The position numbers were made by a program, and so were the translations under genes. Below, piece after piece: positions 1-39,370 of a DNA stretch of 39,370 nt. Numbering within the stretch: the stretch's first letter is position 1; each line of letters opens with the position of its first letter. Under the pieces are notes generated by a model. It saw nothing but the letters and a program-made list of their open reading frames with translations, did not search any database and was not told the DNA's origin. The DNA comes from a virus. Where the stretch lies: IMG/VR virus record IMGVR_UViG_3300042284_000040, one strand, 5' to 3'.

Positions 1-127
1 GCGCTTCTGGCCCCGCACTTCTTGCATTCGCCGCGCTTATCCACGTCTTCTTTGTAGCCCTGCACTACGCCGCAGACTTTACATCTGCACAGCGTGCCAA
101 GGCCGTCGGGGACGGTGTATGCGTCAT
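1..127. repeat. Terminal overlap copy 1 (identical to 39244-39370)
   Basis: Bases 1-127 (gcgcttctggccccgcac...ggtgtatgcgtcat) recur verbatim at the window end. The overlap lies inside coding sequence. Confidence 0.9.
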
Positions 128-191
128 ACCACGACGCGTTGTCGTCGCCCCGCAGCCCTGCTGCCTTTGCGCTAAGTTCATCGTTGGTCAC
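1..191 (-). CDS. 5' part (N-terminal 63 codons) of the junction-spanning gene. It continues at 39243 down to 38955, giving 159 aa in total. Hypothetical protein with an N-terminal CxCxxC...CxxC cluster.
   Basis: GTG at 191 is preceded by AAGGAG with a 7-nt spacer. The frame runs in phase into the ORF listed as 38955..39308 once the circle is closed (191+289=480 nt). Confidence 0.6.
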   Translation of the reverse strand, partial: MTNDELSAKAAGLRGDDNASWYDAYTVPDGLGTLCRCKVCGVVQGYKEDVDKRGECKKCGARS

Positions 192-277
192 CTGTCTTGC
201 TCCTTCTTGTTTTGCGCGGTTTTGCTACGCGGGCACCGCGCGGGCCTCGATAGAGACATTGCCGCTGGGCAACGTCT

Positions 278-448
278 TCAATTCACCTCACCACGCACCG
301 GCCTGCCATACCGGTCATACCCGCGCCGCTCGCAGTACATGGCGCACCTAATCGGGCAGTTGGCAGCAAAACACATGCGCATGGGCAGCGTTTTCTTTTC
401 CTGTTCGTGCTGGCAGTAGGTCGTCAGCGGTTTATTGACTGTTAGCAT
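278..448 (-). CDS. Small Cys-rich hypothetical protein (56 aa)
   Basis: ATG at 448 has AAGGAG 5 nt upstream, just after the stop of the 451-762 gene. Several Cys residues (CFAANCPIRCAMYC). Confidence 0.5.
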   Translation of the reverse strand: MLTVNKPLTTYCQHEQEKKTLPMRMCFAANCPIRCAMYCERRGYDRYGRPVRGEVN

Positions 449-450
449 GG

Positions 451-762
451 TTACTCCTTGCCGCTTTCCAGCCAAGCCTTGATTGTCTCACCGTGGCACT
501 GTTCGGGCGCACACCAGCAGAAAAGCCGGAGTTTCCCATACTGCCGGTAGGCGGCGAGCATTTTAAGCAAGTAGGCATGAAGCTGCGTCTTGTTTTGCAT
601 GGACAAAACATCATTAAACCACTTCTCATATTCCCTACACACGTCTTCACGTGTTGCGCCGCCCTCCATCAGATACGGGTTGCCCACAGGCGTAGTCCTG
701 TCAATGCGGAAGTCCCACGGGTGCTGGGGCTTCTCATTTTTCATGTTTATGATTTCAATCAT
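451..762 (-). CDS. DUF4326-like protein (103 aa)
   Basis: GNPY...LFCWCAPEQCHGE motif pattern that I recognise from the DUF4326 family. GGGGAG RBS upstream of the ATG. Confidence 0.55.
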   Translation of the reverse strand: MIEIINMKNEKPQHPWDFRIDRTTPVGNPYLMEGGATREDVCREYEKWFNDVLSMQNKTQLHAYLLKMLAAYRQYGKLRLFCWCAPEQCHGETIKAWLESGKE

Positions 763-765
763 TGG

Positions 766-1119
766 CTACTCCCCGCCGCCGTTCGCGGCGTTTATAATTT
801 CTTCGTCTCTCGCCAACTCTGTGTCCAGCCGGTTTGTGTACGGGCTGATGTATGATGGGAGTTTTTCAAGGTGCGCATAAAGCATAGATTCCACATCAGC
901 CGCAAAATTTCGGTCTAAACGCAACCGCTCTGCGGCAGCACGTAGTGCAAATTCTCTGCTGGCGTTTAAAATCTCGTCTCCAATCCCTGTTTGCAGTGCT
1001 GCGCTCGCACGATCTTCATCTCTAGCCTGCCGCACAACAAGCGCGCGCTCAATGTCAAGAGTTTCGACAGCATACTGCGCAGCCTCGGCTACATATTGAC
1101 TAAGCGTTTTGTTTCTCAT
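766..1119 (-). CDS. Hypothetical protein (117 aa from the internal ATG)
   Basis: ATG at 1119 is preceded by GAGGAG with a 5-nt spacer. It sits immediately after the stop of the upstream gene, so I prefer it to the longer ORF start at 1167. Confidence 0.55.
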   Translation of the reverse strand: MRNKTLSQYVAEAAQYAVETLDIERALVVRQARDEDRASAALQTGIGDEILNASREFALRAAAERLRLDRNFAADVESMLYAHLEKLPSYISPYTNRLDTELARDEEIINAANGGGE

Positions 1120-1121
1120 AC

Positions 1122-1403
1122 CTACTCCTCGCCCCGCGCCTTGCGGAGGGCTGCCATTGTTTTGCATTCATTGCATTCCGCCATGTGGCAATATCCGATT
1201 TCGAGTGCGTTCCTGCATATCGCTTCAAGCGCGGCGTACATGTCCGGCGCGGCGGCGATGAGGTTGGCGTTTGCGCAATCCTCTTCTAGGCGTCCAACCA
1301 TGAGCGCAGCCTTTCCTATCTTAACCATTGCGAAATCTGTCTGTAGTTCGTGCCGCGTGAAATAAAACATTTCCCACGACCCCGGCGTAAACTTCGCGCT
1401 CAT
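1122..1403 (-). CDS. Phage protein with FTPGxW ... ANAxLIAAAPDMYxAL ... ALRKARGE motifs (paralogue B, 93 aa)
   Basis: Shares N-terminal, central and C-terminal motifs with the adjacent 1400-1678 gene. ATGA overlap with the upstream gene. Confidence 0.65.
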   Translation of the reverse strand: MSAKFTPGSWEMFYFTRHELQTDFAMVKIGKAALMVGRLEEDCANANLIAAAPDMYAALEAICRNALEIGYCHMAECNECKTMAALRKARGEE

Positions 1404-1678
1404 GCACCACCTCTGGCCTTACGCAGGGCACCATCGGCGTATTCAACCACGCAGGGCGCAATGTTGATGCCCATGCTCGACGCTCGCTCTAACTCGCAGA
1501 CGCAGCGGATAAGCGCCTCGTACATATCCGGCGCGGCCTCAGTCACGCGGGCGTTTGCCTTTGACGCGCACATCCCGTTCGCCCGCACTATAAACCCGCA
1601 CTCGTCTTGCTCTTTGCAGTCTGAAAATGTAAATCCAACGACCTTCCACGGCCCCGGTGTAAAAGTTGCTTTGCTCAT
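1400..1678 (-). CDS. Phage protein with FTPGPW ... ANARVTEAAPDMYEAL ... ALRKARGG motifs (paralogue A, 92 aa)
   Basis: Tandem paralogue of 1122-1403. ATGA overlap with the upstream 52-aa gene. Confidence 0.65.
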   Translation of the reverse strand: MSKATFTPGPWKVVGFTFSDCKEQDECGFIVRANGMCASKANARVTEAAPDMYEALIRCVCELERASSMGINIAPCVVEYADGALRKARGGA

Positions 1679-1833
1679 CGTATCACCTCAATCTTGGGCA
1701 AAACAGTTTCACACGCACATTCATGCGTACCGGCGTTAAACTCCTCAATGGTCATTTTCCACTTTGAAAGCCTGCGGCAGAACGGGCAGCGGATAATTAT
1801 GCCGTCGTGCACCTTTGCGTAATAGTCGCTCAT
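1675..1833 (-). CDS. Unlisted 52-aa zinc-ribbon-like mini-protein (MSDYYAKVHDGIIIRCPFCRRLSKWKMTIEEFNAGTHECACETVLPKIEVIR)
   Basis: Translated by hand from the minus strand. ATGA overlaps at both ends (with the 1833-2162 stop and the 1678 start) fill an otherwise empty gap. Contains CPFC and CAC pairs. Confidence 0.55.
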   Translation of the reverse strand: MSDYYAKVHDGIIIRCPFCRRLSKWKMTIEEFNAGTHECACETVLPKIEVIR

Positions 1834-2162
1834 CACAACTCCCCCCGCTTAACCATGACTGTGCCAAGCCCGCCGCACAAAGAGCAGCCGTTACCGGAGC
1901 AACTCCCGCAAATCGCTTCCACAACTTGCGCCTTCTCAATTGCTTTCAGGTTGTCGTCCAGAAAGTCCCGCAAATCTCGCATGTCGTCATCATTGAGGAC
2001 AATCTGACAACTTCTCACTTCACCGCCTACGGCGTTGTATGCGCCAATCTCAACGCCGTATCCGTCGCCATCCTCGTATGTCTGGAACTGAATTTCATCA
2101 TATTTGCGATACCGGCACTTGAGGACTATTCCGGTCACAGTATTCAATGTCGCCGCGCTCAT
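1833..2162 (-). CDS. Hypothetical protein with a C-terminal DnaJ-type CxxCxGxG-like Cys cluster (109 aa)
   Basis: C-terminus is ICGSCSGNGCSLCGGLG. The gene is tightly packed in the operon. Confidence 0.55.
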   Translation of the reverse strand: MSAATLNTVTGIVLKCRYRKYDEIQFQTYEDGDGYGVEIGAYNAVGGEVRSCQIVLNDDDMRDLRDFLDDNLKAIEKAQVVEAICGSCSGNGCSLCGGLGTVMVKRGEL

Positions 2163-2165
2163 GCT

Positions 2166-2372
2166 CTAAACCTCGCTCTGGTTATACTTTTGGTGCTTGT
2201 GAGGATACCGCCGCCACCAAGCCCGAACCTCGTCCAAGTGCGGACACCGTTCAAGCTCGACAAGCGGAACCGCCTTTCCTGATGTGCCAGCCAATGCCGC
2301 GTAGCCGTAGCATTTGCCAAACTTCGGACACGGCAGCACATCGCCGTACATGTCGCAGGGCTTACCCTTCAT
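2166..2372 (-). CDS. Small Cys-rich hypothetical protein (68 aa; start uncertain: 2372, 2387 or 2429)
   Basis: ATG at 2372 follows GAGG with a 9-nt spacer and gives only an 11-nt overlap with the upstream gene. Several Cys residues (PCDMYGDVLPCPKFGKCYGY...CPH). Confidence 0.45.
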   Translation of the reverse strand: MKGKPCDMYGDVLPCPKFGKCYGYAALAGTSGKAVPLVELERCPHLDEVRAWWRRYPHKHQKYNQSEV

Positions 2373-2607
2373 GCCCGTTAACCTCATTTTTTCTGTAGCT
2401 CTCAAGCATCGGATGCGGCTCACCGCCAACCCACGCAGTCCAAGGGATTACGCGGGCCTCTCCCAACACTTCACGAGAAGCCAGTTCAAGCCGGAGCGCG
2501 ACCTTGCGACCGCACCCCTTGCGCCCTGCCACAATGTCGGTCAGGTGCGAGAGCTTGATACCGGCAGCCCGAGCCAGTCTTGTTTTTTCTGTTCTGAACC
2601 ACTTCAT
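2362..2607 (-). CDS. Small Cro/Ner-like helix-turn-helix DNA-binding protein (81 aa)
   Basis: The segment TRLARAAGIKLSHLTDIVAGRKG resembles an HTH. It is the first gene leftward of the divergent control region, and the operator-like inverted repeat abuts its start codon. Confidence 0.5.
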   Translation of the reverse strand: MKWFRTEKTRLARAAGIKLSHLTDIVAGRKGCGRKVALRLELASREVLGEARVIPWTAWVGGEPHPMLESYRKNEVNGHEG

Positions 2608-2670
2608 GGGTAAACTTGTACCCCATCACAGGGAACAAGTAAACCCATTTCTGAAAAAAAATATACAGGA

Positions 2671-2699
2671 ATAAAAAGGGTACTACTTGCGGCTATCAA
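2671..2699 (-). promoter_or_regulatory. Candidate leftward sigma70-type promoter (TTGATA-17-TTTTAT on the minus strand)
   Basis: -35 at 2694-2699 and -10 at 2671-2676, read on the minus strand. A GGGTAC repeat lies in the spacer. Confidence 0.3.
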
Positions 2700-2748
2700 T
2701 CAGGCGGGAGTATGTCTTGTACCTGAAAATAATGGGTAATTTTGCCTA

Positions 2749-2799
2749 CCATTTTTTTTTGAAAAAACTGTTGACTTGTTCCCCGCTCAAGGGTACTTT
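2749..2799 (+). promoter_or_regulatory. Candidate rightward promoter (A/T-rich UP-like tract, TTGACT-17-TACTTT)
   Basis: T10/A6 tract at 2749-2768, TTGACT at 2771-2776 and TACTTT at 2794-2799. An operator-like repeat fills the spacer. Confidence 0.4.
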
Positions 2800-2857
2800 T
2801 CAAAGCACGGACGGCGAGGAAGCCGGACGGGAACACTAAAAGCAAGGAGCAAATACC

Positions 2858-3106
2858 ATGACCAACTACCGCATCATCACCGCAGACGTTGAATCTTTTG
2901 TAGAAGGCCGCGAAACCAGCAAGGAAATAGGCCGCGCAATCCTTGAGTTTACCTACAATGCCGACGCTGACGACATCGACATTGAGGCCGCAGAATCCGA
3001 ATGGGAAAACGGATACAACTTTGAAAAAATTGTCGCCAGAGCATGGGAAATCGCAGACGACGACGAGCAGGAACTGCATTGGGGAGCCGAGACCATTACG
3101 CGTTAG
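2858..3106 (+). CDS. Highly acidic small early protein (82 aa), function unknown
   Basis: AAGGAG RBS upstream. By my count about 22 Asp/Glu against 7 Lys/Arg. First gene of the rightward operon. Confidence 0.6.
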   Translation: MTNYRIITADVESFVEGRETSKEIGRAILEFTYNADADDIDIEAAESEWENGYNFEKIVARAWEIADDDEQELHWGAETITR

Positions 3107-3131
3107 GCGACAGCATTAAGGAGCCGAGCCA

Positions 3132-3425
3132 GTGATTACAGCAACAAAACTTGAAGACATTAAAGAAATGGAATGGCGGTTGAAATTGAATGCAGCCCAG
3201 ATTTTCCATGCCTTCAAGGATGCCACGAAAAAAGACAGGGTCATCCTGTACAGGAACAGGAAAGGCTGCCCGCCGTCCACAGGCACAGTTATCGGAATGC
3301 GTATTAAGGCAGACGGCGGATTGTCGATTAGCGTACGGAATCTTTCTTCCAAAAAAGTGCGCAACATATCACTGCAAAACATCATCGCCGAAGAGGAAAT
3401 ACAGCATGGCAAAAATAATGCTTGA
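3132..3425 (+). CDS. Hypothetical protein (97 aa, GTG start)
   Basis: AAGGAG sits 8 nt upstream of the GTG at 3132. Confidence 0.5.
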   Translation: MITATKLEDIKEMEWRLKLNAAQIFHAFKDATKKDRVILYRNRKGCPPSTGTVIGMRIKADGGLSISVRNLSSKKVRNISLQNIIAEEEIQHGKNNA

Positions 3426-3678
3426 ATCTATCAGTATCATCTACACCGGCAAGCTGTACGGGAACACATATAGGGCCAGTGTGCAAAAGATGAATGCAGG
3501 GGAACGGCGTTGGCGCGCCTTTGTAGGAAAGCAGTATAACGGATTCGGCGGTCAGGTTCAGGAAATCATTTTTACAGACAGGTTCAACAGCGAGGAACGC
3601 GCTGTATCTGCTGCAATTATCGCGCTGGCAAATGATATGCGCGAAGCAATGACGGAAAAGGAGCTGTTTTATGTTTGA
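3416..3678 (+). CDS. Hypothetical protein (87 aa from the internal ATG of the listed 3190..3678 ORF)
   Basis: ATG at 3416 is preceded by AAGAGGAAA. This start avoids a long overlap with 3132-3425. Confidence 0.5.
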
Positions 3679-4516
3679 TTGGTTGGAAGGCTCGCCTATG
3701 CCTGAGGCTGGGATTTACCCGAACATGAGCGATGCTGATTACTTCGCAGTGGCCGCACTGAGTAACAGCAGGGTCAAGGATTTTCTCAAGTCTCCTGCGC
3801 TGTTCAAGTACAAAATCACGGAAGAGACCGTGCAGACTCCGGCAATGAAATTCGGTCGTCTGTATCACGCCGTGTTGTTGCAGCCGCAGATTATCGACAG
3901 CGCATACTACATAGCAGAGGACACGCGAGGGAACACAAAGGCAGGAAAGGCGGCAGCCGCAGAAGCTGCAATGGAAGGCTTGGAGCTTGTCAAAAAAGAG
4001 GACTACGAAAAAGCCCTTGCCATGCGCGAGGCGGTTCTTGCCCACAAAAAAGCACGGTTCCTGCTGGAACATCCGGCGAGCATGTTTGAAGTCGCTTGCT
4101 TCTGGTTGGAAGACATCGACGGCGTGCAAGTGCCCTGCAAGTGCAAGCTCGACATCTTCAACCCCGAACTGCTGGGCGGTATTGCCGCAGACCTGAAAAG
4201 CACCGTTGACGCTTCGCCGCAGCGATTCCCGAAAACCGTTGCCGACTACGGATACCACAGACAAGATGCTTGGTACTCGCGCGGACCTTCGCAGTCCGGA
4301 GCGGGGAGCGTGAACGCCTTCGCATTTATCGCGCAGGAGAAGGAACCGCCGTACCTCACCGGCCTGTACACCCTGAACGAAGGCGCACGGCAACAGGGCA
4401 TATATGAAATGCGCGAAGCCCTGAAACAGATTATTGAATGCGCCAAGACCGGCAACTGGTACGGATACGGCGAAGACTTCACAGAGATTGACCTGCCCAA
4501 GTGGGCACAGAAATAA
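3671..4516 (+). CDS. PD-(D/E)XK exonuclease (RecE C-terminal / DUF3799-like)
   Basis: Motifs GRLYHAVLL, KLDIF...ADLKST (D...D-x-K) and YGYHRQDAWY (QxxxY). AAGGAG RBS. Confidence 0.65.
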   Translation: MFDWLEGSPMPEAGIYPNMSDADYFAVAALSNSRVKDFLKSPALFKYKITEETVQTPAMKFGRLYHAVLLQPQIIDSAYYIAEDTRGNTKAGKAAAAEAAMEGLELVKKEDYEKALAMREAVLAHKKARFLLEHPASMFEVACFWLEDIDGVQVPCKCKLDIFNPELLGGIAADLKSTVDASPQRFPKTVADYGYHRQDAWYSRGPSQSGAGSVNAFAFIAQEKEPPYLTGLYTLNEGARQQGIYEMREALKQIIECAKTGNWYGYGEDFTEIDLPKWAQK

Positions 4517-4534
4517 ACCGAGGGAGCACCAGTT

Positions 4535-5401
4535 ATGCAACAGAACAACATCCCGATGCTGCACACCAACCCCGCAGCCGTGGCAGCCGCAGAAACTGCC
4601 AAGGCTGAAACACTCGCAGCCTATCAAATGGCATTGCACATGCCACGCGATACAGAGCAGGCGCGGCAAGACATCCTCAAGCTGTGCAAAAAGCCCGACT
4701 TTGCCGCAGCGGTCGAATACCGGAAGCCCATTGCGGGCGGTTCAATTACCGGCCTGTCTATCCGGTTCGTGGAACAGGCTCTCAGATTGTGGCGCAACGT
4801 GCGCACCACGCAGCGTGTCGTCTACGAGGATGACGACGTAAGGCGAATCATGGTGAAAGTCATCGACCTTGAGAGTAATGCCGAGTTCTCGCGGGAAATC
4901 AGCGTTACGAAAACTGTTGAACGGAAGAACGGAAGGGGACGCGAAATCATATCAGAACGCACTAACAGTGCAGGCCAGACCGTTTTCATCGTCAAGGCCA
5001 CAGACGACGAAATGGCCAACAAGGAAGGCGCAGCAGTGGCAAAAGCCCTTCGCAACGAAGGCGGCCGCTTGCTGCCTTATGACCTGAAAGAGGAAGCCCT
5101 GTACACGGCACGGCAGACACTGCGCAATCAGGACGCAAAAGACCCCGACGCGGCAAAGCGCAAGGTGCTCGATGCCTTTGCAGACATCGGAATAAGTGCA
5201 AGGGAAATTGAATCATTTCTCAAGCACAAAATTGATAGCGTTGTGCCTGCCGAACTGGAAGAACTCAGAACCATTTATCAGGCTATCAAAGGCGGTGAGG
5301 CTCGTTGGTCTGACTATATCATTGTGGACGCAGAACCCAGCGGGGCCGACAAGCTTAACGATTTGACGGACAGCGAAAAAAGCAAAACTGAAACAAAGTA
5401 A
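4535..5401 (+). CDS. Putative single-strand annealing / recombination protein (288 aa)
   Basis: The call rests only on its position directly downstream of the exonuclease and on its size. No family motif was recognised with certainty. Confidence 0.3.
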   Translation: MQQNNIPMLHTNPAAVAAAETAKAETLAAYQMALHMPRDTEQARQDILKLCKKPDFAAAVEYRKPIAGGSITGLSIRFVEQALRLWRNVRTTQRVVYEDDDVRRIMVKVIDLESNAEFSREISVTKTVERKNGRGREIISERTNSAGQTVFIVKATDDEMANKEGAAVAKALRNEGGRLLPYDLKEEALYTARQTLRNQDAKDPDAAKRKVLDAFADIGISAREIESFLKHKIDSVVPAELEELRTIYQAIKGGEARWSDYIIVDAEPSGADKLNDLTDSEKSKTETK

Positions 5402-5414
5402 GGAGCGCAAGACA

Positions 5415-5684
5415 ATGAAATTCATGGAAACATTCAGAGAGCAGGTCAAGGAAGCAACCAAGCAATGCACAGCAGATAACGGTTGCGGAATTTTGGCAGT
5501 AACATACACGGCCAAGAGTGACGGCACTATCAATGCCGATGTTGAAATTGCAGGAACAGCTCATTCAATTGCATTAGTTATCAAGGCGATTATCGATGAC
5601 AACCAGAACATCGCAAAAGAACTCGCTATGCTGTGCTTTAACGCAATGCAATCCGAAGGAAAGTCCGCAGACAAAATACAATAG
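5415..5684 (+). CDS. Hypothetical protein (89 aa)
   Basis: AAGGAG RBS. Compact placement in the operon. Confidence 0.55.
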   Translation: MKFMETFREQVKEATKQCTADNGCGILAVTYTAKSDGTINADVEIAGTAHSIALVIKAIIDDNQNIAKELAMLCFNAMQSEGKSADKIQ

Positions 5685-5722
5685 CAATGGGGGGCTTCGG
5701 CCCCTTAAAGGGAGTAACGACA

Positions 5723-6967
5723 ATGAGCAAGATAATTAAACTGAAAAGCGAAAACGTGAAGCGGCTGAAAGCAGTTGAGATTACCCCAGAGGGGAATCTT
5801 GTCATCATAGGTGGCCGCAACGCTCAGGGCAAGACCAGTGTTCTTGATTCCATACTGTACGCGCTGGGCGGCAAGGCTGCTATACAGGCAAAGCCGCTTC
5901 GTGAAGGCGAAGAGAAAGGCAAAATTGTCGTTGAACTTGAAAATCTTATCGTTACTCGGACCTTCACGGCATCCGGTGGCGGGACGCTCAAGGTCGAAAA
6001 CAAAGAAGGAGCGCAATTTAAAAGCCCACAGGCAATACTTGACGGGCTGACGGGGCAGCTGGCCTTTGACCCGCTGGAGTTCTCCCGCATGGAACCGCGC
6101 AAGCAGCTTGACACGCTGCGCGAGCTTGTCGGGCTTGACTTCTCGGAAGAGGACGCCAAGCGCAAAGAACTATACGAGGAACGCACAGCGGTAAATCGTG
6201 ACGGAAAAAACCTCGCTGCGCAATACGATGCCGCGCCACACCACGACGACGCGCCGGAAAATGAAACGCCTCTTTCGGAACTACTTGAAGAACAAGCGCG
6301 GCTTGATGATGCCCAACGTGCGCATGACGAGGCTGTGCGCACCTCTGACGTGCTTGTTGGTATGGAGGCAGATTTAATTGAGGACATTGCAGACCTTGAA
6401 ATGCGCCTTGCTGAAAAGCGCGAAAATCTTGACGAGGTGCGCAAAAAAATCAAACGGCAAGCCAAGGTTGTCAGGGAACGTCCCGATATGGGCAATGCTC
6501 TTGCAGAAATACGCAAGCGTATTGCAACAGCAGACGAGGCCAACCGCAAGGCCCGGGAAAACAAAAGGCGCGCTGAACTTGCAGCACAGCTTGAGAAAAA
6601 GCGCGCCGAGTCGCAACATTTGGGCGAACAAATCAAGAAACTTGATGATTCAAAGGCTGCCAAAATTGCCGCTGCCGCGTTCCCAATTGACGGGCTTTCA
6701 ATCGGTGACGACGGCGTGCAGTACAACGGCATACCGCTTTCACAGGCCAGTGCAGCCGAGCAACTCCGTGTATCTGTGGCAATAGGCATAGCCGCAAATC
6801 CCAAGCTACGCGTTATGCTTATCCGTGACGGTAGCTTGCTTGATGATGAATCTTTGGCAATTGTCGCTAACATGGCCCAACAGTCAGACACTCAGGTATG
6901 GATGGAAAGAGTGGGCAAAGGCGAAGAGTGTTCCGTAATCATCGAAGACGGACAAATTCAGGAGTAA
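5723..6967 (+). CDS. SMC/SbcC/RecN-like ABC-type ATPase with a central coiled coil (414 aa)
   Basis: Walker A GGRNAQGKTS, a long charged coiled-coil segment, signature-like LSQASAAEQ and Walker B VMLIRDGSLLD. The ATG at 5723 follows AGGGAG. Confidence 0.65.
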   Translation: MSKIIKLKSENVKRLKAVEITPEGNLVIIGGRNAQGKTSVLDSILYALGGKAAIQAKPLREGEEKGKIVVELENLIVTRTFTASGGGTLKVENKEGAQFKSPQAILDGLTGQLAFDPLEFSRMEPRKQLDTLRELVGLDFSEEDAKRKELYEERTAVNRDGKNLAAQYDAAPHHDDAPENETPLSELLEEQARLDDAQRAHDEAVRTSDVLVGMEADLIEDIADLEMRLAEKRENLDEVRKKIKRQAKVVRERPDMGNALAEIRKRIATADEANRKARENKRRAELAAQLEKKRAESQHLGEQIKKLDDSKAAKIAAAAFPIDGLSIGDDGVQYNGIPLSQASAAEQLRVSVAIGIAANPKLRVMLIRDGSLLDDESLAIVANMAQQSDTQVWMERVGKGEECSVIIEDGQIQE

Positions 6968-6972
6968 CAACA

Positions 6973-7188
6973 GTGCATATCCAGCGCGAACAATTGCGGG
7001 CCATTTATGCCATGCTCAAGCAGGCCGGATACAGCTTTGACACCAGAGCCGAGCGCATCCAGTGGCTGAACGGCTATCGGTTCGCGCTGGGTATGCCAAC
7101 CATAAAGTCATTCAATGACATGACGGCACAGGAAGCCGCGCATTTACAGCGCGACCTATTCAGCACACTGAACCCGCGTGGAGCGTAA
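6973..7188 (+). CDS. Small hypothetical protein (71 aa, GTG start); weak GemA/DUF1018-like pattern
   Basis: AGGAG 9 nt upstream of the GTG at 6973. The pattern REQLRAIYAMLKQAG...MTAQEAAHLQRDL is only a loose resemblance. Confidence 0.4.
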   Translation: MHIQREQLRAIYAMLKQAGYSFDTRAERIQWLNGYRFALGMPTIKSFNDMTAQEAAHLQRDLFSTLNPRGA

Positions 7189-7192
7189 AGCC

Positions 7193-7576
7193 ATGAAGAA
7201 AGCCAGCCTTGCCACCCTTGACGGCGGCGGCGCAATTGAGGCCGTGGACTATGAAATCCAGAAAGTTGTGGACAATATTCTGGACGTGAACACGGACGCG
7301 AAAAAGCCGCGTGAAATCACGCTTAAAATCAAACTCACGTCTGACAAGGACAGAAACACTATCGTTGCCACATATCAGGCAACATCCAAGCTGCAACCGG
7401 CAAATGCAGAAGAAACCATGCTGCACATCGGCCCCGACGAGGCAGGCGTTTCGACCGCGTTTGAATTTGACTTCGCAGGCCAGAACCAGAATCAGCACAC
7501 GTTGCCCGTCGAAGGCGCAACCGGATATGCTGACTCGCAGGCAGAAAATGTAACGCCCATCAGGGCAGCAAAATAA
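7193..7576 (+). CDS. Hypothetical protein (127 aa)
   Basis: ATG at 7193 follows GGAG. Preferred over the listed 7178 start. Confidence 0.5.
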   Translation: MKKASLATLDGGGAIEAVDYEIQKVVDNILDVNTDAKKPREITLKIKLTSDKDRNTIVATYQATSKLQPANAEETMLHIGPDEAGVSTAFEFDFAGQNQNQHTLPVEGATGYADSQAENVTPIRAAK

Positions 7577-7587
7577 GGGTAAAGAAC

Positions 7588-8298
7588 ATGCTCAGAGATG
7601 CTCTTGACTGGATTAAGGAACATGCAGCCGTGCGGCGGTTTGAAGCCTATGGCGGGGTTTACGTTAACGGCAAGAACGGCGTCGAAAGAATCAACCGGCC
7701 CAAGCCCAGCCCCTTGCACGTTGCAACCCTCAAGTCCCTTGTCGATTATGTCAAGGACGGGGGCGAAGCCTACAAGAAAACAATTTTTGTGGGCATCGTT
7801 GCGCCGAATCAGGTTGCAGTCATTGACTCGCTGAATCCCGACATGCTGCGGAGCCACTTTCTTGAAGCCTCGCCAATCCTTCCGGCTCTCCCTATCGGTT
7901 CATGGGTAGACCGCGAGGACATGCAAATTGCCTTGCAATCCTGCTTTGTGCAGACGGATGAATGCAGGCAGCTTATCGAATTTGTTTCTCGCCTCAAGGC
8001 AGGCGCAGAGGCAGAAGTCAAGGACGACGGCATAACCCAGAATGTCACAGTGTCCGCTGGCGTGAAGCGCGTGGGCAACGCCTCTGTCCCCAACCCCGTC
8101 AACCTCGCACCGTTCCGCACTTTTCCGGAGTTGGCGCAGCCGGTTTCCCCCTTCGTGTTCCGCGTCCGCGCAGAACAAGGGTTTCAATGCAAGCTGATTG
8201 AAGCCGACGGCGGGGCGTGGCGGCTCAAGGCTCACAATTTGGTGCGCGAGTATCTGGAAAAAGAACTCGCCGGAACTCAGGTCAAAATCCTTTCTTAG
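7588..8298 (+). CDS. Hypothetical protein (236 aa)
   Basis: Long ORF with an AAGGG RBS. No motif recognised. Confidence 0.6.
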   Translation: MLRDALDWIKEHAAVRRFEAYGGVYVNGKNGVERINRPKPSPLHVATLKSLVDYVKDGGEAYKKTIFVGIVAPNQVAVIDSLNPDMLRSHFLEASPILPALPIGSWVDREDMQIALQSCFVQTDECRQLIEFVSRLKAGAEAEVKDDGITQNVTVSAGVKRVGNASVPNPVNLAPFRTFPELAQPVSPFVFRVRAEQGFQCKLIEADGGAWRLKAHNLVREYLEKELAGTQVKILS

Positions 8299-8317
8299 AC
8301 AGGCCAAACAGCAAAGA

Positions 8318-8339
8318 GAGGGGGGCCACGGACCCCCTC
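8318..8339 (+). other. GC-rich hairpin (GAGGGGG-N8-CCCCCTC) after the 7588-8298 gene; possible weak terminator or RNA-stability element
   Basis: 7-bp G/C stem seen by eye. No clear U-tract follows on the plus strand. Confidence 0.3.
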
Positions 8340-8432
8340 AATGAAAATCCGGAATCGACAAGCTGTTAAACGAAATAAACCGCCTGCGCGACGAAATAGC
8401 GCGGCTCAAAGCACAAGAGCGAGGCAAGCGAA

Positions 8433-8990
8433 ATGGCTAACAAGGGAATGCGAAAGCCTGAGAAGTGGTTGACGACAAAATGCGCAGTCTGCGGGAAAGA
8501 TATTGTGCATCCCGTCTGTGTCAATCGTGTAACTTGCTCACGCGCCTGCATGAAAAAGCACTTGGCAGCACAGAAAAAGCGCAAGACATGCCCAAGTTGC
8601 GGAAAAGAATTTGTGCCGCACAGACGGGAAACCCTGTACTGTAGCGGAGAGTGTTACAGGAAGCGGCAGGGCAAGGAGGAATTTAAAAAGCGGGAGTGCG
8701 TAGTCTGCGGCAATCCGTTCTTGCCAACGCACAGAGACACGCGGACATGCAGTCTTGATTGCCGCTTTATACTGCGAGACTTGAACCAGCAAATGAAGGA
8801 TGCGGAGCGTGTAGAGCAGGAACTTAAAAAGGCTCTTGCAGGACAAAACTACACCGCTCCAATTGAAGACCCTTGGGCAAATGAAAGCAGCGCATACATG
8901 CTGCATCCGTCATTTGTTCCGTGTGATTCGATGGCGTTCTGTCAGGCAAGCCAAACCACATACACCAGACTGGAGGTATATCACCAATGA
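8433..8990 (+). CDS. Protein with three tandem zinc-ribbon repeats (185 aa)
   Basis: Three copies of CxxCGxxF/I...(T/Y)CSxxC: CAVCGKDIV...TCSRAC, CPSCGKEFV...YCSGEC and CVVCGNPFL...TCSLDC. Confidence 0.6.
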   Translation: MANKGMRKPEKWLTTKCAVCGKDIVHPVCVNRVTCSRACMKKHLAAQKKRKTCPSCGKEFVPHRRETLYCSGECYRKRQGKEEFKKRECVVCGNPFLPTHRDTRTCSLDCRFILRDLNQQMKDAERVEQELKKALAGQNYTAPIEDPWANESSAYMLHPSFVPCDSMAFCQASQTTYTRLEVYHQ

Positions 8991-9454
8991 AAAAAAATGA
9001 AAGAACCATTCAGGCACTGGAAGAAGTTGCGGCAAAGCTCGACTATGTGCAATATGGCAATGAAGATGCTTGCATTGACGACGCGGAACTCAAAGAGAAG
9101 GGCATCGTCGTTGCCTACGGTGCTGGGGACGACATATTTGTACTGCGTGGCGCAATTGATGATGAATGGAGCGCATACGGTGGCGGCGATTGGATGTGGT
9201 TCCGTGGGACACTTGTCAGCGAAGACGACATGCAGGATATAAATGCATCCATTGAATCATACGGGTTAAGGCCGTTCTGTTTTATCGATGGAATAAGTCT
9301 GGAGTTTGCACCAAGTGAAATCCCCGACCTTACATGGCTTGTCTCCGCTTCCGTGCCTATCAAGGCTTCTTTCCGGATTATGGAAGATGAAGAAGCCTTC
9401 TGCATCGGCGAAGTGTTCTACCTCGACCACCTGCGTGCTATCGGCGTTGATTGA
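8987..9454 (+). CDS. Acidic hypothetical protein (155 aa)
   Basis: ATGA overlap with the upstream gene. No motif recognised. Confidence 0.55.
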   Translation: MKKNERTIQALEEVAAKLDYVQYGNEDACIDDAELKEKGIVVAYGAGDDIFVLRGAIDDEWSAYGGGDWMWFRGTLVSEDDMQDINASIESYGLRPFCFIDGISLEFAPSEIPDLTWLVSASVPIKASFRIMEDEEAFCIGEVFYLDHLRAIGVD

Positions 9455-9468
9455 TAGGGGCCGCGCAA

Positions 9469-9753
9469 ATGGTATTCACAACACATGCCAGAAAAAGAAT
9501 GGCGGAAAGGGGAATAGCCAAAGGAACAGTTATTGCCGTGTTGATACATGGGGAAGAAAGGCTGCGAGATGATGGACTGAAAGAGTACGCTTTCTGCGGT
9601 ATAAGGGTTGTAACGTCCTCAGCAAGCAATGATGATTGTGTGGTTGTAACCGCTTTTCATGAAGACACACCCCGCAGAAATCCACGGAAAACACCCAAGC
9701 GCGGAACCAAGAAAGAGGCAGGCCGCATGCGCCGTAGCTTCGTCTGTGCGTAG
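9469..9753 (+). CDS. DUF4258-like (toxin-fold) protein with a very basic C-terminal tail (94 aa; alternative TTG start at 9451)
   Basis: N-terminus MVFTTHARKRMAERGI...VIAVLIHGE matches the DUF4258 pattern as I remember it. The tail is PRRNPRKTPKRGTKKEAGRMRR. Confidence 0.5.
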   Translation: MVFTTHARKRMAERGIAKGTVIAVLIHGEERLRDDGLKEYAFCGIRVVTSSASNDDCVVVTAFHEDTPRRNPRKTPKRGTKKEAGRMRRSFVCA

Positions 9754-9797
9754 AAAGAAACAGGCACTTGAGCTTTTCAGGTGCCTGTTTCCATATA
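9754..9797. terminator. Bidirectional rho-independent terminator between convergent operons
   Basis: AAACAGGCAC (9758-9767), a 13-nt loop, then GTGCCTGTTT (9781-9790). T-rich flanks on both strands. Sits between the + gene ending at 9753 and the - gene ending at 9833. Confidence 0.7.
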
Positions 9798-9832
9798 GGC
9801 CAGAGGTAGGCCAGTCAATCCTTACAACCCCC

Positions 9833-10201
9833 TTACGGTTGCATCAGCACGTCATCGCCGGAGAGCAGTTCAGGCTTTTGCGGCCAGTTTATATCATGCG
9901 GGAAATCAAGCTGCTGCGGCACGTCAAGGAGTGCCTGCCTGTATGCCTGAATCGCGTCCTTATCCTCCTGCGGGAGCGTTTCCCACCACGCCGGATTCAT
10001 GCAGTCAACAGAGCACCTGAGCCGGTAGTCCCTCTCCGCCCGCGCCAAGTCCTCGCTGACCACCCAGCGGCCGGAAGCGTCCGCCACATGGTATTCGCTG
10101 GGTCTCTCACCTGACATCAAAACCAAGTCAGGCATTTTCCGTGCCTGAGCCTCTGTCATTATATATTGCAGACTTTCACCTGCTTTTGCGTATATCGGCA
10201 T
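9833..10201 (-). CDS. Tail fibre assembly chaperone-like protein (122 aa)
   Basis: Immediately downstream of the tail fibre gene. The C-terminal pattern AIQAYRQALLDVPQQLDFPHDINWPQKPE is typical of tail fibre assembly proteins. Confidence 0.55.
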   Translation of the reverse strand: MPIYAKAGESLQYIMTEAQARKMPDLVLMSGERPSEYHVADASGRWVVSEDLARAERDYRLRCSVDCMNPAWWETLPQEDKDAIQAYRQALLDVPQQLDFPHDINWPQKPELLSGDDVLMQP

Positions 10202-10202
10202 G

Positions 10203-12191
10203 TTAATACCCCCTATCCACTGTTACACGTATGCGGCTTGGCGTTGTGATGACTGTTGTAAAGTCGCCGCCGCCATTACTCATACTGGTGCTTAGGGCAT
10301 AAGAACCTGACCGGATATACAAAGAATCTTTTAATGACGATGCTTTTACTCCATACCCGCCCTCAGGATTACTACTATATACCCAGCCGGTATTACCCCA
10401 GAAGCCTTCTGCAAATACCTGTGCCTTTGCGTTAGAGTTCCTACTGAATACATAGGGCAGGTCTTCAACTACGGTGGTGTTCTTCGCCACCAAACCACCA
10501 TCATTGACAGGCACTGTCACACTACTGCCAAGGCTATAGCAGTGTACGTCCGTTATGGCACCGCCAGACTTTTCAACCCACCCAAGGTACACCCTGCGGA
10601 TCGGGTTATCGTCCTTGTCGTACATGGTGACGCCAGAAATATTGTATATATCCCCTGCTGTAAGGTCAGATACTTGAATGTCTGATATTGTCCATCCATA
10701 CGAGGAATTGACTGTGGCAGCAGTCGCTTTAAGCCGCACAGTATTATTCCCCTCCACAGAGTCAAAGCTCCCACGGAGTGTATTGTCAATATATACCAAC
10801 TCACCGACCTTAGTCCAAACACCACCGACTAGTTGTTCTACATCAGCGGTGCTGGGGGCACTCCCAACATAAGACGCAGATGACGTGGATATTATTGATT
10901 TGACACCCGATTTAGAATCCGGCAGCGTAAACTCTATCCACACACCGATAACCACAGCACCTGACCCAGCACCTGCGCCCCAATACGTTGCAGGGTTGCC
11001 ATCTACTGAGAATTCGATATCACGATCGGCTGCTGTTGATGAAGCAGCAACAGGCACAGGATACGATAGCAACTCGCGAGTGTTAATCTGCGGTGCCACA
11101 TCGGTATGACCAAATCCAGAGAACGTCCCGTCTTCAGCTATATCAGCGTACACATGGTGTGTCCCGTCAGCCGCTGCGGACAGGTCAACAACTTGTGGAG
11201 ATACTAGTTCCTCCGAAAGCTGAACTCTGCCGCCATCTGCGTAGGCCACTTGCAGCCCCGCCTCAACCGTTACCACGTTGCCGCTATGGGACAGACTGGC
11301 TACCGGCGCATCACAGTCAGCAGCCGTCCAGCCGTCGGGACGAGAACCCACTTGAGCCCTCACTATCGTTTGTGGAGCAATATTAACACTCCCTTTAAGA
11401 GGATCTGTCCACTCTACTGCGTCCCCTCCTGCGTTAACAGACAGAGTCTTTCCAGCTTCCGCCTCTGTGTAGGGGGGAAGCTCTTTCTCCTCTATCCCCC
11501 ACTCTGTCTCTCCCAACGAAGAAACCTTAAGAACCTTTCCTTCGTCTGCAACACTGTAAGGAGGGAGCTCCTCAGGCACCTCTGCCCATTCCTTCTCTAA
11601 CGAAGGAGAAATTGTAAGAACTTTCCCCTCATCCCCGGGTGAGGCAATAGGCAGCTCAGCCTGTTCAGCAGCTGTCTCCGCCCTAATAGCAGAAGACTCA
11701 GCCTCTGCCGCAGACTGTGCCGCAGCGTTCTTGCTGGCCTCTGCGCCGTCTCTTGCAGTAACAGCCGCGTCTCTGGCAGCGCGGACTTGCCCAAGATAGT
11801 TCTCCGGCGTGTCCTCAGAAGTCAAAGGCAAGGTCACTGTGCGGCTGAACGCCTCTTTGAGTATCTGCCGCTCGACGGCGGCCTTGTCCATCGCCCGTTC
11901 AAGCGTTTCAAGATTGTAATTGCCGGTGTTTTTCCAATCAGTATCTTGCAAATAATCGGCATCAAGCCAGATTGTCAGCCGCGAACCGGAAGCAACCGGA
12001 ACAGTTGTTGTGAGCGTCGCACCGGTCACAGAGTAATCAACGCCTGCGACAAGCGCAGTGTCAACGTCCGCAGCATCCGTAACCGTTGCTTTGATATTGC
12101 CGGAGTCGAGAAAATCAAAGGTGACGGGAAAATCAACCTGCACCCCGTCCCCCGCGTATTTGTCCGGCGCATACGTTTTTGTAATCGTCAT
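10203..12191 (-). CDS. Tail fibre / receptor-binding protein (662 aa)
   Basis: N-terminal Y-x-GDG...F-x-V-x-F...DY pattern common in podovirus fibre anchors. Three GKVL/GKTL...EW repeats (aa 179-263). A discoidin/CBM-like segment (aa ~383-508). Last large structural gene. Confidence 0.7.
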   Translation of the reverse strand: MTITKTYAPDKYAGDGVQVDFPVTFDFLDSGNIKATVTDAADVDTALVAGVDYSVTGATLTTTVPVASGSRLTIWLDADYLQDTDWKNTGNYNLETLERAMDKAAVERQILKEAFSRTVTLPLTSEDTPENYLGQVRAARDAAVTARDGAEASKNAAAQSAAEAESSAIRAETAAEQAELPIASPGDEGKVLTISPSLEKEWAEVPEELPPYSVADEGKVLKVSSLGETEWGIEEKELPPYTEAEAGKTLSVNAGGDAVEWTDPLKGSVNIAPQTIVRAQVGSRPDGWTAADCDAPVASLSHSGNVVTVEAGLQVAYADGGRVQLSEELVSPQVVDLSAAADGTHHVYADIAEDGTFSGFGHTDVAPQINTRELLSYPVPVAASSTAADRDIEFSVDGNPATYWGAGAGSGAVVIGVWIEFTLPDSKSGVKSIISTSSASYVGSAPSTADVEQLVGGVWTKVGELVYIDNTLRGSFDSVEGNNTVRLKATAATVNSSYGWTISDIQVSDLTAGDIYNISGVTMYDKDDNPIRRVYLGWVEKSGGAITDVHCYSLGSSVTVPVNDGGLVAKNTTVVEDLPYVFSRNSNAKAQVFAEGFWGNTGWVYSSNPEGGYGVKASSLKDSLYIRSGSYALSTSMSNGGGDFTTVITTPSRIRVTVDRGY
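11403..11657 (-). repeat. Three tandem ~27-30-aa coding repeats inside the tail fibre (…DEGKVLxxS…EW…ELPPY…)
   Basis: Protein segment PGDEGKVLTISPSLEKEWAEVPEELPPYSVADEGKVLKVSSLGETEWGIEEKELPPYTEAEAGKTLSVNAGGDAVEW. Confidence 0.7.
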
Positions 12192-12203
12192 TTCCTCAAC
12201 TCC

Positions 12204-15200
12204 CTATTTTTTCCGGTAAAAGAGCGGGTTGTAAGACTCGCGCTCGTCGTTCATATATTCGATTGCCTGCCCTATTGTGATTCTGGCCTGCGCCGAGGGG
12301 AAAGGAACAAAGTAGCTGCCGACCTCGACAGTAGCCCAGAACAGGGCCGCGTCGTCGCCGTCGTCGTCGAGGTACTCCGTGCCCGCCCGCTTAATACTTG
12401 AACCAAGACGGCCAACCAAAGAAACGGGTCTCCCGTAGTCGTCCTCGATAATTCGCACGGCATCACGCACAACAGGTATCATGCCCGTTGGATGCATCAT
12501 CACCGTGTATGCGCCCCAAGCCAGCCATTCCTCGTCTTCGTCGTCGTCCGGCCCCCTGCCTGCCAGAAGTTCAGCCGCAATAGTCGGGAAAAGCCAGTAA
12601 AACGCAAGCTCGCCAAAGAATTTGCCTTTACGCTTTCCAGTGCGCAGCGTTCTGAACGAAGACACAATCTGATTGTAGTTCGTGTTCATGTAGCTGAAAA
12701 ACATCATCCACATTCGCTTGTACTCGTTACCGCGCTGCATTGCAGAAATGTCCTTATCCTTGCCGCTGCCCTGCCCCATCGTGACAACGCTGTCCGCAAA
12801 GTCCACAGCCTGCTGCTCAGTCTTTCCTTCCTCTAAGGCAAGCTCGTACGCGGCAACCCAAGACGCACCGGAAACGTGATAGTCAGCAAGTGCGGTAAAG
12901 TACATCATCGCCTCTTCCCACTTCTTGATATGCCGACCAAACCCGAAGTTGCTGCTAATGTCGTGCATTTCCTGCGTGAAGTTATGCCGACGGTCGCGCA
13001 TTTCCAAGCTCTTTTCCTCAATCAGCTTGCCCAACTTGCCGCTGGGAGACTTCACAAGCTGCATCAAGTGTTTGAACATCCTAGCGCTTATCTTCGACTT
13101 TCCGGCCTTCAATCCGTTTTGCATAATCGGGATTGCGTTCAGTAGTCCGGCGTACTGCGAAAGAAACACGGTAGCTTTTAGCCCCATGATTGCGAAGGTT
13201 GCACTTTTGCGCAGCAGCTTTGCCACACGCTGCAAATCGTCATAGTCATACGGCTTCTGACCTGCCACAGCAGCAAGCCAAGGTCGCAGCTGGTCGTATT
13301 GTTCCCGCCCAACAGAGCGGATAAGAACGTCTTGGATGCGCCCGTTCTGCAAGAGCCTGTCAACATCGATAACGGCTTCGCGCAGATAAATATCGTGGGT
13401 AACTTGGTCAATGTGCCGGACAAGAACATCAAGGCTCAACGCCACGCGCTGCCCGCCGAAGTTGGTTCTTTCCTTCGTATGGCCGTTTCGTGTCGTCGGA
13501 ACGAAGCCGCCGCCACCGAACATTTCCTGAACGCTCTTTGCATCCTCACGTTGGGCCGCTCTTACGGACAAGTCACGGTCAGCAACGAGAGGATAATAAC
13601 CGCCGCGCAACTTCCTGCCGTTGATTACGAAAGGCTCAGCCTCGACCTTCTCCGGAACTGTACCATTCAACCGCCTGTAAAGGGCCACGATATCAGGCCA
13701 GAAGCTATCCACATGCGACCATATTTTTTCAACGACATCCCAATCACGTTCATCAAGGCGTGAAAGAACAGCATTGCCCTGTTCTTCCGTCCACCCTTCA
13801 CCCGTCAGGAGCGATTTCCAGTTGTGCGAGTTGCCACGGTTCAGGGCTACCGCAAGAATCTGCTCTTTTGTCAGGCTGTCGTTTATCTCGCGGATAAAAA
13901 ACTTTTGCGTCTTGAATCGCGTCAACTCATCTTTCGTGTACCGCCCGAAAATATCAGGCCCGTAAATCTCATTGCGGGATTCAAACAGCCGCTTATTTTT
14001 GTTGTTTACGCCTTCCTTGATAGGCCGGTAAATCATGTCCCACCACAAGCCGTTAGCCTTACCACCATCAAGGGCAAGACACAGGAACTCGACTTTCGTC
14101 AGGCTTGCATCAATACCTTTGAAAATCGAGCCAACGCCCTTCTTGGCTGCCTCCCTGCTGATTCTTTCCGGCCCCAGCTTGTCACCGTAAATCTGTTCGA
14201 CCTGAACGACCATTTCAGCCACGGTTTCATTAAAAAGCCGCTTCTTTCTGGCAGTCATCACGGTTTCAAGACGGCGGCCAACTGTTTCTATTGATTTTAC
14301 AGAATCCCGCACGCTGCGGAGCGCATCAAGAGACATGGCCTTGTAGCTCATCCGGTTGGCTTCGGCCTCTATCAGCGGCGGTATTGCAGGCTCAAAACCC
14401 TTTTCGCGCTGCGCTTTAAGCCAGTTTGCCAAACTCTCGCGGCGGCCTATCTCCGTCAACGTTGTTGATTTACGCAGGTCAAAACGCTCAAGAATCTGGT
14501 CTATCTGGTCAAGGTGTTCTCGCGCAATTGCCTTGCGTGTCGCAGGCTTATTAAACTTGCCAAGATATTTTCTCGCTCTTTCAACTTCTTCCTTGGCCTT
14601 CAAAGACTCGGAAGCAAGTGCTGCCGCTGCAAGCTGCCGCTGCTTCGCGGCTGCCACTGCCTGCATATCGCCGCGCTTTGCGGCTTCAACAGCTTCACGC
14701 GCGGCCTTGCGCTCTGCGCGCTGATGCGCTGCGGGCTTGATTGCATCGTTGACCTTCATGCGCCCGATTGTCTGCCGTGCAGCCTCGCGGATAAATTTGA
14801 CCCGTTCTCGCGCTGCACGTCTGTTCTGTTCTGAAAAAACAGAAGCTATTTTTCTTTCGGCAATATCCTGCTCAACAGCCAAAAGCTCAAGGCGGGAATC
14901 ATCGCGCAGTACAGCCTCTGCCGTAGCTCGCACGTTCTCATCAGACAACAAGTCCTCAAATTCCTGCATCCTTGATTCAACGGATTCCGCAATAACCTCC
15001 TTGAGCGGGCGCAGGTTGGAAAGCTCTTGCACCATTTCATCACCGGATGTGTAACCAAGCCACGTTGCCAAAACGTCAGGATGGACACCCTTCTTGCTGT
15101 AGATGGGCGGGACAGCCTTATACAGGTCAGCAAGCGTACCGGCCCCCCATCCTTCCTTGATAGCGTCCGAAGATATGCGCATATTCCCCTTGGAAGCCTC

Positions 15201-18200
15201 AGCAAGACCGCCGGTCAACTCCGGCTTTGTCTCATCGGGGAAATACCCTTTCGACAGATAATGCACAGCACGGTATCCGCGCTCTGCGTTCAGGTCGGCC
15301 CTGATTTCAGACTCAAGCCTCTTGCGCTCCTCCCTGTACCATTGCGCGTTTCTGTCTTTAATCTGGCGCATCAGCTTTGCGAGCATGATTTCCCGCGCCT
15401 TCTCCCGCGCCTCAGAATGAGCACCGGAATAGATTGCAAACTCTTCATCCGTCATGCCTGCCTCTTCCGCAGACGTGTACAGCGGAGCATATTCGGCTAT
15501 GGCCTCCGCTTCCGCAATCTGTTCCTCAGTGGCAAGCATCCTGTCCATCAGCCCGCGCACGTCGTCCGACAATTCGACATTCAGGCGACGCATGGAACGG
15601 TACACACCCAAAAGCCAATTCTTGAACCGCTTGAACGCATTCCCAAGCTCAAGACTCGGAGCCTTACCCTCTCTGACATAGGTTTCAAAAGAGCGGGCAA
15701 ATACCTCCTGCCTGCCAACCCACACCCAAGAGGCATAGTAGGAATAGTCGTCCTCAGCCATGTTGAAGCCGTCAACACCTTCGCTGCTCAGCCTGTCAAA
15801 AGACTTTTGCGCCGCTTCAAGGTCGTATTTGTACCGCTCAGCGTTGACGCTATTCACGCGCGCAGCGTCTTCATACCGTTTCTTTGAACGTTCAAGCCCC
15901 TCTTTCGCTGCCTTCATTGCGTCGGCATAAACTTTATCGCGGTTCTTTTCCCAATGCGCTTCAAGAGCCTGCCATTCGTTCAGAACTCGGTCAGAAGCAC
16001 GAAACAGCTTAGACATCTTGCGGAAGTCGTTCAGGAAAATATGCGCTGTCTCATGCAGGAATGTCGATTTGTCTGCACGCTTAAACAACCGCACAAGCGT
16101 GCGCGTATTCTCAAACCGCACAAGCCCCCTGCTGGTGTCCTGTGTGGGTTGATAGAACGTGTTCAGAATTTCAATAGCGTTGTCATCGAATATGACGTAG
16201 TTGTACGAGCCTTCGCCCGCCGCGCGGCTGGTACCGTCAAGGTACTTGATGCCCTTGATGCCGATAGAGTTCAGGTACTCGGATGCGGCTTTGTCAGAGT
16301 GCCATTCTCCACCAGCTAGGGGGTTATTGCCTAATTGTTCCGCGAGTTCATGGTATACCTGTCTACCTGTCAGCTCCAGAGCACCTTCCAGCGTGCTGGC
16401 AATAGCCTGGACGTGGCCGGGAGTTAGAAGCAGATTGCCACCCTTAGCCTCTCTCGCTGACGAAACAGCAGTTTCCAACGCCTCCCGAACCTTCTCCGGC
16501 TGCTCGGACAGGGGCTTATCCCAATGGAGCAACACATCATCTTCGGGGATGTCGACTTCGTAGAGCTGGCCCTTTGGCTTTGTATTGTCTATAGCTACAT
16601 TTCGGTCGCGTATGCTTTCAAGAAAAGCAAAAGCAGGCGCATATTTGGACCGCAGCGAGGGAAGCGGGCCAGATAAGTCCTCCGCCCCCCGTATTTGTTC
16701 GTTAAGCCCGAAGATAGCGCCGTCTACACTGCCGGACGACACGTCGAGAGCTGTCAACACTTTCGCTTTCATCAAAGAAGACAAGGAAGACAATTCGGGC
16801 ATGGCGCCTATGGGCTTCCCATCTACCAGTATGCGGGCCTCCCTCGGGGGCATTGCTTTTCGTGTAAGCTCCTCCCTGTACCACTCTGCAACATCTTTCC
16901 GCCCAGCAAAGTACAATCCCCACCCGTAAGCCTGCGCGCCTTCGCCGGAGCCGATAGCGTCCAGAGTAAACTTGTCGAATTTATGCGGGGTTCCGTGAAA
17001 AGCGGACTGATACATTATGCGCGCGTCCGACGGGTCGAACGTGCCACGGTTGCCGGTGGCTGATTTGATTTGAGTGGGGTCGAACGCTACTACCCACGGC
17101 TTATCTTTTTTTGCGGAGTACTGCGGATTGAGTATGACGACACCATCGTGCCCCGCGGATTCTATCGCTTTCCGCATGTTGTTTTCAAAACGCCCTTCTG
17201 AAATGATAAAGCCCTCAGCGTCACGAACGTCTGGCGTCATTCCGGAGTTCTCGCGCATAAATGCTCTGAAATCCTCTTGGGTTTTAAAAAACATGGGGTT
17301 TTTAAGGCCAACATAGTACTTTCCGACATTCGGCCCGAAACGCTTAGCGTCCCTTTCCTTGGACGCAAAAAACGATCCGATATTCTCCCCAAGCGGATTA
17401 CGCGCCGACAAGTCCATAGACCTATCGGAAGTATCGAAGGCGTCGAACTCCGCCCCTGTCCCGTGGTATACCTCGAACACCTGCCTCCCGTCCGCCCACC
17501 GCTTGAAATACGGTGACTCAGTGCCCTGCTCCCGCCACAGCCGCGCGGCCTCTTCGACCTCAGCAGCGTTGTTCACGTCCGCGCCTGCGGTCTCGGCGGC
17601 CTGCTGCAATTCAAGCCCTTGCCCTTCCGTGCGTGCGCCTTCCATCAGTCCGGACACGGACATTGATTTGCCCGTTCTGTCATCCGTGACAACAAGGTTG
17701 TGCTCTTTCAACCACTCTTGCGGGGTCATTTCCAAGCCGGATTCAGTGTAATCACGCGCCGCAATAATGGCTCTGGCACCCCATATCGCCGCGTTTGCGT
17801 CCGCCTCTTCCTCGCTCATACCGACACCAAGAAGCGCGTTCTTAACGAAGTCGCGCACCTCGCGGCCCTGTTCTTCTTCTGCAATCAGCTTTTCAGCCTG
17901 CTGCTGTGCCTCATCAAACCCACCGGCGAAAAGCTCCGGCATATTGGCAATGAAATTTCTGGCCTCGCGCGGGGTCATGTCGTTGGGGTCAAAGCGGAAG
18001 TCTTCTTCAAGCGCAACACCGGCATCAGTTCCGGCTATGTGCGTCATAAACTCGGAAAGCGGGAAAGCAATGTCGCCGCCAACAGCAAGCGCGGCATCAA
18101 GCTGGGAAAGCGTGTCTGTCTGCTCAAGAAGGGAAATAAACGATTCTTCATCAGCAACGGCTTTTTGCAGTGCGTCAACAGGAATATACACCTCGCTGGG

Positions 18201-19598
18201 TGCAATGCCCATGTCTTCAATGGCCTGAGCATATGTCTTGAATATTCCTGTACTGCGCTCTCTCAGTTTGGACGCTGCAACGCCTTCATTAATCTGCTGA
18301 AAGAAATCCTTGTTGCGCTGGGCACGTTCTGCAAGTTTCTGCTCGCTGCGATACTTGCCGACATACGCCATGCTGCCACCTGCTGCAAATGCACCAACCA
18401 TAACATCAATGTTACGGCTTGCAATTGCTGCCTTCTCTGCGGCTTGTTCAAGGCTTTCGCCTTTTGCAATGCTTTCAATAAATGCGCCTGTAGGTTCTTC
18501 CGCCCACTCTGTGCCTGCTTCAACAGCACCCGTCACAGTGCTTTTTACAATACGCGAGGCAAGAGACTTCACCCTCTCTTTTCCGAGCCAGCGGTCTGCC
18601 CCGACCTTTTCAAGCGCGCCGACAACGCCGCCGAATCCAGTTGCAGCAACGTGAGCCGTCGGCCCGTCTACGCCATCGGCCAGCAGGTCATTGTAAAGCT
18701 GGCCTGCTTCCGCCATTGCTCCCATGCCAGCAGCGGCGAGCGAACCGCCGCCGGTTGCATATGCTGCACCGGCCATCGCAAGGACGTTTGCAACGCCCTG
18801 CGCAACATTGTCTGCAACCCATTCAGGATTGAGAAGCAGTTCAGGATTTTCGATAAGCTGGCCTTTAGCATCGTCCGAGAGTTCCAGAAGTTCGGACTCG
18901 ACAATGCCCTCTTGTATGCTGCGAGCGTTTGCCAGTGCCCAATCTCGCACGGCACCGAACGCGCCACCGCGCGGCAATCCGGTAATCTGCTCAAAGCCCA
19001 TTGCAGCGTCATCAAGCGCACCTGTAGCATAGGCTATTGCGTTATACGGCATGACACCGAGTATCGAAGCAGCGCCTTTTGTCGCGCCTTTCAATGTGCC
19101 TTTTGCAAGCCCCTTTGCGAGGTTCCCGACGCTGGGCACGTCAGCTTCCGAAATATCATCGGACAGCAGGCCACCGGCAAAAGAATCCTCAAGCATGGCA
19201 AGGTTGTCCACGTCGTCGCGGCTTGCAGCCATGCCTTCCGGCGTTTCAAGCACTCTCTGCAATGCCGGTCTCGTTTTGGCAACATCCTGCAACCGCTGCA
19301 ACTCGTCCTCTTCTGCGAATTGGTCACGGTTCCGCTGAACGAGGCCGGATTCAACGCCAAGTTTCTTTGCCAGTTCCAAGTCCTGCGCGGCCTGCTCAGG
19401 AGAAAGCCCGCGCGAGTTCCGATATGCTGCGCGAATCTTTTCTTCCGGCCCTTCCTGCTCAATAACAGGAATTGTATCCATAAGCGAAGAAGGCGAAAGC
19501 GGCGCGCCCATCACAGGAGCGCGTTCCACACTTTCGACATCTTCGGGCATATCATCAGTGCCGTAACCACCAAGAAGGCTTTTGGGAGAGAGAGGCAT
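12204..19598 (-). CDS. Giant internal virion / ejection protein in the T7 gp16 position (2464 aa), with embedded enzyme-like modules
   Basis: Uninterrupted 7.4-kb ORF between the gp15-like gene and the tail fibre. HGT-motif modules at aa ~695-845 and ~862-1146. HExxH at aa 1182-1186. Long charged coiled-coil region. Hydrophobic Gly/Ala-rich N-terminal and C-terminal segments. Confidence 0.7.
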   Translation of the reverse strand: MPLSPKSLLGGYGTDDMPEDVESVERAPVMGAPLSPSSLMDTIPVIEQEGPEEKIRAAYRNSRGLSPEQAAQDLELAKKLGVESGLVQRNRDQFAEEDELQRLQDVAKTRPALQRVLETPEGMAASRDDVDNLAMLEDSFAGGLLSDDISEADVPSVGNLAKGLAKGTLKGATKGAASILGVMPYNAIAYATGALDDAAMGFEQITGLPRGGAFGAVRDWALANARSIQEGIVESELLELSDDAKGQLIENPELLLNPEWVADNVAQGVANVLAMAGAAYATGGGSLAAAGMGAMAEAGQLYNDLLADGVDGPTAHVAATGFGGVVGALEKVGADRWLGKERVKSLASRIVKSTVTGAVEAGTEWAEEPTGAFIESIAKGESLEQAAEKAAIASRNIDVMVGAFAAGGSMAYVGKYRSEQKLAERAQRNKDFFQQINEGVAASKLRERSTGIFKTYAQAIEDMGIAPSEVYIPVDALQKAVADEESFISLLEQTDTLSQLDAALAVGGDIAFPLSEFMTHIAGTDAGVALEEDFRFDPNDMTPREARNFIANMPELFAGGFDEAQQQAEKLIAEEEQGREVRDFVKNALLGVGMSEEEADANAAIWGARAIIAARDYTESGLEMTPQEWLKEHNLVVTDDRTGKSMSVSGLMEGARTEGQGLELQQAAETAGADVNNAAEVEEAARLWREQGTESPYFKRWADGRQVFEVYHGTGAEFDAFDTSDRSMDLSARNPLGENIGSFFASKERDAKRFGPNVGKYYVGLKNPMFFKTQEDFRAFMRENSGMTPDVRDAEGFIISEGRFENNMRKAIESAGHDGVVILNPQYSAKKDKPWVVAFDPTQIKSATGNRGTFDPSDARIMYQSAFHGTPHKFDKFTLDAIGSGEGAQAYGWGLYFAGRKDVAEWYREELTRKAMPPREARILVDGKPIGAMPELSSLSSLMKAKVLTALDVSSGSVDGAIFGLNEQIRGAEDLSGPLPSLRSKYAPAFAFLESIRDRNVAIDNTKPKGQLYEVDIPEDDVLLHWDKPLSEQPEKVREALETAVSSAREAKGGNLLLTPGHVQAIASTLEGALELTGRQVYHELAEQLGNNPLAGGEWHSDKAASEYLNSIGIKGIKYLDGTSRAAGEGSYNYVIFDDNAIEILNTFYQPTQDTSRGLVRFENTRTLVRLFKRADKSTFLHETAHIFLNDFRKMSKLFRASDRVLNEWQALEAHWEKNRDKVYADAMKAAKEGLERSKKRYEDAARVNSVNAERYKYDLEAAQKSFDRLSSEGVDGFNMAEDDYSYYASWVWVGRQEVFARSFETYVREGKAPSLELGNAFKRFKNWLLGVYRSMRRLNVELSDDVRGLMDRMLATEEQIAEAEAIAEYAPLYTSAEEAGMTDEEFAIYSGAHSEAREKAREIMLAKLMRQIKDRNAQWYREERKRLESEIRADLNAERGYRAVHYLSKGYFPDETKPELTGGLAEASKGNMRISSDAIKEGWGAGTLADLYKAVPPIYSKKGVHPDVLATWLGYTSGDEMVQELSNLRPLKEVIAESVESRMQEFEDLLSDENVRATAEAVLRDDSRLELLAVEQDIAERKIASVFSEQNRRAARERVKFIREAARQTIGRMKVNDAIKPAAHQRAERKAAREAVEAAKRGDMQAVAAAKQRQLAAAALASESLKAKEEVERARKYLGKFNKPATRKAIAREHLDQIDQILERFDLRKSTTLTEIGRRESLANWLKAQREKGFEPAIPPLIEAEANRMSYKAMSLDALRSVRDSVKSIETVGRRLETVMTARKKRLFNETVAEMVVQVEQIYGDKLGPERISREAAKKGVGSIFKGIDASLTKVEFLCLALDGGKANGLWWDMIYRPIKEGVNNKNKRLFESRNEIYGPDIFGRYTKDELTRFKTQKFFIREINDSLTKEQILAVALNRGNSHNWKSLLTGEGWTEEQGNAVLSRLDERDWDVVEKIWSHVDSFWPDIVALYRRLNGTVPEKVEAEPFVINGRKLRGGYYPLVADRDLSVRAAQREDAKSVQEMFGGGGFVPTTRNGHTKERTNFGGQRVALSLDVLVRHIDQVTHDIYLREAVIDVDRLLQNGRIQDVLIRSVGREQYDQLRPWLAAVAGQKPYDYDDLQRVAKLLRKSATFAIMGLKATVFLSQYAGLLNAIPIMQNGLKAGKSKISARMFKHLMQLVKSPSGKLGKLIEEKSLEMRDRRHNFTQEMHDISSNFGFGRHIKKWEEAMMYFTALADYHVSGASWVAAYELALEEGKTEQQAVDFADSVVTMGQGSGKDKDISAMQRGNEYKRMWMMFFSYMNTNYNQIVSSFRTLRTGKRKGKFFGELAFYWLFPTIAAELLAGRGPDDDEDEEWLAWGAYTVMMHPTGMIPVVRDAVRIIEDDYGRPVSLVGRLGSSIKRAGTEYLDDDGDDAALFWATVEVGSYFVPFPSAQARITIGQAIEYMNDERESYNPLFYRKK

Positions 19599-19599
19599 A

Positions 19600-21336
19600 T
19601 TATCTGCGTCCTATGCTTTGCAGTTTCCATGCGAGGAAGGCGGCTTTCTTTGCGTCGCCCTTGTCCGCGTATTTCTTTTCCCACGCTGCGCGGTCTATAA
19701 CATCGGGGTCATTCCATGCGAGGTCAAAATCATCGGGAACACTGGACGGCAGCCAGAGCGGGGAACCGTTCGCAATGCTTGAAACAAGCTCCTGCTGCGT
19801 AAACTCGCCGTCGTATATGGCCTGCGCAAGCGTCGAGCCGTCACTGAAAAGACCAGCAATCGGAGACATGAACGACGGTTCGCGACCTTTCACCGCCATA
19901 GCATCCGCCGCCTTCTGGATATAGTCGGTATCCTGCGCGCGGTTAGTTTCGCGCACCTGATTGCGGACAGATTGAATCATTTTGAACTTGGTATCATCGT
20001 TCATTTTTTTCCATTTCTTCGGCCCGAAAGTAGCCTTGAACGCATTTTCGATTGCTGTTTCCGTAACCTTCTGCGATGTGGTCAAAAACTTCACAAGGTC
20101 GCCGTCAAGGTCATCACTCGCAACGCCAACCGCGCGCGGGTCTGACTTTATCTGTTCCGGCGTGTTAATTCTGCCGGAAAGAATATCGTCGCGTATCCCT
20201 ATGTAGTCGCCCGCCTTGGTCAACGGGTTCATGCCGTTTGACCTCTTCCACTCGTTGAGGCGGTTTTCAGCAAAGGTTGCAATGCGCCGGTCTTTTTCGG
20301 TCGCTCTCGGCATGCTGGCAACAAGCGTCTCGGCCTCTTGCAGGTTCGTTGATGCAAGGCTGTCAAGCTCGTCGCGCACAGTGATTGCTCCGCGCTGATA
20401 CTCTTCCTCGTCAATCTTCGCCTTGATTGTCCAAGCGTTTGAGTACGCAGAGCGGGCCGCCGCGCGCTTTACGGGGTCTTTTATTCCCGCAATATCCTGC
20501 CACGCCTCAGACGCAGGCTTGCCGGAATTGTACAGCTCTTCAGCAAAGGCGATGCCGCTTTCCTTGTTTGCCCTCTCGCGGGCATCATCCACCCGGGCAA
20601 GCATGTCATCGTAAGACGAGCCAAGCACCTTACGGTTGTCTGCAAGAAGCTTTTTCGCACCTTGGTAGTCATTGACGGCCAGCCGCTTGTTTATCTGCGT
20701 TTGCGCAATCTCATTATCAACTGCGGCAAGCTCCTTGGTATGGTCTATGCCGCCAAACACCGCGCTAAGCTCGTTGGCATACGCCTGCCGCTGCTTTGCC
20801 ACCTCTTCCGGATTGTCGTTCTCGGCAACAAACTGCATCAGACGCGCCCTGCTGCCATCAATAACGCTTTTCTGCCATGCTGCTTTCTGTTCTGCCGCAT
20901 ATCCAGAGGCGCGCCGGATACTGTTCATTGAATCGCGGACGGAAAGCTTTTGAAACATCAACGCCGCTGCGGGACTATCATTGAACCGTGCCGCTAGTTT
21001 GCTGGCTGTTTTCTCATGAAAAGCTGCAAAGTCCTGCGGCGCATTAAGCGCGGCCTGCCCCTTGTTCTTTTCAAAGTATTCCGACTCAAAAGCCTGCGTT
21101 TCTTTGAAAAGCTCGTTTTGTGCCTCAAGAACTGCCACAGCTTCAAGGCGTTCTTTCTCTTCCTTGGCCTGCTTTGCGTACACTCCGGCAACCTGAGTTG
21201 CGCCTTTTACAAGAGCATCGCCAATACCGGAGTTGAACACCTGCGCGACCGGAAGCCCGCCGGACTGCATGGCAGCAGGCACACCGCCGGAAACACCAGC
21301 AGAAAAGCCCTGCGGCTTATAAATCCTGATTGCCAT
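19600..21336 (-). CDS. Internal virion protein, gp15-position (578 aa)
   Basis: Position between the gp14-like and gp16-slot genes. Alpha-helical, charged composition. No enzymatic motif seen. Confidence 0.45.
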   Translation of the reverse strand: MAIRIYKPQGFSAGVSGGVPAAMQSGGLPVAQVFNSGIGDALVKGATQVAGVYAKQAKEEKERLEAVAVLEAQNELFKETQAFESEYFEKNKGQAALNAPQDFAAFHEKTASKLAARFNDSPAAALMFQKLSVRDSMNSIRRASGYAAEQKAAWQKSVIDGSRARLMQFVAENDNPEEVAKQRQAYANELSAVFGGIDHTKELAAVDNEIAQTQINKRLAVNDYQGAKKLLADNRKVLGSSYDDMLARVDDARERANKESGIAFAEELYNSGKPASEAWQDIAGIKDPVKRAAARSAYSNAWTIKAKIDEEEYQRGAITVRDELDSLASTNLQEAETLVASMPRATEKDRRIATFAENRLNEWKRSNGMNPLTKAGDYIGIRDDILSGRINTPEQIKSDPRAVGVASDDLDGDLVKFLTTSQKVTETAIENAFKATFGPKKWKKMNDDTKFKMIQSVRNQVRETNRAQDTDYIQKAADAMAVKGREPSFMSPIAGLFSDGSTLAQAIYDGEFTQQELVSSIANGSPLWLPSSVPDDFDLAWNDPDVIDRAAWEKKYADKGDAKKAAFLAWKLQSIGRR

Positions 21337-21339
21337 ATT

Positions 21340-21930
21340 TTACCCCGCAAAGTTTCCGGTGTACCAGTTTGTGCCAACCTTAGGCGAGGCAGCTTTGAAG
21401 CCGCCAAACGCGCCATAAACGCCAAGACCAGAGGATGCACCGGATATGCCCGCCGTCAGCAGCGAACCGCCGAAAGAACCGGCGTTGCTATCGTAGAAAT
21501 CGGCCTGAGACCTGAGAACGTTCGATTGCCATTCATGATAGTTAACCTTGCGCTGTGCCTGCCACCCGACAAGCTGTCGTTGCCTTCCAAGCTCCGCGTA
21601 ATCTGCGGCAAACAGGTCAGCATTTCCAGCAAGCGCGGCGAGCGGGCTTCCCGTCGTCAGGTCAACACCGGCAGCCGACAACTCTGCCCTGTTCTGTGCG
21701 GCCTGCATGTCATATTCACGGCGCAAAATCTCCTTCTGCTTGTCCACCTTCTGCTGTTCCAGTTGGCCCTCAATTTTCGTCTGTTCGGCCTCATACTGCT
21801 GGGCGAGCGCATTGTTTCGCGCAACATCCGCCTGATATTCCATTTGCGCGCGCTGGGCTTCGGCAGACATAAAGCCCTGTATTGCCGTTGCGCCGCCAAC
21901 AACTATAGCAGCGGAAAGAGCATCACACAT
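21340..21930 (-). CDS. Internal virion protein B, T7 gp14-like (196 aa)
   Basis: The N-terminus MCDALSAAIVVGGATAIQG...AEAQ resembles the T7 gp14 N-terminus (MCWAAAIPIAISGAQAISGQNAQA, from memory). Similar length, Gly-rich C-terminus, and position after the gp13-like gene. Confidence 0.55.
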   Translation of the reverse strand: MCDALSAAIVVGGATAIQGFMSAEAQRAQMEYQADVARNNALAQQYEAEQTKIEGQLEQQKVDKQKEILRREYDMQAAQNRAELSAAGVDLTTGSPLAALAGNADLFAADYAELGRQRQLVGWQAQRKVNYHEWQSNVLRSQADFYDSNAGSFGGSLLTAGISGASSGLGVYGAFGGFKAASPKVGTNWYTGNFAG

Positions 21931-22402
21931 GGTATCGACTCCTTGTCATATAGAACACGCAAAAAGCATGGTCATATGCTGGGCTTGTCTGAGGTCCTCC
22001 GACCTCAAACCCAAGCCGCTTGATATATCTGATATTCTCCGTACTCGTCGCCAACACAATATTGACCAAACAGGGGAAAACTTCTAGCCACTTTCGCACG
22101 AAGAAACGGCCCATGCGGAGCATAACTTTTCTGCGCCTGTTCAGCCCGTCTGTACCCATCATCCACGGTATCCCCATATCTGCATTGGCGGTCGGAGCGA
22201 GGCCAAAAATTGCCAGCGGCTCATCATCAAATGTCAGAACATCGCAGGTAACACCATGCCGCAGCCCGTAAAGAAGAACGTCCGCCGGTCGGTCATTTGG
22301 ACGCAACCCCCGCAATTCTGCAAGGTCGGTCTCTCTCAATCTCTCGGCAACGCAAAGAACATCCCCAACCGTTGCCGCTCTGACAATTAAACCGCTGCTC
22401 AT
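21923..22402 (-). CDS. gp13-like (DUF2833-like, GNAT-fold-like) virion assembly protein (159 aa)
   Basis: Pattern FGLAP...GIPWMMGT...NIVLATSTENIRYIKRLGFEV. Position directly after the nozzle gene (TAATG overlap). Confidence 0.45.
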   Translation of the reverse strand: MSSGLIVRAATVGDVLCVAERLRETDLAELRGLRPNDRPADVLLYGLRHGVTCDVLTFDDEPLAIFGLAPTANADMGIPWMMGTDGLNRRRKVMLRMGRFFVRKWLEVFPCLVNIVLATSTENIRYIKRLGFEVGGPQTSPAYDHAFCVFYMTRSRYHV

Positions 22403-24492
22403 TACGTTGTTTCCCCCACATCCGTGTCATACGTCACGGAGTGAATCGTTGCCGGTGTCGGGTCATCAACTTGCATGATGAATTTCCACTCATCCGTCCA
22501 GCCGGTAGCAATGACAATTTCCTTGTCGCCGGAACTGAACGGCAGCGCGGCGGGGTCTGTAGCGTCGCGCTGCACCACCTCTTCAAGAGATGCGTTGTCC
22601 GCACCGGCCCACAACCCCATAGAATTGAGAACACGAATATTGACGCTTTTCACGTTGTAGACGCGGGAAAGCGTCGTTCCATTCTGTGAAGTCAACTCAG
22701 GTCTTGTCGGTCTGAGCCTTGACTTAAATGAAAGACCGACGTGCACAACACTTGCAGGTTGGTCAAGTGTGATACTGCCACCAGACACAACACGCGGCGG
22801 CACGGCTGCACCGTCTGCAAGAATGACGACCTCGCGCCCTGAAAGGTGACCAAGGCCGGTTATCGTTGTTGTCGGCGCGCCATCGTACAGAATGCCGCAA
22901 TCCACAAAGTGCGCGGACCGCAGGTCGGTATCAAGGACGAAGAAGTCTGCCATCCGCTCAATATAGCGTTTCTCCACTCCGTCCACAGTCCGGCGCACAA
23001 CAAGCCATACCTCGTCTTTGTCTCCGTTCGGGATGCACGCGACGCGCTCCACAAAGCCGTCAGTTTCGTGCGTATGCCATCCTGCCACCTCATGCATGCG
23101 CATGTATGTGCAGGCCGCAAGCGTGCCATCATCCAGCACGCACCAAATAACGGAGTACGGTGCTTGCTGATATGTCCACGAGACAACTTTTTTCCCAAAG
23201 AAAATCGAGTTTGCGAAAATGGTCAGGTCAGGGGAAACAAAACCGTCTTCGCGGTAATCGTACAGGAACTCGTTAATTTGGCTGCCACCGCGTTGCAGGT
23301 AAAGCACACTCTGCCCGACGACAAGAGCAGGCAGCCCAGCCTCAGAGCCGCAACGTGTGTGAGTTTCAAACTTGGTATTAATAGGTGTCAGCGCGTCGCC
23401 CTCTGAGCCTGTAAGAATCACCTCTGAGCCTTCGGTTCCAATGCACAAGTCTTTTTTACTCTGACACCATGCAATGCGGTTCACACGCTGGGCGGCGAGG
23501 TTTATGTCAATCCCTTGGTCTGCCTGCGGCGGCGTTGCATATGACAAGTTGTCAAAGTCGCTCGACCACGAAAGCCATATGCCAAGCGGACGCTCAGCAG
23601 TGCTTGCCCAACCAAGCCTCTGCTGATGGAAGAAGACAAGGCGCGGATATTTACCGGCTGCATCAAACGGATTTTCAGCCTCAATCGGCGCATCGGCTAT
23701 GTCAGGGCCGATATTTCCGTCTCGGAACGTCGTGTCGCCGCCAACAGCCTTTCCAATGAAGCCAAAAACGCCGGTCTTCTCTTTGTATATGCGGTATTCA
23801 AGAGCGTCGGGCACGGCATTCCAAGACAGGTTTACATAGTCGTCCGTGTACCACTCGCCAACCGGACGACCGTTCGGAACCTCGATTGTAGCAGAGCCAA
23901 CGGATAATTCCCCATCCTGTGATACTGTTGCGACCTTGTACTTGACAGTGTATGTCCCCGCGCTGGAATTGGGATCCGGAACAAACGTCCCCGTCCCGCC
24001 TGTAGGCGGCTGGATGGTAGGCTCAAATGTCAAAACCTCAATCGTCCAGTTGTCATCGGCAAAGCGGCTTATCTTGCGCGGAGCCTGATTACCGCAAGCC
24101 ACAAAAACAACGTCAGCAGACTGCGCAAACGTGAGAAGCGGCACGTCTGCGGCTGTGTACGGCGTTGCAAGCTCATACGGGCTGCCACCACTCATAACAA
24201 GGCCGTCGCGCGTCCAGACCCGCATATAGCCTGCTCCGAACTCAAGAATGCGCGCCTCGTTCTGGGAGAAAATGAACTCTTCCAAAATTACGGGGTTTCC
24301 GGTGTTCGGCTGGTCTTTTGCCTCGCCCATGTAGTACGTCCCTGCACGTCTGGTTGCCGGTCCCTGAGGAAGCGCAACAAAATTCTTCATCACCAGACAG
24401 CCGGACTGATAACGCTGTTGCTCAGGACGTGAGAGCAGCAGCGGAGAAATTACGCCGCCGTTAAACGCATGAGACAGGAGAGCAACACCCAT
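22402..24492 (-). CDS. Tail nozzle protein (tail tubular protein B, T7 gp12-like; 696 aa)
   Basis: The N-terminus SHAFNGGVISPLLLSRPEQQRYQSGCLVMKNF...GPATRR parallels T7 gp12 (NLKGGISQQPDILRYPDQG...GLQKRP, from memory). Size and position after the adaptor fit. Confidence 0.6.
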   Translation of the reverse strand: MGVALLSHAFNGGVISPLLLSRPEQQRYQSGCLVMKNFVALPQGPATRRAGTYYMGEAKDQPNTGNPVILEEFIFSQNEARILEFGAGYMRVWTRDGLVMSGGSPYELATPYTAADVPLLTFAQSADVVFVACGNQAPRKISRFADDNWTIEVLTFEPTIQPPTGGTGTFVPDPNSSAGTYTVKYKVATVSQDGELSVGSATIEVPNGRPVGEWYTDDYVNLSWNAVPDALEYRIYKEKTGVFGFIGKAVGGDTTFRDGNIGPDIADAPIEAENPFDAAGKYPRLVFFHQQRLGWASTAERPLGIWLSWSSDFDNLSYATPPQADQGIDINLAAQRVNRIAWCQSKKDLCIGTEGSEVILTGSEGDALTPINTKFETHTRCGSEAGLPALVVGQSVLYLQRGGSQINEFLYDYREDGFVSPDLTIFANSIFFGKKVVSWTYQQAPYSVIWCVLDDGTLAACTYMRMHEVAGWHTHETDGFVERVACIPNGDKDEVWLVVRRTVDGVEKRYIERMADFFVLDTDLRSAHFVDCGILYDGAPTTTITGLGHLSGREVVILADGAAVPPRVVSGGSITLDQPASVVHVGLSFKSRLRPTRPELTSQNGTTLSRVYNVKSVNIRVLNSMGLWAGADNASLEEVVQRDATDPAALPFSSGDKEIVIATGWTDEWKFIMQVDDPTPATIHSVTYDTDVGETT

Positions 24493-25118
24493 TATGCAAA
24501 CCCTCCTTCGTTATCAGGGTTGTATCCATACCCGCGAGCCGTCAGAAACTTGCATTCCAAGTTTTCGTTTGTCCTGCGAGGAAGGTTGTTGCTATCGTCG
24601 GAAGTCCTTGCCTTGTCCAGCGCGAACTCATAACCCTGCAACATTTGGCTCGTCAGGTTCGACTTCGCAAGGGACGGCGCAATCTCAGCCGCCAGCTTCC
24701 AAGCGACCGTATCAATGAACCCAGCCGGAGCAAATCCAAGGTCTTCCGTATATATGACGTATCGCGCATAGCAGGGGTTCGCGTCCGTGTAGACAATGTT
24801 GCCGGAAACGAGAACATGCTTTTCAGGCTTTGCGGTCAAGTCCGGCACGCTGCGCACATCAAGCAGCCGCAACGCCTCTTGCGGAGCCTGATACGCGAAC
24901 TCAAACCCGAAAGGCGGAGCCTCTTGCAGCTTGGCAAGCGTCGCGTACTTTGTCGCAAACCCCCAGGCATGTTCCTCTATCACCTCGCGCAGCACGTCGC
25001 GTATGGCACTATTGCACTTGTCAGCCTCTTTCCCAGCCTGTGTCAGACTGGAAATGCGGTTCTGCCCAATCTTAAAGAGTGCCTTGTTTGCGATGCTCAA
25101 CAAATGAACTTGCGACAT
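24492..25118 (-). CDS. Head-tail adaptor (tail tubular protein A, T7 gp11-like; 208 aa)
   Basis: N-terminal pattern IANKALFKIGQNRISSLTQ...ADKCNSAIRDVLREVIEEHAWGFA resembles the gp11-family pattern (...IGE.PVS.L...A..IL....R.IQS.GW.F). TAATG overlap with the nozzle gene. Confidence 0.6.
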   Translation of the reverse strand: MSQVHLLSIANKALFKIGQNRISSLTQAGKEADKCNSAIRDVLREVIEEHAWGFATKYATLAKLQEAPPFGFEFAYQAPQEALRLLDVRSVPDLTAKPEKHVLVSGNIVYTDANPCYARYVIYTEDLGFAPAGFIDTVAWKLAAEIAPSLAKSNLTSQMLQGYEFALDKARTSDDSNNLPRRTNENLECKFLTARGYGYNPDNEGGFA

Positions 25119-25133
25119 TCTCTTTCAAACCTC

Positions 25134-25170
25134 CGAAAGAAAAAGGCCGGAGCCGAAAGACTCCGGCCTT
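25134..25170 (-). terminator. Rho-independent terminator downstream of the capsid gene cluster
   Basis: On the minus strand: AAGGCCGGAG, an 8-nt loop, CTCCGGCCTT, then TTTTCTTT. Lies in the gap between 25196 (gene end) and 25118 (next start). Confidence 0.7.
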
Positions 25171-25195
25171 GGTAGGCTCAGATATGAAGCCGGTG

Positions 25196-25393
25196 TTATT
25201 TGGCCCTTTTCTCTTCCTTGGGAGTAACATCCACAAAGAGAGGATGACCTTCAAGCGCGGCGGCTTCTTTCTCATCGCGTGCAAGAACAACGTCGCCAAC
25301 TTTCAGCGGAACACCACGCCAACATGTGCCCTGAGCGTTGCGCTTGAACTTTGCCGCTTCCTTCTTTTCGTAACAAAACTTGAACTGTTTCAT
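25196..25393 (-). CDS. Hypothetical small protein (65 aa)
   Basis: ORF in the capsid cluster, followed by the terminator. Confidence 0.45.
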   Translation of the reverse strand: MKQFKFCYEKKEAAKFKRNAQGTCWRGVPLKVGDVVLARDEKEAAALEGHPLFVDVTPKEEKRAK

Positions 25394-25410
25394 TTTTGCA
25401 GCTCCCCCGA

Positions 25411-25827
25411 TTAGCCTGCGAGGTATTCAAGGAATACGTTGAACTTGCCAGCGGCTGCCACGTCGTCTGTGGTAACGACGGCCTTAATCCACTTCGGGCA
25501 GTCTTCCGGAACAATCAGGGACATAACCCTGTCCCCCATTTCGGGAGCATATGCGCCGGATGTGGTCAGCACGGCAGACGGAACAACGGGCGCAAGAGCC
25601 ACAAAGCTTCCGCCTTCGGTTTCGCTTCCGAGCAAGGAGAGCGTAACCTTTGTGCCCGTTGCAAGGGCGACGTTTCCGTCTGCGGCTGTGATGGTAACCG
25701 CGAGGTTGCCCTGAATACGCCCAACACGGAGAGCTTTCGTAGCCGTGGCCGAAGTGTTCACCGGCACGGTCATGCCCAGCTGAAAAGCGTTGTCCTCAAA
25801 AATAAGCTTATGCTTGTACATGGTCAT
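25411..25827 (-). CDS. Putative capsid decoration / cement protein (138 aa; the start may be the second ATG at 25821)
   Basis: Immediately follows the major capsid gene. Beta-rich Thr/Val/Ala composition. The arrangement resembles MCP plus cement protein in BPP-1-like podoviruses. Position-based call. Confidence 0.35.
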   Translation of the reverse strand: MTMYKHKLIFEDNAFQLGMTVPVNTSATATKALRVGRIQGNLAVTITAADGNVALATGTKVTLSLLGSETEGGSFVALAPVVPSAVLTTSGAYAPEMGDRVMSLIVPEDCPKWIKAVVTTDDVAAAGKFNVFLEYLAG

Positions 25828-25833
25828 AACTCC

Positions 25834-26748
25834 TTACAGGCCGGTGACGACGGTTTCGGTACCATCATACATGTTGTAAGTCGTGATTACGGGAACGCCG
25901 TTCCAGAAATCAATCATGCGGTTGTATTCCTTGTCCTGTACGCCCATCTGCAATGCGCTTTCCTTGAAGGGAGCAAGAGCAAGCGTTTTGCCCTTGGGAT
26001 GACAAATCAGAATCGTGTCGGCAGGCTTCGCGCGAACGTCGGAAAGGATGTCATCCACCATTGCGGCGGTAGGCAGCTTGCCTTCCTGAATGTTGCAGAT
26101 TGCTGCAACGTTGCGGGTAGACAGGTTCTGCCACCCGAAACGCCCCTTCATGGCAACGCCGTATCCGAGGACAGTGCCGCCGGATTCCGTGGTCTTGTAC
26201 AGGTTGCCGCCGTTGATGGGGAACTTGTTCAGCAGCAAGCCTTTGTTGAACTGCGTCGGGTCAAAGAGGCCGTTGTTCACGCCTTCTTCAAGCCGCATCG
26301 CCACGATGGAGTAGACGCCGCCAGAGATTGCACCGGCGTCAATGGCGTTCCCGTCGGCAATGGCCTTTGCAAGCCAGTTTTCATAAATCAGCTTGCGCTC
26401 TGTGTCCTCTCCGGCCCGTTTCAGGATGTGCGGCTCCTTCTTGGCGAAGTATGCAGCGGGGCCGCCGAACTGGTCGGCAGTATCCTGCCGAACTTCCATT
26501 TCGCCACCGAGCACAGTCAGGTCAACCTTCACAAGCTCAGAGCCTACATTCATGGTAGGCAGAGAAGCGTTTGCGTTCACCCATCCTGCACCCTGAATGT
26601 CAATCAACTTTTCCGCCGTGTTCCACATGTTGTGGGAGGCAGCTTCCCATTTCATGCGCTCAAGGACCGGAGTATTTTCGGTCAAGTCGTCAACCATTTT
26701 CGGCTGCTTGTTCGCGTACTTGATGCCAATTTCTTTCAGTGTGTACAT
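25834..26748 (-). CDS. Major capsid protein (304 aa)
   Basis: Position after the scaffold gene, typical size, and followed by a strong terminator. No explicit motif was checked. Confidence 0.65.
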   Translation of the reverse strand: MYTLKEIGIKYANKQPKMVDDLTENTPVLERMKWEAASHNMWNTAEKLIDIQGAGWVNANASLPTMNVGSELVKVDLTVLGGEMEVRQDTADQFGGPAAYFAKKEPHILKRAGEDTERKLIYENWLAKAIADGNAIDAGAISGGVYSIVAMRLEEGVNNGLFDPTQFNKGLLLNKFPINGGNLYKTTESGGTVLGYGVAMKGRFGWQNLSTRNVAAICNIQEGKLPTAAMVDDILSDVRAKPADTILICHPKGKTLALAPFKESALQMGVQDKEYNRMIDFWNGVPVITTYNMYDGTETVVTGL

Positions 26749-26763
26749 GATAACACCATTCCT

Positions 26764-27516
26764 TTATTTATTGAACATGCCTTTGTAGGTGTCTTCGGCA
26801 GAGAGTACCTTCTGGGCACCACCGCCGCCGGAATCGCCGGAGCCTAGCGAATCCTCGCCAATCATTTCCGAAATGACATACAGAGCCTCGATTGCTGCGG
26901 GGTCGTTCGCGAGGTCGAAAGTCGAACCCATGAACGCTTTCCCAAAGCGGCCACCCGTCTTTGCGTCCAGCGCAGAAACCACCTTGAGGGCAGAAACTTT
27001 GTTCTGCTCATACTTGGCACCCCACTCTTTGCGCAGAGCCTCTTCACCGGCCGCAATCTTGGCCTTGTCCGCTTCTGCACTCAGGCTGAGTTGCCAGTCA
27101 GAAAGAGCCTGCGCCGCTTTCGCGGTAATGCCGTGCTCAACGCAGAGATTGCGGAAGCTTTGGTTTATCTTGTCGTCAACATCCACCCCGTCAGGGAACT
27201 GAATATTGACATCATCAACGGACTTCGGCGGGTTGTAGTTGGCTCCTCGCTCCATCGCTTCAAGTGCCGTTTCGATGGAGTCAAACCCTTTCAGCTTTTC
27301 GTGGTAGGCTTCGGGGAAAGACTGGAACCATTCACCTGAGGATCCGGCTCCCTGTTCGTTCCCGTTGGCCTGCCCTTCCTGCTGTCCGTCCGTCTGCTGG
27401 TCATGCTGCCCAGATTCGGGCGGCTGGCCCTGCTGCTGGTCAACAGTGCCCTGCTGCTGGTCATTTCCGGCGGCATTGGTGTTATCCGTACCGACTGCAT
27501 TACCTGCTTTATGCAT
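26764..27516 (-). CDS. Scaffolding protein (250 aa) with a Gln/Gly-rich low-complexity N-terminus
   Basis: Lies between the portal-side genes and the capsid gene. Helical, charged body. N-terminal NDQQQGTVDQQQGQ... region. Confidence 0.6.
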   Translation of the reverse strand: MHKAGNAVGTDNTNAAGNDQQQGTVDQQQGQPPESGQHDQQTDGQQEGQANGNEQGAGSSGEWFQSFPEAYHEKLKGFDSIETALEAMERGANYNPPKSVDDVNIQFPDGVDVDDKINQSFRNLCVEHGITAKAAQALSDWQLSLSAEADKAKIAAGEEALRKEWGAKYEQNKVSALKVVSALDAKTGGRFGKAFMGSTFDLANDPAAIEALYVISEMIGEDSLGSGDSGGGGAQKVLSAEDTYKGMFNK

Positions 27517-27534
27517 GGCAAAATTCTCCTTTCG

Positions 27535-27885
27535 CTATTTGTCTTGCGCGTTGTCAAAGGGGAAAAACAATTTCCGCCTCAGGCGCAGTTTGCGTGTTAT
27601 CTCGTCGTGTGCTTCACCGTCTGCAATTGCTATGTCGTCCATCAAGTCTTGTCCTGCATCACGCAGAGCGGCGACCTTGTGAATGGACGAGTTGCCGCGC
27701 CAGCAGGGTTCAAAGGCTCCAAGCTTGTCCCCAACGAGCACGGCAATAAATTCCCTGCCCGCTTCCGTTGCTATGACCTCGCGCAGCGCATTGAGGTATC
27801 GCTTATCTTCCGGCGAGAATGTATTCTCATACCGGCCTTTTTCGCGCTCCTCTTCTTCTGCGGACATTAAAAACGGTATTGTCAT
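27535..27885 (-). CDS. Hypothetical protein between portal and scaffold (116 aa; possibly Bbp19-like)
   Basis: Conserved slot between portal and scaffold in BPP-1-like phages. The resemblance is from memory only. Confidence 0.35.
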   Translation of the reverse strand: MTIPFLMSAEEEEREKGRYENTFSPEDKRYLNALREVIATEAGREFIAVLVGDKLGAFEPCWRGNSSIHKVAALRDAGQDLMDDIAIADGEAHDEITRKLRLRRKLFFPFDNAQDK

Positions 27886-27888
27886 GGC

Positions 27889-29580
27889 CTATTTTCCCTG
27901 CAAGTCACCGGCAAGAGTGTCTTTTCCGGTATTCATCGCTCCAACCCTTGCCGCCATTTCTGCGGATTGCATCATTGCTTGCTGCTGCTGCTGCTGTGCT
28001 GCCGCCTGAGCCTCAGCCTCTCTTACGGCGGCAACCTCTTCATCAGAGTTTACAACGCGGCCGGAAACCCCCCAGCCCTTGGCAAGCTCGTCGATGCTCT
28101 GGTCCACGTTCAACTTCTGCACCGCCTTAGAACCAAGCTGCCGCGCCTCGCCCTCAAGCCGAATCAGATTCGCAACGTCAGCCGTGAATCCGCGCAGAGC
28201 CTCAACACCGGACATATTCAGAGCCTGAGCAACGATTGAAGTGTATTCAACTTCAATGTCTGCCACCTCTCCAAACTCAGGCGGCGGCGGCGGAATCAAT
28301 CCGTTTCTTTCCAATGCGGAATAGCAACGCGAAATTATCTTGTCCAACACATTAGGCTCATAAGAAGACATCGCGGGCGCAATGAGTTGCAACCGTTCCC
28401 TTTTGCGCTGCATGTATTCACCAAGAGTCATATCAGTAGGGCGCATGTCAGCGGGCAAATCATGGAACAGGTCGGCAAGCGTGATGCTTGCAATGCGCTG
28501 TTCAGTCAATGCAATTTCATTTGCTACTGGAGCAATTGCCGAAGGATGAACCTCGTACAGCGGTGCTATTCCGTTGGGGTCGGACGACGAAACGGGGTTT
28601 TCAGCATCGGGAGCAGTGCGCAGGCGGCTTTTAAACGAGGCGGGCTTGCGCATGGGCGGCGATGTGAGTTTCTGCACCAGTATGAGTTTCTGCCGTTCCA
28701 TTTCCTGCAACGACTGTGCAAGCCCGACAGCAGAGTGCCCACACCCGACACCATAGACAACATCAACGCTCGTTCTGTCCCACGTTGCGAAAAAGTAGGG
28801 CATTTCATGATAGCCGGACACGCGCAACACGTCTTTAACCTCGTTTTCAGTTATCGGGTATTCAAACGTGATTGCCTCATACGGCATATTCTGGTTGTCA
28901 ATTTTGCGCGGGTCGTAGAACTCCCGGGGCCGCACAAGGTGGACAATCTCCACAGGCTCATACTCGTTATTCCTCAGGCGTTCCCTTGTCCGCTGGCTCA
29001 GCTTCTCCTTGCCGTACTTTTTGGCAAGCTGCTGCGGAGTGCGACGCATAAAATGGACAACGGTATCAAGCTCGCCATCCTCGTCAACGGCAACGCAAAA
29101 ACTCCCGCATGTGACCGTTGAGAATCTCAGCAACGAGGTTCTGGAACTGTCCGCAAAAAGCAGGGCATCGCCAAAACCGAGCAGTTCCTGATTGAAAAAC
29201 TGTATCGTCTGGTTGAAGCCACCCTCAGCGAGCAGCGAGTAAATTGTCTGTTCGATGAAATCGAGCCATTCCCGCGCGCCTGTAATCTCCCCCTGTGCGG
29301 GGTTCTTGAAATTCAGCTTAAACCACGGCTGACCGTCCGGAGTCATGCCCGAAGTCATCCCAGCCGCTGCACGCTTGAGCGACATTGATGCGGAGTGATT
29401 CAGAATCAGCTTGTCACTTTCAACCAGAGTTTCAACGCAATCATACCCCCGCCACTGCCCACGGTGCGGCAGTATCCACTTGGCAATGGTCTGTTTTCGC
29501 TCATCGTGCGGCAGTCGCTTTGCCTCAAGGTTCTTGACAATAGCAAGCGCGTCCGTGAGCCGCTTTGATGCCTTGTTCAT
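27889..29580 (-). CDS. Portal (head-to-tail connector) protein, podovirus type (563 aa)
   Basis: Size, position after the terminase, N-terminal pattern ...WILPHRG...LILNHSASMSLKRAAAGMTSGMTPDGQPWF, and C-terminal poly-Gln. Confidence 0.75.
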   Translation of the reverse strand: MNKASKRLTDALAIVKNLEAKRLPHDERKQTIAKWILPHRGQWRGYDCVETLVESDKLILNHSASMSLKRAAAGMTSGMTPDGQPWFKLNFKNPAQGEITGAREWLDFIEQTIYSLLAEGGFNQTIQFFNQELLGFGDALLFADSSRTSLLRFSTVTCGSFCVAVDEDGELDTVVHFMRRTPQQLAKKYGKEKLSQRTRERLRNNEYEPVEIVHLVRPREFYDPRKIDNQNMPYEAITFEYPITENEVKDVLRVSGYHEMPYFFATWDRTSVDVVYGVGCGHSAVGLAQSLQEMERQKLILVQKLTSPPMRKPASFKSRLRTAPDAENPVSSSDPNGIAPLYEVHPSAIAPVANEIALTEQRIASITLADLFHDLPADMRPTDMTLGEYMQRKRERLQLIAPAMSSYEPNVLDKIISRCYSALERNGLIPPPPPEFGEVADIEVEYTSIVAQALNMSGVEALRGFTADVANLIRLEGEARQLGSKAVQKLNVDQSIDELAKGWGVSGRVVNSDEEVAAVREAEAQAAAQQQQQQAMMQSAEMAARVGAMNTGKDTLAGDLQGK

Positions 29581-29583
29581 GGG

Positions 29584-29907
29584 CTAGCCCCCCATCTTGC
29601 CAAGCAGCGTTGAGGAGCCGGACGTTTGCGCGCCGGAAACACCCAACGGGCTTGTCAGTATGGTTCCCGCAAATCCGCGCTGCCTTTTCAGCTTGTTGCG
29701 CTCAGTGTCCCGCACGCTTGCTGCTTCGGCCTCTTTTTCTGATTCGGGCAACGGCTCAGGCTCAGGCGGAGGCGGTGCGCTGGGCTTACTCTTCCCGCCA
29801 CCGCCGCCACCACACAAAGCCCAATCGCCAGAATATTCAAAACTTTCTTCTTCCAGCGTCGCGCCTGTCTGCATATCCAGAACGATACGGGTGATAACTT
29901 TAGCCAT
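29584..29907 (-). CDS. Hypothetical protein with Gly run, Pro-rich linker and basic C-terminus (107 aa from the internal ATG)
   Basis: ATG at 29907 follows AGGAG with a 9-nt spacer, right after the stop of the upstream gene. Sequence includes CGGGGGGKSKPSAPPPPEPEP...RQRGFAGTILTS. Confidence 0.5.
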   Translation of the reverse strand: MAKVITRIVLDMQTGATLEEESFEYSGDWALCGGGGGGKSKPSAPPPPEPEPLPESEKEAEAASVRDTERNKLKRQRGFAGTILTSPLGVSGAQTSGSSTLLGKMGG

Positions 29908-30403
29908 GTCGGTATTCTCCTGCTTCGATGACGGATATAACCCCGTCAACGTGTTTGTTCTTCCGCTCAATAAAGCAAGCTGCCGGTATTTGTCCAAGCA
30001 CTTTAAAACCAAGGTGACCGACATAGCGGAGCGCGTGCCTGTACGGTCGAGGAGTGCAACCCCACAATGATGCAAGGTCTGTGTTTTTGAAAACGTATCG
30101 CAGCGAGAGTCGGCCCAGCAAAAGCGGGTCAACGCCGCTGTCATGGAACGTCATGAAGTGAATTGCCGCCGTCTTGCCTTGATAGCCGTTGAGCCAGAAA
30201 CAGCCAGCAGGTTTCCCGCGCTCGTCATCCAGCCTGACAAACCAAGCGTCGCAATCACGCAGAAAAAGATAAAACGCTGCCGCGCTCTTTATCGCCCCGT
30301 CATAAAACGTCACAGCCGCAACGCCGTTCCTTTCTGCTGCTGCGTAGCAGGCCATAACATCATCAATCGTCAGTTCTGCGATATGGCGCAATCTGATATT
30401 CAT
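29900..30403 (-). CDS. GNAT-fold-like protein (167 aa from the ATG at 30403)
   Basis: C-terminal pattern WGCTPRPYRHALRYVGHLGFKVLGQIP resembles the GNAT acetyltransferase C-terminal motif. ATGA overlap with the upstream 61-aa gene. Confidence 0.4.
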   Translation of the reverse strand: MNIRLRHIAELTIDDVMACYAAAERNGVAAVTFYDGAIKSAAAFYLFLRDCDAWFVRLDDERGKPAGCFWLNGYQGKTAAIHFMTFHDSGVDPLLLGRLSLRYVFKNTDLASLWGCTPRPYRHALRYVGHLGFKVLGQIPAACFIERKNKHVDGVISVIEAGEYRHG

Positions 30404-30585
30404 TGAATCCACCCATGCACGTAGACCGGAGCACAACCGGCCTCTCTGATAACGTTCTGAATGGTCATTGCGTAGGGCGAGAACTCATAGCCTGCACGCG
30501 GAAATCCATCGTTGTCTATCGGCATAATGTGAACAGCCTCGACGCTGCCGGAATCATCACGGATAGGAAATACTCCCCACGTCAT
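30400..30585 (-). CDS. Hypothetical small protein (61 aa)
   Basis: ATGA-type overlaps with TerL upstream and the GNAT-like gene downstream. Confidence 0.45.
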   Translation of the reverse strand: MTWGVFPIRDDSGSVEAVHIMPIDNDGFPRAGYEFSPYAMTIQNVIREAGCAPVYVHGWIQ

Positions 30586-32054
30586 CGGTAATGCCCCAGC
30601 GGGTCATAGTCCGCGCTTGCGTAGTTTTCAGGTTCATCACGAAGGACATGACGCATGACAATTTCAGCATACGTCAGAGCGTGAGCGTCAGCCTTGTCCG
30701 GCGAATGCTCCATCGCGTCTTTTGGTGTCAGGAACTGAACATCAGTCGGCGTAAAGTCGTACTCGATGCCGGTAAATTCCTCTTTCAAGAGGTTGCAGGG
30801 CGGGATTTCAAGCCCTTCCTGCATTGCCTGCTTGAGCCGCGCGAACATTTCCATGCGCTTGTTCTTCAGCTTCTTGTCTTCAGCCTTCGCACCGGACTGC
30901 ACGTCTATCACGTCAAAACCAAGCTGCCGCAGCCGGTCCACTACTCCGGCCCCAACGCCAACGCCGTCAACAAATATCGCGTCAGGCTCAAACTCCCTCG
31001 CCTCACGCGCAACGATGTTTGCCAGCGTCATCAAGTCGAGGTTGCGATATGCTTTGTACGGGAAGAACTTCCGCCCCTGCCTGCGGACAACGACGCTTTC
31101 ATCATGGCCGAAGCGCGCCACGTCAACGCCGATGATACGCGGAGAATCCTCGTACACGTCCGGCGTGTAGCAGGTATCCATGCACCTTTCCACGAGGTCG
31201 ATGGGGAAATACTGCTGCGAACCGGCGCGCGGGAACTCGCCACGGACACGGACGCGCACAAAGTCCGAATCCTCGCCGTAGTCCTCAACCCACTGCGCCA
31301 TGAGGTTCTTGTTCGTGCCTGCAACCGTCCGGCTGTCAATTTTGCCGGTATTCCAACGATGCCGAAGCCTGCCGAAACATTCACGGAATCGCCCAGTGTT
31401 TCGCGTCGGGTTCCCAAACGCAAACCGCATAGGCTCCCCGTCAGTCAAGCCGCCGTCGGACACCTCCCAAATTTTATCCGGAATGGCCGACGCCTCGTCG
31501 AACAGATAGAACGGGGTTGAAGACACTGCGTGCAGACCGGCGAATGATTCGCTGTTTTCCTCGCGGCACGTCTGGGCATCACATCGCCATGTTTCAGGAT
31601 GCTGAGCGTGCAACAGATTCATGTTGCCCTTGCTGGCGTTGTAGACAAACCAATGTCCGGTAGCGCACATCTTGCGCCACTTGCCAAGCTCTGCCCAAGT
31701 TTTCGTCTTAAGCTGGTCCGATGTGTTAGCCGTCACAACACCCTTGCAATGCGGCCGCGTAGACATAAGCCACAGAATCAGCCAAGAAGAAAGCGCGCTC
31801 TTGCCGATACCGTGACCGGATGAGCGCGCCATTTGGATAGGCTCAACTGGGTTGATTCCATCGAATCCCCTCGCCCGAACTTCCTCGCCCAGCTCTTCAA
31901 GGTATTCCCACTGCCACTTGCGCGGCCCCTGAAAACCCTCAAGCGGGCGGCCCTTCTCGCCCCACGGGAACGCAAAAAGGACGAATCCCAGCGGGTCGCC
32001 GTAAAACTCCGAAACCTGTTCGGCCAGAAGCATGTCTGCATGAGCCTGAGACAA
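30582..32054 (-). CDS. terL: Terminase large subunit (490 aa)
   Basis: Walker A SGHGIGKS, Walker B FYLFDEAS and a C-terminal nuclease-type region (IIGVDVARFG...). Adjacent to the small subunit. Confidence 0.85.
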   Translation of the reverse strand: MSQAHADMLLAEQVSEFYGDPLGFVLFAFPWGEKGRPLEGFQGPRKWQWEYLEELGEEVRARGFDGINPVEPIQMARSSGHGIGKSALSSWLILWLMSTRPHCKGVVTANTSDQLKTKTWAELGKWRKMCATGHWFVYNASKGNMNLLHAQHPETWRCDAQTCREENSESFAGLHAVSSTPFYLFDEASAIPDKIWEVSDGGLTDGEPMRFAFGNPTRNTGRFRECFGRLRHRWNTGKIDSRTVAGTNKNLMAQWVEDYGEDSDFVRVRVRGEFPRAGSQQYFPIDLVERCMDTCYTPDVYEDSPRIIGVDVARFGHDESVVVRRQGRKFFPYKAYRNLDLMTLANIVAREAREFEPDAIFVDGVGVGAGVVDRLRQLGFDVIDVQSGAKAEDKKLKNKRMEMFARLKQAMQEGLEIPPCNLLKEEFTGIEYDFTPTDVQFLTPKDAMEHSPDKADAHALTYAEIVMRHVLRDEPENYASADYDPLGHYR

Positions 32055-32056
32055 CT

Positions 32057-32533
32057 CTACTCCTCCGGCTTCTCGCGCTTGGCTGCACGCTCTCTGCCTC
32101 GCTGCAATACCGCGTCAATGGTGATATTGCCCTCGTGTTCGATTGTCTGCCGGTCGCCGTACTTTCTCGGCATGAGCTTTGCCGCAAGCCATTTGCGGGT
32201 ATCAATCATAAGTTTTGCACGCTGCACAACTTCGTTGTTTGTGACCTCATACTCGTTGCCGTTCTTGTCGATGCGCACCTCAACATCCCTGCGGCAGTCG
32301 TCTGCAATCGCAATCATTTCATCCACAAGAACTTCAATTTGCTGTTCTTTTGCCCGCGCGTACATCTCGCGGAACTCTTCATGCTTAGCCAACCAACGAT
32401 AGACATTGGAGGGATGCGGCATCCCGTCCATCATGCTGATTTGCTTGATAGTTTTTCCATTAGCAATAAGTTCACAGATTTTTACAGCCTTTTGTGCCGT
32501 GTAATCGCTTGGTCTTCCGCCCTTTGCCGCCAT
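32057..32533 (-). CDS. terS: Terminase small subunit (158 aa from the ATG at 32533)
   Basis: GRPSDYT...ICELIANGKT...MPHPSNVYRWL...HEEFREMYARAKEQQ...IDTRKWLAAKLMPRKYGD is a classic HTH-type TerS pattern. GAGG RBS 8 nt upstream. Confidence 0.8.
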   Translation of the reverse strand: MAAKGGRPSDYTAQKAVKICELIANGKTIKQISMMDGMPHPSNVYRWLAKHEEFREMYARAKEQQIEVLVDEMIAIADDCRRDVEVRIDKNGNEYEVTNNEVVQRAKLMIDTRKWLAAKLMPRKYGDRQTIEHEGNITIDAVLQRGRERAAKREKPEE

Positions 32534-32551
32534 AACATCCACCTCACACAA

Positions 32552-32824
32552 AAATATAAAAAACCCGTTAAAAAATCATGAGCCGCTACGAATCAGAGAA
32601 TTATCAGACCACCGGAAGCGTATCCGGTTGCGGGGAGCCACCCGACCATTGGAACCCTGCTAAGGGCGGGGCGGCTGGTTGTCGTCACCAAAACCGCCCA
32701 CTTTAAAAACCGCTGTCTGTTTATCCTTTACGCCCACGGTGGGGCCGATAGGCGGTCTGGGTTATGCACCGCCTCTGATTCTTCTGTTTTCTGTTATCGC
32801 GTGTCGTGGAAAAATTCCAGTCAG
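32552..32824 (-). other. GC-rich, hairpin-dense non-coding region upstream of terS (candidate pac/packaging-recognition region or structured RNA)
   Basis: No ORF with a plausible start in any frame. Hairpins read on the minus strand: GGCGGT-N10-ACCGCC, GGGCGG...TGGT-N7-ACCA...CCGCCC and CCGGA-N6-TCCGG. Near-palindrome CCCAC-G-GTGGG. Confidence 0.4.
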
Positions 32825-33214
32825 CTACTGTTTAAATTCTCCGCCGTTTTTATCAATGCGGATTTCAACCCGTTCATTCAATTTGTCAATTTTATGGCCG
32901 AGTGATTCCAACATTTTGTAAACGCGGTCATACTCTTTTGCGACTCGCGCTTCGCATGCGTTACGGCATGAATGGCAATCTCCCTGCCGGACATATGAGT
33001 TTGCCACCTCAAGCTGGTGATTATTCAATGCGGACAATGCCGTGTCCAACTTGTCATTCATCCGCTTTATTTCATCCTGCATGGCCTGAATCTGGTTGTC
33101 ACGGTCAGTAAAAACGCGCATGAGCAGCACGCGCATAACGATGCCAGTCAGTCCTCCGCCAGTGACAGCCCCAACGCCTGCGGCAATTCCCGTTGTTGCG
33201 TCCATGCTATTCAT
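32825..33214 (-). CDS. Membrane-anchored coiled-coil protein, i-spanin-like (129 aa)
   Basis: N-terminal hydrophobic segment GIAAGVGAVTGGGLTGIVMRVLLM, then heptad-like helical sequence. Last gene of the lysis cassette. Confidence 0.35.
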   Translation of the reverse strand: MNSMDATTGIAAGVGAVTGGGLTGIVMRVLLMRVFTDRDNQIQAMQDEIKRMNDKLDTALSALNNHQLEVANSYVRQGDCHSCRNACEARVAKEYDRVYKMLESLGHKIDKLNERVEIRIDKNGGEFKQ

Positions 33215-33818
33215 GGCCCCCTTTTTTTCCTTTCTGCGTCAGCGCATCAAGCCAGCCGGTTCCGCCCTGTTTTGCCATGGTTTCCCCTGCCTGTATGCGC
33301 TGCATTTTTCCGCGATGCCATGATGCAACGCCGAGGATAGCAGCAGGGATACCGAACAACGCGGCCATACTGGAGACTACCGCCGGAAGCTGCGCTATGA
33401 ACGAGGCGGTATCCTGCAACGCCATCATGACAAGCACGCCTGAAATTGCGAGGGCCACAAGACCGAACGCGACGGCGGACACGAAACCCCAGAACGGCCG
33501 CCACCGCCTCGCCCAGACGTCTTCCGACTTCGCTTCCGCCCTCATGGTGGCGTTAACTTCTTTCACAATGAGCGTTTCCGCCTTGAGCCGTTCCAGCCGG
33601 TACTCATGCGCCTGAGTCTCAAAAAGTTTTGCAAGCTGCGGGTCTGCTGCGATTTTATCAACAGCCGCTTTGTCATCCTCGATACCGGTAACACGCTTTG
33701 CGATTCCAACAACTTCCGTAGCAACCTTTTCCGCATCATCACCGCCAAACCATCCGGCAATGGACGGGGCCGCCTGCAAAAGGGCAGGAATCAACGACAG
33801 AGCAACGCCAATCATCAC
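33207..33818 (-). CDS. Holin with three predicted transmembrane segments (203 aa; GTA-type 3-TM holin-like)
   Basis: Hydrophobic stretches at the N-terminus, at PFWGFVSAVAFGLVALAISGVLVMMAL and at LPAVVSSMAALFGIPAAILGVASW. ATGA overlap with the endolysin gene. Confidence 0.55.
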   Translation of the reverse strand: MMIGVALSLIPALLQAAPSIAGWFGGDDAEKVATEVVGIAKRVTGIEDDKAAVDKIAADPQLAKLFETQAHEYRLERLKAETLIVKEVNATMRAEAKSEDVWARRWRPFWGFVSAVAFGLVALAISGVLVMMALQDTASFIAQLPAVVSSMAALFGIPAAILGVASWHRGKMQRIQAGETMAKQGGTGWLDALTQKGKKGGHE

Positions 33819-34216
33819 ACCCCCACAATCTGGTAATGCGGTTTATCAACGAAAGTTTTCCAATCCCCGCCCCACTCAATCGTGACACCATCCGGCAGCA
33901 CGTCGTCTGCCGCGCGCATCATTGCATCCCGAACAGACAGCCAGGCGGTATCCGGAATATCCGAAACGCTTGAAAATCCTGATGGGTAAATGTCTACGGC
34001 ATGACAAAAGCCTGATTTTTCATTTATCAGGTGCTTACTGTTGAGCGTCTTGCTTCTGCCCTCAGCGACAAGATGCAGTTGCCGCTCGATAGTTCTCACA
34101 CCCTCAACAACTCCAAAATCAACTTCGGAAACAGACAACGCCCTGACAACAACACCAATGAGCAACGGATGGACACCGTTCAACCTGCCAATGCTTCGAT
34201 TGCTGAATTTAAACAT
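33815..34216 (-). CDS. Endolysin, peptidase M15 (VanY / L-Ala-D-Glu peptidase-like; 133 aa)
   Basis: Zn-ligand pattern SKHL...HAVDI...DKPHYQ and a GGDW motif. The ATG at 34216 follows GAGAGG with a 7-nt spacer. Confidence 0.7.
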   Translation of the reverse strand: MFKFSNRSIGRLNGVHPLLIGVVVRALSVSEVDFGVVEGVRTIERQLHLVAEGRSKTLNSKHLINEKSGFCHAVDIYPSGFSSVSDIPDTAWLSVRDAMMRAADDVLPDGVTIEWGGDWKTFVDKPHYQIVGV

Positions 34217-34217
34217 A

Positions 34218-34255
34218 GAAAAACCTCTCGCATGGTGTGTTAGCAAGAGGTTTTC
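34218..34255 (-). promoter_or_regulatory. Hairpin overlapping the endolysin ribosome binding site (attenuator / terminator-like)
   Basis: Minus strand: GAAAACCTCT, a 17-nt loop, AGAGGTTTTTC, then TATG. The 3' arm contains the GAGAGG Shine-Dalgarno of the endolysin gene. Confidence 0.45.
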
Positions 34256-34275
34256 AAGTAGCCAAGCGACTTTTA

Positions 34276-34488
34276 TTACTCAATCCCGCTTTTCTTCGTC
34301 GGCGGTCTCCCAAGGCGCGCCCCGCTCAAAAAATACTCGTCACATTTTTTAAAGGCGCGATGCAGACGTTCACGGCTCTGTACTGAGCCGGTCTGTTCAT
34401 AGTCCCAATGCGCATTATACAGGTCAAACAGCCTTTTCCACTCGCCTTTTTCAACGGTCATCAGTTCCGAATCACGCATCCTTTTCAA
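34276..34488 (-). CDS. Hypothetical protein (70 aa)
   Basis: ATGA-type overlap with the upstream VRR-NUC gene. Confidence 0.5.
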   Translation of the reverse strand: MKRMRDSELMTVEKGEWKRLFDLYNAHWDYEQTGSVQSRERLHRAFKKCDEYFLSGARLGRPPTKKSGIE

Positions 34489-35039
34489 TCCCCGTCAAGT
34501 AATGGTTTAAACGTCTCCTGTCCGTCCCCTTCAAGATATTCTATCAGCGCATTTTTTGCCGCCTCAAATCCGTGGCACACAATGCACGCATAGCCCTGCC
34601 GCCACAGGTTGCGCATCACTTCGCGCTGCTCTGGTGACACCCTGCCGCCTCTCTTGCGTTTCATTTCGATAAATAGGCCGTGGAATCCCAACCTCGCATG
34701 AGCAAAGAAAATGTCAGGCACTCCGGCCTTTGCGCCCTCTGCTTTCATCCTTGCGGCAGTCGCCTTGTGGCGATGTCCACCGTTTGGCGTTGCCCAGAGT
34801 ACGGCGTCCAGTTCCTGCGGCAGATATAACTCTGCCCATTTGAAAAACAGCACTTGCTCGTCATGCTCCGAATTTTGTTTTTGAGTCGCGTTTTTCTTTC
34901 GACCTGAACCGTTGTCCGCCTTATCGCTTTTTTTCTCTCTCAAGCCATCCTCGCGTGAAAAACAAGCATTCACGCGCTGCTTTTCTATCCACTTTTCAAG
35001 CCCACCGGCGGCTTGAATTTCTGCCGCGCTCACGCCCAC
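34485..35039 (-). CDS. VRR-NUC domain nuclease (184 aa)
   Basis: Pattern HDEQVLFFKW...TPNGGHR...GVPDIFF...GLFIEMKRKRGGRVSPEQ (PD...ExK). Confidence 0.65.
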   Translation of the reverse strand: MGVSAAEIQAAGGLEKWIEKQRVNACFSREDGLREKKSDKADNGSGRKKNATQKQNSEHDEQVLFFKWAELYLPQELDAVLWATPNGGHRHKATAARMKAEGAKAGVPDIFFAHARLGFHGLFIEMKRKRGGRVSPEQREVMRNLWRQGYACIVCHGFEAAKNALIEYLEGDGQETFKPLLDGD

Positions 35040-35533
35040 AACTCAAGCCCCCGCGCTTTCTCATCGTAAAGGCTCATGTTTTCGCATGCATCGCACATAT
35101 ACCCGCGTGCATTTGCGCATGTCTGGCGGCATTCAGGGCAAACGAGAGGCTCCAAGCGATCCTTGACTTTCAGGCGGTGCGCCTCAACGGAATGCCAGAA
35201 CGTTGCATTGTGCCGCATGATTTCCAGAAACTGCGGAAGCATCACTTCAAACAGGTCCACATATTCCTCAGCCAACTGGTCAGTTGCGTGATGCGGCAGT
35301 TCATGTGTACCCGCGAGCATGGATGCAAATTTACAGGCTCGTGCTGCAAACTCTGCCGCCTCTTCTGCTGTTTTCAGCATTTGGGCATTGCTCCCGAATC
35401 GTTTCAGCATCCCCATAGCCATAAAACGCAATTCTCCGTCCGGTGTTCTGTTCACGTCACAATCCCCTTCCAGCGCATATTTGCACGCGCTGGGGCCGAA
35501 GGTGTTGCATTCGTTGTTGCACATTACTGCCAC
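35030..35533 (-). CDS. MazG-like nucleotide pyrophosphohydrolase flanked by Cys clusters (167 aa)
   Basis: LKTAEEAAEFAARACKF and QLAEEYVDLFEVML fit the EExxE / EExxD MazG motifs. N-terminal CNNECNTFGPSAC and C-terminal CPECRQTC...CDAC. Confidence 0.45.
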   Translation of the reverse strand: MAVMCNNECNTFGPSACKYALEGDCDVNRTPDGELRFMAMGMLKRFGSNAQMLKTAEEAAEFAARACKFASMLAGTHELPHHATDQLAEEYVDLFEVMLPQFLEIMRHNATFWHSVEAHRLKVKDRLEPLVCPECRQTCANARGYMCDACENMSLYDEKARGLELWA

Positions 35534-35727
35534 CGCCTGCGAATTATATCCTCCCGAATGCTGCTAAGCTCCAAATACGCCATGACAACAAGCGGACCAG
35601 TGTACCCAAAATACATTCTTCCAAACTTGCGATGCACGAGCTTCACATATCGTTCGGCAACTGCAAGCTGTTCGTGTGTTTTGCAACTTGCAACAACTGC
35701 TTTTGCCTTTAGAATTAATTCGTTCAT
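35524..35727 (-). CDS. Hypothetical protein (67 aa)
   Basis: AGGAG 8 nt upstream of the ATG. Confidence 0.5.
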   Translation of the reverse strand: MNELILKAKAVVASCKTHEQLAVAERYVKLVHRKFGRMYFGYTGPLVVMAYLELSSIREDIIRRRWQ

Positions 35728-35729
35728 TG

Positions 35730-35921
35730 CTATTGCTCCTGTTTAATGTTTTTCAAACTTCTTGAGACAAAAGCCTCAATATTAATTTTTTCTACCGCCT
35801 CATCTGCAAGCGTTTTGTAACTGCGCAACAACGCCATAGCCTCTTCACTGCTGAGATTTCCGTTTCTCATAGCAGAAAGCACGGCCCTTCTATGCTTGTC
35901 AGAACTGCTGTTCAACTCCAT
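35730..35921 (-). CDS. Hypothetical protein (63 aa from the internal ATG; start uncertain)
   Basis: The listed ORF 35730..36020 overlaps the primase-helicase 3' end. The ATG at 35921 cuts the overlap to 23 nt, but its RBS spacing is poor. Confidence 0.35.
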   Translation of the reverse strand: MELNSSSDKHRRAVLSAMRNGNLSSEEAMALLRSYKTLADEAVEKINIEAFVSRSLKNIKQEQ

Positions 35922-37605
35922 CCCCTTTTTCGTAATACGTTGATGTATCGACGTGGAAATTAAATTCCATTTTGTCCACTTTGCCATTGCGACGATAGCG
36001 CACCTTCTGGACATAAACATCGGTCCTTCCGGTTTTCATATCGGGACGATGGACGCACAGGGCGATGTCTGCTTTATTCCGCCACATTGCGCCGCCTGCT
36101 ATGTCGTATGGTGTCGGTATAGGGTATCCTCCGTTTTTGTTTTTTTCGAGCTTCGTAGGGTGCGCTATGACGAAAATATGTATTCGGTTCATCCGAGCGA
36201 ACCGGCGTATTTTCGCAAGCTGCCTGCTGATATACTGGTCCTCGCGTTCTCCTGCCTCAAGGGTATGCTTTATCTCGTTCCAAGGGTCGATAACCAGAAT
36301 CTTTATTCCATGCCTGAATATCAGCGACTTTGCGCAAGTCAGGATGTCGTCAATGGTCATCATGTCCACTTCGCTGTCAGGCTGGATGAAATGAAAACCG
36401 GAACGCACATCATCGATTGCGGATTCAAATTCATCCGGCGTCATTTCGTAGAAATTTTTCGTCGCGTACATTTCCAGCAGCAGGGCCAAGTGGTCCTCTG
36501 CTGGCCAGTTTTCAGGGGAGCAGGCAGCCGATGCCCAGCCGTGAATGCGGAACAGGTTTACACGGAGAGCATCAACCCATGTACTTTTGCCGTGAGAGGG
36601 GATTCCGGTAACAATGGTCATCTGGCCGAGTTCGATATTCAGGATGTTTGAATACAGTGGCCAGCCAATATCAACGCCAGCTTTTTTAACGCCAGAGTAT
36701 TTCAGGTCTGATACTGCATCGTACAGGTCGGCGACGCTTTTAACGCCTTCAACAGGAAACGGCTTTGCCGTATCAATCACCTGCCGAAGATGTTGCTTGC
36801 CATGTTTAACGAGCACGTCGTTTGCGTCTTTGCATCCGGCGGGGTGCGTCACTCTGTAACAGCGTTCAACGCCGATTCTTCTTGCAAGCTCCTCCTCAAG
36901 TTTTTTTCCATTCGGGTCGCTGTCCACATACAGGACAATACGAGCAAACTTTGAAAGAAGTTCCTCTGCCCCTTCAAGGAAATCGAACTTGCTTGTATAT
37001 GTCTTTGCATCTGCATTTGGTGCGCCATCCGGAACGGACAGCGAGGCATTGTGCCCAGATTCGATTACAGAAAGGCAATCCATTTCCCCCTCTGTAATTA
37101 CCAGTGTTTCAGAGTTAGAGCGCAGCGCACCGTCAAAGTTATAAAAGCACTTCCTTGCGTTTTTCTCTTGCCTAAAACGCTTATCTCCGGTGCGATACTT
37201 TACGTTTACAACCTCGCCCCCCATGTAGAACGGGAATTGAACAGTATTAACTATGCCGCCACCATCTGCCCCATGCATCCACGCGGGGCCGGACTTAATT
37301 TTCATTGCCGCAAGGGTCTGCGATGAAATGCCGCGCTGCTCAAACCAAGCCCGCGCCTTGTCGTCCACGTCAGCCTCAACGAAGTGAGGCTTTACGAAAT
37401 GCTTTTTCACGGCCTCACGGGCAAAATCACCGAGGCCGCCAGTCCATCCGCAGTGGTGGCAAAACCAGACACCGTTATCAAGGTCAACGCTCAAGTCCTT
37501 GATGTACTGCTTTTTCCTCTGGCGTGAACATTGAGGACACAATGCGCGGGTATGGCCGCTGCCTGCGTCAACCTCAATGCCGAAATCTGCAAACGTCTTT
37601 GTCAT
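35899..37605 (-). CDS. Bifunctional DNA primase-helicase, T7 gp4-like (568 aa)
   Basis: Zinc-binding CPQC...CHHC. Toprim motifs ITEGEMDCLS and YVDSDPNGKK. Helicase Walker A GIPSHGKST and Walker B ILVIDPW. Confidence 0.8.
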   Translation of the reverse strand: MTKTFADFGIEVDAGSGHTRALCPQCSRQRKKQYIKDLSVDLDNGVWFCHHCGWTGGLGDFAREAVKKHFVKPHFVEADVDDKARAWFEQRGISSQTLAAMKIKSGPAWMHGADGGGIVNTVQFPFYMGGEVVNVKYRTGDKRFRQEKNARKCFYNFDGALRSNSETLVITEGEMDCLSVIESGHNASLSVPDGAPNADAKTYTSKFDFLEGAEELLSKFARIVLYVDSDPNGKKLEEELARRIGVERCYRVTHPAGCKDANDVLVKHGKQHLRQVIDTAKPFPVEGVKSVADLYDAVSDLKYSGVKKAGVDIGWPLYSNILNIELGQMTIVTGIPSHGKSTWVDALRVNLFRIHGWASAACSPENWPAEDHLALLLEMYATKNFYEMTPDEFESAIDDVRSGFHFIQPDSEVDMMTIDDILTCAKSLIFRHGIKILVIDPWNEIKHTLEAGEREDQYISRQLAKIRRFARMNRIHIFVIAHPTKLEKNKNGGYPIPTPYDIAGGAMWRNKADIALCVHRPDMKTGRTDVYVQKVRYRRNGKVDKMEFNFHVDTSTYYEKGDGVEQQF

Positions 37606-37615
37606 GCCATGCCTG

Positions 37616-38404
37616 CTACAAAAAATGGTTGATGTCGTTGGGGTCGTTCAGCCATGCGTAATCAGGATTTGATGCCCGTGCATGCGCCCCTCTCTGTTTC
37701 TCCCATGCCGCATACATATTCTGGAACTTTGTCAACCCATTCGACTTTGACCGCTTCCGCAACCCTGTGATGCTTCGTGCGTTCGTACTCCAGAAGTCAT
37801 CCTCAAGTGCCCACCTGAGAACCTCGCGGATTTGGTCGAGTGTCCAGCCGTCCTTCTCTGTCATCAGCCTGAGCACTTGGCAGGCTGTGTTCGTGCTTGA
37901 CTCTGTAGCCTTCGGAGCCATTGCGCCGAGTGTCGCCGAAACGTGGTTTTGAAATGCCGTCACGAACTCCAAAATTTGGGGGTCACATATTGGTTTCCTT
38001 TGTTCCCTTGGTTCCCTTGGTTCCGTACCAGTTTTGAATGTGTCAACTGGTGTGTCAACTGGTGTGTCAACTGGTGTGTCAACTGGTGTGTCAGTTACTG
38101 TGTCAGTTACTGTGTCAGTTACTGGTACAGTAAAGTTTAAAGTATAGTTATTACTGTTATATTTATTGAATTTCTGCCGCGTTGTCCGCCATGAAATCAT
38201 TCCCATTTCAGCCAGTTCACTCAATGCTCTTTGAACAGTTGTAGGGCTGGCTGAAATCGCAAGCGCGAGCGTCCTCACTGAGGGGTTGCAAACACCTGTC
38301 TTTCTGTTCTGGAATGAAAAAAGAGCGACAGCTAACAACTTGGCGGACGTGCTCGCCTCAGACTCTAAAATAACGTCAAGCGTCTGATATGCGAGAGCCT
38401 TCAT
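37616..38404 (-). CDS. Putative replication initiator / replisome organiser with N-terminal HTH and a repeat-encoded linker (262 aa)
   Basis: N-terminus ...NPSVRTLALAISASPTTVQRALSELAEMGMI (winged-helix/HTH_36-like). Linker (TDTV)x3(DTPV)x4. Sits upstream of the primase-helicase. Confidence 0.55.
   Translation of the reverse strand: MKALAYQTLDVILESEASTSAKLLAVALFSFQNRKTGVCNPSVRTLALAISASPTTVQRALSELAEMGMISWRTTRQKFNKYNSNNYTLNFTVPVTDTVTDTVTDTPVDTPVDTPVDTPVDTFKTGTEPREPREQRKPICDPQILEFVTAFQNHVSATLGAMAPKATESSTNTACQVLRLMTEKDGWTLDQIREVLRWALEDDFWSTNARSITGLRKRSKSNGLTKFQNMYAAWEKQRGAHARASNPDYAWLNDPNDINHFL
37993..38028. repeat. Four tandem 9-bp repeats (GTTYCCKTK)
   Basis: gtttccttt gttcccttg gttcccttg gttccgtac, read directly. 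Encodes EPREPREQRKP on the minus strand. Confidence 0.8.
38039..38122. repeat. Seven tandem 12-bp repeats: 4x TGTGTCAACTGG then 3x TGTGTCAGTTAC (iteron-like)
   Basis: Perfect copies read directly at 38039-38086 and 38087-38122. Followed by an AT-rich tract at 38123-38175. Confidence 0.9.
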
Positions 38405-38408
38405 TTAC

Positions 38409-38549
38409 TCACCGCTCCTTCGGCGTATCAAAACGCGCAGTTTTACAATGCGGGCATATGCGAACCTTCTTTTCATCTCTTGGCATCCACTCATGGCCGC
38501 AACGCTGACATACAAAAATGCGAACCTTTATTTCTTTTATATGCTTCAC
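38409..38549 (-). CDS. Unlisted 46-aa zinc-ribbon protein (VKHIKEIKVRIFVCQRCGHEWMPRDEKKVRICPHCKTARFDTPKER)
   Basis: Hand translation. The GTG at 38549 follows AAGGAG with an 8-nt spacer. Two CxxC pairs. Ends 4 nt before the initiator ATG. Confidence 0.55.
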   Translation of the reverse strand: MKHIKEIKVRIFVCQRCGHEWMPRDEKKVRICPHCKTARFDTPKER

Positions 38550-38592
38550 CTTCTATACTCCTTAGGTTTACCTTTCAGGTAGTTTCTAGCCC

Positions 38593-38628
38593 AAAAAAAA
38601 CGCACCTGTCTACCCCCTCAGGCAGTGT
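38593..38628 (-). terminator. Possible weak terminator/attenuator (imperfect hairpin followed by T8 on the minus strand)
   Basis: Minus strand: CACTGCCTG-AGGGGGTAGA-CAGGTGCG-TTTTTTTT. The stem is short and bulged. Confidence 0.3.
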
Positions 38629-38701
38629 CATGGCTTGAAAAAAATATAGATTTGCTGCAATGTCATGCCTCTTGTGCTCATTGTCGCCGCGCTCTGCTTG
38701 T

Positions 38702-38728
38702 AGCCCCTCAAACGAGGGGCTTTTTTTT
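38702..38728 (+). terminator. Strong hairpin with T8 on the plus strand (AGCCCCTC-AAAC-GAGGGGCT-TTTTTTT); on the minus strand it follows the end of the early-left operon
   Basis: 8-bp G/C stem with a 4-nt loop. The T-run is only on the plus strand, and an A8-like run precedes it on the minus strand. Confidence 0.55.
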
Positions 38729-38734
38729 GCTTTG

Positions 38735-38962
38735 CTACTGTCTGCATTGTGACCTCGCTATAAATAGGGCTATAGGGCCAACGATGAGCGAAACAACATC
38801 CCCGTATTCTTTGTGCAGTGACACCATCCCAAAATGGATATTGTGCCGCTCATCATCGTATTTTACAAACCAAACACGCGGCTTTTCATCCGAGAGCTTT
38901 AATGAGACGCAGAAATTAGAATTGCGCAATGACCACTCTTTTATGAAAAGAGTTTTAGCCAT
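38735..38962 (-). CDS. Hypothetical protein (75 aa from the internal ATG of the listed 38735..39163 ORF)
   Basis: The ATG at 38962 follows GGAGGG. ATGGCTAA stop-start overlap with the upstream gene. Last gene of the leftward early operon. Confidence 0.5.
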   Translation of the reverse strand: MAKTLFIKEWSLRNSNFCVSLKLSDEKPRVWFVKYDDERHNIHFGMVSLHKEYGDVVSLIVGPIALFIARSQCRQ

Positions 38963-39370
38963 TGTGCTGTTCCCTCCACTCGATGTATGCCTTGCAGATT
39001 GCAACGCAGGGGTTGAACCAAGAACACTCCCAACACTCCACCAGAAGCTCATTCTGTTGCGGCTGCATGATGCCATCAACCTTGACACGCTCAACAGTCC
39101 AGACCTGTACCATTGTCCATCGGTCATCGTATGGTTCTTGGCTTTCTGCTTGAAATTCAACATTGACTATCAGGCCTGCTGCCTGAATTTCGCGTATCAA
39201 TTCAAACGCAGCATTCATGTCTTCGGCGTAGTTTTTTGCAGGCGCGCTTCTGGCCCCGCACTTCTTGCATTCGCCGCGCTTATCCACGTCTTCTTTGTAG
39301 CCCTGCACTACGCCGCAGACTTTACATCTGCACAGCGTGCCAAGGCCGTCGGGGACGGTGTATGCGTCAT
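38955..39370 (-). CDS. 3' part of the junction-spanning gene (hypothetical protein, 159 aa once circularised; the ORF is open to the window end)
   Basis: The reading frame stays open from 39308 up to 39370 and continues in the identical copy at 1-191, where a GTG with an AAGGAG RBS is found. Confidence 0.6.
   Translation of the reverse strand, partial: DAYTVPDGLGTLCRCKVCGVVQGYKEDVDKRGECKKCGARSAPAKNYAEDMNAAFELIREIQAAGLIVNVEFQAESQEPYDDRWTMVQVWTVERVKVDGIMQPQQNELLVECWECSWFNPCVAICKAYIEWREQHNG
39244..39370. repeat. Terminal overlap copy 2 (identical to 1-127)
   Basis: Verbatim repeat of the first 127 bases. Confidence 0.9.

Follow-up and report, generated by a model that had tools for sequence, protein, structure and literature searches.

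The 39,370-nucleotide stretch of viral DNA analysed here (IMG/VR record IMGVR_UViG_3300042284_000040; hereafter the window) carries a giant gene, X, whose product we consider likely to be the polyvalent ejection protein of a BPP-1/epsilon15-type podophage, with a constant chassis around a variable middle from which ART cargo is injected into the host. Polyvalent internal virion proteins of podophages form a very large class that has been described before, and X is an ordinary member of it. Its local twist is a cassette of 447 aa with two ART-type modules, which has no counterpart in the closest relatives (55% identity).

The X reading frame runs from an ATG to a stop codon and translates into 2464 aa. 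It occupies a T7-type position, with the gp15-slot gene on one side and the tail fibre on the other, and lies among late virion genes in a portal-to-fibre operon with a T7_gp14-family gene nearby:

27889-29580, portal (PF12236)
24492..25118 (-), tail tubular protein A/adaptor, 208 aa (phrog_394, E 2.5e-39)
22402..24492 (-), tail tubular protein B/nozzle, 696 aa (phrog_376, E 4e-181)
21923..22402 (-), internal virion protein in the gp13 slot, 159 aa (phrog_308, E 1.2e-25)
21340..21930 (-), T7 gp14-family internal virion protein, 196 aa (PF24072, E 2.2e-8; phrog_418)
19600..21336 (-), gp15-slot protein, 578 aa, a presumed ejection protein
12204..19598 (-), X, a predicted polyvalent ejection protein (internal virion protein) at the T7 gp16 position, from the ORF list, translation and colinear homologues
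10203..12191 (-), tail fibre, 662 aa, with a T7 gp17-type N-terminal attachment domain (PHROG matches)

The Pfam and PHROG matches agree with the T7-like order that the preliminary description had read from the sequence (adaptor, nozzle, gp13-, gp14- and gp15-like proteins, X, fibre), and the syntenic position of X in the gp16 slot is confirmed. Several tail-fibre PHROGs matched the N-terminal ~100-150 aa of the fibre. The gp15-slot protein had no match in Pfam, PHROG or NCBIfam, no transglycosylase was recognised in it and no similarity to BPP-1 bbp11 was found; it is 35% identical to the syntenic gene adjoining P0002, one of the two closest relatives of X, in a locus whose gene order is the same. 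Across IMG/VR, tubular protein B lies upstream of the giant gene in 31 of 34 loci, and a homologous tail-fibre N-terminus lies just downstream of it in 34 of 62. The contig carries no RNA polymerase gene. No near-identical DNA was present in phage records, a contig look-up by the exact X protein was empty, and single-sequence pattern searches returned no close relatives in GTDB genomes or IMG/VR; these searches yielded no host. A plus-strand ORF of 666 aa at 17700-19700 was rejected as a gene, being an antisense shadow of X. T7 gp16 has 1318 aa, so that X is 1.9 times as long, in keeping with the earlier estimate of about twice; this doubled size is usual for the family (median 2,344 aa among IMG/VR relatives).

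Homologue alignments and profile searches divided X into the following parts:

17499..19463 (-), conserved N-terminal region, aa ~46-700 (homologue alignment)
19179..19430 (-), LPD22 domain, aa 57-140 (PF18834, E 2.7e-19)
16158..17498 (-), cargo cassette with both ART-type modules, aa ~701-1147, 447 aa (absent from P0002 and P0003)
17037..17474 (-), ART module 1, full-length ART-PolyVal, aa 709-854 (PF18760)
16149..17024 (-), module 2, divergent ART-like with a ~140-aa helical insert, aa 859-1150 (hhalign, partial Pfam match)
15594..16127 (-), zincin-like module, aa 1158-1335 (HExxH and a second conserved motif)
12207..15593 (-), conserved C-terminal carrier module, aa 1336-2464 (phrog_9880, similarity to Bbp10)

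With LPD22 and ART-PolyVal above their Pfam cut-offs, together with ART-like and HExxH modules, X falls within the definition of polyvalent proteins, and the comparison with that class made at the outset was sound. The two HGT motifs and the HExxH motif first noticed by eye were located at aa 712 and 868 and at aa 1182 (HETAH), respectively; since only 0.10 HGT and 0.03 HExxH are expected from the composition of X itself, they exceed chance, and we take them to be real because they are conserved in homologues. The long charged helical stretch also holds, with 32-37% K/R/D/E over aa 1200-1900 and long helices predicted. The terminal segments described as hydrophobic are moderately so (Kyte-Doolittle 19-residue maxima of 1.0-1.36 at aa 176-195, 261-291, 390-415, 2128-2160 and 2327-2377) but are not clear transmembrane helices. 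As the preliminary description had stated, there is no lytic-transglycosylase motif: the Pfam search of X returned no SLT, lysozyme or other muralytic match, and NCBIfam gave none at all.

The putative chassis would be composed of the N-terminal LPD22 region, the zincin-like module and the helical carrier. LPD22, the N-terminal hallmark of the family, scored 69.6 bits in X against a Pfam cut-off of 28.6 and is also present in Bbp10, Carin1 gp32, P0002 and P0006; after it comes a moderately hydrophobic stretch rich in Gly and Ala. Roughly residues 46-640 of X were aligned by ~25 homologues, the N-terminal region is 47-48% identical to that of P0002 and P0003, and it is found in the same ORF in 29 of the 62 IMG/VR relatives. 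The carrier, of ~1,130 aa, is almost wholly alpha-helical with amphipathic or hydrophobic helices at its C-terminus (AF2 model, pLDDT 72) and contains an invariant RGGYYPxxxD motif at aa 1998-2007. It shares 32% identity with BPP-1 Bbp10 over 1146 aa (E 1e-126), and its family comprises 5,825 cluster representatives at E<=1e-30, being conserved in thousands of podophage-sized contigs. Its model had 84 BFVD matches, one of them named 'Structural protein' (Tenacibaculum phage Gundel_1).

A direct homology between the carrier and T7 gp16 was not borne out, as every sequence, profile and fold test was negative or far below significance. The carrier HMM scored 6.3 bits against T7 gp16 in hmmsearch, and hhalign against a nine-member T7 gp16 alignment gave Prob 3.5%; the search for T7 gp16 homologues had yielded only proteins at least 94% identical, unfit for a profile. 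Against epsilon15 gp15-17 the same HMM had no significant match (gp17, 2.8 bits), Foldseek against PDB gave E values of at least 0.11, and a PDB profile search found nothing real, a Sec62 match being low-complexity noise. Because these direct comparisons were negative, the homology of X with T7 gp16 rests on the stepwise chain in the literature, in which Bbp10 was joined to T7 gp16 (IVP-D) through intermediate HMM-HMM comparisons (Hardies et al. 2016, PMC4819975).

The third element of the chassis, the zincin-like module, consists in order of a beta-hairpin, the HExxH helix, a ~110-aa helical insert and a helix bearing E1298 and E1305 (QEVFARSFETY). In the AF2 model, H1182-E-T-A-H1186 lies on a predicted helix at aa 1177-1196 preceded by the hairpin. 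All 70 homologues examined have HExxH upstream of the second motif, which bears out the initial reading of a zincin-like motif, and the H, E, H, E1298 and E1305 positions are at least 90% conserved in two homologue alignments (A2/A3). The module is present in all 62 IMG/VR ORFs. Neither Pfam nor NCBIfam matched it in X and no zincin family profile was significant, while a few relatives gave weak Pfam matches (SprT-like, 0.028; Tox-MPTase4, 0.019; Peptidase_M1, 0.01). Zincin-mediated processing of polyvalent proteins has been proposed (PMC5512222; PMC9503650), and Iyer et al. (2017) predicted processing peptidases where cargo meets carrier (PMC5512222), a junction at which this module always stands. 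It could instead be an entry enzyme cutting peptidoglycan cross-links or envelope proteins, a reading that we regard as unlikely, though the best placed of the alternatives. Such a role would suit a phage in which both X and the gp15-slot protein lack a recognisable muralytic domain while relatives have SLT in the gp15 slot; the module is also kept whatever the cargo and even where none was detected (P0002), and the ejection protein gp28 of cyanophage A4 has a metallopeptidase beside a transglycosylase (PMC12002296). However, the A4 peptidase is an M23 enzyme and not an HExxH zincin (PMC12002296), no peptidoglycan-peptidase family in Pfam matched the module, and BPP-1 carries both an SLT protein and a zincin-like module, so the latter is not simply a substitute for SLT.

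The cargo slot would lie after the N-terminal region and ahead of the zincin-like module, where X has its two-module ART cassette and where relatives carry differing effector domains; P0006, for example, combines LPD22, DUF3293 and an ART. Both closest relatives, P0002 and P0003, lack aa 701-1147. Residues 46-700 of X align with 39-698 of P0002 and residues 1148-2464 with 720-2011, P0003 being alike, and no cargo domain was detected in P0002. Module 1 matched Pfam ART-PolyVal (PF18760) with 66.9 bits against a cut-off of 31.2, over profile positions 8-140 of 140. It has H712, D818 of the GxDG motif and F743/F744 at the aromatic position, where Iyer et al. (2017) described a Tyr for H-Y-D ARTs (PMC5512222). 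Among 20 aligned ART-PolyVal family domains, the GxDG Asp is invariant (20/20) and the aromatic column holds Y, F, W or H, so the Phe of module 1 lies within normal variation.

Module 2 is more divergent. Its motifs read HGSPHxFDxF...GTGEGAQAxGWGLYFA...NYVxFDD. Pfam ART-PolyVal matched it only partially and below the cut-off (23.3 bits, profile positions 10-46), and no Pfam model covers it as a whole; an hhalign comparison with the ART-PolyVal-type set gave 95.3% (E 2e-8), colinear over both ends, and ART-PolyVal matched 26 of 41 segments related to module 2. H868 and Y896 are conserved. The H-Y-D site is incomplete, the GxDG Asp being replaced at the aligned position (GIKGIKY), and D1121 and D1138/D1139 offer alternative conserved acidic residues. 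In 37 distant proteins whose overall identity is only 30-36%, the motifs have stayed strongly conserved, which points to selection on function. An AF2 model of aa 859-1345, comprising module 2 and the zincin-like module, reached a pLDDT of 85.6; Foldseek found no ART or zincin structure for it in PDB (best E 0.28, long-helix noise), and PDB sequence and profile searches were empty. The suggestion of ART-like central modules stands on PF18760 for module 1 and hhalign for module 2, but not on a PDB fold match (Foldseek, aa 859-1345).

Because module 1 has Phe for Tyr and module 2 lacks the aligned invariant Asp, either or both may be catalytically inactive, judging from these residues. Carried further, this would make X an enlarged structural core protein whose ART modules are dead relics or spacers, with nothing enzymatic delivered; the same two substitutions, the ability of P0002 and P0003 to do without the cassette and the failure of Foldseek to recover an ART fold from the aa 859-1345 model are in line with it. 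We consider it improbable, as module 1 matches the Pfam profile along its full length with a score twice the cut-off and retains its His and Asp, its Phe falls within the Y/F/W/H range of the family, and the motifs of module 2 have been maintained at the distances given above. Module 2 also occurs inside Bp-AMP1 gp40, a protein matched by a T7 gp16-family HMM, and as a stand-alone gene adjoining the portal in phiGT1, and an RS-PI-1 protein homologous to the protein that carries it is annotated as 'structural protein P5'; from these contexts, module 2 may travel as virion-associated cargo.

We infer the packaging, ejection, processing, catalysis and targets of X as follows. A few copies of X would be produced late and enter the capsid core together with the gp14-like and gp15-slot proteins. 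On adsorption, X would be ejected ahead of the DNA through the portal-tail channel, and the carrier would help to build or anchor a conduit spanning the envelope. The cargo would then reach the cytoplasm, possibly released by the adjacent metallopeptidase, and the ARTs would ADP-ribosylate host macromolecules using host NAD+ before phage genes are expressed. This activity would be analogous to that of T4 Alt and might serve to commandeer host functions or weaken defence. Injection of the ART-type cargo into the host with the DNA is the probable outcome, and Iyer et al. (2017), who defined polyvalent proteins and found ART to be their commonest protein-modifying domain, predicted that such proteins are injected with the DNA (PMC5512222). 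Hardies et al. (2016) wrote that internal virion proteins 'variably host ... domains destined for the cytoplasm' (PMC4819975).

The ART modules might act elsewhere than in the newly infected cell: they might work late in the producing cell, modify phage components or DNA, or serve as a toxin of benefit to the host population. Polymorphic toxins also contain HYD2-type ARTs, for which a role as toxins or virulence factors has been suggested (Iyer et al. 2022, PMC9503650), and the possible substrates of ARTs include nucleic acids besides proteins (PMC5512222). We hold this very improbable, as X sits inside a late structural operon, is fused to the carrier of thousands of podophage-sized contigs and had no secretion or adhesion domains detected in the Pfam search. 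Mis-assembly, raised in the preliminary description, or a gene-calling error fusing separate genes is highly unlikely: the contig is metagenomic and its GC skew over 16001-17000 is slightly less negative than in neighbouring windows, but the identical 2464-aa product occurs on three contigs, a fragment 98% identical to X (P0217) was found elsewhere, 62 IMG/VR contigs as well as cultured phages have uninterrupted colinear homologues of 1,784-4,254 aa, and the order ART, zincin, carrier recurs in at least 14 independent proteins.

Beyond the delivery of ART cargo by X, we offer tentatively, as a possibility, the view of the class as an effector platform with exchangeable cassettes and zincin-mediated release, in which module 2 represents an unmodelled ART clade with a new type of target. 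The single slot of the chassis may exchange cassettes even between close relatives, the universal zincin-like module may cut the cargo free after ejection, and module 2, which is shared by BPP-1-type carriers, gp16 homologues of the Autographiviridae such as Bp-AMP1 gp40 and the stand-alone gene of phiGT1, may belong to an ART clade with a non-canonical catalytic residue.

X is not a discovery, because its class was catalogued computationally in 2016-2017 and is very large (thousands of 50%-identity clusters); it adds one example. The preliminary description regarded such modules in a T7-type core protein as undescribed, a claim that does not survive comparison with Bbp10, Carin1 gp32, Bp-AMP1 gp40, Hardies et al. 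(2016) and Iyer et al. (2017). BPP-1, gp16 and internal virion proteins are not taken up in the main text of Iyer et al. (2017; PMC5512222). What X and its closest relatives do provide is a deletion control made by nature: the proteins are otherwise colinear and differ by a single ART cassette of 447 aa. They are a clean test case for whether ARTs delivered by podophage virions alter host range or sensitivity to defence.

Among known systems, T4 Alt works in the manner proposed here for X: it is a head-packaged ART that enters the cell with the DNA and modifies host RNA polymerase, among other proteins, as infection begins (PMC5512222). Unlike X, whose H-Y-D-type ARTs form part of a podovirus ejection protein, Alt is a small myovirus protein on its own, of the R-S-E (Alt/VIP2) clade; X lies outside the Alt family. 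The T7 gp16/IVP-D proteins resemble X in being large and almost all-helical and in lying downstream of the gp14- and gp15-slot genes and immediately upstream of the tail fibre. Their homologues host enzymes destined for the cytoplasm, such as the virion RNA polymerase N4 gp50 and the methylase gp60 of Pseudomonas phage H66 (PMC4819975), while the cargo of X is ART rather than RNA polymerase or methylase. X also lacks SLT; the N-terminal lytic transglycosylase domain of T7 gp16 is not found in all IVP-D proteins either.

Bp-AMP1 gp40, from a Burkholderia phage of the Autographiviridae, is a gp16-slot protein of 1665 aa with a compact module 2 at aa 687-853. Pfam recognised neither ART nor SLT nor any other domain in it, and its link to X is the module-2 HMM (125 bits, E 3e-40), the two proteins sharing the motifs WHGSP...GTGEGA...G(F/W)G(H/L)Y...NYV(L/I)F(H/D)D. 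The flanks of gp40 match the T7 gp16-family HMM (E 1.6e-9) and not the carrier of X, and gp40 lacks the helical insert, LPD22, ART module 1 and the HExxH module. RSB1 and RS-PI-1 are relatives of Bp-AMP1. A literature search for proteomics on Bbp10, Carin1 and RS-PI-1 found nothing usable.

The polyvalent class of Iyer et al. matches X in LPD22, in an ART-PolyVal of the H-Y-D/Tox-ART-HYD2 type and in a zincin-like peptidase, although the module of X had no significant match to their MPTase Pfam model. The closest likeness in layout is to BPP-1, Carin1 and PhiXacm4-11, which share the slot order tubular A, tubular B, internal virion protein(s), gp15-slot protein, giant gene and fibre, and whose giant proteins Bbp10, Carin1 gp32 and PhiXacm4-11 gp35 are of 2052-2854 aa. 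The gp15-slot protein of these three phages contains a transglycosylase, whereas none is detectable in the phage of X. PhiXacm4-11 gp35, from a Xanthomonas phage, is likened to X by slot and size and, like the carrier model of X, is without PDB similarity. Carin1 gp32, from a Cobetia phage, shares the slot and the LPD22 chassis with X, and BPP-1 Bbp10 (NP_958679) shares the slot, the N-terminal LPD22, the HExxH module and the C-terminal carrier. The cargo differs, being PBECR1 in Bbp10 and PBECR5 in Carin1 gp32, both predicted RNases, and ART-PolyVal with an ART-like module in X.

The reading frame of X, the presumed ejection protein in the T7 gp16 slot, is unbroken from 12204 to 19598 on the minus strand and encodes 2464 aa, about twice the length of T7 gp16 (1318 aa), as the preliminary description had stated. 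The two HGT motifs and the HExxH motif reported there were located at aa 712 and 868 and, as HETAH, at aa 1182, exceeding the chance expectations of 0.10 HGT and 0.03 HExxH derived from the composition of X itself. Mis-assembly of the ORF is very unlikely, because an identical product was found on three contigs. A 666-aa GTG-started ORF on the plus strand (17700–19700) was rejected as a gene, since it runs antisense to X and is best explained as the shadow of a long coding frame. The long charged stretch was recovered (32–37% charged residues across aa 1200–1900, where long helices are predicted), whereas the terminal segments, described as hydrophobic, showed only moderate hydrophobicity. The Pfam and PHROG identities of the minus-strand neighbours confirmed a T7-like gene order:

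Minus strand: T7-type portal (PF12236)
Minus strand: tubular-A-like tail protein
Minus strand: tubular-B-like tail protein
Minus strand: internal virion protein (phrog_308)
Minus strand: T7_gp14-family protein (PF24072)
19600–21336, minus strand: gp15-slot protein of 578 aa, without a Pfam, PHROG, or NCBIfam match
12204–19598, minus strand: X, between the 578-aa gp15-slot protein and the tail fibre
Minus strand: tail fibre, N-terminally similar to tail-fibre attachment domains

The window appears to be an almost complete podophage genome of about 39 kb, with genes for recombination, replication, terminase, and lysis; neither a single-subunit RNA polymerase nor a tRNA was found in it. A divergent block on the plus strand (3190–10114) carries genes encoding an exonuclease VIII-like protein, an SbcC-like protein (phrog_1499/77), an HNH endonuclease, and several unknowns, with no RNA polymerase, integrase, or tRNA seen in the parts that were inspected.

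The enzyme-like modules proposed for the central part of X were largely supported by profile comparisons but not by fold searches. According to Pfam, LPD22 occupies aa 57–140, and a complete ART-PolyVal domain (ART module 1) lies at aa 709–854 (66.9 bits, cut-off 31.2). When this module was aligned with 19 related domains, the strand-1 histidine (H712) was kept, D818 corresponded to the Asp of the invariant GxDG motif, and the aromatic position, given as Tyr by Iyer et al. (PMC5512222), was Phe in a column containing Y, F, W, or H. Each ART-PolyVal unit in this family is closed by a conserved linker, QIKSAxGNxGxFDPxxP(D/N), which in X reads NRGTFDPSDAR (aa 850–860; 17037–17069, minus strand) and is repeated after every aligned ART repeat of the database homologue P0057. 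The motif could mark the border of a domain or a point at which the protein is processed.

The second HGT module (module 2, aa 859–1150) gave only a partial Pfam match to ART-PolyVal (23 bits). It is one of a well-conserved set of modules of about 290 aa, with 37 copies among the matches at 30–36% identity, sharing the motifs awHGsPhxFdxF, GtGEGAQaxGWGlYFa, GxlYxVelP, kaaSxxL, GixGixY, and nyVxFdd. Profile–profile alignment with hhalign showed it to be colinear with the ART1-type set across both ends (95.3%, E 2e-8), and 26 of 41 related segments matched ART-PolyVal independently, while two matched PARP weakly. The invariant Asp of the ART-PolyVal family is absent from the aligned position, and catalysis is therefore uncertain. 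In a confident AF2 model of aa 859–1345 (pLDDT 85.6), module 2 opens with the expected strand–helix–strand arrangement, continues with a large helical insert, and ends in strands; no PDB match to this model was returned by Foldseek. The module-2 HMM also detected a compact copy (aa 687–853, 125 bits), missed by Pfam, inside gp40 of Burkholderia phage Bp-AMP1, an Autographiviridae gp16-slot protein annotated as "endolysin" (record positions 3775–8772) whose flanking regions match a T7 gp16-family HMM (E 1.6e-9). Sulfitobacter phage phiGT1, a P22/T7-like podophage, has module 2 as a stand-alone 387-aa gene (gp5, 4918–6081) in its head module, two genes past the portal, with a borderline ART-PolyVal score (30.0 bits, cut-off 31.2). 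Recognising module 2 as a conserved ART-like family that lacks a Pfam model and is shared between podophage lineages looks new, as a minor point.

The two closest relatives of X are 55–60% identical to it in the C-terminal carrier (aa 1336–2464) and 47% in the N-terminal region. Both align with X colinearly except for the absence of aa ~701–1147, that is, exactly both ART-type modules; around one of these two relatives the gene order is identical. This precise cassette indel likewise looks new, as a minor point. The jumbo phage Tunturi_5 of Tunturiibacter (PP885688.1, 309 kb) bears the whole two-module cassette (227098–228942; 95% of aa 700–1150, 34% identity) in a gene annotated as a MutT/NUDIX hydrolase, which shows that both modules also move together outside the ejection proteins of podophages. 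BK063671.1 (Caudoviricetes sp. vir555; 32477–36949) encodes module 2, the zincin-like module, and the carrier (X aa 857–2463, 31% identity); its recorded host, Methanomicrobiales (archaea), is odd for a family otherwise found in phages of Gram-negative bacteria.

The zincin-like module (aa 1158–1335) is predicted to comprise a beta-hairpin, the HExxH helix, a helical insert of about 110 aa, and a helix with the motif QEVFARSFETY. In all 70 homologues having this second motif, HExxH lies at most 260 residues upstream of it. Conservation is 90% or more at the H, E, and H of HExxH and at E1298 and E1305. None of the curated zincin families was matched at significance. An IMG/VR survey yielded 80 loci, mostly on contigs of 36–50 kb, including 62 full ORFs (median 2,344 aa, range 1,784–4,254), every one of which carries the module; such a universal HExxH module at the cargo/carrier boundary looks to be a further new, minor point. 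Of the 34 loci whose flank was long enough, 31 had a tubular-B homologue 4–6.5 kb upstream, and a T7-gp17-type fibre N-terminus came next after the giant ORF in 34 of 62.

The carrier, the C-terminal ~1,130 aa, is almost all-helical (phrog_9880, AF2 pLDDT 72) and contains an invariant RGGYYPxxxD motif. Searched alone at E ≤ 1e-30, it retrieved 5,825 cluster representatives, always at the C-terminus of proteins of ~1,900–3,500 aa. It also found 84 BFVD structures, among them proteins named for an LPD, ART-PolyVal, MuF-C, nuclease, or acetyltransferase domain. Nearly all of 93 database matches combine LPD22 with varying polyvalent-protein domains, most commonly ART-PolyVal, and one metagenomic relative joins LPD22, DUF3293, and ART-PolyVal. 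X belongs to a known, very large protein class, and the suggestion that its arrangement is undescribed was not supported. Direct homology tests of the carrier against T7 gp16 or epsilon15 gp17 gave either nothing or scores well short of significance, for which reason X is called a positional gp16 equivalent; homology to gp16 rests on the literature. IVP-C and IVP-D have a reputation for being difficult to match, the T7, phiKMV, and epsilon15 sets having been joined only through stepwise HMM–HMM links, the chain on which the IVP-D connection depends, with Bbp10 listed as the BPP-1 homologue of IVP-D (Hardies et al. 2016, PMC4819975).

The best-supported reading, already proposed in the literature for this protein class, is one in which we infer every step: X, a late product, would be packed into the core of the capsid and would leave it before the DNA on ejection. 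Its helical carrier would contribute to an envelope-spanning conduit, and the cargo would act on host macromolecules in the cytoplasm, using NAD+, like T4 Alt, with the adjacent metallopeptidase possibly freeing it. An envelope-degrading role for the zincin-like module is a serious alternative, favoured by the lack of a recognisable muralytic domain in both large ejection proteins of this phage, in the gp15 and gp16 slots, and by the presence of SLT in the gp15 slot of relatives. The domain search found no transglycosylase in X, in line with the preliminary description, nor in the 578-aa gp15-slot protein, unlike the syntenic bbp11 (BPP-1), gp33 (Carin1), gp15 (epsilon15), and gp34 (PhiXacm4-11), in which a muralytic domain is present.

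The closest parallels occupy the same slot as X, namely Bbp10 of Bordetella phage BPP-1 (2052 aa) and gp32 of Cobetia phage Carin1 (2854 aa); a 2,300-aa protein without PDB similarity also fills the gp16 slot of PhiXacm4-11 (2026 preprint). Bbp10 and Carin1 gp32 share the C-terminal module with X at about 30–33% identity (E down to 1e-167) and have the same architecture with other cargo, LPD22 plus PBECR1 in Bbp10 and LPD22 plus PBECR5 in Carin1 gp32.

Follow-up and report, generated by a model that had tools for sequence, protein, structure and literature searches.

We place the vegetative (theta-type) replication origin of an uncultured, P22-like phage of about 39.2 kb at positions 37990-38175, inside the linker-coding part of the phage's own initiator gene, and we give this assignment roughly three chances in four of being correct. 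The window, by which we mean the whole 39,370-nucleotide stretch of DNA that was analysed, carries an exact terminal duplication of 127 nt, consistent with a circle of 39,243 bp. In the mechanism we propose, the N-terminal winged-HTH domain of the initiator would bind seven 12-bp iterons, and the resulting nucleoprotein complex would destabilise a flank, the candidates being an AT-rich tract at 38124-38175 and an array of AAC[C/A] motifs at 37990-38025. The C-terminal domain would recruit the phage primase-helicase, the product of the next gene downstream and presumably the client that is loaded at the origin, after which host polymerase would take over.

The initiator and its gene neighborhood

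The initiator gene (37616-38404, minus strand) encodes a protein of 262 amino acids with a winged-HTH N-domain (about residues 1-91, corresponding to 38132-38404), a repeat-encoding linker (about residues 92-141) and a helical C-domain (about residues 135-262). An AF2 model made without an alignment, of low confidence (pLDDT 55), is winged-helix-like over residues 1-91, has no secondary structure at 92-141 and forms helices at 142-240. The initial annotation had described the product as an HTH initiator-like protein, and this agrees with a Pfam match to HTH_36 (PF13730) at residues 18-68 (38.8 bits against a gathering cut-off of 25, 8.2e-10) and with the best PHROG match, number 391 (7.7e-20), whose "replication initiation O-like" is an annotation label only. 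The other Pfam matches were to weaker, generic HTH families, with none to the lambda-type O family (Phage_rep_O) or to plasmid Rep families of the RepA/pi/RepE/TrfA type, and a PDB sequence search found no relative (best E-value 0.33).

Megablast and tblastn searches with the region or the full protein found no match in 50,697 phage records; the isolated N-domain alone reaches distant phage "O" proteins. A word-indexed protein search with the full initiator returned two matches, with P0001 98% identical over the aligned C-terminal part, and the same search with each domain alone returned nothing despite P0001, an apparent limit of the index. No related locus was found among viral contigs with the initiator as a single protein query. 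Among 1330 homologues, the N- and C-halves match different sets of proteins, and the C-terminal domain is shuffled separately from the DNA-binding domain, with the repeats lying between the two.

Directly downstream is the gene for a bifunctional primase-helicase (35899-37605, minus strand), previously called gp4-type, a description that its domains bear out. The T7 gp4/Twinkle-type make-up is complete in one polypeptide: a zinc motif (CxxC...CxxC, residues 23-53), a Toprim core (Pfam Toprim_2, 33.2 bits, cut-off 22.1) and a DnaB-family C-domain (DnaB_C, 31.0 bits, cut-off 27). The protein matches PHROG 239 at 4e-94, with at most 34% identity to its counterparts in GenBank phages. Immediately upstream of the initiator, the ORF and domain scans identified a 46-aa Zn-ribbon ORF (38409-38549, minus strand). 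No loader family was matched among the neighboring ORFs scanned, and no partition genes were seen.

GC skew and cumulative skew, a check that the initial annotation had proposed, are negative almost throughout and flip sign only at gene-strand switches (at about 3-10 kb); skew thus tracks gene strand and is uninformative on the position of the origin. There are no DnaA boxes near the array and their overall count is not above chance, the promoter and terminator scan gave counts at chance level, and the single-strand DNA fold of 37985-38180 is unremarkable (z = -1.55).

Iterons beside a stability minimum

Type-A iterons, TGTGTCAACTGG (CCAGTTGACACA on the gene strand), fill 38039-38086 with four perfect copies, and type-B iterons, TGTGTCAGTTAC (GTAACTGACACA on the gene strand), follow with three, likewise perfect, at 38087-38122; the sequence itself and Tandem Repeats Finder agree on these seven units, as reported in the initial annotation. 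The two 12-bp arrays have the top tandem-repeat scores of the whole window, 110 for TGTGTCAACTGG (38039-38093, period 12, 4.6 copies, 100% matches) and 76 for TGTGTCAGTTAC (38087-38124, 3.2 copies, 100% matches), the next being a 9-bp array at 56. All units are head-to-tail and have the core TGTGTCA in common, with two spacer subtypes, and type B holds a 4+1+4 palindrome (CAGTAACTG) that type A does not. Seven of the nine TGTGTCA heptamers of the window fall in the array, with 4.7 expected window-wide, and the genome contains neither a second iteron cluster nor an outstanding near-copy of either 12-mer elsewhere. An 8-bp inverted repeat, read directly from the sequence, brackets the array, with GTACCAGT at 38025-38032 and its partner ACTGGTAC at 38121-38128. 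This bracketing pair was noticed post hoc and is of uncertain significance; a related inverted repeat was also reported.

The AT-rich tract said to lie beside the repeats is real and extreme. It spans 38124-38175 (GC 0.20) and contains the most AT-rich 50-mer of the window (38126-38175, 82%) as well as the least stable 40-mer window-wide (38131-38170, nearest-neighbour dG -40.0 against a mean of -58.6, sd 3.9, z = +4.8), which is 9 nt from the last iteron. At the 40-60-mer scale no other stretch of the window is as AT-rich or as unstable, and on thermodynamic grounds the tract is the leading candidate for the DNA unwinding element. The wing of the winged helix is encoded here too (KFNKYNSNNYTLNF), and because that wing is conserved and rich in N, K, Y and F, part of the AT composition is explained by the protein. 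The proposal that the tract is the unwinding element stands as far as the stability minimum is concerned, but the element may not be the tract alone, since more distant relatives are least stable on the opposite side of the iterons, where the counterpart of the 9-bp array lies.

It is conceivable that the iterons are true initiator-binding sites used mainly for control (early-operon autoregulation, titration or handcuffing, or the exclusion of phages related to this one) and that the duplex opens and the helicase is loaded at a different AT-rich site, such as 35695-35794 or the intergenic 38501-38600, with a promoter-driven, T7-like mode employing the gp4-type primase-helicase as a possibility. 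Plasmid iterons do have control roles, a T7 gp4-like primase-helicase is present, and further low-stability segments occur at 38525-38587 and 35695-35794. We consider this unlikely, however, as it is the iterons, and not the alternative sites, that adjoin the stability minimum, the genome has only the one iteron cluster, and the layout of in-gene iterons with a low-stability segment recurs across relatives that have different helicases, including DnaB-type helicases in the relatives L166, L167 and L170.

Related loci and an exchangeable cassette

In the initiator frame, the 12-bp repeats read VTDTVTDTVTDTPVDTPVDTPVDTPVDT, and the 9-bp array is translated as EPREPREQRKP. All of these elements lie within the minus-strand ORF and between its domains, as the initial annotation had it, and this raises the question of whether they are simply a low-complexity peptide linker ((V/P)(T/V)DT, EPR) made by slippage, with no DNA-level function and with the origin elsewhere. 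The 12-bp period is a multiple of three, the copies are as perfect as a recent expansion would leave them, and in this phage taken by itself recent slippage in a peptide linker would look identical. Four-residue peptide repeats are found at the same place in N-domain homologues. The exact 12-mer repeat also turns up in a low-GC metagenome contig, where it encodes PVDT repeats within an unrelated ORF of 108 aa that has no HTH, and about 38 of 120 viral matches are 12-bp-phased TGTGTCA arrays outside initiators, including large ORFs of giant-virus MAGs. A phmmer search of the initiator domains against ORFs around TGTGTCA arrays gave no matches, and in a profile comparison only the HTH core was common (95% probability over 36 columns). 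That 108-aa ORF was the one metagenome match in a search for the exact iteron pair, which found none in 185,579 species genomes, so that the pair offers no host clue and no copy-number series.

What makes the peptide explanation improbable is the behavior of the homologous position in other phages. We compared N-domain relatives in 19 sequence groups, retrieved with a protein pattern and nothing else, and 17 of the groups have a repeat array at about nt 270-520 of the ORF, the two without being L130 and L132/L133. In eight of the 17, the periods are 19, 22 or 23 bp, and since these are not multiples of three, the arrays are DNA elements and not peptide repeats. Many of the repeat units are dyads, and the iteron sequences differ between relatives. 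In a second family, of 48 distinct initiators, TGACACA is read 226 times in an xDT frame and 156 times in a (V/M/L)T(Q/H) frame, with both frames used within single genes, and a second array in L143 has a 13-bp period with its AAC[C/A] motif read in three frames. The rare codons CCA, GTA and AGG are used uniformly in the repeats and are shared with low-GC relatives; CCA, used in the type-A unit, is the rarest proline codon of the genome (7%). The adjoining genome-wide stability minimum is a further point against a purely peptide function. At the family level, then, the repeats appear to be constrained as DNA, judging from periods of 11, 19, 22 and 23 bp, the use of two to three reading frames and the shared rare codons; for the window phage's own 12-bp array, the indication of such constraint is indirect.

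The closer relatives retain the CCAGTTGAYACA unit, an AT-rich flank and a 9-bp array. L166 (N-domain 51% identical, GC 0.40) and L002 keep CCAGTTGAYACA as the codons CCA GTT GAY ACA, and the type-A unit with one synonymous change, CCAGTTGATACA, recurs in both. In L170 and L167, the locus-wide least stable 40-mer is just 5' of the iterons, as in the window phage, and in 10 relatives it is at or shortly past the 3' end of the array.

A second array of four 9-bp repeats, TTGGTTTCC, TTTGTTCCC, TTGGTTCCC and TTGGTTCCG, occupies 37990-38025 (Tandem Repeats Finder period 9, 3.9 copies). It is the array formerly placed at 37993-38028, in a different register. On the gene strand, two copies of GGAACCAAG with GGAACAAAG and GAAACCAAT form a phased array of AAC[C/A], a motif that we chose post hoc. 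In the N-domain family, 17 of 18 loci have phased AAC[C/A] arrays with 9-15-nt spacing after the iterons, and four further relative loci have one, weak to clear. The array is not evident in the group of phages SfII, SfIV and those of Klebsiella and Yersinia, and the motif is thus frequent, not universal. The 9-bp array is a possible second element of the origin, and the phased AAC[C/A] arrays beside the iterons in most relatives examined may not have been described before. More tentatively, and with the odds in our view against it, initiators with related N-domains might share an undescribed three-part origin grammar within their own genes, consisting of specificity-determining iterons with an 11-24-bp period, a low-stability segment, and strand-specific AAC[C/A] motifs phased at 9-15 nt; the scope of this suggestion is a part of 1330 representative clusters plus the named SfII/SfIV/Klebsiella-type "O" proteins. 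If it is true, the AAC[C/A] motif stays constant while the iterons change, and it could mark helicase entry or be bound, sequence-specifically, as a single strand, which in that reading would make it comparable to DnaA-trios or to the 13-mers of plasmid unwinding elements. The melting or loading site in the window phage could then be 37990-38025 and not the AT-rich tract.

Comparison with related phages, which the initial annotation had put forward as a check on repeat number, yielded not only these arrays at the same position but also a cassette swap in a sister phage, L001. The two phages are 97-99.8% identical over most of the DNA compared. By blastn, the identity is 99.8% up to 37969 and resumes at 38556, with no similarity in the 586-bp block between. 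Within the exchanged segment (37970-38555) lie the N-domain and the Zn-ribbon ORF together with the AT tract and both repeat arrays, the 12-bp iterons and the 9-bp units. At the same position, L001 has unrelated DNA with a different winged-helix domain, 6.7 copies of an 11-bp repeat, an A-rich 9-bp array and a Zn-ribbon counterpart with a diverged CxxC...CxxC, and this is the least stable site of its 20.8-kb locus. The primase-helicase is 99.8% conserved in L001, along with the initiator C-domain. The exchange could also come about simply because the linker is physically joined to the N-domain. On sequence grounds, origin repeats and DNA-binding domain appear to co-vary among related phages as one specificity unit; the domain and its cognate repeats would then be an exchangeable cassette, and the C-domain would stay with the helicase it contacts.

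That the Zn-ribbon ORF swaps together with the repeats leads to the idea that the array is a site for some other protein or process, such as the 46-aa Zn-ribbon protein itself, partition from a centromere-like site, or packaging. Repeat arrays act as centromeres in some phage-plasmids. We think this very improbable, given that partition genes were not seen, that the terminase gene is far off (Sf6_terminase is about 6 kb downstream in L001), and that L166, L167 and L170 have arrays and, in the small ORFs that precede their initiators, no Zn-ribbon among the Pfam families listed. The conserved feature is the position between the initiator domains.

Comparison with known phage origins

An origin within the initiator gene is the design of lambda O/ori-lambda, of gene 18 in phages P22 and L, and of SPP1 gene 38/oriL. 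The layout itself is textbook; here it is paired with a fused primase-helicase. The initial annotation's appeal to the lambda design holds at the level of layout, with an O-like initiator, tandem repeats at 37990-38122 between HTH_36 and the C-domain, and an easily melted, AT-rich segment adjoining them.

Ori-lambda has a mid-O position, with iterons plus an AT-rich tract (PMC7466680). Lambda and its Stx-phage variants resemble the window phage in having tandem repeats that adjoin an AT-rich tract in the middle of the initiator gene and in the variation of repeat number and specificity between related phages, and in lambda, too, the N-terminal domain sets the origin while the C-terminal part links to the helicase. 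Lambda has four to six dyad iterons of about 19-20 bp, however, where the window phage has seven head-to-tail 12-bp units of two subtypes; its AT-rich tract is 3' of the iterons (gene sense) instead of 5'; and it uses a P-type loader for host DnaB, whereas here the primase-helicase is phage-encoded and there is no loader. The window phage does not fit the lambda O family proper (no family match, no dyad iterons of about 19 bp, no P-like loader among the ORFs scanned), and the initiator gave no sequence match to iteron-plasmid Rep proteins (no Rep Pfam match, no PDB relative).

P22 gene 18 contains four repeats of about 20 bp, and gene 18 of phage L six imprecise 11-bp repeats (PMC8022706), the latter much like the 11-bp array of L001. 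The P22-like podovirus background is seen through L001, which encodes Sf6-type terminase, portal and tailspike domains, and the order of O-like initiator then phage helicase, with no loader, is also alike. The phage helicase of that system (gene 12 in P22) is DnaB-type, whereas here it is fused to a DnaG-type primase (gp4/Twinkle-like); in addition, the initiator is not detectably close by full-protein tblastn, and the window phage has two iteron subtypes plus the second, 9-bp array.

SPP1 oriL lies inside gene 38, with direct repeats plus an AT-rich unwinding element (PMC6316719), and here likewise the origin is within the gene of the putative origin-binding protein. SPP1 differs in its second origin copy, oriR, and in its separate loader (gp39) and helicase (gp40); the window phage has a single array and no loader. 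The HTH_36 "replication protein O/primosomal protein" of SfII, SfIV, Klebsiella and Yersinia temperate phages has a homologous N-domain (35-44% identity), and these genes hold an internal 15-bp array, TCTGACCCGTCAAAA, in four to five copies, followed by a low-stability segment. They differ in iteron sequence and period, in C-domain and in downstream partner, and none of the records examined has an annotated origin feature over the gene.

An uncultured P22-like phage without a close GenBank relative gains an origin assignment that is confident and open to test. As the window phage and L001 differ essentially by the origin-specificity cassette, they are a ready-made system for the study of initiator-origin specificity, and the pair also suits the question of how, with no loader, DNA is passed from an O-like initiator to a primase-helicase of the gp4 type. 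A by-product worth a direct test is the recurrent AAC[C/A] array. More broadly, origins in many HTH_36-type phage modules could probably be annotated by rule, as the in-gene array just after the winged helix.

The putative origin and the gene that contains it

Tandem Repeats Finder and the sequence itself bear out the repeat array described in the initial annotation. Two 12-bp arrays, TGTGTCAACTGG at 38039-38093 (period 12, 4.6 copies, 100% matches, score 110) and TGTGTCAGTTAC at 38087-38124 (3.2 copies, 100% matches, score 76), are the top-scoring tandem repeats of the window, and the runner-up is the adjoining 9-bp array at 37990-38024 (score 56). Seven of the window's nine TGTGTCA heptamers, with 4.7 expected genome-wide, fall inside the array, and no further near-copies of either 12-mer stood out when the window was searched. 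The AT-rich stretch claimed to lie beside the repeats is likewise present: no 50-mer of the window is richer in AT than 38126-38175, and 38131-38170 is its least stable 40-mer, with a nearest-neighbour energy of -40.0 kcal/mol (window mean -58.6, sd 3.9, z = +4.8). The stability of the 9-bp array is ordinary for the window (z about +1). An 8-bp inverted repeat, GTACCAGT / ACTGGTAC at 38025-38032 and 38121-38128, exactly brackets the seven iterons, and the boundary ACTGGTAC(A/G)GAAC is kept in the related loci L123 and L166. No DnaA box was found near the array, and a single-strand fold of the region gave nothing remarkable.

The repeats and the AT-rich tract all lie inside a minus-strand ORF (37616-38404, 262 aa), residues 18-68 of which match Pfam HTH_36 (38.8 bits, cut-off 25) and whose top PHROG match is 391, 'replication initiation O-like' (7.7e-20). 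In gene orientation, the winged-helix domain is followed by the AT-rich tract, three GTAACTGACACA, four CCAGTTGACACA, four 9-mers and the C-domain; the AT-rich tract encodes the wing of the winged helix, KFNKYNSNNYTLNF, and the four GGAACCAAG-like 9-mers encode EPREPREQRKP. An exhaustive HMMER search returned 1330 representative homologous proteins (E <= 0.001), and because many match residues ~5-138 alone and many ~130-255 alone, we regard the two halves as independently shuffled modules. The single-sequence AlphaFold model of the initiator is poor (pLDDT 55), with winged-helix-like secondary structure in residues 1-91, none in 92-141 and helices in 142-240.

Next downstream of the initiator is the gene at 35899-37605, in which the gp4-type primase-helicase predicted to be next door is recognizable by a zinc motif, Toprim_2 and DnaB_C, and by a match to PHROG 239, 'DNA primase/helicase' (4e-94); the protein is at most 34% identical to GenBank phage proteins. 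The end of this gene overlaps a 96-aa ORF (35730-36020), and among the small ORFs just downstream of it lies a 100-bp segment (35695-35794, 71% AT) that ranks second in the genome for low stability. Directly upstream of the initiator is a 46-aa CxxC...CxxC zinc-ribbon ORF (38409-38549, minus strand). A strong intrinsic-terminator-like hairpin at 38702-38729 (plus strand; AGCCCCTCAAACGAGGGGCT then T8), kept in the sister phage locus L001 (9672-9700), points against the surrounding minus-strand genes and might keep antisense transcripts from entering the replication module. Elsewhere, a single 2464-aa ORF (12204-19598, minus strand) stands out as unusually long for a podovirus-like genome of 39 kb. 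The circle proposed for this genome is reasonable because the first 127 nt of the window are repeated exactly, in direct orientation, at its end (1-127 = 39244-39370); the assembly closes into a circle of 39,243 bp, and genes close to its ends, such as that at 38955-39308, run on across the junction.

Exchange of the cassette with a sister phage

The only close relative of the initiator that we found, P0001, is encoded at L001 on a 40,993-bp JGI metagenome contig. Where the two proteins align (46% of the query), its C-terminal part is 98% identical to the window initiator, while its N-terminal half differs. By blastn, the two phages are 97-99.8% identical across most of the DNA compared, including 99.8% over 35457-37969 (the primase-helicase and the initiator C-domain), and no DNA similarity was detected between window 37970-38555 and L001 9842-10462. 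The exchanged block, 586 bp long, takes in the zinc-ribbon ORF, all of the DNA-binding domain, the AT tract and both the 12-bp and 9-bp arrays, its left junction lying about 20 nt past the 9-bp array. The zinc-ribbon ORF has a diverged counterpart in L001 and, because it was exchanged together with the origin cassette, may be functionally tied to it. Further mosaic gaps lie at ~5412-6981, 7849-8163 and 38728-201; 10091-28050 is also unmatched, but is beyond the end of the L001 locus compared.

At the same intragenic place, L001 has an 11-bp repeat, AGCGACCAGCA (6.7 copies), then an A-rich 9-bp repeat, AAGAATGAA (4.6 copies), and no 40-mer of the 20.8-kb locus is less stable than this A-rich stretch. 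The two N-domains have the HTH core alone in common (hhalign 95%, 36 columns). This is the pattern that would be expected if a DNA-binding domain and its cognate origin moved together, the C-domain staying with its helicase. One of the two main residual alternatives is that the repeats are explained purely by the peptide linker that they encode in the window, but peptide repeats cannot produce an 11-bp period.

Repeat arrays in related initiators

Relatives were picked regardless of repeats, using the N-domain family alignment (A1) as a peptide pattern, which retrieved 37 viral-contig loci in 19 sequence groups. The comparison of related phages, suggested in the initial annotation for repeat number, came out in favor of an array at a matching position: Tandem Repeats Finder detected one immediately past the winged helix, at ORF nt ~270-520, in 17 of the 19 groups, and none in the L130 and L132/L133 groups. 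Periods are 12, 15, 18, 19, 21, 22, 23 or 24 bp, and those of eight groups are not multiples of three, which also speaks against the linker explanation; many of the units are dyads. The locus-wide least stable 40-mer is at or shortly past the array's 3' end in ten relatives. In L170 (GC 0.55) and L167, both with 12-bp arrays, the locus-wide minimum directly precedes the array on its 5' side, as it does in the window, and in L002, L123 and L127 a within-gene, although not locus-wide, minimum lies just 5' of it.

The L166 initiator (N-domain 51% identical to the window's, genome GC 0.40) has CCAGTTGATACA x2 and TCAACTGATACA x2, then ACTGGTACA, then GAACATAAG / GAACATAAA / GAACAAAAG; the window counterpart is CCAGTTGACACA x4 and GTAACTGACACA x3, then ACTGGTACG, then GAACCAAGG x2 / GAACAAAGG. 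The peptide of the 9-bp array differs (EHK in L166, EPR in the window). Conservation as DNA thus extends from the two iteron subtypes through the boundary sequence to the 9-bp array. The window repeats uniformly use CCA, GTA and AGG despite their low shares in the genome (7% of Pro, 11% of Val and 12% of Arg codons, respectively). More distant N-domain homologues (35-44% identity) in the named temperate phages SfII, SfIV, Klebsiella phage 1 LV-2017 and Yersinia YeP1 also have a 15-bp array within the gene, with a low-stability segment after it, and the records examined for phages of this type have no origin annotation over the arrays.

Strand-specific copies of AAC[C/A] at 9-15-nt spacing occupy the 60 nt after the iterons in 17 of 18 N-domain-family loci, with three to five copies per locus and two in L124. 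The total is 60 copies, whereas 10.1 would be expected and the 60 nt preceding the array have 11; this statistic is inflated, since the motif was picked after viewing the data. The array lies just 3' of the iterons at window 37990-38025 and in L123, L126, L127, L131, L134, L135, L138, L143, L151, L152, L154, L157, L158, L166 and L170; in L143 it is AACAAGG at a 13-nt period, read in three frames. The signal was weak to clear in four loci fetched afterwards (five copies at 9-nt spacing in L170, three to four in L166, two in L167 and one in L169). Halomonas phage QHHSV-1 has the array and the SfII/SfIV group lacks it, while L001 and L002, whose N-domains belong to a second winged-helix family, have AAGAA(T)GAA in its place. 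The iterons differ among relatives while the AAC[C/A] array, of which we found no published description in the open-access literature, recurs in most; it may represent an additional and better conserved element of the origin.

A scan of viral contigs found TGTGTCA at 12-bp phase in at least 120 loci. In 82 of these (48 distinct proteins) it is antisense in ~280-aa initiators of the second family, which fall within L003-L122 (mostly from sample 3300045988) and begin MEGYIKLSRKFF... Each has about eight TGACACA copies split between two frames, and some genes have two or four separate arrays (e.g. L022, 341 aa). Across these genes, TGACACA is read as xDT 226 times and as (V/M/L)T(Q/H) 156 times; the use of a single DNA word in two frames argues for selection on DNA. 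Unrelated settings account for the remaining ~38 matches, among them very large ORFs from giant-virus MAGs. Only one metagenome contig, the very AT-rich L160 (Ga0114994_10010467), was found to contain the exact 12-mer pair of the window; there, a 108-aa ORF at 5916-6242 (minus strand), which encodes PVDT repeats but no HTH domain, carries three perfect copies of TGTGTCAACTGG plus variants. Therefore, the repeat sequence alone is not diagnostic of an origin; the diagnostic feature is position within an initiator gene.

Proposed mechanism and known intragenic origins

The anatomy of this region, its extreme local instability, its modular exchange and its DNA-level conservation in relatives are matters of observation. 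The cassette exchange and the relatives' arrays support the interpretation of an origin within the initiator gene. We put the probability that this region is the origin of replication at roughly three in four. The N-domain would bind the seven iterons. With a spacing of 12 bp, each site would be turned by about 50 degrees around the helix relative to the one before, making a wrapped complex like the lambda O-some plausible. One flank would then melt. Thermodynamics favours 38124-38175, while in more distant relatives the stability minimum falls on a second short-period array in the opposite flank. The second main residual alternative is that the iterons act in control and opening occurs elsewhere. 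If the region is the origin, the C-domain would bring the primase-helicase, and host polymerase would do the remainder.

The lambda origin, with iterons plus an AT-rich tract, lies in the middle of the initiator gene (PMC7466680). Gene 18 contains four ~20-bp repeats in P22 and six imprecise 11-bp repeats in phage L (PMC8022706), and in SPP1, oriL combines direct repeats with an AT-rich unwinding element inside gene 38 (PMC6316719). The window system would work like these, although its initiator does not belong to the lambda O family by sequence, there is no P-type loader, and its units are short, head-to-tail and of two subtypes rather than 19-bp dyads. With its initiator paired with a fused primase-helicase, the closest logic is that of the P22 18/12 initiator-helicase module, and the relatives L166, L167 and L170 have plain DnaB-type helicases downstream. 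The putative window origin is a further case of the known intragenic-origin design.
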